Below, one piece after another: positions 1 through 64,000 of a stretch of DNA of 64,000 nucleotides (position 1 is its first letter; every line of letters starts with the position of its first letter). A model generated the notes under the pieces. That model was given only the letters and a program-made list of their open reading frames with translations. It was not told where the DNA came from and did no database searches. The stretch lies in assembly GCA_010015585.1 (NCBI GenBank), contig ML975150.1, one strand, 5' to 3'. This stretch comes from Eremomyces bilateralis CBS 781.70. Lineage: Eukaryota. Made by a program: the position numbers and the translations under genes.

Positions 1-3000
1 TGGCGCATCAACCAGCCCCGGCCCAATCGGTCGACCGTCCTCGACTTCATACGGAGAGATGCAACACGTCTCCTCGCAATTCCCCGGCCAGGATCCTGCG
101 ACTTTCGCCGGACCACCGCTCCGTCCGCTGATCGCCGCATCCGAAGGAGGCCCAGGACTTGCCGCCGATTTCTACGGCGATGGCGGCGAATCCGTTCTCC
201 GTCAACCCGGCGTTCGACCACACACTCCAGTTGTTACCGGCGCCCAGCCGCATTTGATGTCGGCGTCAGCTGTTCCAACGCCTGCGGAAGATACTGGGCA
301 GGGAACTGCTGCGGATTACTACACGGAGCATGCAGCGGGCATGGAGGGCGCATCGAGTGCCTGGTCACAACAACACGCCAACCTACCAAGTGGACCGGAG
401 AACGTTGTGAAGCCTGGAAAGCCTGGCAAGCCAGGCAAGAATGGCAAGCACTCATCTGCTGGCACCGCAGCAGCATTGGCTGGAGGCGCAGCCCTGGGTT
501 ATGGATTGGGACATGGTGGACACTCGAATGGCTCAACGCAAGCTGGCGCTTTATACCAACAAGGGGCCAATTCGTCCATGTCGACAGTCATTCCTGCTGG
601 ATCTTTGTCTGGCAAGCCTAGCAAGAACGGCAAGAATGGAAAGAAACCTTCGCGAAGAGACAGTTCTTCTTCGGACGACCACTCGAACCTCCCTGCCTAT
701 GCGGCTGGTGCAGCTGGTCTAGCTGCTGGTGCGTATGCGCTGGGCCACCATCACAACGGATCAACCTCACCACGCTTTTCCCCCGCTCCACCGCCCGGAT
801 CGTACATGTCTGGGGGTGCAGGTCCACCTGGGTCGCTCGGTCCGTCAGGATATGCGGCGGGGATGGGCGGCGGGGCGATGGCGTTTCAACATCACATGGA
901 GCATCATCAGCGGCACCATGGTCCGATAGGCAAGTTGGTCGAATGGTGGAAAGATTACGAAGACATCGCGAAGATGGAAGCATATACCGAATACATTGGT
1001 GTCTGTCGATATTGCTTTGACCCTCATAGTAGCCCTGCGGATGCGCCACGCAAACATAATTCCGCAAAACGACGCAGGTCGAGAGAATTCGGTGGAAGAG
1101 TGGATAAAGACCAGCGCTACTACACGGCGGGTTCCAGCAAGATCAGTCTGTCCGGCTCGGATAGCGATTCCAGAAAGCGCAAGAAGAAGACCAGCAAGGC
1201 AGGTGTTCTCGCTACTGGACTCGGCGCATATGGTCTCGCGAAGGCCGCCAAGGGCATCTGGAACAACCAGGACTTCGATGATACATACTCCGTCAAATCA
1301 GGCAAATACATCGGAAACGATCCGCGATATGACAGCCGTCATCGAAGTCGCAGCCGAGACCGTCAATCCCGCGTGGACACCGGCATCACGCACAATGGAA
1401 AAGCATACAAAGTCCGACACGATCGGCATCGTTCGCGATCTCGGTCTAGGTCTCGCGACCGGACGAGTGGGATACTCGGTGCCGCTGCTGGGGCAGCCGC
1501 AGGTGCGACCTTTTTGGGAGCATCGTCCTCTTCGAAACATCGACATGCTTCGCGGAGCCCTGCGAGGAAGGAGCACGTGCAGGTGCGTCGACGCCATAAG
1601 AGCCGGAGTCGCAGTCGAAGCCCGAATAAGCTGGCAGCCATTGGCGTGAGCCATCCGCGGCACGGTCACAGCGGCTATTCTCTTGCATCTTCATCTCGGT
1701 CGCACGGCGAGCATCGAAAATCTCCAAAGGGAAAGAACGCCGGACTTGCTGCGCTTGGTCTTGGAATGCTAGGTGCCTCTGCTGCGTCGAGTTCAGGACG
1801 GAAGAAGTCGAAGGCAAAGAAGAAGAAGAAGACGAAAACTGGTTTCTTCAACTTCGGCAACGGCTCCAACTCCTCCGAATCGTCCGACGACGGCCTTATT
1901 TACGGTTCCAAGCTCGACCTCAGTCGCCACTCTAGCAACCGATCCTCCAAAGGCCGCAAAGCCAAGCGCAAGTCCTCCCATGAAAACCTCAACGCCACTC
2001 TTGCCGGTCTGGCCGCCACCTCTGCTGCCCTCGCCGCCGCACAGCACGGCAAAGGCAAGCATAGAGCCCACACTGGTGCAGGCGGTTCCCACGGCGAAGT
2101 CGTCGCCATCAAAGACCGCCGTCGCCCCGTCCGCGCAGACTCCCACCGCGGCTGGGACACCCTCGGCTCCACTGCCGCATCCAGCCGCCGCCGCCACTCC
2201 TCTAGCTCCTCGATCCTCAGCTCCTCAGCCGACGACGACGACGAGACCTGGGTCGACGAGTCCGGCGTCGAGTCCGACGTCTCCGCCGCTTCCAGCGGCA
2301 TCACCAGCGCCCTTGCGTACGGCGACTTCGCCTACAAATCCAAGTCCCCCGCCCGCAAGTCCACCGACAGCCTCATCTCTGGCATCTCCGTTGCCAGCTC
2401 GGCCAGTGGTGGGGGCGGCCTTTCGAAGTGGGGATGGCGCTGGGGTGGGAAAGACGACGATAAGAAGAAGAAACGGAAGCACTCATCCACCAACCTCGCT
2501 GCCGCCGGTGTTCTTGGTGCGGCTGCCGGCACCGCCGCGAGCGCCATGTCTAGCCAGAGCAGCGTCCTCCCCTCCGGGCCGATGCAGACGGTGTACCCCG
2601 TCGCGACAGGCGACCCGACGCGGTTTGACGCAGGGGACCGGATCACGCCGTATTCCGCGTCGCCGTTAATCCAGCCTACGGGGCCGAACCAGCAACCCAT
2701 GATCTTCACCTCGCGGCCTGACGTGCCGATGGAGGCGCCCAGGCCGGTGATGCCGGTAAGCCGGGAGGTGTACGCGACGTCCGGGAGTTACATCCCTGGG
2801 GTTCCGGTATCTGCGCCAGCGGAGCATGATGCGCGAGTGCGGTATGGGCATGCGCATGACGACTCGGAGATTCCGTCGCATAGTGCGTCGATGGCGGAGA
2901 GGTTGCGGAGGCGGGATTCGAGCCCGGCGCCGAGTACGGGGTCAGTGTTGAAGGATGCCGGAGTGGCGGGGGCGGCGGGGATGGCGGTGGCGGGGATACT

Positions 3001-6000
3001 GAGTAGTGGGGGGAGGAGAGAGGGGAGGGAGAGGGGGGATGTGAGGTTTGAGGATGAGAAGGTAAGTCGGAGGGAGGCGAGGCGGAAGGAGAGGGAGCGG
3101 GAGGAGATGGAGACGGAGCGGGAGCAGGAGCGAGATCGAGAGCGACAACGGGAGATGGAGCGGGAACGCGAACGCGAACGAGACCGAGACCGAGAAAGAG
3201 AACGACAACGCCAAGTTATAAAGGAGCAAGAGGAAAGGGAGGAGCGCGAAAGGAGGAGGATGAGGCAGAAAGAAAGAGAGGAGCAGGAGGAACTCGAGAA
3301 CCGGATGCGCCGACGAGAGAAAGAGGAAGAAGAGGCGAAGGAACGAGTACGTGATTCTTCTTCGACGCGTGCCAGAGAGGAAGCGGCGCGCGCACAACAA
3401 GAATACGAAGCTGCCCGAGCCAGACGAGAAGAGATACAGCGCGAATTGTACAGTCGCAAAGACGAGAAAAGCTCCGAACCGAAACCCCACGAAGCGGAGA
3501 TCGATCGCCAGATCGAGCGGAAGCAAATCGAGCTTCGAGGGCGGGAGCAGAAAGCTCTGGGCCATAATCCTGCCGTGCCGATTGCAGCAGCCGCCGTTGC
3601 TGGTGCGGTCGCCGTGGCTGCTGGGACGATGATGTCGCGATCTGAAAGCGATCAGGGGAGTCGGCATGAGAAGGTTGTCGAGCCGAGGGAATTCCGAACG
3701 GTGGCTCCAAAGGAACCGTATCAGGTCGTGGAACCGAAAGAGATCCCAATCGTTGCGCCAGAAGAATCGTATGCTGTGCGCGAGGCGCGCCATGTCACGA
3801 TTGAGCCTTCCCAAGTCGCTATTGACTTCGTTCACGGGGACGCGCTCGCAGACCCCGACTTCTTCAAGAAACGGCGAAAGGCAAAACAGGCGCAGCCGCA
3901 GTCACCTCCAGAGCCTGAAGATAAGGCGAGATCGAAGAAAGAAGCCGAGCTTGCAAGGCGTGCGGCGGATCGAGTTATCGAAGATCTGGAACACAAGTAC
4001 GAAGCTGGACCAGTCAACCAAGCCGATTTCTTCACGCCAGATATCCTCAAAGATCATAGCGCGCCGGCAAGCCCGAGGATTGAACCGAATGCGGACAACG
4101 ATATGACGGTCTACCATGACCCGCACGATGCTGCAATGGCAAGCAGGTCCGTTCCTCCTTATGAGAAGCCATATGCGCTGCATGTGGCTGGGTTGAGCCC
4201 GCATCCTTGGCCGGTGCCGACACTTAAGCTGATTGAGCCTACTCCGCCTCCAAGCCGGGCTACTACTCCCGTTCCATCGGAGCCACCCGGGGCCGCTGAA
4301 ACGACAACTGCCGAACCAACCCCCTCAGCGCCAGCAGTCGCCGAGCCAACGGTCCCCGAGCCAACAACCGCTGAACCCACAACCGCTGAACCCACAACCG
4401 CTGAACCCACAACCGCTGAACCCACAACAGCTGGCGCTGCGGACGAGCGAACCAGGAGTACGGGAAGCAAAGTCACCTGGGGCAAAGATCAGACCCACCA
4501 CTACGAGGTACAGGCGCCTGAGGGTCACCGGGACAGCTACAATGCCGACCCAGATACCAGGGGAGCTCATTATGAGATTGCCGTCGACGTGGATGATCCA
4601 GAGGGTCCGAAGAGGACAACATATAAGCATGAGAACACGGAAGAGCCAGCTTGGGCTGCGTCCCGGGATATCTCACCAATTCGCATCCCATCTCCTGTAC
4701 GCCGCAGCGTCTCACACTCTCCGGTACGAGATACCGAGGGTGACATCACAGATGACCGGCGCGTCGTGAATTCGGATGAGGAACAGGAGAAGGTGTATGA
4801 ATCGCATTCACCACACGTCGAGCCGGTGGTCGTTACGCCTGGTGAACAGGAGGGGGGCTCGTTATATCGAACCCCATTCTATGAGACGGTCACAGACCTT
4901 GGATTTGATGCAGACGAGCCTCCTGGTACTGGACATGGCGCTGTCTTAGGCGAAGTGGAAGAAGAGGAGCCGAGGACACCTAGACGGTCTGCACATTCAG
5001 CCATGCCTGGAGGATTTGACGATGAGGAAGACTCCCCGGTACTCGACCGAGCTCCGGAACCAACACCTCCTCGTGAGAAGAGGTCGAAGAAGTCCAAGTT
5101 CGCCGACATCGCTGCTTCAGCAGCCGCGGGTGCAGCTGCGTCTACGATCGCTCGCGAAATTGGCATGGAAGATGAGCCAACGCGAAATGGGAATCGTAGC
5201 ATCGTCGAAGAAGAACCTCCATCCTCCAAGAAGGGGAAGAAAAAGAAGAAGAAAGGTTCCAGAGCCTTCTCTCCTGAAGCAACCAGTTCTCCTTCTCGGG
5301 CGTCACTGCCCGAGGACATCGATGATGAGCTCGCAACCTCCCGAGATTTCTCCCAGTCCGTGGCTGACTCGGGATATGTCTCCCGGCCAAGTCAGTCCGT
5401 CGCGGATGTAGCCGATGCTCCTCAAGATGCCAGCTTCGCCGACTTTGAGGAGCCGAAGAAAAAGAAGAAGGCAAAGAAGAAGAGCAAGAATCGCGATGAC
5501 GATTTCGAAAGGTCCGTAGAAAGTATTGGCGATGCCAATATTGATCGAGATGAGACACGCAAGATTTTCGAGGAACCGGATTCGTATGCCGAAGAGCGCG
5601 ATCGTGAGAGTTCGAAGTCGCGGAAGTCTCGCCAGGAGGAAGATTCCGAGCACGAAGATCATGAGCGTAGTCGCGAGGCGAAGGCGAGTGCTCGATTCGA
5701 TGATGACAAGAAATCACGCCGGAAGAGTCGAGACAAGTATGACTACGACGAAGATCGATCTTCCAAACGTGCCAGCCGACGGGATTCCGAGAAATATGAA
5801 ACTACTTCTGTCGTCTCAGAGCCTGCCGATTTCTTCGAAACGCCCAAAAAGTCGAAACGGAGGTCCAAAGGCGTTGACGATGATGCTGCCTCTGAGGTTG
5901 GATCGACGGTCTCTTTACCTGCAAAGCCGGGATCTTCCAGCAGCAAGGTCAAGGAAAAGCGATCGGGTATCCTGGGAAACTTGTTCGGGAAAGGCTCATC

Positions 6001-9000
6001 TCAATCTGAAGCGTCAAAAACTTCTACAAGATCTGTGGATGATCATGACGTTGATGAACGACGTGTCAAGAAGAAGCGCTCAGGTTCGACGAAGTACGGC
6101 TCTGATGATGAACCAGATCGACACTCCCATCAATCTGGGGAGAGGAGCGATAAGAAGCGAAGCAAAGACGATCATGGCCTAGAATCTTCATCTCGGCGGT
6201 CAAATGGTGAGTCTCGAGAATCCAAAGAATACGACAGACGGAAACACCGAAGTCGAGACGATCGAAGTAGTAGCAGACATGGAGATTCCGATCAGGAGTC
6301 TTTTTTAGCCGAGCGGGCAGAGATGGGACAGGGTCCTCTGCCCGCTAAGCAACCTGTCGTTACTGATTTTGAGCAATCATCACGATCATTAACAGAGGAC
6401 CTTAGCAGGGAAATAGATCTCGAAGATCTTTCAATAATACCAGCTCCGAGCGATGAACCAGATGTACATGAAGAAGCATCTGTCAGCCCGAAATCGAGTT
6501 CGCCGATGGACTCGATGGAGCGAATCCCTCCCCTTACTTTGCCATCCCAGGAGCGCCCAACGTCCTGGCATGGCATGCAGTTGGATCCGTTTGCTGTGGC
6601 TGCTGCAAACAGAGACGAGGCTGCTTCAAGATCAATCAGCCAACCACCATCTCCCCGCCTCACCAGCACTGACGTTCCATTCGAGCGACTAACTTCCTCT
6701 GAATTCGCGGAAAATTCACCGTCTTCCCCGCTCGAATATCAACGCTCGCAATCCACAACCGCCATCCCCGTACGTTTCAGATGGCAGTCTTCAACGCCTA
6801 CCCTTCAACGGCTCACATCAGTGAGCTCCCCTGTTGAATCGCCCCAATCCCCTTCCCCCACCTCCCGTTTGCGGCACACCAAGACCCATTCCGCAGAATA
6901 TCGGACCAACACTCAAGAAGTGCGGCCACTCTACCTCGTCGAGCGAACTCGCCAGATTCCAGAGGTTGAGGACAGCTATCCAGAACTTCCAGAGAGCGCA
7001 GAAACGTCAAGGAGCCCGTCACTGCAGGATATGGAGGAGTTCGTGTCAGCGGTCCAGTCGCCGGAGCAAAGCTTTGCAGATTTCGCGGATGTGGCGCCTT
7101 TCGATGAGGGTCGCGATTTGTTCGTTGACACTACTCTCGATGACGTTTTAGGATCGCAGGAGGTCACACCAAGAGCTACCACCTTCCCACCGGGTGTTTT
7201 GGATTTGCTTGCAGACAGAGAAGTCGAACTCGACGCGAGCCAGCATCATATCCTAACACAGACTCGCGACTTGGATGAGGGGTTGGAAACAGTGTCGACA
7301 GCTAAACAAATTCCGGAGGCCACGCCAGCTCTTGAACGAGCGAGCGTACGGGACTTGGATATCTCTACGCTACCGGCACTTCCAGTGAGCAGGCCTTCGA
7401 CCCCAGAGCAGCTAGTCAAAAAACCCGGCTACTATTCCCCAAGAGAAATCGTCGAGCCAATTTCTGAGGCCGCGCCGACCCTGGAAGCAGAGGAAGTACA
7501 AGATTTTGATATCTCTACACTACCTGCCCTACCGGAAAGCAGGCCTTCAACTCCTGAGCATCTTGACAAAGTACCTACGGGTCTTTCCCTTGGAGAGTTC
7601 ACCGGAGTAGCGTCGATTGGTGGTGCTGTTGGTCTCGCTGTGCATGAGCTCCTGAAGGATGATCAGAAAGGACCAACTCGCGAAATCACGCAGTCCAAGC
7701 TTCCAGAGACGATTGGACAAGATGCGGGTCATGCTATGCCACCACCTTCTGCCCCAGAGCCCAAAGAAGCCCACCCTGACGACCCGACTGACAAGCCAAT
7801 AGAACGCGCTGTCATTGAAGATGCTGGTTTAGCAGCTACTATCCATGAGCGAGAGGCATCTGAACCGGCATTTGGCAAGCCAGCCTTAATCCAAGAAGAA
7901 CCGGCGACGCCAGTCCCTTTCCTCCTAGCCCGCCGTGAGAGCAAAAAGGCCAAGAAGAAAGACAAGAAGAAAGGAAAGAAAGGCGGCAAGTCGAGCGAGC
8001 CCACTCCGGATGAATCTGTTGCGGATGACGTAGCCGTTGACCAGCACCACGATGTTGAGGAGGCTCCAACTACAAGCCCAGCTGGGGACACCATCGAAAC
8101 TGGACTTGAAGCCAGCTCAGGCGTTCCGAGAGCAGCTGCCGAATTTGCACAGGAACAAGAAGTCGCTGTCCCACAGGCAGATCATCGTATTGATACTCGC
8201 GACGAACTGCCAGCCGCAACCAATGTTGACCAAGATGTGGTAATCGTCCTCGAGGAACCAGCAAAACCGGTGGGGGAATCCATTGGCCAAGTATCTGTGG
8301 CCGAAGGCCCATTTGCACAGCCCTCAGTCATCGATCCGGAGACGGACGACATTGTTGGCGACTGTGGTATAGCTGAGATACACACTGAACATTCCTTGGT
8401 CGCCGACGACATTGCTCTTGCACCACAACCAGTAGAGCATGGAGTTGAAGACAAAGACATGACACAAGATGAGTCTGTTATTGAACCACTGCCTGGGTCA
8501 GAGGAGTCCAAAGAAGCGTTTCCGGCTACTACTGAGGAACCGGAATGGACGGAGACTCTGAAATCAAAGAAAGGTAAGAAAAAGGGAAAGAAAGCAAAGG
8601 GCTGGGCAGCCTTCGATGATGAAGAAACCGAACCCCTTGCCTTCTCCGCCACAGAATCCAACCCCGAACAAGTGGTTGAGGGACCCAATGTCGACGTCCA
8701 ATCAGAGCAGACTGCCCCTATTGCTTTCGTGTCCGGAAAGAAGAGCAAGAAAGTCAAGAAAGCCAAACGTCAATCGACCTTCGAGGAAGCACTCCCTGAT
8801 ACAAGCGGGACTGGTGGTCTAGCGAATTCGCCTGACGAGGATGAAACTTCTCCTATGCCAGAAGATGTACCAGAAGAATCGTTCGAGGTCGCACGTGGAC
8901 CAGAGGAGGAGCCATTTGTCCTGCCCACGGGAAAGAAAAGCAAGAAAGAGAAGAAGAAGTCCAAACGCCATTCGCCTTTCGAGGAAGGAATTCCTGTTCC

Positions 9001-12000
9001 GAGTGGAGCGGACGTTCCAATAGCTGCTCCGGATGCTCACGAGGGTGCTCCTGTGCCAGAAGTAGTTGAGATGTCGAATGAGCCCTTTGAGGTGGAACCA
9101 GAACCAGAAGTCGAACCCTTTGTCCTGTCGACAGGGAAGAAGAGCAAAAAGGACAAGAAGAAGGCCAAACGTCAGTCCACATTCGACGAGGAGCTTCCAG
9201 ACCCTGGGGCTATTGAATCCCGAGCCGCCCCTACTCTGGAGGAAGACGTCGCTGCAGCAGAAGAAGCTGGGCCACTAGAAGTTCCTCCCGCGGTCGAAGT
9301 GAACAAGGAAGAAGGCACCTTCGTCGTACCATCTGGCAAAAAGAGCAAAAAGGACAAGAAAAAGGCCAAACGTCGGCCCACATTTGCTGAGGAGTTTCCT
9401 GATCCTGGTGCTACTGAATTCCGAGCCTCCACTCCTACTCCGGAAGAAACCATCGCAGCCGCAGAAGAAATTGAGCCCTTGGAAGATCCTCCTCCGGCCG
9501 AAGCGAATATGGAAGAAGAGGCCTTCCCCGTCCCATGTGGCAAGAAGAGCAAAAAGGACAAGCAGAAGGCCAAACGCCAGTTCACGTTCGACGAAGAACA
9601 TTTAGATGATGGTACGAGGGATATTCCAGCCACTGTTCCCGGTCTGGAGGAAGAGATCAAAGCCGAGATCCCGGAAGAGCCCCTCGCTGTCGAACTGCGA
9701 GAACAAGAGCCATCAGAAGCGCCTCTCGCGGCCGAAGAGATCAACAAGGAAGTGCCGTCCGTCACCTCATCGGGTAAAAAGAGCAAGAAAGACAAAAAGA
9801 AGGCCAAACGGCAGTCCGTCCTTGACGAAGTGGAGTCAGATGCTGCTGCGAACGAATCTCCAGGCGCCTTTCCTACTCTGAACGAAGAAATCGAAGCTGA
9901 GATTCTTCCAGAGTCTTTCGTCGTTGAACCAGAACAAGAAGAGCCATTCCTTGTGCCATCGGGGAAAAGGTCTAAGAAGGACAAGAAGAAGGCCAAACGC
10001 CAATCCGTACTCGAAGAGCCTACCGAGTCAATCGAACAAGAAGTTCACATTGATGCGCCAATCCCGGGTTTTCCACTTGCAGAGCGTGAACCGTCGATCC
10101 AAGTAGCAGACGATCCTTTGACTTTGACGCCCGACAAGGTCAAACCCCAAACCACATTCGATGAAGGGACCACGGAATCAATCGACCGCGACGTTCCCGT
10201 TCATATCCCAAGTGTGGATTTGCCTCTTGCAGACCACGAGCCGCCGTCAAGCCAACCGCAGGACGATAGTGCCCAACCCCAAGAGGATCCTTTTCTTTGG
10301 ACGTCCAACAAGGAAGCAACATTTGATAAAGAGCTCACGGAGTCAATCGAACGTGACGTTCCCATCGATACCCCTAGTGTGGATTTGCTAGCACCAGAAG
10401 ACGAGCCGTCGGAGCCTCGGGCTATTGACGAACCTGAAGAGGACCCGTTCACTTTCACGTCCAGCAAGAAGAGCAAGAAGGATAAGAAGAAGGCCAAGCG
10501 CCAGTCCGTATTCAATGAGGTTCCTGAGGAGTCAAACGAACGAGAAATTTCTGTCAACTCCTCGAGTGCGGAGCTCCCACCAGCAGAAGTCGAACCGCCG
10601 CAGCAGGAGGAGGTTGAGGGCATCGTTGAACCTGACGAGGATCCTTTCACTTTCACGTCCAGCAAGAAGAGCAAGAAGGATAAGAAGAAGGCCAAGCGCC
10701 AGTCCGTATTCAATGAGGTTCCTGAGGAGTCAAACGAACGAGAAATTTCTGTCAACTCCTCGAGTGCGGAGCTCCCACCAGCAGAAGTCGAACCGCCACA
10801 GCAGGAGGTTGAGGGCATCGTTGAACCTGACGAGGATCCTTTCACTTTCACGTCCAGCAAGAAGAGCAAGAAAGACAAGAAGAAGACTAAGGGTCAATCA
10901 ATCTTTGAGAACACTGTAGACTCATGCACTGAGGACACCCCCATTGAAGTGACTGATTCAGGGCCCGAACCGGTTTCCGCACAGGAATTGGCACCGCTGC
11001 TCCCGACCGGGAAGAAGAGCAAAAAGGATAAGAAGAAATCCAAAGCATGGACTGCATTTGAAGAGACTCCTGAAGCGCCATCTGGAGATGTCTCCGCCAG
11101 CGCTGCAGAGCAAACACTAGCCGTTCAACCTATAGATGATGCGGAAGATCCATTTGTTCCCGCGTCAACAGGAAAGAAGAGCAAGAAGGACAAGAAGAAG
11201 CGTGCCGCTTGGACTGCATGGGAGGATACTGAGCCGGGCCAAGTTGAGCCTGTCGGGGATGTGGCTGCACCCTCCGAAACCGCTTTGGAGGATGCTCCTC
11301 TCGCAGGAACTCCCATCGAGGAATCTCCAAAACTAGACGTTCCTGCTAACACAGAATCTCAACGCGAAGTCCCTGTGGAACAAGACTCAGAAAACCAGAT
11401 AAGGGCTGAAGAGCCTGTTGCTACCACTCCCGACGAGCCTGAGACCTTCGAGCCTGTACGCAAAGGCAAGAAAAAGAAGAGAGAGATAAGAAAAAGCAAG
11501 GCTAAATTTCAAGATGAGCCCTTCATGTCAAATCCCGATGTGGAGGAACAGGTCACGCAGCCAACGGACACAGCAAAAACACTCGAGGAACACGAAAGCG
11601 ACTCAGTCACTTTACCTGAGTGGAACATCAGCCCTCCTGTGGCTGAACTGGATGATGGCCACGTACGGAAGATTCCTCTTCCGCCGGTGACTGAAGACGA
11701 GAATCTCGAGGATGGGGTCGAGCCGGACGACCAACCAATTTCGGATGACATCGACGGACCCTTCGAATCACCGCATGACAAATTATCTCGGGATCTCGAA
11801 CCGATGCAGGACCTCGCGGATATTTCGCAGATCCTCAATAAACCGGAGAGTGCTCAAGCCGAGCAGCATCAGCCCACTTATCTGCCTGAATTCTCTGACA
11901 TGGACTGCGACCTTTTGGGTACCTCTGAAGTTGTGACCGACCCTCATGCTGCAACAGAAGACATTGAAGCTACACAACACCAGGTCCAATCCCCTGTTGA

Positions 12001-15000
12001 GGCCACGATTGTGCCTGGCCACTTACAGGATGTTCATGAGCCACAAGCCGAACATCCAGCCACCCGACTGGAAGAAACAAATGATGTCTCAATTGACGCC
12101 GCCACAGTTCCACTTCTGACTGTAGAGGACGGGGGTCTTGACAAGCCTATCGAAACCGAGCATGCACCTGCTGAGACAGTTCCTGCTGAAGAATTCAATG
12201 TCGTCCAAGATCAGGATATTGCAGAAGCTGTTGAAGAAAAAGGTGTTGAAGCTGAATTGGAACCGGCAGTGGCCTGGACAGCGAAAAAGGACAAGAAGAG
12301 CAAGAAAAAGAAGAAAGGAGCAAAGGCTGCTGAACCTGAACCGAAGGAGCCGGTTACCCTCGCTGATCGGGACATGACCACCGATCAAGGCGTAGAAACC
12401 CTTGAGGCACCAGGGTTACTAGTATCAGACGAAGCCAGACCGAGCCCGGCCGAAGAATCAACTTCTCTTTCTGAACCCACCGAAACCATATTACCCGAGA
12501 CAGCTAATATGCCAATTGAACAGCCTGTCGAGGCCGATGGTAGCGAATGGACGCAACCGATCAAAAAGTCGAAAAAGGACAAGAAGAAGAAACGGAAGGG
12601 TCTCGTCATCGAGGAAGATCAGCCTGCTGGAGCTAAGACTACTCTTCAACCGCAATTGGGCATTTCAACCCAAGCCGACGTTTCTGCCATCGAAGTCAAG
12701 GAGCCGGAGGGGGGCATGGCTATAAGTGATGCGACAGCGGATGATTCTGCTCCCATCGAAGCTACTGAACCGCCGCTCCTTGATTCACAACTCACAGCTG
12801 CAGCAGAGGCCACTGTACCTGGACCTGTGGTCGGGGCTGAACAGGAAGTCATGGACTCCGTTACTTTGGACACGGAAGCGCCTGCTGATGTTGACGAGGA
12901 ATGGAGGGTGCCATCGAAAAAGTCGAAAAAGGACAAGAAAAACAAGCGGAAGAACATTGGCATCGAATCAGAGGCACCCATCCAAACCAAAAACATACCG
13001 CAATCAGAGGAGGGTCCTACTCAAGTTGGAACTTCGGGTACGCAAGAGGAGCCACCACTGGAAACTCCCCCAGGTTCAGATATGATCGAGCCCGTTCTTT
13101 TGGTCGAGGATGCTAAAACTGCCACCAATCCGTTAGATTCCACGTTCGCAGCTGAGCCTCCTGCGCCTAAATCCATGGCTGTTGTGGAGGCTGAATCTGG
13201 AGATTTGCCTACCCCTATTCCAGAGACCCAGGCTGAGGCGGTCGAAGAGGAATGGGCTGTGCCATCGAAGAAGTCAAAGAAGGACAAGAAGAAGCGTAAG
13301 GGCCAGCAGGCAGTTGCTGAGGAATCGCTCGAGCAGTCGAGCACCTCCACCCCCGTGGTATCATCGGCCCCGGATCCTGACTTCACACCCGCGCTCACCA
13401 AAGCGGAAAAGAAGAACAAGAAGAACAAGAAGAAGACTGCTGGATTAGCTTCCTACTTTGACGGGCCTGAAGTTCCAACCCCACCCGCTAAGGATGAAAT
13501 CGTGGACACGAATGTCGTACCAATGGTCGAGGAATTGGCTGCCGTCGATCAACACGGTTCTTCTGAACACCTGACTGCTGAGGTTTCAACCGACGCCAAA
13601 AACGAGGAGCCAGCCAGTTCTGTGCCGGATCGCTCGATTGCAACCACTAAACCTACGCCGGAAGAGGAGGCAGTTGATGACTTCGCAACCCCTCACGAAC
13701 AGCCTAAGGCTTTAAGAACAGAGGAGCCCATCAATCCAGCTTCAGACCGCTCAGTTGAAATTCCTCGGCTCACATTGGTTGAGGAATCCGCCGTCGAAGA
13801 GATGCCAGAGGATTTCGCAACCCCTCTTGACCAGGTCGATGCTCCAGAAGAGTTTTTCCCCGTCACGAAAGGAGAGAAAAAGGGCAAGAAGTCAAAGAAG
13901 CAGCCATTCCTGTTTGAGGATGTAGGTGAATCCGCTGTTGCCGAACCTTCTTCTGTTAGTGAGCCCGTTGAACAGCCCTTCACTGTCACGTCGAGTAAGA
14001 AGGGCAAGAAGAAAGGCAAAAAGGCAAAATCAACAACTCCTTCAGACCTGGCAACCCCAAGGGACGCTTCACCAGAACGTGATACAATGGAAGTACCTGA
14101 AGGTGCTCAGGCTCTGAAATCAACGGATGTGGAGATTAAAGACAGCAGTATGGAAACGCAAGATCGCGCCACTCCCGACAACCAAGCGGCTGAAATGGCA
14201 GAATTTGTGGACGATGGCCCCAACACTGATCTTGTTTCTTCTCTGGAGGTTTCAGAACCGCAGTACGATCGTGATGACCTTGAACGTGGTACTCGCCCGG
14301 AGGAAATCAGTCAACCCCCAGACTTGCCTATCACTGAATTCAATGACGATGCACCCTCATCAATCCCATCGGTTGCGGAATCTCTCTTTGGGCAACCTAC
14401 TTCGATGGAGCGAAGTTCATATTTCCCGGAATTGCCGCAAGAATCGAGTACCGCCTATCACGTACCACAGACTGCTGAGAGAGATGTCGATTTCGCTGCG
14501 GCTGCAACTGCAGGCCTAGTCAGCGCAGGATTCTCGGCTACGCTAGCCGAATCTGCCTTCAACGATGATGATGTCCATCAATCTGGTCCACGCAAAGCTG
14601 GATCTGAAAGGGGGGTCCTCGAAGACCACATTTCAAGCAAAGCTACTACTACTCCAGGCCCCTCACCCGCACTTAAGGCGGAGAGTAATACATTCAGCCC
14701 GGAAGCTGTACTCGATGACCCTGTCTTCTCTCGTTCACATAGCCCGCAAGAAGCGTTGGATACTACGGACGACCTCCCTCCTATTCTTCAACGGCCAAGG
14801 AAGAAGCGCAGCTCGGGTTCTCGTTCACCACCTGGAAGTCCTCCACCTTCTGCTGTTGAGCGTGCCGTCACCGAGGATGCTCCTCCTGCAGAAGCATTAG
14901 CTGAGGCGGCAATATCAGATTTGGAGGAAGAATTCCCCGTGACAAAGACGAAGAAGAAGAAAGGCAAGAAAGGCAAGAAGGCGAAGCAGGCTTCTATGGC

Positions 15001-18000
15001 TGCAGAGACAAACACTACGCAAGAAGCAGCTGCAATTGAACCGGAGGATCGGGCAGTCCTAGCTGATAATTCGGTCGGAGATCTTCACGACCCCTCTACC
15101 TCTCAGAAATATGAACTCGAGAATCCGGTGGAGGTATCAAATCAGGAACTGGAGAAGACGACTGCAACGACACACGACCCCCCTTCTACGCCTCGGGATA
15201 TCGAGTCCTCATCTACGCCAACGGGGCGGCGAATAAAACCAATGCGCAAGCCAAGCACGAAAGGCAAGAAGGGAAAGAGAGGCAGCACACTGCCGTGGGA
15301 GGAGCAAGAGGAGCGATCGGGAACTCGAGGCGAGATTAGCGGAGCATTGGGAGCAGGGTTGGGAATTGCATCTGCAACCGCACTGAAGGGCATGGCAAGG
15401 AAAAGTCAAGATAGTTCAACCCAAGACCAGGAGAACGAGGAGCTCGGTGAACATGGCATCGAGACGAGAGATTTTGCTGCAGCCATAGATTCCCCGCAGC
15501 GGCAATCACCTTCCGCCGCAGGAGCACGACAGACAAGCGTTGTTTCATCGGTATCCCCTAACCTTGAAAGGGTCAAGCGGAAAGCCGCGGCAAATACAGC
15601 TGAGCCTCCATCGAAGGCCCATCACATATGGGATATTCGCGACTACGTTCAGGAACCAACATGGGCATCCCCACAAGAGCATCGTGACAGTGCTGTCCAC
15701 ATTGGCGGGTCACCCCAGACAAAGAGCCTGCCATTGATGCCGGATACAACGAGAGACAGTGGCTATCACGATACACCGATTCTTCTGCCACCTGAGCACC
15801 ATGCACCCAGGAGTGTAGATACTCACGAGAGCACTCCGCCCCTATCCAGCAACATGCCTAGCTCGAAGGAGCAGCTTCAGGGTTCTGACGAAGTTGGATC
15901 GGATTGGGAAGTCTCGGCTCATCCAACACTAGTTGATGAATTGCAAAGAGACATGGTACCTCCCCGCAGCCGTCCGGTATCCCTCGCGGAGGGTACTGCT
16001 CCCCCTTCTACCTTCACATCACCAATGGATGCTACCACGAAGGCTAGAACTTCGTACCTTTTCAGCTCCTCTCCTTCGATCAGAGATACTCCTATACGCC
16101 GACCAAGGACGCCGGATGAGTCAAGACAAGCTATCCCAGATGAGGATCTGACACCATCCATTGCTGGTAGAACTCCAACCAGTCCTTCTGATACCGGAGC
16201 CTTGTCAATGGCACCCCGTGGTTCAGGCGATCAATCAAGCCCGTCTCCTTTCGGTACTGGATCAAGCATGCGATCGCTTGGAAGAGACTCAACGATGACT
16301 CCATCAAGGAACCTTGCAACGATCGAGGAGCAGGGCTCTGAGCCGGGTTCGTCTCCATTGAGCCACAAGGCCCAACGCACATCTCCTCCAGAGGCCAGTC
16401 TTCATCACCGATTCCGATCTCTATCACCACCCGAACATGCAAGTCCTGATCATGAACATAGAGATTCCGCTGGTCTTGACCATGTCTTGGCTCAATCCCC
16501 TCGTTCGCCTCACACTCTTGATCTCCCAGCAGACTCGGCTCGTTCTTTAGGATCCCCGTCACTACAATCTCCAAGGGATCTTCGATCACCTCCTCCAAGC
16601 AGCGAGAGATCCATAGCCGTCAATCGACTTCGTAGTCCTTTACATTCAGGAACAAGAACCCCTGACTCCGCAGGACAACGACGACCGTTGAGTGCAATGA
16701 GCGCTCACAGCCACCACAGCCACGGCTCCAACCAATCACTTAGGCGCACGGACCGCAGTTTGTCAGGTGATCTCCGAATCGCCAGCCGCCTTAGTGAAAC
16801 CCAAGAACCTGGCGCGACAAGAGGTTCAACACCTGCACCCATTCACTCCGCGCCGTTGTCGCTTTTGGGCATCGCGGCGCAGGATCAGGATTCGCCTCGT
16901 AACATTTCACCTCCAGGATTTGGCGAAGCCGGTCCGTCCGATTATGACAAGTTCAGTGAAGTGAGCGACAAGGGCAAGAATCGCGCTGTTGCCAACGCGA
17001 TGGGTGATGTTTTCGTGAGTATAGCTCTCTCCTACCACCATAATGCTTCCATCTTCGGATATGCTCGGGGATGATGCAACTTATCTAGCAACTGAGTTGA
17101 TAGCTGACATTGCTCGCTCTACAGGAAGGCTATGGCGAGGCCCCAAGGTCGCCAATGTCACCGACTGGTCGTGCACCGACCCTCCGAAAACGACAATCCC
17201 TTCTCATTACAGACCTACAATCACAACTTGACCGAGTGGCCGCCGAAAATCGAAACTTACAAGATGCCCAACTCCGAGCCGAACACGGCATTGAGGAGGC
17301 TCGAGCGGAAGCTGAAGCTGGGGCCGCCGCCATTGCGCGGGTGAAAGAGGCGGTAACAGAGAGGGAAATACAGTTAAGGTCAAAAGAGGAGGAGCTGGTC
17401 GATCTTAGGTCGATGGTGGATGAGTTCAAGGAGGAAGTGGAAAGGCTCACAGGAGACAATGAGGACTTGGCCATTGCAAACAGAAATCTTGCGGAGGATG
17501 TCAATGGTCGCTATGCGACTCTCCAGGAAGAGACCAGACAGAAGGACATGGAAATCAGGAAGATCAGGTCGGAGCATGCGGAGCTTACGGCAGGGATGGC
17601 GTTGGTTGTTCGACAACAGATCGACTCGGCCTTGGAGCAAAAGGACCAACAACTGGCAGAAGTGCAGGCGGAACTGGATCAAGCAAGGGAACAAGTCAGA
17701 CAACTTCAACACCAGTTGCTCAACTCGACTCAAACAGAAGACTTCCTCAAGGTCCGAGATGATGATTACTTCGACATGGCTTGTCAGCAGCTCTGCGACC
17801 ATGTCCGATCATGGGTGATGAGGTTCTCGAAGAACTCTGATACAAGACAATGCAGGTTAACATCGGATCTACGCGACGAACGGCTCGAGACAAGAGTCGA
17901 CAATGCCGTTCTCGATGGATCCGATGTCGACATCTTGCTCGCAGATCGGGTCAAGAGGCGAGACGTCTTCATGAGCGTTGTGATGAGCATGATTTGGGAG

Positions 18001-18715
18001 TTCGTATTCATGCGATACCTCTTCGGGTTGGATCAGTCGCAACGAAAGAAACTCAAGAGCCTCGAGCAACTGTTGACCGAAGTCGGTATGTGTTGCTTGG
18101 ATCCATCTTATAGTGAAAGTTTGCTAACATTCTCTAGGTCCTCGAAGCGCCGTCGCTCAATGGCGCGCAATTACACTCACCCTTCTCGCTCGTCGACCCG
18201 CGTTCATCTCACAACGCGACCAAGACACATCTGCTGTTGCAGGAGAGGTCTTCTCAACCCTCAGCAAACTCCTCCCGCCACCTTCGGAGAAGTCCATGCA
18301 ACTTCAAGACTCTCTTCAAGTCGTGCTGCGACTCGCTGTCGCCCTTGCCATCGAGATGCGGACGCAGCGAGCTGAATACATCATGCTACCGCCTCTCCAA
18401 CCAGAATACGACACTCACGGCGATCTGAAAGAGAAGATCCGATTCAATGCTGCGCTCATGAATGAGCGGAGTGGAGAAAATGCTAGCAATGATGACCTCG
18501 AAGCTAGGGGCGCCGTGGTCAAGATTGTGCTTTTCCCGCTCGTCGTCAAGAAAGGAGATGATAGTGGGGAGGGCGAAGACGAAATCGTCATCTGCCCAGC
18601 GCAAGTGCTAGTGGCTCGTCCGCCAACCGGGAAGAAGGTTGTCCGTATGCTCAGTACAGTGATGGACATCGATGCGCCGAGTGTCAGTGCTATGGGCGAA
18701 GGAAGCATCGCATAG
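1..18715 (+). CDS. lah: Leashin/Lah-like Woronin body tethering protein ('involucrin repeat protein'), >6000 aa, probably 5'-partial. Exons ~1-17014, 17125-18085, 18138-18715.
   Basis: The 5671-aa ORF frame is open back to the window start. It has a conserved-looking N-terminal block (WWKDYEDIAKMEAYTEYIGVCRYCFDP) and a long disordered acidic middle punctuated by many KKSKKDKKK motifs. Introns 17015-17124 (GTGAGT..GCTGAC..CAG) and 18086-18137 (GTATGT..CTAAC..TAG) join in frame to a coiled coil and a C-terminal domain (DDYFDMACQQLCDHV..MRTQRAEYIMLPPLQPEYD). The architecture matches Lah as I recall it. Confidence 0.8.
4300..4430 (+). repeat. 15-bp coding tandem repeat (EPTTA)n within lah
   Basis: Repeated CCCACAACCGCTGAA; translation PTTAEPTTAEPTTAEPTTA. 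Confidence 0.9.
10440..10890 (+). repeat. Near-identical internal tandem duplication (198/195-bp period) within lah
   Basis: TTCACTTTCACGTCCAGCAAGAAG occurs at 10448, 10646 and 10841, with nearly identical intervening sequence. Confidence 0.9.
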
Positions 18716-19378
18716 AGCTCCTGTTCTATACTAGAATCATTCCCTTTTTTCTGTCCATAATTCCAAAACGGCAGGGTATGGTGGAGGCGTTCGGACTTTT
18801 CTATTCTTTCATGTTTTCTGATGAGCGAATACTTCACTTCTACATGTATAATAACGGCGCTTCACGATGACGACGTCGACGGCCTTCTTGTGCTAGACTA
18901 GTTCTCTTTTTCAATTCAAACATGTTCATGAATCATTCACGTACAACACTTCTTCCTGGCTTCCAGACTCGAAAGTCAATACACCTGTGCAGTGACGTAC
19001 CGTATTCCGAGACTGTCATACAACCTAAGCCTCAACTTCCAGCCCCCATTGCACATGAAGCAACAGCACCCAATATGATAACTGCGCCTCAAACTCCGCC
19101 TCCCTGGGTGTGCTGATTTCGCACGACAATGATCACAGTATAAATATTTAATGTCCTCCGATTTTCCTAATCTTGCCGGAGTTTAATAATGTTTCATGCC
19201 TGTAAGCAAGTCTACTCGCGTCGCTGTCCAGTCCAAAGTCACATCCTCAAGCAAGTAGCCGTCCGACCCAATATCGATTTTCCTTCTATCACTTCTCTCT
19301 TCGTCAGAGTTTACTTTAAGTCTATCACAATAATCTTCAAGCACCCAGAAAGCTCAAACTATATCTCCCTTTCTCAAC

Positions 19379-19654
19379 ATGTGTCTCTTCACGACATCAC
19401 GCGACCGGGACTACCTCCCTCCACCACGTCGCGAATCACACTACACAGCCCATCCAGGCTACTCTTCATCCATCCGCGTCGCCCGAATTCCACGAGACCC
19501 ACACCGGCGGAGCTATGAGTACGATCTTGTGCGGCCGGACAGCCGGAGGAGCGTACGAAGCATTCCATTGATAGAATATCGAGACAGCCGTAGCAGTCAT
19601 GGCAGCCACGGACATCACCATCATCACTATGATCGGGTCATCATCAGAGATTGA
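19379..19654 (+). CDS. Small Arg/His/Ser-rich hypothetical protein (91 aa)
   Basis: ATG in good context (CAACATG), preceded by a CT-rich leader and TATAAA near 19139. No recognisable family. Confidence 0.4.
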   Translation: MCLFTTSRDRDYLPPPRRESHYTAHPGYSSSIRVARIPRDPHRRSYEYDLVRPDSRRSVRSIPLIEYRDSRSSHGSHGHHHHHYDRVIIRD

Positions 19655-20788
19655 GACTGGTTTAATTGACAGCAAGATCACTGCGTGGATTTATTATGAT
19701 AGCGGGAGGAGATGGATCCTCGAAGGTGAAGCGCATGGCGCCTAGCTGGTGATTTGATTTATGGGTTCTGGATGTTATGATTGATGACTTTGTACGGAAT
19801 ATGACCCCACAGATCACGAATTACGGCTCTGAGCGAATTCCGTTGCATTGGCTGCTATAAGAGGACGTCGATGTACAACAATAGTAGACTAGATATCTAT
19901 TAATAGCTTCTGCTTATTAGTTAACTATCCATTATTTAAATACAGTAGTTAACTAGTTATATCGAGTCAGATACTACTAGCAGAGGAGCGATTCTGCTAA
20001 CTACCTCAGATGCCCTAAGTGGTTATATAACAGGGTGTCGAAATCTCCAGACCATTATTCTCCGCACGTTACCTCTCCTGAGATATAAAATGCTGTCTTA
20101 GACTCATTCATTGCCATTACGGAAGTCGATATTTACTACTCTCCCTGAATGTAATAGGAGGAAGCCGCCGGAGGTGACAGACCATCAATCCAGTCTCCAG
20201 AACGCTGCCGCCACGCATGGTACTATGATTATCACGATCCAAACTTCCTAGCTTCCAACATTTCCTCATCCAATAATCATCTATCAACTGGATAAATAGT
20301 TGCCACTTACCTACTCCCCTCTGGCAACTATTACTCAGGTTAGCAGTCTGCACTTCATAAACCACCACGTGCCAACTTGTACCTGTATTGATCCTCGGCA
20401 TGTCCCAACCCCACCTCTCCGCACGCTATGACGCCTAATCTGGGGACGGTCGAGAGACCGAACTGGTGTTAGAGTTGACTCGATCCAGGCGACTCTCTCG
20501 GCGTCCAGGACAGGCGTCCCGGACATGCGACCGTGATTATGGGGGTGCATCGTCCAGCGATTGGCACCAGCTGAATTGCATGTGGTTGTCATGTCTTTGT
20601 GAAATAGCCGGTTGAGTGGGCGTTGGGACTTGGCTACTTGGGAGATTTCACAGTATTTACCTTGTACTACGGCCTTGCTACTCTTCATCTTCACTAATAC
20701 TCTAGCACCTTTGCTGAACTAACTTCGATTCTGTGACCGTCTGATTCTGCGAAACTACTTTTATAACCCCTTGTAAACCAAAGACGAG

Positions 20789-21983
20789 ATGCCTATCCGA
20801 AGCAACTGGAGCCTTGCGCGCGAGGGTAAGCCTCTCCCACTCACGAGAAATGCCTTTTACGACCCAAGCGCTCATATATCGACACAGGAATTACCTTCGA
20901 CACGGTCGTCAATCTCATCACGAGCACCGCCCTGAACCCTCATCTGACTCTCCCACTCTACCTCCTGGGCAAGTATACTGCCAAAGGACAAGAGATCGCT
21001 GGTCAGAATGGGAAGATATTCGACCGGCTGAAGATCGCCCTTGCCATTGGGGCGATTCGCGCCGCCAGTTCATGGCTTGACAAGGCTGTGCTGAACAACT
21101 TCAAGAGCGACGTTTACGACTGGAACAAGGAGGTTGTCGTCGTTACTGGTGGCAGCGATGGCATTGGCAAGATTGTCACGCTCTTGCTCGCCGAGAAGGG
21201 CATTAAAGTCGCGGTTCTTGATATCCAACCACTCACATTCACCGGTACGTAGCGCCTCTCGAAAATTGAGTTGTCGCGCAGCGCTAACCATAGCAAACAG
21301 CGCCGCGAAACGTCCACTACTTCAATTGCGATTTGGCCAACGCCAGCGCCATCACGGAGACTGCGCAAGAGATCACCGCCAAGCTCGGTGCCCCCACCGT
21401 CCTGATCAACAACGCTGGCTTCGCCCGCAAGCAGAGCATTGTCGAGTCCAGCCCCAAAGCTGTCGACCTTACGTTCGCCATCAACACCGTGGCTCACTAC
21501 CATCTCGCGCGGGAATTCCTCCCCTCCATGATCAAGAACAACCACGGCATGGTCGTCACCGTCGCATCGCTGGCTGGCCACGTCACTGCGCCGAATATGG
21601 TCGACTACGCCGCGTCCAAGGCCGCTGCAGTTGCGTTCCACGAGGGTCTGTCGGCGGAGATCCCAACCCTGTACAAGGCGCCGAAGATCAGGACTGTCCT
21701 CGTCTGCCAGGGTTACACCAAGACCCCTCTCTTCGAGGGCTTCGCCAAGGGTGACGGCTTCATGCAATACATGCTGTACCCGGAGACCGTGGGAGAGGAG
21801 ATCGCCAAGGCCGTCCTCTCTGGCCGAAGCAATTATATCGTTCTGCCAGCCAACAGCTGGGGAGTGGCAATGAAACTGCGAGCCCTGCCACTTTGGCTCC
21901 AAGGCCACATGCGCAAGGACTTGGTCAAAGTTATGGCACAATTCCGCGGTAGGCAAGTTGAGCAGCCAAGTGAGAAGTCGTAA
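20789..21983 (+). CDS. Short-chain dehydrogenase/reductase (retinol dehydrogenase/17-beta-HSD11-like). Introns 20826-20887 and 21245-21300.
   Basis: Spliced product has the TGGSDGIG NAD(P)-binding motif, INNAG and catalytic YAASK. Confidence 0.88.
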
Positions 21984-22270
21984 GCTTGGCAGAAAATTCG
22001 CGGAGATTAATCAGGGGTTTATTAATCGTTCGAATGGTGCTGAATTAGTAACATGAGCGTTTCTAACCTTTAAGCGACCGTGGCCGTGGCAGAGGCAGCA
22101 GTTGGTGCACCTCCTTTGCCTGTGGGTGTTTGGCGCACTCCTCTTGTACTATGTGGTTTCTTTCATAGCCGAACTCGATGGAAGTACTTGTTGGTAGTGT
22201 TTCAACTGATTTACGCGAGCAATGAACGCCTCAGACAACGGAACCTGACGTGCAGTGAAATTTCGTGAAT

Positions 22271-24106
22271 TTACGACGACCCCTCGTATTTGTTTCTGAG
22301 GGACTGAAGTGGTACGGCCAATTCAGGGACTCCTCTGACCACCGCAACCTTGTCTATGATATGATCTAGGTCGTTAAGAGACTCCTCCGCGTCGTTGTAT
22401 TTGCGGAACAATGCCCAGAATACCAAACCAGATATGAAGCAAACAGTGCCAATACCAATATATAGCCCGACCAGATTTGGATCGTTTGCAAACGGAGAGA
22501 CCAATGCACCCAGCAGCGAGCCACCAGCAGACGTCAATAAGAAAAGAGACATGATGAATGATTTCATCGAAGCTGGCGCCTTCGTATACGCGAATTCTAA
22601 TCCCGTCACAGATGCAAAGACCTCGGACAGAGCTAAGATCAAGTATGCGGGCGTTTGCAGGGCAACATGAACTTTGTTGTGTAGAATGCTACCGTCGGGT
22701 TGCCGAGCGGCATCGCATTTGAGCGGCGCGCCATAGCATGGTGGTGCAGCGTAGATCTGGTGCTGGACGAACGCGGCGTACGCCATGGCGAGGGAGCCGA
22801 GGAGGAACCCAAGGAATATCCGGGTCATTGGCAGCATGGGAAAGCCGCACCGCCGAAGGAGAGGGTAGCCGACACGGTCGAGGATCGGGATGATGATGAC
22901 GAGAGCCAAAGGGTCGAGATTCTGCATGATGTCGTTGGGGATGCCATGGAGTTCCATTTGTCCGGCTTGGGAAACGAAGTTTGTGAGCAACTGGAGCGGA
23001 GTCAATTGGAGTTGATCTGAGTTGGATAGAATCAGACATACCTGACTGAATACACACCAATACACAGGGTACACGAGAAAGACTTTACAAGCGATGAAGG
23101 CTCGTTTCAACTCCTCAATGAATATGTCATCCCAAGGGGTGTTATATCCTTTACCGACATTCCGCTGGTGAGAGGGCTTTGCGGCATTGATGTCTCCTCC
23201 GTTCCTCAAGGCGATCCATATAGCCTTCCCGCAATGGACGATGACACTGCCTTGAGGCGGACGAACGACATACTTCTTCTTCCCCCCAATAAGGATAACG
23301 AACCCAATACCGAATGCGATCAACGGAAGTAGATACGCAGACCAGAATCCCACATGCTTCTCTAGTGTGGTCGTAAGTGTTGCAGATAACGACCCAATAT
23401 TGATGCAGAGGTAGAAGACCATGTAAATCCGCTGTATAGTTGTCGCTGGATCCACGATAACGCGCTCGCCATTGTTGCGTGTCTTGACATAAGCTCGCGT
23501 TCCACGATACTGCTCAGCAATAAGGGGCGCGACATTCGCTTTGATCCCACCTGTTCCGAGGCCAATGACGATCATCGAGGCAATGAGACCCGGAAGGGCA
23601 ATGCCATGTTCAATGGCGTATGGTAGTGACGTGAAGAATAGAACGACGATCCCAATCATATAGATTATGGAAAAATAGACGATCGTCAGGTATTTCCCCA
23701 GGTATTGATCGGCCACGATCGCCCCAACAATGGGAGTACAATAACACCAGAACTGGAAGAAGTTGAGGATGCCGGTTGCCGACGTCTGTCCCAGCCCCAG
23801 AGCCCCTGGATTACCGTTTGGATCGTTATATTTGTTGCTGATGTAGTTTTGGAACGGACCGCTGAGACCGTAGTACGCAAATCGCTCGCATAGCTCGACT
23901 ATGGCGACGAGAAACGCGCTTTTTGGAAGCGCATCCGGTACCCTTCGGAGTGTGCGCTTCTCAAGGTCGCTGGGCTCACGCCCGTCAATCCCGAACTCCC
24001 CGTCGCTTGGGACATCATTCGAGGACCGGTCGCGGTTTAGGAGTTCATCGACTTCGAGATCTAACTCGGCGTCGCTATCGTCGTCCTCCACTTTTGGGTG
24101 CTGCAT
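22271..24106 (-). CDS. PTR2: POT/PTR2-family di/tripeptide transporter. In-frame 51-nt intron at 22991-23041.
   Basis: ELCERFAYYG (ExxERFxYY) motif, GTGGIKANV, FYLCINIGSL and multiple TM segments. Confidence 0.92.
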   Translation of the reverse strand: MQHPKVEDDDSDAELDLEVDELLNRDRSSNDVPSDGEFGIDGREPSDLEKRTLRRVPDALPKSAFLVAIVELCERFAYYGLSGPFQNYISNKYNDPNGNPGALGLGQTSATGILNFFQFWCYCTPIVGAIVADQYLGKYLTIVYFSIIYMIGIVVLFFTSLPYAIEHGIALPGLIASMIVIGLGTGGIKANVAPLIAEQYRGTRAYVKTRNNGERVIVDPATTIQRIYMVFYLCINIGSLSATLTTTLEKHVGFWSAYLLPLIAFGIGFVILIGGKKKYVVRPPQGSVIVHCGKAIWIALRNGGDINAAKPSHQRNVGKGYNTPWDDIFIEELKRAFIACKVFLVYPVYWCVFSQVCLILSNSDQLQLTPLQLLTNFVSQAGQMELHGIPNDIMQNLDPLALVIIIPILDRVGYPLLRRCGFPMLPMTRIFLGFLLGSLAMAYAAFVQHQIYAAPPCYGAPLKCDAARQPDGSILHNKVHVALQTPAYLILALSEVFASVTGLEFAYTKAPASMKSFIMSLFLLTSAGGSLLGALVSPFANDPNLVGLYIGIGTVCFISGLVFWALFRKYNDAEESLNDLDHIIDKVAVVRGVPELAVPLQSLRNKYEGSS

Positions 24107-24421
24107 CGTAGCTCGGGTGTCATGTTGGGATGTGCTGCTCAATGTCAGAGGGGGCGGATGTTTTAAATAGGTGGAAATCAGACCTGGCACTGGAACTTTC
24201 GGCGTATCCACGTGTAACACTTCTAGTACTCATCTCAATGTTTAACCGAATATCATCGGCGGATTGCTTGGCTAAGTAGCTGGTGTACCATGCAGTCCAT
24301 ACTCGAGGACGACCACTTCAGAACCCTTTCCTCAAGTATTTGTTCGGTGAAGGCAATTGCCTTGGTTTGGACGGAAAGGGCGTCTCAGCGTCATTCTATG
24401 CCCAGAATGTCTATTGAGAAC

Positions 24422-24994
24422 TGTCGCACGTGATGTGATAAAATGGTTGGGAGTGAGGTGCTGTTGTTTCAGCAGCGAAGTTGTTGTCTTGTGTAAGTTG
24501 TGTGTAAGTTGTGTGTTCTAGTGTCGCAGGCCAAGGCATGAGCCAGGGTGGCTATTTAGGCAAATACAAGCCATTCCGGCTTTGTCCCCACTTTTGAGTG
24601 ATTCGGGCTGGCTCGTTTCCACCTTGTATCTCTTCATACAAAATCGCATATCAGAAACCAAGAAGTTATGGTAGGCTAGAGGTGAAGAAAGTTTGGCTCG
24701 TACCGGCTTGCAGGCCGAGTCAATTATAAGCCGTTAATTCAGGGTCCAAATACAGTTTACACAGGCCGACCCGGCTTAAATAGCCACCCTGGCATGAGCT
24801 CTAGGAGTCCAAGGCTACAAACTGCATTAATAATCTTGCCGTGACTCTCGTATATTTGTAGGGCCGGGGGACCAGGCATTCAGCTAGAACACACAACTTA
24901 CACACAATTTACACACAACTTACACAATACAACAACTTCGCTGCTGGAACAACAGCACCTCACTCCCAACCATTTTAGCACATCACGTGCGACA
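24422..24994. mobile_element. Non-autonomous foldback/MITE-like element with ~100-bp terminal inverted repeats
   Basis: 24422-24521 is the near-perfect reverse complement of 24884-24994. The arms differ by one copy of an 11-bp subrepeat (GTGTAAGTTGT). Ends are TGTCGCACGTG...CACGTGCGACA. No TSD visible. Confidence 0.7.
24544..24791. mobile_element. hAT-type MITE (248 bp) nested in the foldback element
   Basis: 18-bp TIRs CAGGGTGGCTATTTAGGC / GCTTAAATAGCCACCCTG (1 mismatch), flanked by the 8-bp direct repeat GCATGAGC (24536-24543 and 24792-24799). An 8-bp TSD with CAG termini is typical of hAT. Confidence 0.85.
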
Positions 24995-25038
24995 TCTAGG
25001 CCGCAAGACAGTAAGCTGACGGAGGATTCCATAGATCG

Positions 25039-26322
25039 TTAGACATGAATTCCAAGGAACAATTTATGGGATATCCATTTGGAAACGTGATCGTCCCACG
25101 TACTCGATGATAGCTTACTTGTTTTGTTCTCGTTCTTCCGCGTTACCTCCAACCCAATTGCCATCGCCATTTTCATACAGCCTGAGTATCCGAGCGGCAG
25201 GGCATCCTTCGGCCACCCGACGTCCCCTTGACCAGCGGAATCGCTTGCAGCCATTCTCGGTCGCTTTGTCGGTTGCCGCGCTTCGTCCTCAGGCACACTA
25301 GCCGTAAGTGATGGCGTGGGTAGGGGGCGTGTCTGCAATTCCCAAAGCTTGGAAACCTTTCTCACTTTAAGACGTAGAGAAACTGCAGCAAGGAGAGACT
25401 TGATCCAAGGCAGGCGTACCTCAAAAGCCCAGTCGGAAAGGTTGCGTAACAGCCTCCGCAGCTCAAGGACTTGGGATTCCGAATTGAGGAAGGTCTGTTT
25501 AATAACTTGCATCTCGTAGGTTGGAGAGCCGGTGAATTCGTCGCTAGGATTCAGCCAATGGAGGTAAACGTAGGCGGTTGCTAGATCGCAGGTCATTGAG
25601 AAATGACAAACGCGGGTGATATCGATCTCCTGGCTAGGGAGTGCGGCGCGGGATAGAAGCTTGAGATAATTAACGATGGTTGCACCGTCCCTTGCAGCCT
25701 GTAACTGTGCAGCGTAGTGTGTTCCGCCATTGCGACAAGCCTTCCATTGACAAGTGAAGAAGGGAGCATGAATGTATTCGCATAGCGGGCCGAGTTGATT
25801 GAGGACAAACTCCTCTTCGGGGGTAAAGGCTAGGTCGCGAGACTGAAAGATTGACGGTGCTCTTTCAAAGTCTGTCCTAGTGAGATATCCAAATGCACGG
25901 TCCGGAACCGGCTTCTCCATCCATTTGGTATCGGGATATTCGGAAAAGTTGTGCGGCGGACGGTACTGCGGTGAAAGATTGAGCTCTACGACAGGCTCAA
26001 GAAGCTGGCCAGTGGTGCTCCTGTATGCACGTTCGTATAGAAGCTTGTCTTGGATGATGTCGAAGCCGTCCTTCTCCGCTCTGTTGGCAGCAAGCGGTTG
26101 TAGCTTGACCAGCTCTTTGGCGTTAGGCGAAATGTGTTCGCGAGGACGATCACGAAGGTCGTCAATCAGCTCCTTCAACGCTTCTGGAAGCTGGACAGCC
26201 CTGGGTGCAAATACATTGTGTGCCCTGAGCTTGAGTTCCTGGTCAGTTTTGGTGGGAGACTTGCGACCGGACGACGAGGGTATGGATGCGGCAGACGACG
26301 GAGGGTAGGTAGTGGCACTCAT
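25039..26322 (-). CDS. Intronless hypothetical protein with a PD-(D/E)xK/REase-like fungal domain (DUF7924-like)
   Basis: Motifs PDRAFGY...PFFTCQWK...GGTHYAAQLQAARDGA...HFSMTCD..AYVYLHW. Likely start is MSATTYP at 26322. Confidence 0.6.
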   Translation of the reverse strand: MSATTYPPSSAASIPSSSGRKSPTKTDQELKLRAHNVFAPRAVQLPEALKELIDDLRDRPREHISPNAKELVKLQPLAANRAEKDGFDIIQDKLLYERAYRSTTGQLLEPVVELNLSPQYRPPHNFSEYPDTKWMEKPVPDRAFGYLTRTDFERAPSIFQSRDLAFTPEEEFVLNQLGPLCEYIHAPFFTCQWKACRNGGTHYAAQLQAARDGATIVNYLKLLSRAALPSQEIDITRVCHFSMTCDLATAYVYLHWLNPSDEFTGSPTYEMQVIKQTFLNSESQVLELRRLLRNLSDWAFEVRLPWIKSLLAAVSLRLKVRKVSKLWELQTRPLPTPSLTASVPEDEARQPTKRPRMAASDSAGQGDVGWPKDALPLGYSGCMKMAMAIGLEVTRKNENKTSKLSSSTWDDHVSKWISHKLFLGIHV

Positions 26323-27831
26323 GGTCGGAGGATGCGGAGACGAATGCCAGATGGGTGGATTAAGCGAGTTGAAGAGTTGGAGGTTGGAAGTGGTGAGGGG
26401 ATGACAAGTCGGCTGGTGTTGGTGTTCAAGGCTAGCAGACCGGTGCTGACATTTCGAACTAGCAGAAGCGCATAAAGTTAGCAAAGCGAAGACACGGGCG
26501 ACACCCGCAGCTGGGCCAGAAGAACAGTCTCACCTCGGGTTGGCTTGGTCGCGGTCGTGGTCGTGAAGCAACCTTTGCCTCTTCTGTGAGGAGTTGCAAG
26601 AGGAACGAGGCAATGGATGCTGCGCTGGTGGTGGTGATTTCCTTTTGGTGGGCATTGGCAGCAATGATCAATAGTCTTGCTGAAGTAGAGGCAGATGTAA
26701 GCTGTGCATGGTAAAGCCGTGTGTGGCTAGGAATTGGAAACGATGTTTTGGTGTTGTTTGTTTGAAGAAGTTGGAGTAGCCCAAGCCGCACCACTAAATC
26801 CACAAGCATGTATGGTGGCGCAGTAAGTTGTCTTAGCACTGCTGCGCCACGCGGGAGAGTCGCTGAAACCTTCGTCATCAGCGAATACCATGATCTGACG
26901 ATGTTGTTCATGCTGGACACGGTTAGGAGCGATTTCGGCGAAAACTAGTGTTTCATCGGACACAAACGGAGCGCTCCTATCCGTCAAAAGTTGGAAGCGT
27001 CAACGAATGAGGAGTTCTAATTCTCTTTGGAGAGTTGCAATCTGAGGCGGCGCGGGGTGGATTTTTTTATTTCCCAAGGATCCACGAGTGAGGTGAAAGC
27101 AAGCCACAGTCTCGTGGACTCGTGCAGTCGTGCGGTCGTGCCGTTGTGGATTCGCACGGGCCGAGCCATGCTGTTGGCGGGCCGAGCTGTTACGGATGGT
27201 TAGCATAGATCACCACTGACTGTTGGTGCCTCAACCACCAATGCTAGGGGTCAGGCGATCCCTATCCTATCCTTATGACGATGCTTTCGGTAGGTAACAT
27301 TCTAGAGAGGACAATCTTCTACACATACAAAACACAGACCATAACAATTCTAGATAGAATCAATCTTCTACATACCTTAGCGGAGGGAACAGGGGCATAG
27401 CACCAGTGTCGATACCGTGGTAGCACCGTAGTGTCGTTTCCCTGTATAGATCATCCACACGGAGTGGTTTTAGTGTCGTTCGTCACTCGTGTCAGTAGGA
27501 GTTACGGAGATCCTGGACATTATGGAGTATATATGCCGCAGTGTCAAGTTTTGACACCATGTCCTCGAAGAGCACATCCAGGCCGACTCTTAGATGTTTC
27601 AACATCACGACGACAGCGTCATTGTATCTATCATGTATAATATGTCAAATCTGAGACTGCTAAGTGCTAAAGGGTGAATTGAATGTTATATTTCATATAC
27701 ATGAACATATTGCGCAATAACCCAGAACCGTATATACTCTGTTGTGACCCGGTGGTCTCTCAACTTATCAGGAAGCGGATTAGGAATGTAGTCGCGCGTC
27801 GAAGCGTTCCAGATATCAACCCTCTGCTATT

Positions 27832-29795
27832 CATATCAGCAACCAACTAACACCGATCCAGGACAAAATCCCCCCGGGCCCAGGAGCAATGTAAGTCCTC
27901 CCATCATCAGGCCTGCTGTAACTCGTTCTCCCGCCCCTCGATATCCGCTGCCCTCGTTCAGCACCCCTGGACTAATACCCAGGAAGGTCCACAATAGGAC
28001 AGCAGCGACACTTAGGGTTAGGACAATGAAAAGCGCGATCGCTATTTTCTTGACGCTCCAGCCCTCGACAAACTCCAAGCCGATGACACAGGTATCCCCA
28101 TCCATCGATTCCAAGTCACTCAGCGTCCATAATCTCGACCCTCTTACGGCGCTGCCTTGTCTGATGTCGATGCCAAGCTTGCTTGCGATTTTCCCGATGC
28201 CTAAGTCTTTACTCTGCTGTCTCTGCTTCTGTACTTTTGCAGGGGGCGGTGGGGCCACCAGTACCATCATCGCATGATGTGATCGTTCAGAAGTCAAGGC
28301 GATCTTCCTAGCCCAGTGAACCCAGGCATACCGTGCCTTGCCTAACTTGTGCGGATGGTGGAATCCCCTCATGAGCTCCTTTCATTGAACATATCCACAA
28401 GCCCACGCGCAACTAAGAATCGAGGACTTCGTGGACCAGCATGCCAGGAGCAGACGCCAGTGTCCTGTTCGTTAGGGCTGATGCACGAACCCCGCGCACC
28501 ATCGTGTGCACCACAGAACTCGTTCTCGCCGAGGGAGTGGTGCTGTTTAATGGTTTTGAGTTTCCGTGCGGAGAAGAGTCGCCAGATGTCTGCCAGCTGC
28601 GCGTACCGCTGGCGCAAGTCCCGGAAAAGTGCGGCGTCGTCGTATTCCAGACTCGTAAAGTGGCCCTTCTTTTTATTCCCATTCGAATTATTCACTGCTG
28701 CGACGTCGAGTGCCGGCGGAATGACCAGTCTACCAATCCGCTCGCCCCTGGCATCGCCGTGCCGGAGGATGGTCACTGGCAGGACTGATTCCTGGGACAT
28801 AGCGCTCTGGGGCCCGTCGAAACTGGGGGTTTCAATGCCGGCTAGTATCGGCGGAAGGGGCTTGTGGTAGTTGTTCGGGTAAGGCGTTGTAATGAACTGC
28901 TTCGGGAGGTGACGTGGAGAACCAGCCGTATCAATGGGCGGCGGAACAAAGGCCACACGCTTCTCACCCGGACCAGATTGTGGACGCAGTCGGCTGTGCT
29001 CTGTCTCGCTGAATGCTTCCGCTTGTCCGGTGGGCGGAGCCGTCTTGAATATTTTCTCGAGCTCGACCTAGGTGTGGGGCGATACCTCTGAGCTATCCGG
29101 TCTTGCGACTTGACGTTCCGGTTCTTCTGCGGGTGGCTCGAGGCCCGTCCCACTTGCCGCAGCATCTTGTTCCTGTTGCAACAGGGCTCGAAGAGTTATG
29201 GCATGGGCATCCAATATTTTAGAGACACGATGGGTGGGACGCATATCGAGCCCTCCAATAGAGTAGGAACGCGCTGGTCGCGGAGAGGGGATGCTCGACG
29301 CTTGAGTTGAGTTCGAGGATAGTGCATGGGAAGCGCCCTGTTTGCATGTTGTGCCCTGAGAATGAAATCCACGAGTGCCGCTGAAGACAGAGCCGCTTTG
29401 GCGCAGCAAAGCAGGAGCTTCCTTGACGAATTGTGGTGGTGAACTGGTGAGTTCCATGAAGTCCGATCCACCAACTCGTATCTTTTGATTTCGATCATTA
29501 CGGATCCTTTCATCTCCACGATGCTCAACGTACTGGGAAGGATCCGTTCCGAGATAGCTGCCCTGCTGAGGGGGGATACTATTTCGTCAGGAGAAGCAAA
29601 TATGCTCTCCTCCTCTGAACTATCATCAAAGAAGTCTGAAGTGCGCATCTCAGGATCATGAAGGCTGCACATGGGGTCCTCCATCTTTAAATGTATGCTT
29701 CGAACTTGACTGGATGAATTTTGGACGAGTTGTGGTGAGCTTGCAAGAGAGCTGGATAGTCGGACCTTGGTTTTCCTTTCAGGCGTTTGATCCAT
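27832..29795 (-). pseudogene. Frameshifted gene for a fungal protein with two C-terminal TM helices
   Basis: A chain of overlapping ORFs in different frames. Clear shifts at ~28375 (FNE|ELMRGF) and ~27873, where the shifted frame gives GILSWIGVSWLLI*. Contains the LEFVEGWS..TM motif. Confidence 0.6.
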
Positions 29796-29980
29796 CCTCC
29801 AGCGTTTTCAGGGAAGCTATGATGAAGGAGCATGATGAAAAACCAAGTCGAGATATGAATGCTTTGTTAACATAAATCTTCTGTTGTTTTACAATCTCCT
29901 GATTCAGTATGGATTGACTGACGTCTTTGGCATCTATTTTCGTTGGAATGTCGTCTGAAAACATCCCTTGCTTCCCCAGT

Positions 29981-32568
29981 TCATCGAACAAACTTGCCTC
30001 CACAATAGACGCATGCGTCAAACGCTGCAAAAATAACCTCCGCTAGAGTTCCTTGTTTTCTCGGGATGTCAGTCATGTTTCCGCCTGTGTCCTTCGATGC
30101 TTCACCGTCCTCCCTACCCGTGTTACTGGCATTATTGCCAGCAGGTTCTTCTGTAATCAACTGCGAATCGTCGCCGATAACGAAGCTCTCGGCCAAATAC
30201 TGCAAACCACAAATACTGCAGTTTTTCGAGATTCCTGGAGCTTGGATCGACAGGAATGTAAGCGCACAGCGAGCGAACTTGTGGCCCCGTGCGCATTTCG
30301 ACCAGTCTAAATCTTCGAACACGATGCGGTAATTGCAGATGTCACAGAGCTCCGAGAACTCATGCACACTCGGTTGCATAGTGCTGGGCTCGCTGTCTTC
30401 CTTATCCTGCTCGGCTTGAAGTTTGGCTTGAGCTGCCGCATATGATGCGACGATCCTCGTGCTGTTGACGCTCATTTGGGACAAAATTGAAGGTAAATCC
30501 AAAACTTCTCGAATGACTAATTTAGCAATAGCCTTGTCTATCGTCGTTCTAATCCACTTCTTTTTCACAGCTTGCGTGGAGAGAAGGTTGTCAAACTGCT
30601 TGAGGCACAATTGATGTGAGAAACGACTTAGTGCTGCGACAAGATGGTGAGGTTGATCTGATGTAATTGATGAACTGCTATATGTCAGTCCCACCATTCA
30701 ATTAAACCTGTTCATAGGAACTTACAGTCCTCTTCCTAGAATGGGGTCACAAGGCTGGCTGTTCTCAATAGTTTCTCTTAGTCCCTTTTCAATAGTAGCT
30801 TTGAAGGTTTTGTCATGTTTGGTAACAATGCCGCCCGTCCACCAGGCCTTGATCGTGAACAGTATACATTCAGAGCTAATCCCTATGAGAAAGTTAGTTT
30901 GCACGATCATTTGAAAGCGTCGACACTCACGTCCACTGTACATCTCTGGAGAATACGTAGGGATCTCGCCGGATGGGAAGTCCTTATGGAGATTTATCAT
31001 AGTCTCCTCCTGGGCATGGATAGTATACTCTAGCACTTTCGCGGGATGTAAGGAGACGGCAGTAGCTTGGAAATCGCCCAGCGGTGACGAAACCATATCC
31101 CAAACTTTTGCACAGCTATTCTCACCGAGGTCGGTTTTTTCTGCATAGAAGGTGCGCATCTCCGCAATTGTCTTTTGCCATTCAGGGGTTCCAATTTCGT
31201 TATCTGTATTTAGGAGCGGCATCGGGAATTTGGTGCATTGTCCTGAATCGAGCAAGGTTGGTAGGTGAACATAGCTGCGGCCATCTGAGGACTTGCTAAA
31301 CGCGATGCCTAGACGTTTATTAACCAAAGCACGATGTACAGGGTGGCATATGGAATACGTACCAGAGACTATGTTCCACATAGTATGGAGATCATACCTT
31401 GAGAAAACCGGCGCGTCACCATCTCCAGTATCGCAAAGAGACACCACCTGATCGCCATTTGGTGACGTTTCGCGGAGGCAAAAGACAAGATATCTGATTT
31501 CATCCTCAGAACGAGACTGCCACCATGCCATTGGTCCGACGCCTCCGAACTCTTGAACAGGATAGTGAATGTCATGCGGTCCAAATCCGACGTGCAGTTC
31601 ACTATCGTTTCTTGATAAGCGGAGTTTCTTGATATGCACTCCCTCAACGCTCGAGAATGCCAAGGAGGCCTCGATGAAGCCCTGTTTAGGGGCACTCCAA
31701 TCACTGATTGTGAGATTCGTTACATATGGACGATTCTGAGTGTAGTCCTCGAACAAGAGGTTCTTCTGTGTTGATTCGATATTGGAAGCCACCGAGAAAT
31801 GGTGAAGGATTGTCGTGATCCATGTCGGTTCACCAGACTTGATATCGTGAATAGCCTGCACCCGAGCGACAATCACCTCTAGATTCTCATTTGAAAGAAC
31901 AAGCAGGTTCTCGCCCCAAGAGGTATCATTTGAGATAGTCGAGGGGTCATAGGTCCGGGTCAATGGTAGATATGCCGGTTTGCACCAGGTAAAGGAGCGG
32001 ATCCGTTGTCGCTTGAAAGCGAGTTCAAACTTGATTCTCTCGTGAGACGAGAATGATTCTCGCGAAGGTGAGCGCGGGAAGTAGTTCTTCAATGCATGGT
32101 TGACGACGACCATCCGCTTCCAGTTTGAAGCGTTGTTGCGCGAGCCAGTGGACGCCCAAATGGAAAGAACCTGGTTTGAAGTCAAAACCGCGAGCACGCT
32201 TCGCCTGTACTGTCCGAGCCCGAGAGGCGACCATTCCGTCCGTAATGCATGGCAATCAGATATCTCTTCCCCGATGGACCAGTTCTGAAAGCTGAGCGGC
32301 TCCTGAATGGGCACTTCCGATTCCCGGAACTGGTTGGTGCGAATGACCAAGTTCTGCCAGAGGGGGTCATGGACTCCAGGGACCGGTTGATTTGACGACC
32401 TCAAATTGGGTATCTATTCTCATTAGAATATGAATCAATAATATCGGGTGCAAGGCGTACTAATAACTGGACATTTTCTCCTGCTGTGACCGCAAGCTCA
32501 CCGTCGTTTGACCAGCTCAGACACCTAGTCGTGCCAGGCGCGGCGTTGAGTACGGCAAGCTGGGCCAT
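29981..32568 (-). CDS. RNA polymerase III transcription factor TFIIIC delta/90-kDa-type subunit with C-terminal zinc finger; multi-exon
   Basis: Exon 1 reads MAQLAVLNAAPGTTRCLSWSNDGELAV, followed by WSPLGLG..RSVLAVLTSN. C-terminal CDIC..C.RGH.F.RC..TF....PG.SK.C..CG..CVYCGGKF (zf-TFIIIC). Introns include 31309-31362 and 30883-30930. Confidence 0.85.
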
Positions 32569-32865
32569 TTTTCATCCATCACAGGGGTCATAAAGAACGA
32601 AAAGATTGAGGTTTCACGATTTCGAGTCAGAAATTCAGGAGCAGAGAGTGAGAGTTGGATATGATGCGTTTGATTGAAGAAGAAATAACAATGGAAGTGA
32701 ATTGTATAGTACGTGCAGAGCTCTGATGGAGGTACCGAATTGGCCAATCAGGCTTGCGTATTCACTAGCTTCAAGATGAGCAGCCAATCACTAGTTAGAT
32801 AATCCCCTAGCGTTCCACTCGTCCTACTGGTAGTTCTAGTAATAACTAACTTAGTTAGTTAACTA

Positions 32866-34711
32866 ACGTAATCCACCAGCGAGTCGCCCAAACCACCGAG
32901 TCGCCCACCTCATCTCCATAACAGCGATCATCACGGTTTTTTCGCAATGTCTCAACAACAGCGCCCTCAATTACCTTCAAATGAAGCTAGAATGAACCTA
33001 GCCATCCAGACTATCGAACAAGACCAAGTTCAATCAATTCGAGAAGCTGCAAAAGCTTACAACGTCCCGTGGAGTACCTTACGTGACCGCCGCAACGGAA
33101 TGACTGCACGAAGCGATTGTGTCCCGAATTCGAAAAAGCTCTCAAATATGGAAGAAAGGGTGATTATCGACTACTGCCTCGATGTCGACGCGCGCGGATT
33201 TCAGCTCAATTACGATATGTTGCGAGATATAGCCAACAAGCTACTCAGCGATCGCGGTCAGGCTCACGTTGGTATCAATTGGCCGTCAAGATTCGTACAA
33301 CGCGTTCCAGAGCTCAAAACACGTGTTAATCGAAAGTACGACTATAAAAGAGCCCTGAACGAAGATCCAGAGATTATTGGCGCGTGGTTTCGCCTCGTAC
33401 GCAACGTGAAGGCAAAATACGGTATCCTGGATGAAGATACATACAACTTTGATGAAGTTGGCTTTCAAATGGGCGTAATCGGGACGCGCATGGTCATCAC
33501 GGGTACCGAACGACGTCAGACTCCAAAAACCTTGCAGCCAGGCAATACAGAATGGGTGACATCGATCATTGCTGCCAGCGCGCAAGGTTGGGTTGTCCCA
33601 CCCTTCATCATCTTCAAAGGCGCTCGACATTACAATACCTCGTACGAGGCGATTGCGGATAGGCCTGATTGGGTTCTATCAGTTAGCGAGAAGGGCTGGA
33701 CGTCCCTTGAGCATGGATTTGAGTGGTTAAAGCATTTTAATCGCTTCACAGAAGACCGTACGACTGGCGCCTATCGGCTTCTGATTATGGATGGCCATAA
33801 CAACCATGACACTATCCAATTCCAGGATTTCTGCAAGGACCAGAAGATCATTACTCTCTGCATGCCTTCGCATTCATCTCATTTGCTACAACCCCTCGAC
33901 GTTGGCTGTTTTGGGCCATTAAAGCGCGCGTATAGCAAGGAGATTGAGGACTTTATCCGGTGCCGCATCAACCACATCACGAAAGAGGACTTTTTACCTG
34001 CTTTCAAGACCGCCTTCGAAAAAGCAATTGCTACGGAGAATATCCAGGGCGCCTTCAGAGGCGCAGGATTAATGCCTTTCGATCCAGAAGCTGTTATTTC
34101 AAAGCTTGATGTCCGATTACGGACCCCGACGCCATTACCAGAGACCACTCAATGGGAGTCGCAAACACCACGCAACGTCGCTGAAATAGGGTCCCAAACA
34201 GAGTACATACGACAGCGCCTTCAAAGAGATCAAAATACCTCCCCAACACCGCTTTTAGAAAGCTTTTCAAGCCTTGAAAAGGGTGTTCAAATGGTCGCGC
34301 ACGGAGCTTCAATCATGGAGGTCGAGATAGGAAAGCTTCGGAAGGCAAACGAGACGCTATCAAAGCGCAAACAACGCAAAAAAAAGGTGCTTAAGGGCGC
34401 TGACACGCGCTCAATTACTGATGGGCTTCAATTAGTTGAACAACGCCGGGATCAAGATATAATCAGTCAAAATGGTGCTTCTAGTGACGCTCCTGGAAGG
34501 CGCCAGCGACGTTGCGGACGCTGTCGCGAGCCAGGACATCGAGTTGAGACCTGTTCAATGCCTCAATTAGCTATAACAGAAAACGTAGATCCTAGCCTAC
34601 TTCCTAATTAATAAATTGCTTCAGTAGTTGTTGAGATATTCAGGTTACGGTAGTGGGCCACGGTTGAGGTGGGCGACTCGGTGGTTTGGGCGACTCGCTG
34701 GTGGATTACGT
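32866..34711 (+). mobile_element. Complete Fot1/pogo-family (Tc1/mariner superfamily) DNA transposon
   Basis: Perfect 47-bp TIRs (32866-32912 and 34665-34711, ACGTAATCCACCAGCGAGTCGCCC...), TA target duplication on both sides, and an internal transposase ORF. Confidence 0.96.
32947..34611 (+). CDS. Fot1/pogo transposase (psq-type HTH, CENP-B HTH, DDE_1 with DD35D, C-terminal CCHC knuckle), 554 aa
   Basis: NFDEVGF, LIMDGHNNH and QPLDVGCF, with 35 residues between D2 and D3. C-terminal RRCGRCREPGHRVETC. ORF is uninterrupted. Confidence 0.95.
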   Translation: MSQQQRPQLPSNEARMNLAIQTIEQDQVQSIREAAKAYNVPWSTLRDRRNGMTARSDCVPNSKKLSNMEERVIIDYCLDVDARGFQLNYDMLRDIANKLLSDRGQAHVGINWPSRFVQRVPELKTRVNRKYDYKRALNEDPEIIGAWFRLVRNVKAKYGILDEDTYNFDEVGFQMGVIGTRMVITGTERRQTPKTLQPGNTEWVTSIIAASAQGWVVPPFIIFKGARHYNTSYEAIADRPDWVLSVSEKGWTSLEHGFEWLKHFNRFTEDRTTGAYRLLIMDGHNNHDTIQFQDFCKDQKIITLCMPSHSSHLLQPLDVGCFGPLKRAYSKEIEDFIRCRINHITKEDFLPAFKTAFEKAIATENIQGAFRGAGLMPFDPEAVISKLDVRLRTPTPLPETTQWESQTPRNVAEIGSQTEYIRQRLQRDQNTSPTPLLESFSSLEKGVQMVAHGASIMEVEIGKLRKANETLSKRKQRKKKVLKGADTRSITDGLQLVEQRRDQDIISQNGASSDAPGRRQRRCGRCREPGHRVETCSMPQLAITENVDPSLLPN

Positions 34712-35240
34712 TAGTTAACTTAAGTTACATGTATTATTAGTTACTACCTTACGCAGTAGTATCACGATGGTCTACGGAGTATTTGGGCAATAATTGTGCG
34801 CAGGGTGACAGTGCCGTAGCTGTAGACAAAGAGATGAATCCGCTGTCATCCCACCAAGCGAGAACTGTCTCGTTATATTGTTGTTTACTCCTGGTACCAG
34901 TGTTGATATGGCACATGTATTCAGCGTCTCCGCGCGACTCATTGATCTGAGAGAGTTTATCACCACGGCTTTCCAGATATCGACCAGCCTCAGAACAAAT
35001 TCTTCATAGGATGGAGATGGCAATGGCCATAGGGGAACAACAAAGACCCTTCCTCGCGCCAACCATTGCGCTGGATCGACTGGTCATGTGAAAGGAGAAG
35101 ATTTGCTTCACATATTTGGGACATGAAGCAGCACCACGTGGCCGCGGCACAAAAATCGCACCATCCAAGACCATTGTCGAAGAGGCAAAGGTCTGCTCTC
35201 ATACTGGATCGTGACAAGAACCTCGCTCCAGAAACTTGTG

Positions 35241-36760
35241 TCAAGTCAGTAATCCAAAATACCTCCCAGCGACAGCATCCCATTCAGCATCCCAGCGCTT
35301 TTCGCACTCCTTCAATGCTCCTTGCTGTATCCTCTCCAAAGCCGCAGTGCCATCAACAAACAGCTCTTCAAGTAGGTCAGCGAGCTGGATGTAGCTCGCA
35401 AATCCCCTTCCATTCACCCCTTCCCTCACCAGCTCCGGCCACGCTTCGAATTTGCTCCAGCCCGCAACAGGAAGACCCGCACCGAACATGTCCACAACTT
35501 TCATCGGCAAGTCTAAGCCCGAAGATGACATGTGGAGGGAGACACCGAGGTCGGCAGCTCCGAGGAGAGAGGCGTAGTCTTCGGCTGATAGCCAGGCGGT
35601 TCGGATTTGAACATGGTGCAATTTGCCTTGCGATTCGAGCTCTTTGATCTTGCTGAGATAATGGTCTTTCAAGGGGCCTTTGCCAGTAACCATGACAAGC
35701 AGTCGGGGGTAGGAGCCAACCATGGACGCCCTCAATGAATATACCGTCAACGCGTCGAGTAAGATGGAGAAATCTTCGTCGGCGGTCCAGGATGTGGAGC
35801 TAACTATTAGCCGCGTCCTTCCACTATCAATCTCGTCCTCGAATGGGCTTGTTTGCGGTAGTCTTTTCAAGACATTCTGACGTTCCGACCGGCTCAGAGG
35901 CTTGAAGATCGCAGGTGGCCGATCATGCAACGTAAGTGGATCGATGCCGGAGGTCTTCTTAAGGTACCTTCCCATCGATTTAGTGACGCAGAAGTGAGAA
36001 GTCGCGTATTTCGCGAGTAGAGTCTCGTATATCTGTGAGACTTGGACCAATGGGTGCCTCGTTCCCAATTTCATGGCAAGGATGGAATATCCGAAATTGT
36101 GCCAATCGACCACAAGGTTGGAATTCCGGAAGAAGCAAACAAATAGCGCCACAGCCAATGTCGGTATTGAAGGTGGATTCTGAGCATGTTAGTCTGTGAT
36201 GAATGCCAAGATTTTTGGAAGTAAATACCTGGACGAGAACCCATTTCGCTGGCTTCGTAGAATATGCCAGGGCAGAGTATAAATACCACGCTTGAAGCAA
36301 CACTTTCAACGGTCCTAGGACTAGAAACAATAGCTTGCTAGATGCTTGGAACCTTTTCGGAACTGGGGTGATGGGTATGATCTGTATGTTTTCCGTGGCC
36401 GTTATGTCTGGATGGACATCAGACTCTGCCTCCAGTTAGTCGACATTGTTCACTGCCAAAAAAAGTCTACGAACCTAAATATCCGATGACATCTACCTTA
36501 CCCCCGTGCTTAGCTATACTTAAAGCATGATATTGCATTCTTGGACTTCTGCCGATATCACCTAGCACGACGATTTGAAACGGGGTGGGCGGAGGCTTTG
36601 TATTTGTCCTATCCGACTTCTTTGATTTGGGATCCAATCCCCTAGATGTCGTGCTAGTTTGTCCATGCTCTTTATACTGTGAAGGGAGGATAAGGAGGAA
36701 TCCTGTGAATAATGTAGACAGTAGCACAGCACAGCTCAGGAGGATCTCGAGGTACTCCAT
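35241..36760 (-). CDS. ALG1: Chitobiosyldiphosphodolichol beta-1,4-mannosyltransferase; multi-exon
   Basis: N-terminal [40 protein letters not shown] and [16 protein letters not shown]. Confidence 0.95.
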
Positions 36761-37255
36761 TGCAACCACTCTGTGATGCACTGTGGAAACTAGGCACCGA
36801 TATCGAGCAGCAACACAACAAAACCCATGCTGGATCTCGGCTCCAATGGCTACCACTTCATAGATTTGAGGGACATGAAATAGGACACGAATAGGATGTG
36901 ATGGTAACAGGTTCAGGAGAAATATCCAATATCCAATATCTGAGAACCTTAATGGGTAGGTGGCTTGATCACTATGATGGTGCGAACGCGTCTCCAATTG
37001 GCTGATTGGGTGCTCATTTTATTGACCACCAAGAACTCCACTCTCCTTCAATAGTGGCGACTGGCGATCCATCCCATCACCCAGCGTATTCGTGCTGTTA
37101 TCGCCATGTCTCCGCAATGTTGACACTCCTTAAGCAGATGGCCGTGATGCCACTTCATTCTCCCCAATATTAAGGCTCCCGTGTGTTCCATCGCTCGCTT
37201 GTTGCAATTGACGATTAACACGACTTCACGCTGTCCATTGACCCCCTGAGCGTAT

Positions 37256-40136
37256 ATGGCCTCGTCATATGCGCTTCCAGTTGACGCTGGAACACGGACT
37301 CATAGCCAGAGCGGCCATGCATCTGCCCATGCCCATACATATTCGTTCCCTGCAGATCGCACAATATCCTACCGAGCAGAGAATAACGGTTCACCGGTGA
37401 AGACGGCCTCACGGGGCGTAAACGCGACAGGGCCAGCGATACACCCTCATTCCCATAGTCATTCATCTACTCGATTCGAACCCGTATCTCAAGACATATC
37501 ACAGATGGGCGGGCGTCCACGAGGAGAGTCTGACCTGGGTCATCCGACAGCCCCCAGAATCACTACTCAGTCGAATGGATATGCGTTCCCAGCCATCCAA
37601 GAAGCGTCTCCTTATCCAAAGTGAGTGACATGAAGCAGTTCGATATAGAGACTTGAGTGACTGATAGATGAATAGGACATCCTCATTCGGCCCAGAGATC
37701 CTCACAGCAGTGCTTATACCCCTTCCATTTCTCCTTGCAACTCTTGCCTACCCTCCGACACACGATGCGGCGAACGATAGCGGGCCACCTCCCCTCAATC
37801 CCTCCGAATCAAAAGACCAATCACCTATAACCCATGCCGAGCAGTCCGCAATAATACAGGCATGCAGTCTTGCGTCGGGGACTCTGCTCCTGTTAGGACT
37901 GCTTGCGAAACTCCAATCCACACAGCAGACCCTAGACAGAAGAAAGGATAGCTTTCCAAGCCCTTTGCGGTCGATGACCAATAAGAGCAAGGGCTTGTTC
38001 AGCAACGCCTCCATTCAGCCGGTAATTGCCCGCTGCTTGAGCATTGCTCTTCCATTCTATGCAGCATTGCAGCTTGGAGAGGTCAGGATTGCATTGACGT
38101 TGTTGATAGCGGTCGCCGCGGGCTTGACTGGACATGGTGTTCGAGGGAAAAAGGGATCCTTCCTTGGCGCTCTGACTTACAAGGCGAAGGACAATATAGC
38201 GACATGCAGCACGCTTATTCTAGGGGTCCTATTTGACTTCATTGGCCTCGCTGCCCACAAAACCTTTTGGGATCGCTTCCTAGGGTATCTAGCCCTTGGC
38301 GTGGCGCTGTTCTCTTTCCCGCTCCCTCTTCCTGCAGCATCCCGACCATATTTCCGCAATGCCAGCCCATCTTCCGCTCTTACGCCTGGATCACCATGGG
38401 CATCGACGCCGAGATCAGCTTCAACTTCTGCCACCGTAACGTCGCCAATCCTTGTCACTCCCCACGATGTCAACCTCACCGTTATCGCTGGTGCTGCACT
38501 CGGCGGAATGACGGTTCTGCTGTCTATCATACTTTCAGTCGCGCTCCCTGTATCATACATTTCGATTATATTTTCGTCGTTATGCATTGCTTCTGCGGCT
38601 GGGCTCATATTCTTTGCCCAACCAACATCCTTGCGAAGCAGCCGTCGTCTCGGCATTGCCATCAGTTGTGTCATGATTGGTTCCTTTTCTCTAACGTACC
38701 GTTCGAGAAACTGGACTATCCCATTGTTCCACAGCGTGTTGTGCGCGGTTTCCTATGGCGCTCTTCTAGTGGACTCAAAGGATCCAAAAGCCGATCACCA
38801 TACACATCGTCACCACTCGCATGACCACACTCACCAAGGGAACCACTCAAGACTCACAGCGTTCCTACTTGATCGCACCCCTCCAGGATCAGTTTTCCAC
38901 AGCATCCTGATCGAGAAAGACTCTCGACGGATTGCATATTTCGGATGCCTCAACCTCTGCTTCATGATGGTTCAATTCTTCTACGGCTTCGCTAGCGGCT
39001 CCCTTGGGCTTCTCACCGACAGCATCCACATGCTCTTCGACTGCCTTGGACTGGCCGTTGGTCTCACAGCAGCCGTGATGAGCAAATGGCCACCGTCTGT
39101 GAACTTTCCATACGGTTACGGAAAGGTCGACTCCCTCTCGGGCTTTGGGAACGGGGTCTTCCTCATCCTCGTCAGTGTCGAAATCATCTTCGACGCCGTC
39201 GGACGGCTTCGTGAAGGGCATGAACTGCGCCGGCTAAACGAGCTCCTCGTCGTGAGCATCCTGGGGTTCCTCGTCAATATCGTCGGCCTTTTCGCGTTCG
39301 GGCATGCGCATCATGGGCATGGACACGATCATGGCCATGACCACGGACATGACCATTCCCATGCCAAGAAGAAAGAAGAAGACAATCACGCGCACGAACA
39401 CCACCACGGCCATAGCCATAGCCACTCTGCGGCTGCGCACAAGCGCTCCGGGAGCCAATCCCCGACGAAATTCAGCTTCATCTCCGACCCGCTCCCCCCC
39501 TCCACCGTCAAAGCCACCTCGCACAGCCACGAGAACGAAAATATGCACGGCATCTTCCTTCACATCCTCGCCGACGCCATGGGTTCCGTCTCGGTGATCT
39601 TCTCCACCATCCTCACCAAATACACTGCCTACAACGGCTGGGATCCGCTGGCTTCATGCATCATCTCGGTGCTGATTTTCGCGAGCGCCATCCCACTGGT
39701 GAAGAGTTCGGGGAAGCGGCTGCTGCTGACGATCCCGGATCGGATCGAGTGGAAGATTCGGGAGGCGTTGGGCGCGCTGGGGACCGTGCCAGGGGTGAGT
39801 GGGTATCGCGGATGTCGGTTTTGGTTGGAGGATGAGGGGCAGGGGGAGGCGCATGGACATGATCATCACCATGATCACGGTCATGGTCACGGCCACGGAC
39901 ACGGCCACGGACACGGCCATGCGCATGATCATCCACATAACCACGACCATGCTCCCGCGCCCAAGAAAGAGCAGAAAGTGCTCGGCGTCATCCACGTTAT
40001 CGCCACGCGCACCGCCGACATCGAAGACGTGCGAGCGCGGAGCGGTCGATTCCTGGAAGCGCGGGGAATGGACGTGGTGATTCACGTGGAGCGGGACGGG
40101 GAGGAGAATTGCTGGTGTGGTGGCGGTGGGAGATGA
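37256..40136 (+). CDS. MSC2: Large cation diffusion facilitator Zn transporter (Msc2/Cis4-like). Intron 37621-37675.
   Basis: Multi-TM N-terminal extension, SLGLLTDSIHMLFDC, NMHGIFLHILADAMGS and His-rich loops. Confidence 0.85.
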
Positions 40137-40496
40137 GTCGGACCGTGCAAGGGCGTTGTACTTAGATGTGGGAGAATAAGGCACATTGTATAATCTTACC
40201 GAATATAAATGGATAGAATACTGATGTGGATATGCATTGGCTCGGACGAGCTGGAGCTTTGCATGTTGAATGTCGGTGTTATTGAAGTGTTGTTCTATGG
40301 TGAAGATAATCGCATCTATCCTGGCCAACTACTCCTTTTCACTCCTCCCCGTGTCTGTTATATGGGCCACAAGTAATCAGAGCCGCATGGAAGCTTGCTC
40401 TGCCGGAGGAGCAGTTCCGCGGCGGAAATATTTTCGCAACGATTCGAACCACGGCGTGCCCGGCTGCGATGGGAGGACCGTATGCGGCATATGATC

Positions 40497-40862
40497 CTAT
40501 CCCATCCCCATCAGCAAACCGCCATCCACACCAAACCAACCAACCCCCTTCGCCTCACTCACCTCACTAAACGCCGTCCCCTCCACCCGATCCAATGCGC
40601 GAATCCGAAACTCCCGCTTCCCCATCCGCACGCACTTCACGTGAATCGGCAGCGCGCGGCGGCCGAGCACGGGGTTCGGAGTCGCGGTCTGCACCATGAA
40701 GCTGTGGATGAGGCCCGGGTAGTAGCCGAGGAGGGTGAGGAGGGTGTTCCATTGGGCGTCGGGGCCCCAGCCGCCTTGGGAGAAGATGATGCCCGAGGGG
40801 GGGAAGAAGAAGGTGCTGAGGGTGATGCTGAGTTGGATGAGGACGTCGGTCCAGTCGAGCAT
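40497..40862 (-). CDS. PMP3/UPF0057-family proteolipid with C-terminal extension
   Basis: FFFPPSGI....G..AQWNTLLTLLGYYPGLIHS matches the PP..V...NILLTLLGYLPGIIHA pattern. Confidence 0.65.
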   Translation of the reverse strand: MLDWTDVLIQLSITLSTFFFPPSGIIFSQGGWGPDAQWNTLLTLLGYYPGLIHSFMVQTATPNPVLGRRALPIHVKCVRMGKREFRIRALDRVEGTAFSEVSEAKGVGWFGVDGGLLMGMG

Positions 40863-41311
40863 CTTGGAGGAGGGGTTCGGGGGAGTGGGGGTGGGAGGTT
40901 GAGAGGTGGAGGCAGGGTGGGTCGCGTGGTTGGCGCGGAGTGGGAGTGTAAATAAAGGAGACTTGGGAGAGAGTAGTGCTCAGATGCGTGGGGTAAAAAT
41001 AAAACAAATCGAACAATATATCTGGCCGAGACGAGAGGAAGAGACTGTAGTGCACCGACTGCCGCAAGGAGAGACAGGACCAAAACATATATTGCAGTTT
41101 GGATAGCAGGGAAAGGAGATCAAGATGTACGACACCCTTTGATGAGCGACCCTCAACCCATCAGATTGAGTGCTTTCCGTTTCCTCGTTCTTTCTTCCAT
41201 AAGGCCGCGGGAAGAATCCCCAAACTGCAGGAACCGCTCATCCAATCGCCCTCGCCAACCTGATCAACGCTTTCCCATCTCCTCAATACGAACCGAAGTA
41301 CCGCAATCGCC

Positions 41312-41677
41312 TCACACCCTCCTCACCGTCCTCACCCGATACCTCCCCATCCTCGCCCTATACACCCTCCTCGGCCGATACCTCCTCATCCTCCCCACCC
41401 GCGGCCACGGGGACGCCACCGGTACGACCACCAACGGCGCGGCGCCCACATGGTGCCTCGAATAATACCCCCGCCGATAATCTGCGCGGCCCTGATAGTA
41501 CGGCGTCTGAATCAGGACGAGGATCAGGGCGTGCACGACGCCCGGCAGCCAGCAGAGGAGGCAGAGCAGGATGTTGAGGAGGAGCGCGTTGCCGAAACCG
41601 TAGAGGATGGCGACGGGGATGGGGGGAAAGAGGAAGCAGAGGAGGAGGAAGCAGAAGGTGGTGGTGGGGTTCATCAT
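41312..41677 (-). CDS. PMP3/UPF0057-family proteolipid with Arg/Tyr-rich tail
   Basis: LFPPIPVAILYGFGNALLLNILLCLLCWLPGVVHAL. Confidence 0.8.
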   Translation of the reverse strand: MMNPTTTFCFLLLCFLFPPIPVAILYGFGNALLLNILLCLLCWLPGVVHALILVLIQTPYYQGRADYRRGYYSRHHVGAAPLVVVPVASPWPRVGRMRRYRPRRVYRARMGRYRVRTVRRV

Positions 41678-41988
41678 TGGGGGAAGAGGGAGTCCGTGGT
41701 TGAGTTTGGTGAAGTGGTGGGGCGGGGGTTCGCGAAGTGGAGGAGGTCCCGTGGGTGGATGGGAGGTGGGGAGAGGTCGGAGGTGACGTTGACGGTGAGG
41801 GGGGAGCAAATGTAGCGGGAGATGATGTAGGCGACGGCGGGGATCCAGGAGAAGAAGATGAAGAGGAACGAGAGGATGAACTGGGTGAGGGTGCCGAAGA
41901 GGACGGCGATGGCTAGGGGAGGAAGGATGAGGGCGAGACAAGTGAAGATGATGTGCCTAGAACGGGACCTTTGGATGCGGGTATTCAT
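41674..41988 (-). CDS. Divergent PMP3-like proteolipid whose stop overlaps the next start
   Basis: LILPPLAIAVLFG....FILSFLFIFFSWIPAVAY: a two-helix hydrophobic hairpin with PP and WIP motifs. Confidence 0.55.
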   Translation of the reverse strand: MNTRIQRSRSRHIIFTCLALILPPLAIAVLFGTLTQFILSFLFIFFSWIPAVAYIISRYICSPLTVNVTSDLSPPPIHPRDLLHFANPRPTTSPNSTTDSLFPQ

Positions 41989-42329
41989 GCTCGAGATGAG
42001 TATTGCAGGTTCGAAAAATAAATGATCGAGGGATGGAAACGCGACGGACCTGGTGGTCGGTGGAATAATGAACTGGTATGTATAGGACAGGAGACTGTGA
42101 ACACTGGAGATGAGACAGATAGCGAGATCTATTGCGAAACCATGGTGACAGGAAGCAGCGACTCTGAAGTCTCATGAACATCGACATCGAAAAGGGCAAC
42201 GGAAGAAACTCGACAAAAATGCCCTCTTGCGATATGTATCTGTGTGCAACCTACCTCTCTATACAAGATACGGTAATATGACCATAACTTTGGCCTCCAA
42301 AACTCAAATCTAAGGTCCTCCCCCCCAGT

Positions 42330-43406
42330 CTATCCAAACGCCTTCGTCAACATTTGCTGCGCCAACTCTACCCCTAAGAACGTCGCTGCATTCGCCGGCA
42401 CCGCCCTCGCGATCGCCGGCCCGAACCCAGGGAAGAACGCCTTCACCCCTCCCTTCCCATACAGCTCTCGGATCGTCCCCGAAATCGTCGGCCGTCCCTC
42501 TGCGCTCTGCAGCCGACTCTTGATCGTATCCACGGGGAACACCGGGATCCACATCGCCACACCGGCCGCTCCGCCCGCCGCGCACACCGCCGTCAAGCTC
42601 AACTCCCCGGGATTCCCGTTCGCGTCCTTCGGCGTCAACCGCCGCTTGATATACTCGTACGAGGCGAAATACGCTGCGCTGCCGGGCCCGTCGCGCGCGA
42701 GGGTCATGGCGCTCCCGCGGAACACGCTGCGGACGCCACCCTCCTTGTACAGCTGGCGGACGACGTCGAGGCCGCCGGCGTATTTAGGCTTCTCGCCGGG
42801 GGCGAGGGTTTTCTGGCCTTGGATCTGGAGGAGGACCTTGACGCGCTCGAAGGGGGCAGTGATAAGGGTCATGGGCATGGCGGAGAAAAAGCCGGCGGCG
42901 GAGATTTGGGCGATAGAGAATTGGTTGTTTTCGACGGTGGAGAATGAGCGGACGAGTTGTTTGCCGACGTCGTAACCCCAGAAGCTGACGGCGACTGGGA
43001 GGGTTAGTTGAGGGAGTGTGAATTAGGAAGAAGGAGACGTACACATGGGCGTTACGCCGACGAGAGGTGCGGAAACACCTGCATAGAGCCCCTATCTCAG
43101 ATCAGCGTCTTGTTTGATACCATCCGATGTTCATGAACGGCTTACTCTCGCCAACCCTTCCCTTGCAATCGTCTTCCTCACGACATCGATCGCCCCGCTA
43201 TACACGCCCTTGTCCGCCGTCTGCATGCGCACCTTCACCAGATCGAACGGATGGCCCACTACCACGGCACAAAGACCGCCAACCCCGCCCGCGGCGAAGG
43301 CCCGTAGGCTCTGGAACGAATTCTTGGTCGCGACGACGACATCTTCCTTCAGCTCTTCCTTGGACGGCAGGGCGTCGGACTTGGGGAGGGAGGGAGTGGA
43401 CGGCAT
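42330..43406 (-). CDS. CRC1: Mitochondrial carnitine/acylcarnitine carrier (CRC1/AcuH-like); multi-exon
   Basis: Three MCF signatures (HPFDLVKVRMQ, APFERVKVLLQ, FPVDTIKSRLQ), plus RDGPGSAAYF and RAVPANAATF. Confidence 0.9.
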
Positions 43407-44370
43407 GGTAACCGTGGGAGGAGAGGGAGAGCGGGGAGAGTCGGAGGTGTGCTCTGCGGAATGTTTTCGCGGGGTCTTCTGGCTATCGGTACCGGAGCAG
43501 AGGGGAGAGGCGATGGGAAGATGGGGGGTGGTCGCGAGGGGTCAATTGAGTCGGACTATGGACAAGAAGGTGAGGTTCAGGTGTAGAAGAAGACGATATC
43601 ACATTGACGATGCAAAAATTCTAGCTATCCCACGACGGCATCGGCGATATCCTGGCATATCCGGAACTAATCGAGGCGTTCGGGAGTACAGACCCTGAGC
43701 GCCCTGGGATTCCCTGAAAGTCTAAGGAGGCTGGGGTTGGTTTTGCCGAAACTCGAAGCTGCTGTGGTTGGCTGGGAAGCATATGGAGAGGTCACGTGCG
43801 CATCTCACCTTTGACCTTTCCCTCGGCAAGGCAAAGATCCTCCCATCGGAATCCATCCGCCGAGTTTCTTTCTCCAGTTCCCCAGTTCTCACGTCACCCG
43901 TATCTCCAATTTTCGGTCAAATGGACATGGCCGATTGGAGGAATTCTGATAACTATCATGCGAGACCCGGTTTTCCTGTTCATGCGGATATGCTTGGTAT
44001 TCCTCTGTCGGGATTCGGGAACCCGTGATGCCGTGTCATCTCACTCAACAGCTGGTTACTATCCATTATTATATGGTACCGACATCATCGATATCTCGTC
44101 CAAGTTCCATTCCAGCAGCTTCAAATTCCGCCAATGTTAATGGTTTGAATATCAATGGCTAGGTTTAGCCTATCGAACGGTCTGAGTTCATGTCTTCAAA
44201 GTTCCTACAGTCAACTGCATTCACCTCCTTCAGTCTGTCATTCAGTGTCATATACATTTCATTGCAGTCATATCTTTCAAATCGGGTTGATATATTAAAA
44301 TTTTAATTGCTATTTTCTTTTGTAAATTCAGGTTCCGTCCGCGACACTCTCACCGACGACGCAATCCTAG

Positions 44371-44947
44371 AGCTCATCTTAGCTACAGTCCCTCTCTAGT
44401 TTCCATTCATAGGAAACAAAGAGGGCTATTACTAGATCCAGGCACTGCGTTGAGCAGCGAGTTATTTTCCTGGGTATACAGGCCACCGCTATGTCAATCG
44501 CCCGGCGCATAGCACGGTGAACATAGCGGAGTGGCCTTGGTGAGGCTCATCTTAGCTTCATTCCTCTATTTCAGGGAACTACTAGGACCTGGGCATCAAC
44601 CATAAGGTGTGAGCTCTTCACCGGGGTATATATGCCACTCTTCCGCTGTGTTGATCGCCCGGCGCGTGCTACCGCGGCACGGTGATCTAGCATAGCCTAC
44701 AACTTATCTTAGCTTTGTCCCCCTATTTCAGGAAAGTACTAGACCCAGACACCACGTTGAGGTGTAAGCTTTCAACCTGGGTTGGGCCGCACCTCCAAGG
44801 ATCGTGCAGAGGGCTGGCGGCGAACCAGCAGCAGGCTCCAGGACGATCCTGGTGGAGTGACTCCAAGAGCTTGTCTTTGCTTCTTTCCTCTAACGAGGGG
44901 GTACTAGACCCGAACACCACGTTGAGGTGCAAGCTCGTCGTTCGGGG
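44371..44947 (+). repeat. Four diverged tandem units (157-173 nt period) with a conserved predicted pseudoknot fold; candidate structured RNA
   Basis: Units start at 44371, 44544, 44701 and 44868. Shared elements are RRCTYRTCTT(A/T)GCT, TACTAG, CC.G..CA...GTTGA and GYRAGYT. Compensatory substitutions occur in two crossing helices. Confidence 0.7.
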
Positions 44948-45530
44948 AATACTGTCAGTACGAGGTAATTCCCAGGGAATTCTCTGCTTCGTTGCGCATT
45001 GTCCTAGGACTTGTGTCCTGGTTAGTGCCTGGAGAAGAAGTAAGCTCGAGAGATGTGTTTTCATTGTTCCCAATAAAGCCATTGTCCGGCCCTACCAAGT
45101 TTGCCCACGTCCAAAATTTCATTGTTCTAATTCATTCCATTTGTGTAATCACAATATTTCTGTCTTATTGGCATCCAATCTAATAATCCGAGGAGATATT
45201 GATGTGCCGGAAATGGAAAGTCAATTCGAGATTCCAATTCTTTATTGACGGACCATTCCAGCAACAACGGATGCGGAATCGTTCGCAACAAAGACAGACT
45301 CTCATGACCTCCCACCCTCCCACCCTCCCACCGAAGTTAGAATGCCTGGAAGTGGAAATGCTCTTCCTCGCCACAGAAACAGGAAAAGCAAACTTAGAGG
45401 ACCGCCAGAATATTCTCACGGTCATTCCACAGCCACTTAGGGCTCATCTCATCATCCCCTCCGTTTATATCATAAGAAAATCCCCTCCCAAGTCGGATTC
45501 TTGAGTCCCTTCACAATCAACATCACCAAC

Positions 45531-46187
45531 ATGTCCGGCACAACAAGACCGAACGTGGCCGAAGTCCAGGGTCGCCTTATTGTCGAGAGGTCCAGGCGGG
45601 AGACAGCCGAGAGTAGGCTCGTCATCGCCGCGCGAGAAATCGCGAACCTCCTCGCACAGCGAGACGAAGCCCAGGGCGTCATCACCGGGTACATGGACGA
45701 CCTCTTTACCGAACAGAGGGCCACGCACGCGCTCTCCCGTGCCGCCGACCAGATCCAGCAGCAATATGACGAAAAATGCCAGGAGATCCGAGAGATGAAG
45801 GCCAGGTTACCGCCGAAGACGCCGTGGTGGGAGGAACGCGAGGACTGGATCATCGAGGAGGATCAGTTTGGAATACGGCATTTTGTGAGGACGGAGCAGG
45901 TTGAGGGTGTGGGGGAGGTTCAGTTGAAGGATGCGGTGCCGAAGGGTTATGTGAATGCGAAGAAGACGGTCAGGATCAATGCGTCGGATCATCATGGGAG
46001 AGAGGAGAAAGGAGCCTTGCCGTATGAAGAGTGGTTGGCGGCAGAGGACGAAACCGAGGATAAAAAGACCAAGCCTAAAAATCCTAAGCCTAAAGCGAAG
46101 AGTCCCCAGCCTAAAACGTCCGGGAAGCCCAAAGCGCAAAATACAGCGCCTAAAGGGCCCGAGAAGCGTCGATCCTTCTTTAACTAA
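45531..46187 (+). CDS. Orphan protein with N-terminal coiled coil and Lys/Pro-rich basic tail
   Basis: ATG in CAACATG context, coding-like codon usage and a heptad-like helix. No known family recognised. Confidence 0.6.
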   Translation: MSGTTRPNVAEVQGRLIVERSRRETAESRLVIAAREIANLLAQRDEAQGVITGYMDDLFTEQRATHALSRAADQIQQQYDEKCQEIREMKARLPPKTPWWEEREDWIIEEDQFGIRHFVRTEQVEGVGEVQLKDAVPKGYVNAKKTVRINASDHHGREEKGALPYEEWLAAEDETEDKKTKPKNPKPKAKSPQPKTSGKPKAQNTAPKGPEKRRSFFN

Positions 46188-46529
46188 GAACCCTAGGTCT
46201 CCAAAGACGAGGTCTAGATCTAACAGCAAGAGGTTTATCCCAGGGGAGCAATAAGGATAAGGACGAGAAGGGCAGGGGTTCGGGATTTCCAGAGAATCTT
46301 GATAGCTTATATCTGAACGTCGAATGTACTGCGTACTCTATGTCTAGTTATATTGAAATGGAACTAGGAATTTCGCAACTCCAAGACACTAGCATATTTA
46401 AGCGGTTTTGAAGGACAGATGGATCTACGGTATTTTATCGGCTTAGTGTCTGAGCAATCTATTTATTCCTATAAGCTCTTCTGTTGTATTCATGCATGTC
46501 TAAGAACGAACAAGCGGTCTCGAACGAAT

Positions 46530-47542
46530 CTAGATTGTAGTGAATCGAAGATACGGCTTGACCTCCCTCACTTTGCCGAATTTCTTCTTCGCATCCTCCG
46601 TTGAGACCGTAGGCGGGACAATAACATCGTCTCCAGTCTGCCAGTCAATCGGCGTAGTCACACCTGTGCATCTATTTAGCCTTCCCAAAATCCTAAAAGT
46701 TATATAAAGCATAGAAAACTCACCCTTCGTATCCCCCGTCTGTAGCGAGTCAATCACCCGCAGAACCTCCGCAGAATTCCGTCCCGTTGACGCCGGGTAC
46801 ATCATCGTCAGGCGGATCTTCTTCTGCGGATCAATGACGAACACCGAGCGGATCGTGAACGCGATGCCCTTCTCGTCGATGTTGTCCAGATCCTGCTGGT
46901 CGACCATGTCGTACAGAAACGCGACTTTGCGGTCCGCGTCCGCGATGATCGGGAATTGCAGGTCGGTCTTGGAGACCTCGTTGATGTCTTTGATCCATCC
47001 TGCGTGGGATGATAGATCGTTGGCGGACTTAGATAGTATTAGGGTTGAATCACGAAAATAACTAGAGTGGACGACTAAAATGGGAAGGATGATGGGATAA
47101 TGATGGGGAACGGTGGCTACTTACAAGACCGATCATCTTGACTCCTCGGCTCTCGAACTCATCCTTCAACTTCGCAAAAGCACCAAGTTCCGTCGTGCAA
47201 ACGGGGGTGAAGTCCGCCGGGTGCGAGAAGAGAACGCACCACGAGCTGCCAATGAACTGGTGGAAGTCGATATCGCCATGAGTAGTCTGCGCCTTGAAGT
47301 TGGGTGCTGAACCGAATGTTAGTTCTCTTCTTTCATTTAAATTTTTAGGAAACCAAGAAAGCCTGCTGGTACATACCGACTGATCCAAGACGTAGTCGAG
47401 GTTGCTCTACAGGAGTGGTCAGGAACCTGCGTGAGATGGCAGCTCGCTGCAGTTGGAATGTTGACTGGAATTGATGGCTCAATGGGGCGCGGATGGTTGA
47501 TCGCAACACACGAGGTGCGAATCCGGATGCGTATGAAGCCAT
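46530..47542 (-). CDS. PRX1: Mitochondrial 1-Cys peroxiredoxin (Prx6 family); multi-exon
   Basis: LFSHPADFTPVCTTELG, YPASTGRN and an Arg/Ser-rich N-terminal presequence. Confidence 0.93.
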
Positions 47543-48016
47543 CGTTAGTTACCAGTTAGTGGTTTCTGCTTGAAGGTAATGTTTGACTTTGGATTATTAT
47601 CGTCCTCCATGAATCCGGTCATGCAAAGCATCATCAATAGCGCAATTTCCATAGCCCCGACTTATTTCCGGACCAATCAGGATCTGCTCTGGTGGACTTC
47701 GTCAAAGAGTAAAGAAGCAATCGATGGCAGCAAGTCGAGGTATTAGGTTAAGTCAAAGGGATATAACAGCAATTTAAACATCAGTTAAGGTTATCATTAA
47801 AGTCTTCGATATGAACGAACATTATAATTAAAGCGCAACCAACTGGCAAACCAGTAAGTGCAATTCCTATGTTGCCAAGGAGATACCCGTGGACTATGAC
47901 GGTACCCTTTTTCGCCTCTATATATCCCATACTATCAACCAGGATAGATCCCAAAATGCCAAGCATCCTATATACACACGTCCGGAATCAAACCCAACTC
48001 CACTCCCCAGCATCTA

Positions 48017-51000
48017 TCAATCCCTCAACCCAAACGCCTTCCTTAGCATCGTGAACTTCTTCTTCTTCCCCGTCCGCCCAGTGACCGGCTCGCTAGCGTG
48101 CGACCCCGTCTCATCATCGGCAAACGTTACCGATGCACCCTGTGGCGTCCCATCGGACGTGTTCGGTCGTTCCTCAGCCGCCTCGCTCCTTTTGGGCGTC
48201 GGTAGGGGCCAGGAATCGGACGGGACCCGCGGCTGCTTCGGGCGCTTGTGAAGCTTCGGGCTCCGCGAGGTCGGACTCAACGGCGTTGGTTCATCGTCGG
48301 TGTTTTTGGGTGGTTGTTTCAGCGCGGACTTCACGGGCGTGAGGGGCTGCTTGTCGGCCGATGCGACCTGAACTTGCGAGAGTGGGCTCTCGTCCTTCTT
48401 CTTGCCGAGGCCGAAGAAGCCGCGTTTCTTCTTCTGGTACTTGGCTGGCGCGTGTCTGCTTGCCTCGAGCCCGTTGGCGCCGTTCGTGGCGGGCTTGCCG
48501 TGGGCGGCGTTGATATCGTCCGAGGTCGGGATGCCGGGACGGCTCGTCGATCGGTCATCATCGCTCTCTTCGTCTTCGAGCTCGGTGCTTTCTTGGTCGG
48601 CTTCAGTGGTTCTCCTCGGAATGCCACGGACAGGAGCCAGGTCGAGCGGTGGGATGACCTCGTCTTCATCATCGGAATCGACGATTCGGGAAGTGAATGT
48701 GGCTCGCATTGGCCGGTCGTCGTCGCCCTCGTCGCTAGAATCGGCGAACCGGCTCTTGAACCTTAGTCCAGCACCCTGAGCCGCCAGAGCCGCCGGAGTC
48801 TTATTTTTCTTCTTCCCCTTCCCAAAGCCTGGGAAGAGACTCTTGGATCTAGCCGGTTTAGAAAGAGAGCTCGTATCCGACGATGCGCGCATCGTGGACT
48901 TCATCTTTCGCGAATCGCTATCCGGAGGCGAGAGCGAACGTATCCGAGCCATATGATTATTCGCTGTCGCTCGCGAGCGATCGTGGCCCGAATCACGCAT
49001 CGTCCGTCGCATCATGAACCGACCACCACCCCCCTCCAAGGACCTAGGTGGTCGACTTCGCCGAAAGCTGCTGACTGAATCGGCAGAATTGGAGCGGATC
49101 AGCGGCGGTGGTGTCGCTAGCGGTGCCGCGGGGCCGGTGGCCGCCATGGCGGAGACGGGCCGTGGCGCTGTGGTTTTCGGTGGTGACATGCGTCGCTTCT
49201 GGAATGTACCTCGCTGCTCACCTGGAGGTGGGGCGTGCTTCGATGCCGCCATGCCAGTTGTAGCGCTGGTTGGGCGCATTGACTTGCGCATGGGCGGCAC
49301 ATTCTCCGGTTCGACAGAATCCACATCGATTGCCCGCGTTGGAGCCGCTCTTGGCTGGTGACCCGGGCGCGAATTCTTTGCCTTCCTCTTCCGTGGCATT
49401 ATCTCCGTTTCCAGCGGGGTATCAGGCTCAGCCGCAGGAGGGGCATGTTGGGCATGTTGGAATTGCATCATCCCGTCCCCTAGCGCCGATGTCACAATCC
49501 CTCGCTCTCGCTCTTGTCTTTGTTGCTGGACGATATCGCTCCAATATGCCTTCTCGGCCTCCCAATCCGTCGCCCCAGGCCTCGGCCGCACATCCGGGAC
49601 ATCTGGTCCTGTCGACGATTTCGTTTGTGAGGGGCCGACCTCCGGGTTGATCAAAGTCCCTCGTCCGGTTGCGACGCTAGGATTAATCACGATGGCATCC
49701 AGCGAGGCAAACCCGCCCTCGGCATCGGAGATGTCTTCCGCGGCATCACTGTAGATACTGCTGTCGTCGGATGAATCCTCGTCTTGTACGCTAGAGGTAT
49801 CCATAATTGGAGGCGCGGGTTCTACTCTAGTTGGCGTGTTAGCTCCCCGGACATATGAGGGCTCCTTGGCGGAGAGGTCGAGTTCCGAGACCGACGCAGG
49901 AAACTCGCCGGGCATAAAATACCGTTCCTTTGATTTAGCTTGTTTTTCAGGTTTGGGGGTGGCTGGTGATATAGCGATAATGGGGACTGCATTTGAGGGC
50001 TCCGGTGTGGTCGGCTGCCCCGCCGAATCGGCCTCAGGGATGGACGGCAGAGGCACAATTTCTACCACTGGCTGCTCCTCACCTTTCGTCAGGGTGAGGG
50101 CTTTCATTGACTCCGTTACCACATCTAGGTCACTTCCAGAAGTGCTAGTGTCGGATTCGTAGCCAGTCCCCTCGACAGATGTGACCTCGGGGGCTAACGG
50201 CACGTTCGGATCAATGGCTTTCCTAGGAGCCTCAGACTCTTGTCGAACGGCAGGCTGTTTTCTGGACGCAAAATCTCGCGCGATGATCCCCGCAACAGCA
50301 TGATCATTTGAAGAGTCTAGAGATCCAATGGAATTATTCATCGACGATGACACCGTCTCCGTGACCTTTTCGGCCGGGTCGGACTCCAAATCGCGATTCC
50401 GCCTTCCGCGGATGCTTCCAAAGGATGGCAACGCAGGGCGAGGCTTCATGAACTCGTGGTCGAAATCGTCATTGTCGATCGGTGAGGAGGCGAGCGGGCT
50501 GCTCCGGCGCTCCGACTCAACATCGGGGACGAAGACGACAGCTTCTTGGTCAAAGCTGACACGGGCCCCTTTTCGTCTCCTCGGAGAGTCGGGTTGAGCT
50601 TCTGGAGAGTCGCCCGGGGCGGCTGTTGCGGTGTGCATGGTGTCCTCGGGTGACACTGCGCGAGAAGGGGAGCGTTTGAGGGCGGATTTCGCGGGCGATG
50701 CGGAACGTGGTAGAGGTTGGTGCCGGGTCGGTGTAAGAGTATTGGTCGCGAAATGAGCTTGCCGCGGTGGGCTTAGCGATGCTGCTCGGGAACTATGGGA
50801 GGATGTGGATTCGGCGCTTTCTGGATCTAAAGACGCGGGTTGTGGCCGAGGCCTGCTTCCATCAACTACCAAAGGTGGTAATGTCCTAGGCGACACCTGT
50901 TTCGTACGAAGATTATCATTGACTGCCGCCACTAGAGGCAGGTGTTCTTCGGGCTGTGGACGGAGTTCAACCGGCTTCATCGGTTGCTGCTGAGACTGCC

Positions 51001-52063
51001 GTTCTGGGGACGGTGTAATATATTCAACATGGGGTGGCTCTTCAGGCGGCTCAACCAAGACAGGTGTAGGCTCTGGTGAAAGTGGTTCGGCTGGCTCGAT
51101 TGAATGATGTACCGCAGTCCCGCTCGGTTTAGTTCTCATAGTGCCAGCCGTATGTTTCGTGCCTTGCTGCGCTTGTGCCAGTCTCTGCTGGGGCCTTTTA
51201 TAGACTAGTCGTTCCGATGTCTCTGCTGGGGCGTGTCTAGAAACCATCAACCCCGTAACTGGAGAGCCAGTAGGATCAGGTTTGACGGATGGCGTCTCCC
51301 TAGGCTTCAAGTCGGTGATGACAGGCGCTGTAAACCATCCTCCTTGTCCTGTTCGATACTGTGCGGCGGGAGGACTGCTCGGTGGTGATATTGGCCGAGA
51401 GAAGTTTATCGATCGTTGGCTTCCCTCGCGCTCTAGCTCCGGTACCTGAGATAGGCTCGACACGCGAGGGTGTCGAAAGTTCTGCGCCGTACGACTTCCT
51501 CTATCCATGCTGGAACCACGGCCGCTGGGCCGCGTTGGAGATGATAATACTCGCGTTGGGGATTGCGCACTCGATGCTCGTCGGTGAAGTGTGCCGTCTT
51601 TCTCCACCTGCTTGGGCAACGGAGGAACTGGGGGAGGCGCATCCATATGTACGCTGGGGCTCCGGTTCGGTGACTGGCCCCGGAATGTCCTCTCAGTCAT
51701 CGACCCAGTGCTATTCTGCCTCTGCAGTCCCGCTGAGAACGGTGCCCGTCCGCCGCTCCCACTGCTCCCAGCCGAAGATGTCGAGTCGCGTCGCAGGATT
51801 CGTTTCGTTTGGACACTCGCAACGTCTGTCGGCGGCGTGACGTGGGTTCGAAGCGCAGTTGCGGCGGCGGCGGAAGATAATGATGTGCTTGAGTTCCGGC
51901 TCCTCATGAAAACCTGCGATGCAGCGGTTACTGCATCTGCAGATGGTGGCGCACTCGGAACCTTCAACGGATACGTTAGCTGCCCGTGATCTAGCATTGA
52001 AGTATAATTCACTGGTGGACATACGGAGTGGCTGGAGGCACGTTTTCGGTGGAACAGCGACAT
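48017..52063 (-). CDS. Large Ser/Pro/Arg-rich conserved fungal protein (possibly eisosome Seg1/Msc3-like). In-frame 63-nt intron at 51962-52024.
   Basis: 1350-aa ORF with motifs LSSAAAATALR..VQTKR, KSALKRS, RVSF and PRPALPSFGSIR. The functional label is tentative. Confidence 0.7.
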   Translation of the reverse strand: MSLFHRKRASSHSVCPPVNYTSMLDHGQLTYPLKVPSAPPSADAVTAASQVFMRSRNSSTSLSSAAAATALRTHVTPPTDVASVQTKRILRRDSTSSAGSSGSGGRAPFSAGLQRQNSTGSMTERTFRGQSPNRSPSVHMDAPPPVPPLPKQVEKDGTLHRRASSAQSPTRVLSSPTRPSGRGSSMDRGSRTAQNFRHPRVSSLSQVPELEREGSQRSINFSRPISPPSSPPAAQYRTGQGGWFTAPVITDLKPRETPSVKPDPTGSPVTGLMVSRHAPAETSERLVYKRPQQRLAQAQQGTKHTAGTMRTKPSGTAVHHSIEPAEPLSPEPTPVLVEPPEEPPHVEYITPSPERQSQQQPMKPVELRPQPEEHLPLVAAVNDNLRTKQVSPRTLPPLVVDGSRPRPQPASLDPESAESTSSHSSRAASLSPPRQAHFATNTLTPTRHQPLPRSASPAKSALKRSPSRAVSPEDTMHTATAAPGDSPEAQPDSPRRRKGARVSFDQEAVVFVPDVESERRSSPLASSPIDNDDFDHEFMKPRPALPSFGSIRGRRNRDLESDPAEKVTETVSSSMNNSIGSLDSSNDHAVAGIIARDFASRKQPAVRQESEAPRKAIDPNVPLAPEVTSVEGTGYESDTSTSGSDLDVVTESMKALTLTKGEEQPVVEIVPLPSIPEADSAGQPTTPEPSNAVPIIAISPATPKPEKQAKSKERYFMPGEFPASVSELDLSAKEPSYVRGANTPTRVEPAPPIMDTSSVQDEDSSDDSSIYSDAAEDISDAEGGFASLDAIVINPSVATGRGTLINPEVGPSQTKSSTGPDVPDVRPRPGATDWEAEKAYWSDIVQQQRQERERGIVTSALGDGMMQFQHAQHAPPAAEPDTPLETEIMPRKRKAKNSRPGHQPRAAPTRAIDVDSVEPENVPPMRKSMRPTSATTGMAASKHAPPPGEQRGTFQKRRMSPPKTTAPRPVSAMAATGPAAPLATPPPLIRSNSADSVSSFRRSRPPRSLEGGGGRFMMRRTMRDSGHDRSRATANNHMARIRSLSPPDSDSRKMKSTMRASSDTSSLSKPARSKSLFPGFGKGKKKNKTPAALAAQGAGLRFKSRFADSSDEGDDDRPMRATFTSRIVDSDDEDEVIPPLDLAPVRGIPRRTTEADQESTELEDEESDDDRSTSRPGIPTSDDINAAHGKPATNGANGLEASRHAPAKYQKKKRGFFGLGKKKDESPLSQVQVASADKQPLTPVKSALKQPPKNTDDEPTPLSPTSRSPKLHKRPKQPRVPSDSWPLPTPKRSEAAEERPNTSDGTPQGASVTFADDETGSHASEPVTGRTGKKKKFTMLRKAFGLRD

Positions 52064-52639
52064 CTTCACGATGGTTTGCGATCGTCAACCTCTTGGTTTC
52101 AGCTGGAGATAGGAACCAAAGATGGAGTTGCAAGTCGCGCAACGACTATGGGCCGGCTGATGTCATCGTCGACGAACGAATGAAGGGAATCAATCAATCA
52201 ATGGATTGGAAATGAATGGCAGCGCACACGCGTATACAAGAAATGGATTAAAAGGTAATATGGTGAAGCCGAGCGAACGAGGAACAGAAGAGGCAAAAGG
52301 GTTGCCATAATAGAGGCGAGAGAGATTGAGGATATCAATGGCTTTGTCAATGTGAGAGAAGTTGGTGATCGCCATTTCGATGGATCCCAGCAAATCTCCA
52401 CCAAGAATTCCTTCATGACTCGAATCATACAGAACAACCATTGATACTTTGGCCCCCATAAGATTGACTTCGAGCATCCTATTTTCTCTCTCTATATACT
52501 GTAGGTACTTATTCAGTATCAAAAAGTCGAGATTCACGCAATATTTGGACTTGGGCGACATCCCGTCATCTCCGAAGGCACATTCGGTCATGGTGTGGCT
52601 TCAATAATGAGTTCGATGAGACTGCTGCTTCGCATCCCC

Positions 52640-54800
52640 CCATACCTATCATGACCTACTGTACCGATATACATCTCCAGTTCTCCACGTGTTTCGTTGA
52701 TCGTTCATCTATGGTTAGAGTTTCACATTTTCTTAATCGGGATAGTGCAAGACTTCCAGGTCCAAATCCATATCGATGTCGGAATGCATACTGCATATGA
52801 TGTCGGCCTCGAGGAGTCGTGCTATCCAGTCACAATGACCCGGAACCTCTCGGCTCCAACGGTCAAGCCGCGCAACATTCAGCTGTTCTTCTGGAAGGCT
52901 GTGAGAAGGCTCTGCAATTGGCTTCGGTCACATGCAAGACCTTCGGGTCCGTTCGGTTGAGGCGATACCTCTTCGAACATAATCCTGCGATGATGAACGC
53001 GACTGGTCCTCTTGGATCTTGCATGCCGGGGATGGACCCGAACCTAGAACGGACTGGTAGGTTCTTCAGACAATATGGTCTTGTCCATCCCACGGAAGTG
53101 GTTGTGGGTATCGTGTTTCCTAGTTCTCCAAGTCTGATGTCGTTTTCGTCCTTTCATGTCTGGTTTGGGTGTGTTATTGAGAAGACGGAAGTGTGACTCG
53201 CCTGTGACTGGAAACCAAGTCCTGATCCGAGAAAGCAACTGCGGTAGCATATCGATCAACTGGGGCGCTGATATCCATCCGAGCAGACCATGAAAGACAT
53301 TCGCAGTGTAATGTCCCTCGCCGCCACGAGATTGACGGAAGCTGCGCTTGCATATCCGGCAGACTGCTATGCCAAAGACACGTCGACGACTCCTTCGCCT
53401 TGTCAGACGTTCGTACAGCAGCGGATCGACTCTCGAATCAATCGGGCACCAACCTGCCCTTTTCATGAGGCAACGTGTGAAGGGGAAGCCATCGACCTGG
53501 ACTCGGGTTTCATTGATTCAAGCACCCATATTGGCATAAACTATCCCAGCTCGCAACGTATCAAACCGAAAAAGGTGACTACAAGTTCGGTGATGTCTGT
53601 TGACCAGCAGCTAGACCTGGTGAGAGCCATATAGGCTGCTTCCTCCCAGCTGAACGCTTCTCTGACAACTCTGTAGGTACTTCGGCGCATTCGCAGGACC
53701 CCTAGGGATGGTGAATTTCCTTAAACCAGAGTCGGAATCTGAACTGTCTGATGCAGCTACGACATTTGTCTTATCGAACCTAGCGATCTATACGGAAAAG
53801 GTTACAGGTTCGTGATACTGGGCTTCTTCCATGGTCGATATCCGCGGACTCTATATCCGCACTCCAAACACGAATGGCTGGTACTCCGACCGCATCATGT
53901 CTGTTCTCGGATGCACGGGGCGATGCCAATTTTGCCACGGCGCAAAGTGCACTCCCTTGTCTGGATTCTTCACCTTCGATCCCCAGAACAGCACCGGACT
54001 TGGACTCGATATTTCCCAGCAGGCAGTGTACTAACGCGTATGGCAAGCTGCATTGACGTGCAAGATCGTGACCCATCCTCCTTGCAGACGAAATGCTCCT
54101 TGCGCAACAATTCGTCCGAGACCCAGGCCGCCTCGTCTCCTCTCCCGTATGCCCCGACCAGTGGCAGCAAGAGATGGAAAACCTGCATAACCTGGCCTAG
54201 CCATTCTACAGTGCGAAGTTGTGGAATACGCCGCGTCGTCGCACATCACCGTCCGCCCAGGTAAGAGGGTGCTCGAATTCCTCCGGAAACCGAAAACGGA
54301 AAAGATGAGACGGCTGTGTCGCCAAATCAAGGGGCGCAGCGCCGTGCACACGAACTTCAGCATGCTTGGACTCCTCACTATTGTCATTACCGGTACCGTC
54401 ATCATCCTGCTGCACATGTTCATCGAAGACGCTGTGTTTTGGGTGCGGAGCCGGTCGGCTCTAGGGTATAAACTCCGTCACAAAGAGCGGGAATGGAACG
54501 ATGGTTTCGTGTTGTAATTGCAACGCGCTGCCATAGATAGAGTAATTCATAATGATTGGGAAGGCTTGGACGGGCAGGCTTCTGTTACCAAGACGTTTGG
54601 TATATCGTTTTCGAGCCTGCCCGAGTCGCCGGTGGGTGGGCATACCGGGCCGTATCATCTGGTACGACAAGATGGGCGGAAAGGTAAATAGGTGAGGGTT
54701 GAGCTGACTGAGTTCGAAAGGAGTCGGGGGCATTTGTAGCAGCCGAGTCGGGAGGCAGTGACGGGGGGGGACGCATGGCTGACGGTCTTTTATGAAAAAT
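52640..54800 (+). pseudogene. Decayed gene of a large fungal TM/Cys-containing protein family
   Basis: Fragments in different frames, separated by stops: AYPADCY..CQTFV..CPF..C..AIDLDSGFIDSSTHIGIN; DQWQQEMENLHN; LCRQIK..HTNFSMLGL+TM. Confidence 0.6.
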
Positions 54801-55031
54801 ATGTTTTTTTTCATTACGTCTGTCAATTCGCGAGCATGCTCATCATTGTCTTAGAGCGAGTGTGTTTCCCATCTAATCCTTTCACCGTTCCGAAACGCCG
54901 TATCGCCGAGTCCGTTGCATTTTCGCCAATCATTACTCCCGCAGAGAAATCCGCAGATACCATCCTGCGTCCGAGATCTCTAGGCAAATTTCATTGAGTT
55001 TTTCATGGCAGCTACATCAAGTCAGTCGGGT

Positions 55032-55247
55032 TCATCGTACCAGCATGCAGAACATACATCTCATGAGTTCTCGCTGCTGCTCCTCCTTGGATGGCTTGTT
55101 TGGTTCCTTCGTGGCCTCCTTCTTGTATAGGGGGAGGAGGGTGTCTTTGCTTGTGGTTGAGCTGGCGGAGGACACCACCGATTTGCTGTCGAAGGACTTG
55201 CTGTCGAAGGACTGGGTGTTGTTGGAGGTGTATGTGTTGGAAGACAT
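55032..55247 (-). CDS. Small Ser/Lys-rich hypothetical protein; the 3' end may be spliced
   Basis: CACCATG start, TATA near 55400, C-rich codon usage and an internal SFDSK duplication. A GTATGT donor-like site lies near 55057. Confidence 0.45.
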   Translation of the reverse strand: MSSNTYTSNNTQSFDSKSFDSKSVVSSASSTTSKDTLLPLYKKEATKEPNKPSKEEQQRELMRCMFCMLVR

Positions 55248-56753
55248 GGTGAAAAGGGCCTCTTTGTGTGGGACACTGGTTGGTTTTATGGAATATAACT
55301 TGGACTTGTTGTTAAGGATGCGAAGTGGGTTGGTATAATGTTCTTGCGGTTGCTTGCTGGAGGACCTTGAATCCATTGAAAGGGAGATTTCACTGGTCTT
55401 ATATACTTCACTCTCCCTTTGCAAGACTTCAACTAGGCCACCTAATTGTCCTCCGAACGATAGCTCCGGAATGTGTAAGCATGTGCTTTTCTGCTAACTC
55501 CTATCCTACTAGAACGTATGTCAATTGGCGCATTACGACGTTTCCAACTCCGTATTTGTCAAATAGCAACGCCATCGCTTGCATCAGCATGAAGCCTTGT
55601 CAATTCGACGCCCTAGGGCGTCGCCCTACCACCCCTGTATGATAACTGACCACTAGGGAAATTCAGTGGAAAGACTATGCCTAATCAGTTCGACGTTGGA
55701 TATTCTAGCCAGGTACGCGTAATACTGCGGCCTCAAGATACTAGTTATCACCACTCGATTTTTGAGATAAAAAATTGCTGATCGGATTCAGGGAGAGTAG
55801 AATTCCCAATTGGTGAGTCACCGATATCCGGCCGTCGTCAATTTCTTGCTGGAGGTGGCCGACTTGGGACATCGCAAATGGTACGGTATTCCACTCCGAG
55901 TATACCGTTCCCGTATATTTCATTCCTTACCGAGTCCGAAGTTTGATTTATCAGCGCTTCCAAGGCGCCACATCGTCATTGGGATGGAAAAGTTACCGGC
56001 TTGCATATTTCCCAAACTTTGGTGTATCGAGTCGCTATTATTTTAATCATCCGCACTGTCATTGAGATATATCGGATCTTAATGTGCTGCTGCGATGGAG
56101 GGAACGCTACCCAATTAGCTCACGGGCAGATTCGGAGCTCGGCTTCGGAGCTCATTTCGGACGATATCCGATCGTACATGAGAGTTACATCTCATCTCGC
56201 TTGGTCGAGAATGATATTGGCGTCCTTCAAGAAACTCGCTCGAAAGTCTATCGCCTTATTGTCATCGTCATCGTCTTGCGACGTTAGCCCAATCACTGAT
56301 GCGGCGCGGATAGTGATGTTTTGCTAATTGTTGCTAAACTCTGTTAACAACCTCAGGTGCTGACGCAAAATCCAAGATTTCGAGGCACCAATGTACCAAG
56401 TTTTTGATTTGTCACCTTCTTCTTTCGTCGCCTCCCGTCCTTGTCAAATGAAGGAAAGAATACAGCTGTCTAAGTTCATTTTTGCGGCCCGTGGGTGTGT
56501 CCCATCTCATTACTGAACTCCGAGGATTGCTGGTCGCGTACGGTGACCAAGTGTCGCTTCCGGCATCGGGATTTGACGACACCTGCCACGCGTGCCTTAG
56601 GCGTCATCTCCATCGCAGCTTAGGCAGCGAAAGAGCCTCATCACCCTTGGATTAATACCTCCTATCGAGTATCAACCCGATCTGGGATCAAGCATCGTCA
56701 GCCTTGCCGCACTAAACGCTGCATCATCAATAGACGTATCACCTGCCTCCGAC

Positions 56754-59356
56754 ATGTCGCGCCTATCCTTCCTCCAGAAGCGCAAGGCGCCCCCAACTGA
56801 CGGGCCGCGTGTGAACACCAAGAAGCGCCGCAATGGACAGCTCCAGTCTTGCGAACCATGCCGCAAATCCAAGCTGCGATGCGACCATATGATGCCCGTC
56901 TGCACCCGTTGCGAACGACGCAATCGGTCTACGTTGTGCGTGTACGCAGCGGCTCCGATGACACGCACTACGCGTCAGAACAGCTCATCATCGGTCGCTA
57001 CGGCTTCAGTGACGGGCTCGTCGGTTGTGCTGGTAGATCAAGTCCTAACGCCCCGGGATACTCCCGCTGCTGGAAGCAGTCAAAGAGATACGGATAGACA
57101 GGAGACGCCTGTGAATGCCACTAGACCTACCGGGGATCTTCCACCGTCCGCGTCCATGGCGTTTGAAGGCGTTTCAGCCCCACGGAATATCTTAGGATAT
57201 ATGGGCTCGACATCCTACTCGTCTGTGTTTGAGGAGAATCAGGGGACGCTCGGTATCGAGCGAGATCCGGAAGGCGAAGACCTGAGGCATGAACGGCGAT
57301 CGAGTCCTGCGCCCGTCTTGGACTACCAGATCCAACAGGGAGTCGACGTGCTCAAGCTATTCAAAGACCGAGCATTATTTGACAGATTCAGCAAGAGATG
57401 GTTCGCGATTTGTCAAGGCATCGTTGTTATCGAGCCGGTGATTAAACAATTGGCGGAAGGCTTATGGGCGACATACGGGATGGATTTACGGGATCAAGAC
57501 CCGGCGAAGCTACAAGCCCTTTCCCAGAAGATCTGGAACAATACCCAGCAACCGCTGAAGTTTGACGGCTCATTCTCTGCACGGCAATGGATTGGATTGT
57601 CAACGGGAGAGGGACTGCGATGGGAATCGGTCGCACTGCTACTCACCACCGTCGGGTTGCTTTCGTCGATGCTTACGGAATGGGATCCGATCTTCACGAA
57701 CGAAGACGGATCGCAAATCAGTAAAGTGAAGCTGACTCGTAAGATGAGCGCGAATTCGGACGCTTGCTTGATGTTTTGCAGGACAGCCGACAGTTTGAAT
57801 GATCTTTATCTGTGGCTTTTGTACGAGAGCTGCATACTCCAGACTATGGTGACTGGTAACGCTTGTAAGTGGGTTTTCAATCGATGGACAATGGCCTCGG
57901 AGTTCGGGATCATGTACTGTGCGGCTTAAGTATGCATGTGTTCCCGCTCGTAAAACAAGGAACGGCGTTCGTCTAGGACGATTCATTCGCGCTAAATTCG
58001 CTACCGAGCTCGTTTACGAGGACATTATTCTGGCGTTCGGAATAGAGGGTTGGACACAGCCTTCATCACGCTCCAGTCTTTCATACACCTTGACGAAAGC
58101 TTCTGTACATCTTCGATACAGACATCTGGACTCCGCTGACAATATCTACAGCAAATTCCGTATGGAACAGGTCCGGCGAAACCTTCAACACGGCTATAGC
58201 CTTGGGTTTGCACCAAAAGTTAGAGCCGGATAAAGATATTCCTTTTTTCCTTGTAGAGCTACGAAAGCGCACTTTTGTCGCCTCATATTCTTCCGACAAG
58301 GCACTCTCTACCTTCTTCGGCCGTCCCCCGCGGCTTATCAAACGGTACTGCATGCTTCAGGTGCCTCTCGATTTAAGTGACCACGACCTGGTCTCCGAAG
58401 GCGAAGAGCTTCGTCAGGCGCTGGCATCCTTGGATTCCGAGGGGTGGAATACGTCGGGGATAATTAATAGAGGCACATGGGCTCGGACATACCTCTACGT
58501 GTCCATGATCAGAGAAGATATCTTGGAGCTCGCGCTAGGTGTCGACTCTGGTGACCTCGAAAAACGCGCGGGAGAGATTTCGAGGCTCATCGGTGAGAAA
58601 TATCTAAAGCTACCGAAGCATCTTCGAGTCGATTTCGATACCGCGTTTGGCCAGCGATTGCCGCCATTAGACTCGCTCCGGTTGGCGAGCACGCGGCTGA
58701 ACTACATGTCCACTGAACTGATCCTGGAGCGCGTCTTGATCAAACGCGCCGGCGCTGGGACGGAGAAACTCGTGCAAATCGCGAAACGGGCGTTGAGCGA
58801 TACATTGACCATCGTAATGCGGCGGGATCTCATGCGGGACCTGCAGGCCGAAATCTCCTATTTTGTAAGTCCCTCTCTCACCGTTTTCGCCAACGACAGG
58901 CCTTTCGTCCTAATAGTCTTGAAGATGGCCGCCCATGGCCTCCATAGCGCCGCAATCCTCGCCGTCGAGCTGCTTAAGCAAGAGCAATCCCCACCCGACC
59001 GCGTTCGCGTGCTCTCCCGCTCCGAAACGGTCCAAGGCCTCAGCGTCTTCGTCTCATGCCTGGGCTCAATTGACCAGAGTGACGGGCACTACGAGATTCT
59101 CCAGCAAGGGCGGCGATTCTTGAAGCGCGTTCTGGACACCGTCTTGACGCCGCCAGCGCGAGAAGCAACGTCGTCGAATACCGCCACCTCGCAGACGACG
59201 TTGGATGCGCCGGAGATTCTGGCAGCGCCCACGTTTGAGCGAATGGACTGGAACGTCCCGATTGGGTTCGATGCGGATGTGGATTTTCTAGAGTGGTTGG
59301 ACAATGTGGATTTGGGACAGGGGCAGTTTGGGGAGGAGGCGGCCAGGATGTTTTGA
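56754..59356 (+). CDS. Zn(II)2Cys6 transcription factor with fungal middle homology region. Introns 57865-58151 and 58865-58924.
   Basis: SCEPCRKSKLRCDHMMPVCTRCERRNRSTLCVY. The spliced product continues ..ALGLHQ..ELRKRTF..DKALSTFFGRPP. Confidence 0.92.
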
Positions 59357-60556
59357 TCACTGCAGATGGTTGCAATACGGTTCTAAGTCACATAACTCAC
59401 GACAGCTTCGTGGAAGAATCTTGATTGGGATATTATTCCGATGCAGCTCACCAACCACCCGAATTCATGCTAGTTCCATGTTACTCCTGTTCGGTCTCGC
59501 GCTGTCCAACAGTCTGGTTGCTTCGGTGTTTTGTCTGAAACACATGTACGAGCGAAGGCGACTGCGGAGAAACCGTAAACAACCGTAATGAAACAATGCA
59601 TGACAATAATAATACCTCCCGTCGTCTATGATCATTAATACCATTAATACACGTACCAGTACTCTGTGAATATTGAATAGACAGTCGGAGAGGTGGATGA
59701 AACATCGAAGCAGAGAAAACTCTTTCCAATACAAGATTGAAGTGTTCCCGGTGCCAAGCGCCAACTCACCCATCAGCCGATCTTCGTCCCGCCATTTATG
59801 TCTGACTTCGGGCTGTGTGAGATGTGAAATATCTCCTATGGCTCAATAATCCCAGTGCTCTCCCTTAACTTACCTGTTACCACTTAACAGTACGTCGTTC
59901 AATTTATGGTTGATCTTTCCCCCAACCACAGATCATCATTCATCCCAGAAAATATCACTCCGCATCGGCAAATCGAGCCCGACCACTCTCAGGCTAGCAG
60001 CCCCTTAATCGGAACTAACAAGAAGGCCGGGTGGCGCATCCCGCTCTCCACCGTCACGTTTCGCTACATGCATTGCTGTCTCATTGACGGACGTGCCCCT
60101 ATGGAACAAGATTATTTTTGGAGGGTTCAGGTAGAACTATGGGGACTAGAATGCACGCCGTGGTGTCATTGGAGAGACGTAATGCCTTTGTCAGCCTTGA
60201 TCAGGTTTTATTCCTTGATATCCGTACTAGAAGAGTGCGATCTTCGATGATCGACGTTTGGCTCGGGTTTGTCGGAGTCTGGTATGAATTAGCTTTTCAA
60301 CAACTTGTGGGGTATCCGTACCGTACCACAGTGCAGGATGTCACATATCCTTTTTGGAACTCTTCCAGGTCTGCACCGTTCTCTTTAATATGGATTCGAG
60401 TCCTGCAATCCTTTCCTCTCTCGGGCAGTAGTTATTCGTTTTCTATATTGCGACTGCGCATTTTCGTCAGCAATTGCCCATATTTTGGTTGCTGAGTCTA
60501 TCGTTATATACTACAGTATCATTTCTATCTAATATTCCAACAAATACAGTCCAATC

Positions 60557-61834
60557 ATGTTCTCCGGTATGAAAGGTTCTGTATTTATTGCGTCCCTGGC
60601 GGCGCTGCCAGCCTTCGTTTCTGCGCACCCAAATCCAGTCCCAGGAGTGCCGACACTCTGGGGTCGGAGGGCAGTGAAGAATGTCGATTCTCGAGAAGGA
60701 TTCAAACTTCATCCGCAGAGCTCGGAAAAGAATGCTATCGACAAACGTGCGGCCAATACATACGCCGGGTCTGCACAGAGCGAGAAGCGTCAATCTGGAA
60801 ACACCGACGGCCAATGCGGTGGGGAATTCGGCGCGTGTGCAGATGGGTACTGTTGCTCTGGAGCTGTGAGTAGAACGATATAGGAGGAACTTGTTGTTTC
60901 TTACTGACCGTGAATAGGGATGGTGCGGAAACACTGAAGAGTACTGCGCCGCTCCTGGCTGCCAATTCAATTGGGGCTCTGGCTGCGATACTCTTGTTGT
61001 TCCTGGTGGACCTAAGACGTCCGATGTTGAACGTACCCACGTCGGTTCTATCCCATACGGCGGTGAAGGCATTTACGCATGCACGGTCCCGGGAACCTTT
61101 GCGCTCACCTTCGACGACGGGCCATATCACTTTACCGGGGATGTCCTCGATATCCTTGATCGGTACAACGTGAAGGCTACTGTGAGTATTTCGGCTGCAG
61201 AAGGGGCCCGAAACTAGGCTGACACATTTTTTAGTTCTTCATGACCGGCAACAGCATCTCGAAAGGCCCGATCGATCAAGCAGGCCTCCCATGGGCTTCG
61301 ATAATCCAGCGCATGCATAGTTCTGGCCACCAAATCGCTTCTCACACCTGGGGCCATCAAGCTCTCGGATCTGGCGCCGCCGCTCAAGGCCAGGACCCGC
61401 TCACCACCGAGCAGCGGCTGGCTCAGATGTACAACAATGAAATCGCCTTCAACAACATCCTCGGCTTCTTCCCCACCTACATGCGACCTCCCTACTCCGA
61501 CTGCGACGACGCCTCCGGCTGCGCCGCCACCATGAGTGATCTCGGTTACCACGTTATCTACTTCGATTTCGACACCGAGGGCTATCTCCACACCACTCCG
61601 GAGACCATCGGAGAATCCAAGGCGATCTTCGACCAGCAACTGCCGCAGAGGAGCCCGGCGGATGGAGCCTGGTTGAACATCGAACACGATATCCACGAGC
61701 AGGTCGCGCATACCCTCACCGAGCACATCATCAAGGGGGCGGTGGAGGCTGGCTGGAAACTTGTGACCGTTGGAGAATGTCTTGGTGACCCTCAGGAGAA
61801 CTGGTACCGGACGCTCGGTGCTGGCAGCACCTAA
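60557..61834 (+). CDS. Secreted CBM18 (hevein) + CE4 polysaccharide/chitin deacetylase; two introns
   Basis: Signal peptide, Kex2 KR sites, QCGGEFGACADGYCCS..GWCG....YC, TFDDGP, HTWGH, MRPPY and HDIH. Confidence 0.92.
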
Positions 61835-62126
61835 TTCATGCCAGTCGTCTCACCCACCGCCGTCAATATTGACGAAACATGCGGTGGCTCATTGACCCAG
61901 ACTTGCCAGGCCCCCAAGTTTGGAAATGACTCCCCTCGGAATAGTTAATGCAATCAATGAAGGATTAATATAGGATTGGATTTAAATTGGGGTTGGGGAG
62001 CTGGCAGAGTCCAATTGTTAATATAGGAGTGATCCGTCATATTTCTAATAAGTGCAAGATATGTATGACGTGGATGAAATCAAAACATTGGAATCAAAGA
62101 AATGAGAACTAAAAAGACAAAAATAG

Positions 62127-62231
62127 TGACCCCCATCAGGGATTGAACCTGGGCCACCGCAGGTCCGTCAGTCATAGGGAGGAGCACTCACTCCTTCAAC
62201 CGCGGTCTGATGGTGACTTTATCATCGGATC
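62127..62231 (-). pseudogene. Degenerate tRNA-like sequence (possible GAA anticodon plus intron) or tRNA-derived SINE relic
   Basis: On the minus strand: B-box/T-arm CCAGGTTCAATCCCTG, anticodon-like stem CGCGG..CTGCG and T-runs immediately downstream. The D-arm and acceptor stem are imperfect. Confidence 0.4.
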
Positions 62232-64000
62232 CTTGATATGAAATCTCCAATTAGTAGGTATATACTGCATGAGAATACTGGTTCCATTTAGGTATTCACC
62301 TCATGGTAATAGTCTGGGGCCAATGTCTGCCAGGTGGTCTACGCCTTACCTTGACCAGGTGATATCAAGGTCGGTTTTGAGGATATCATCAGCGCTTCGC
62401 CAATGTTTGGATAGGCAAGTAGTCAATTTCTACCCGTCAGGATCGCTGTTGGCTAGATAGATATGGTACTGATATTCACATTGGCTGATGTCCTTGCCAG
62501 GGGTTCACGTCAGAGTATCACATATTGAAGGGGGAAGGGGAATAGATCGAAGGATGCTAAGGCATTTAGAGACATTCAGTGACCTGAGACAGGCATGATA
62601 GATATCTAATCCATTAGAATTCACGGGTTTAACCACTCTTGGTAACTGTCTGACCTAGGGACTCCCTTCCAGTTACAGCTCTCCTCTTCGCCTGGACAAG
62701 TGGCAACGTTGTTGCACACCGTGGTCGGGAAGAGAGGGGATACTGTTAGAGGTATTCTAGATGATCGACCTTGGATACAAAATTGGATAGGAGATGAATA
62801 CGAGTTGACAGGAACTCGAACCGCTCTCGAGTACGATATTTGATAGCATTTGGAATTTGATCCATAGAAATATTCGTGTGAGAATGGTGGTTTTTTCTTT
62901 CAAACTAACAAAGCACAAAAAAAGGAGGCGTTTCTAAGTAGACATTGCGCAGAATAGGCTTGATTCAATAAAAAATAAGAGGCCAAACTTTTTGGTAGGT
63001 CTGATACTAGGCTGGAATAATACCATTCCGTATTGATATTCCTGACAGAATCATCATCATTGGATCCATGGCAGCTTCTAGGAGATACACACCATGGACA
63101 GCCGAGATCTCCTGGCATAGTAGATGCTAGAGGAGACAAACGACACCTCTCTCTATCTGGGAATCAACCTCCTGCGGACTTAATAATAATTAATAATAGG
63201 AGCCGCTGAATGGAACAGTCAAGCGAGCTGCAAGATAAATGCATCTAAGGAGAGGTCTCAACAGTTCAAGGATTTTCTGCCCTCTTCAAGCACCTCGCCA
63301 ACCTCGCCCGCCTCACCAGCATAGAAAGCTGCAAAGCGATGCATGCAACCCAACAGAATTGCAGATCAACAGTTCCGGTGGCTGGGAAATGGTTCTACTT
63401 GGTGCAAGATATGACGACCAGCGCTGAACACGTCAAATATCTGGAACAGAGTGAGTACGCCGCATCCAATCGACAGACACCACGAGGTGTTATGCCGTGG
63501 TGAGTGGAGCTCGAGGCAGCGGTGGAGCGTCGTCAGTTTCGAAATTTGGAAGAGACGGAAATCGGAAGACACAACATGAACACGAGCAGAAGAATAATAA
63601 TAGCTCGTTTCTATCACCATGGCAATTGCCGAGAGACGAAAACGATGGAAGAGAGGGAGAGTGAGGGAGCCAGGGAGGAAGACGGAGGAGGTCGGGACTC
63701 GGGAGAGAGTCGTCGCGTCTATTCTCTCACCTCGTCTCATATCATCACATGCATTGGGTTTCATGGGGCAGGGGCCAATGACCTATCCCAACACGGTATA
63801 GCGCCAGATCGATGCATGGCAACAGTCGCGTAAACAAAACAAATGGTTTCTGGCCCCGTCTTTAATCTCCAGCCTTCTCACGCCTTTTCCTGCACCTCTT
63901 CTACTCGCTCACTCCACTCCTCCCTCTTCTTCTTACACATTACTGAACTACTTATTCTCACTTCCTCCAATTGTACGGATTGTATTTACGTTACTGCATC

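Follow-up and report, generated by a model that had tools for sequence, protein, structure and literature searches.

In the 64-kb stretch of DNA analyzed here (the window), a gap of approximately 2 kb between a minus-strand mitochondrial-carrier (Mito_carr) gene and a plus-strand ORF starting at 45531 was found to contain four diverged head-to-tail units (u1–u4), all on the minus strand and located within positions 44371–44947 (Table 1). The nearest atlas clusters of the carrier protein were mostly from Ascomycota, and the plus-strand ORF showed no Pfam family. A perfect octamer repeat, CCTCCCAC in 3.1 copies (45308–45332), precedes the plus-strand ORF by approximately 200 nt and u4, in the minus sense, by approximately 360 nt; it may be part of a divergent promoter shared by the two.

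Elsewhere in the window, a 579-aa ORF (32872–34608, plus strand) contained DDE_1 endonuclease and HTH_psq domains, suggesting a pogo/Tc5-like DNA transposase, and this was the only transposon-type gene among the ORFs scanned. Of the 51 ORFs of at least 180 aa in the window, 22 large ones were scanned, with no reverse transcriptase detected, and a tRNA scan gave no hits. A plus-strand open frame of 5,690 codons (2–17071) runs off the left end of the window; S, E, A, and P together make up 41% of its product, which contains almost no C or W. Neither half of this frame showed a Pfam match at E 1e-5, and it looks like a giant protein gene with a probably disordered product. Two adjacent minus-strand ORFs (29984–32413), one with a TFIIIC_delta beta-propeller and one with a zf-TFIIIC domain, probably represent exons of a single TFIIIC subunit gene.

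The array is contained in a single 9,995-nt contig from run X1, the kind of which was guessed. This contig covers 43145–46500 without any differences and skips 43091–43144 (GT..AG, minus strand) in the carrier gene, which shows that it derives from spliced RNA. A second short carrier intron was placed at approximately 42975–43042 (minus strand) from a loose end of the contig that matched the next exon. The contig merges several genes and carries no information on strand, ends or level. Since it bridges both of the cuts predicted below, uncut RNA, antisense RNA or carried-over DNA must exist.

The four units were used to build a covariance model (R1), which matched 44371–44478, 44544–44630, 44701–44785, and 44868–44950 in the window, all on the minus strand, with 72.9–94.3 bits (u1 72.9, u2 85.8, u3 94.3, and u4 89.3 bits), scores that are self-referential since the model was trained on these units themselves. 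A fifth copy was absent from the 64-kb window, the remaining seven of the 11 matches listed having scores of at most 10 bits. The motif pair CTAGTA...GCWAAGA occurred four times in the window, in the array only and on the minus strand only, compared to a mean of 0.01 in 100 shuffled sequences, none of which contained four. Pairwise identity among the units was 63–73%, and Tandem Repeats Finder missed the array owing to this divergence. The distance between predicted cuts was approximately 152–165 nt, with one ribozyme in each unit. Among the blocks formed by a ribozyme and its spacer, u3 with SP2 and u2 with SP1 were the most similar pair, which points to multiplication of a ribozyme-plus-hairpin block by tandem duplication. 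In the alignment, SP1 and SP2 had two sequence blocks in common that were not present in SP3.

A pattern scan of metagenomes gave one locus, which was rejected as a chance match in a prokaryote-like coding region; it showed no P1 pairing and scored 4.4 bits with R1. The same pattern had no matches in prokaryotic genome contigs or in viral contigs, a result made little informative by the strictness of the pattern.

Table 1. Positions of the array units, their predicted elements, the spacers and the neighboring carrier gene (folding energies in kcal/mol).
Feature	Position	Strand	Description
u4	44867–44946	minus	Predicted ribozyme, all elements kept; sequence, pairs, RF02682, R1, descriptor start 44946
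u4 P1	44946–44940 / 44915–44909	minus	7 Watson-Crick pairs, C-G at cut
u4 P2	44936–44930 / 44873–44867	minus	7 bp
u4 extra C between P2 and P3	44929	minus	
u4 P3	44928–44926 / 44918–44916	minus	
u4 L3 UCAACGU	44925–44919	minus	
u4 J1/4 plus AGUA	44908–44902	minus	
u4 distal P4	44898–44887	minus	
u4 GAA	44883–44881	minus	
u4 J4/2	44879–44874	minus	Putative catalytic C at 44879
u4 predicted cut	between 44947 and 44946	minus	
u3	44701–44781	minus	Predicted ribozyme, all elements kept; sequence, pairs, RF02682, R1, descriptor start 44781
u3 P1	44781–44775 / 44750–44744	minus	5 Watson-Crick and 2 G-U pairs
u3 P2	44770–44765 / 44706–44701	minus	6 bp, 1 G-U
u3 extra C between P2 and P3	44764	minus	
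u3 P3	44763–44761 / 44753–44751	minus	
u3 L3 UCAACGU	44760–44754	minus	
u3 J1/4 plus AGUA	44743–44737	minus	
u3 P4	44735–44718	minus	
u3 J4/2	44712–44707	minus	Putative catalytic C at 44712
u3 predicted cut	between 44782 and 44781	minus	
u2	44544–44625	minus	Degenerate
u1	44371–44474	minus	Degenerate
SP3	44783–44865	minus	Hairpin; minus -37.1, z -2.0; plus -40.6, z -3.1; 3 G-U per strand
SP2	44629–44699	minus	Plus -29.4, z -2.98; minus -20.6, z +0.25
SP1	44481–44536	minus	Hairpin; minus -28.3, z -3.3; plus -32.2, z -4.13
Leader upstream of u4	44948–45040	minus	Minus -21.4, z -1.15; plus -29.0; overall weak structure
Mito_carr gene exons	42333–43022, 43134–43541	minus	Mitochondrial carrier

Unit structure and relation to HDV ribozymes

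On the minus strand, each unit showed the order P1-P2-P3/L3-P1′-J1/4-P4-J4/2-P2′. The initial annotation had described four modules on the opposite strand, with two crossing helices X and Y in each. Its helix Y corresponds to P1 and its helix X to P2 of the minus strand, where its "CGTTGA" hairpin is P3 with L3 UCAACGU, its "TACTAG" hairpin is P4, following J1/4 (U/C)CUAGUA, and its "ATCTTAGC" is J4/2 GCUAAGAU, with a cytosine at what is, by sequence, the putative place of the catalytic C. All eight helices described were found in the sequence, and since X crosses Y the pseudoknot is real. The initial annotation was right in recognizing, on the minus strand, HDV-like nesting and motifs resembling L3 and J4/2; L3 UCAACG, CUAGUA, and GC(U/A)AAGA follow each other there in HDV order.

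Units u4 and u3 appear to be intact, and u2 and u1 appear to be decayed copies without features needed for catalysis. P2, the extra C, P3 (ACC/GGU), CUAGUA, GAA, and GCUAAGA (C at 44555) are retained in u2, which has UUAU plus a 5-nt insert instead of the L3 motif and a P1 (44625–44621 / 44592–44588) with an internal C-A, its best P1 register being off by one. In u1, the position of the cut-site pair is C-A (44474 with 44437), P1 is reduced to 5 bp (44473–44469 / 44442–44438), and the register of P3 is shifted, which leaves a 5-nt L3. This unit has GUA in place of GAA and a long and regular P4 of about 45 nt, and GCUAAGA is retained (C at 44382).

No Rfam match was found in the window at the gathering thresholds, and at lax thresholds weak minus-strand matches to RF02682 (HDV-F-prausnitzii, drz-Fpra type) were found for u4 (44946..44875, 19.6 bits, E 0.051 with 96 nt searched) and u3 (44781..44700, 18.2 bits, E 1 with 901 nt searched) only. 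Both scores fall well short of the gathering score (44), and both matches span positions 1–74 of the 74 model positions, beginning at the first P1 base. The lax scan gave no HDV match for u1 and u2; on the plus strand there was no HDV match, the only Rfam match being a chance-level miRNA hairpin. Canonical HDV and CPEB3 families showed no match at E up to 10. The similarity to RF02682 concerns the P3/L3 core CACCUCnACGUGGUG common to u3 and u4 and J4/2 GCUAAGAU in u3, whereas this family is bacterial, its P1 and P2 sequences differ, and its J4/2 is out of register on u4. A structure-only HDV descriptor gave 53 start sites on the two strands of the window together, among them minus-strand starts at 44946 and 44781. 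The descriptor is unspecific and HDV topology by itself is not rare; the identification draws jointly on the core motifs, which are strand-specific, on the Rfam alignments and on three published features, not on topology alone.

These features are those of a fungal variant of HDV ribozymes. Li and Breaker (2017; BMC Genomics 18:785, PMC5640933) reported 230 "HDV ribozyme variants" from 26 fungal species, the hosts including Ajellomyces, Arthroderma, and Aspergillus species, i.e., ascomycete molds, and cleavage was demonstrated for two constructs, from P. chrysogenum and A. niger. According to the text of that paper, three features set the variants apart from the general HDV consensus: the pair at the cleavage site is C-G, part of P4 gives way to a loop E motif, and an additional nucleotide, in most cases C, stands between P2 and P3. 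Rfam has no separate model for these variants. In our alignment, the cut-site pair (columns 7 and 45) was C-G in u2, u3, and u4 and C-A in u1, and the extra nucleotide (column 24) was C in all four units. AGUA, located between J1/4 and P4, was likewise invariant in the four units and faced GAA (u4 and u2), AAA (u3) or GUA (u1). We take AGUA/GAA to be the loop E consensus of the fungal variants. Units u3 and u4 thus appear to combine the cut-site C-G, a loop-E-like AGUA facing GAA or AAA, and the extra C, and their putative membership in the variant class rests on these three text-stated features plus the core motifs.

The rejection of an HDV ribozyme in the initial annotation for want of G+1 could not be upheld, as the published description of the fungal variant lists C-G at the cut among its features. 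The missing CC/GG P1.1, the other objection, was confirmed as an observation: J1/4 starts with UC and L3 positions 2–3 are CA, which allows at most one A-U pair between L3 and J1/4 and no two-pair G-C P1.1. The text of PMC5640933 offers no explanation for this absence. We consider it likely that the units add new members to a known ribozyme class, the fungal "loop E" HDV variant, that the minus strand encodes them, and that two of the copies are intact and two decayed. The initial suspicion of an array of ribozymes is in line with this result; the suggestion of an undescribed class or a regulatory leader is not, given the published variant, and the ribozymes lie on the strand opposite to the helices drawn. 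No description of arrayed or tandem fungal HDV variants was found in full-text literature searches, and neither "tandem" nor "array" appears in the text of PMC5640933, the alignments of which may contain such loci. The tandem layout with hairpin spacers appears to be undescribed.

Pairing, covariation and strand preference

Alignment of the units with MAFFT (A1) gave 22 pairs in four units, i.e., 88 cells, of which 80.7% were standard pairs compared to 28.4–50.6% in six slid controls. Six of the 22 pairs were changed on both sides, compared to one or two in the slid controls, and both P1 and P2 contained double changes. The initial claim of covariation with pairing kept above background is thereby supported, all of this covariation being between four paralogs of one locus. 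Among 500 column shuffles, 18 reached the covariation score and 44 reached the paired percentage, which with four sequences is a weak control.

On the minus strand, the 22 pairs of u4 were 20 Watson-Crick and two C-A, the latter in the part of P4 proximal to loop E. Unit u3 showed 16 Watson-Crick and six G-U pairs and no C-A, so that only 16 of its 22 pairs are standard on the plus strand. In u2, 17 of 22 pairs were standard (15 Watson-Crick, two G-U; besides, four C-A and one other), and in u1 12 of 22 (11 Watson-Crick, one G-U; besides, four C-A and six other, some of which reflect the MAFFT register). According to the initial annotation, plus-strand G-U accounts for most wobbles. This applies to helices defined on that strand and is an artifact of the definition; on the minus strand, G-U was found in nine cells vs. 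C-A in 10 over the four units, and in six vs. none in u3.

The two halves of the array were observed to differ in this respect. In the left half (44371–44700; u1, SP1, u2, and SP2), the non-Watson-Crick cells correspond to plus-strand G-U, and the right half (u3, SP3, and u4) was minus-favoring or neutral. The left half may have acquired this pattern through decay under a transition bias affecting one strand, or it may be constrained on the plus strand. At positions identical in u3 and u4, the changes in u1 and u2 were directed 12 vs. 4 towards plus-strand G/U; a RIP-like one-strand transition bias is a candidate cause of this drift, which comprises 16 changes. Among the spacers, SP2 forms a clear hairpin on the plus strand only, where its three G-U pairs correspond to C-A on the minus strand. 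The spacers were also considered as snoRNAs, a reading discarded since no C/D boxes and no clear ACA box were seen by eye.

Three other explanations of the array were considered. The functional RNA could be the plus strand, acting as a structured leader or regulatory array for the gene at 45531, with the HDV likeness of the minus strand being a relic or a coincidence. The array lies upstream of that plus-strand gene, all three spacers (SP3, SP2, and SP1) are more stable on the plus strand by both energy and z-score, the four minus-strand C-A cells in each of u1 and u2 are G-U on the plus strand, and the 12 vs. 4 drift has the same direction. This explanation is nevertheless highly improbable: the conserved unpaired motifs are sensible only as an HDV core on the minus strand, which also carries both Rfam HDV matches, whereas on the plus strand u3 would have six A-C mismatches and no Rfam family was found beyond the chance-level miRNA hairpin. 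In addition, the folding z-score of the whole array was lower on the minus strand (-4.86) than on the plus strand (-3.40). That the array is a decaying duplication without function, with four relics and a residual shape in u3 and u4, agrees with the clear degeneration of two of the four units, but we regard it as very unlikely, since u3 and u4, although different at 26 of the 81 positions aligned, still form 22 of 22 and 20 of 22 pairs, respectively, with double changes in P1 and P2 and invariant core motifs.

A retrozyme-like repeat, the monomers of which (approximately 150–165 nt) would be cut out, possibly circularized, and copied back by a reverse transcriptase from another locus, would account for the head-to-tail units, for their spacing of approximately 152–165 nt from cut to cut, and for the presence of a ribozyme in each. 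Retrozyme repeats are many and near-identical. Here, only four copies with 63–73% identity and largely unrelated spacers were found, none further in the 64-kb window; two of these are decayed, no reverse transcriptase was detected in the 22 large ORFs scanned, and the DDE_1 transposase was the sole transposon gene seen. Cleavage would yield the 5′-OH and 2′,3′-cyclic phosphate ends described in the text of PMC5640933, and the texts of PMC6765202 and PMC7761336 report HDV-like ribozymes to be common at the 5′ ends of non-LTR retroelements and hammerhead retrozymes to be tandem. On balance, we find a retrozyme-like origin quite unlikely, and prefer the assignment to the fungal HDV variant.

Proposed processing of the minus-strand transcript

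Under the preferred assignment, the minus strand would be transcribed from right to left, starting from the region shared with the divergent gene, and each intact ribozyme would fold into a nested double pseudoknot on the transcript. The J4/2 cytosine of u4 and of u3 would then aid the attack of the 2′-OH of the -1 nucleotide on the phosphate 5′ of the first P1 base. Such chemistry, with a J4/2 cytosine, is established for HDV. For two other members of the fungal variant, HDV-type cleavage chemistry was demonstrated, according to the text of PMC5640933. Cuts would be made co-transcriptionally at 44947/44946 and 44782/44781, leaving a 2′,3′-cyclic phosphate on the upstream product and a 5′-OH on the downstream product, and all RNA downstream of the cuts would be uncapped. 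A 165-nt RNA (44946 to 44782) consisting of ribozyme u4 and hairpin SP3 would be freed, the predicted fold of which contained the P2, P3, and P4 elements plus the SP3 hairpin. SP3 begins 2 nt past the P2 3′ strand of u4 and stops 1 nt short of the cut predicted for u3, and a 5-bp hairpin in the leader (44961–44949) ends 2 nt before the cut of u4. The gap-filling hairpins would probably serve as folding insulators between neighboring ribozymes and would provide a closed stem at the new 3′ ends.

The most likely purpose of the array is processing or 3′-end definition of a non-coding divergent transcript, followed in second place by a relic of a small ribozyme-bearing repeat. It is unlikely that the array is a working processing cassette producing RNAs of approximately 165 nt with a ribozyme body, a 3′ hairpin, and 5′-OH and 2′,3′-cyclic phosphate ends. 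If it were, the products might be stable small RNAs, or circles joined by the fungal tRNA ligase; retrozyme or circRNA loci would then have in this array their first HDV-type counterpart, and the orphan fungal variants a first functional context.

The fungal HDV variants were presented in 2017 with proof of cleavage, and the text of PMC5640933 assigns no biological role to them. The present locus offers a concrete and testable arrangement, with two intact and two decayed copies and gap-filling hairpins that end beside the cut. The candidate roles are 3′-end definition behind a hairpin, release of a small ribozyme-hairpin RNA, or a ribozyme-bearing repeat. For annotation, the locus illustrates that a missing G+1 does not exclude an HDV-class ribozyme in fungi, and that the two-pair G-C P1.1 cannot be drawn in the array units either.

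Comparison with known ribozyme systems

In canonical HDV ribozymes, a G-U (purine-pyrimidine) pair is present at the cut and a two-pair G-C P1.1 is formed between L3 and J1/4. The array units resemble canonical HDV and CPEB3 ribozymes in helix order, in a 7-bp P1, a 3-bp P3 and a 7-nt L3, and in the J4/2 cytosine preceding the 3′ strand of P2; they differ in the lack of the cut-site G-U and of the G-C P1.1, in the putative loop E within P4, and in the extra nucleotide between P2 and P3. As in the HDV-like ribozymes of R2 and L1Tc described in the texts of PMC6765202 and PMC3185411, the released RNA would start with the ribozyme, which would sever it from the upstream transcript. Unlike in these retroelements, no ORF or reverse transcriptase follows downstream, the released RNA comprising only the ribozyme and a hairpin.

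With the hammerhead retrozymes and satellites treated in the texts of PMC7761336 and PMC6765202, the array has in common a tandem head-to-tail arrangement of units that measure one to a few hundred nt and carry a predicted or known self-cleaving ribozyme apiece. It differs from them in the class of ribozyme and, in the 64-kb window, in having four copies at 63–73% identity instead of many near-identical tandem ones. Closest are the fungal HDV variants, with which the units share the nested double pseudoknot, the cut-site C-G, the extra C, an ascomycete host and an intergenic location, along with a putative loop-E-like AGUA/GAA at the site of the proximal P4. The text of PMC5640933 describes those variants as single motifs with "widely variable gene associations", whereas the locus analyzed here contains four head-to-tail copies, two of them decayed, separated by hairpin spacers.
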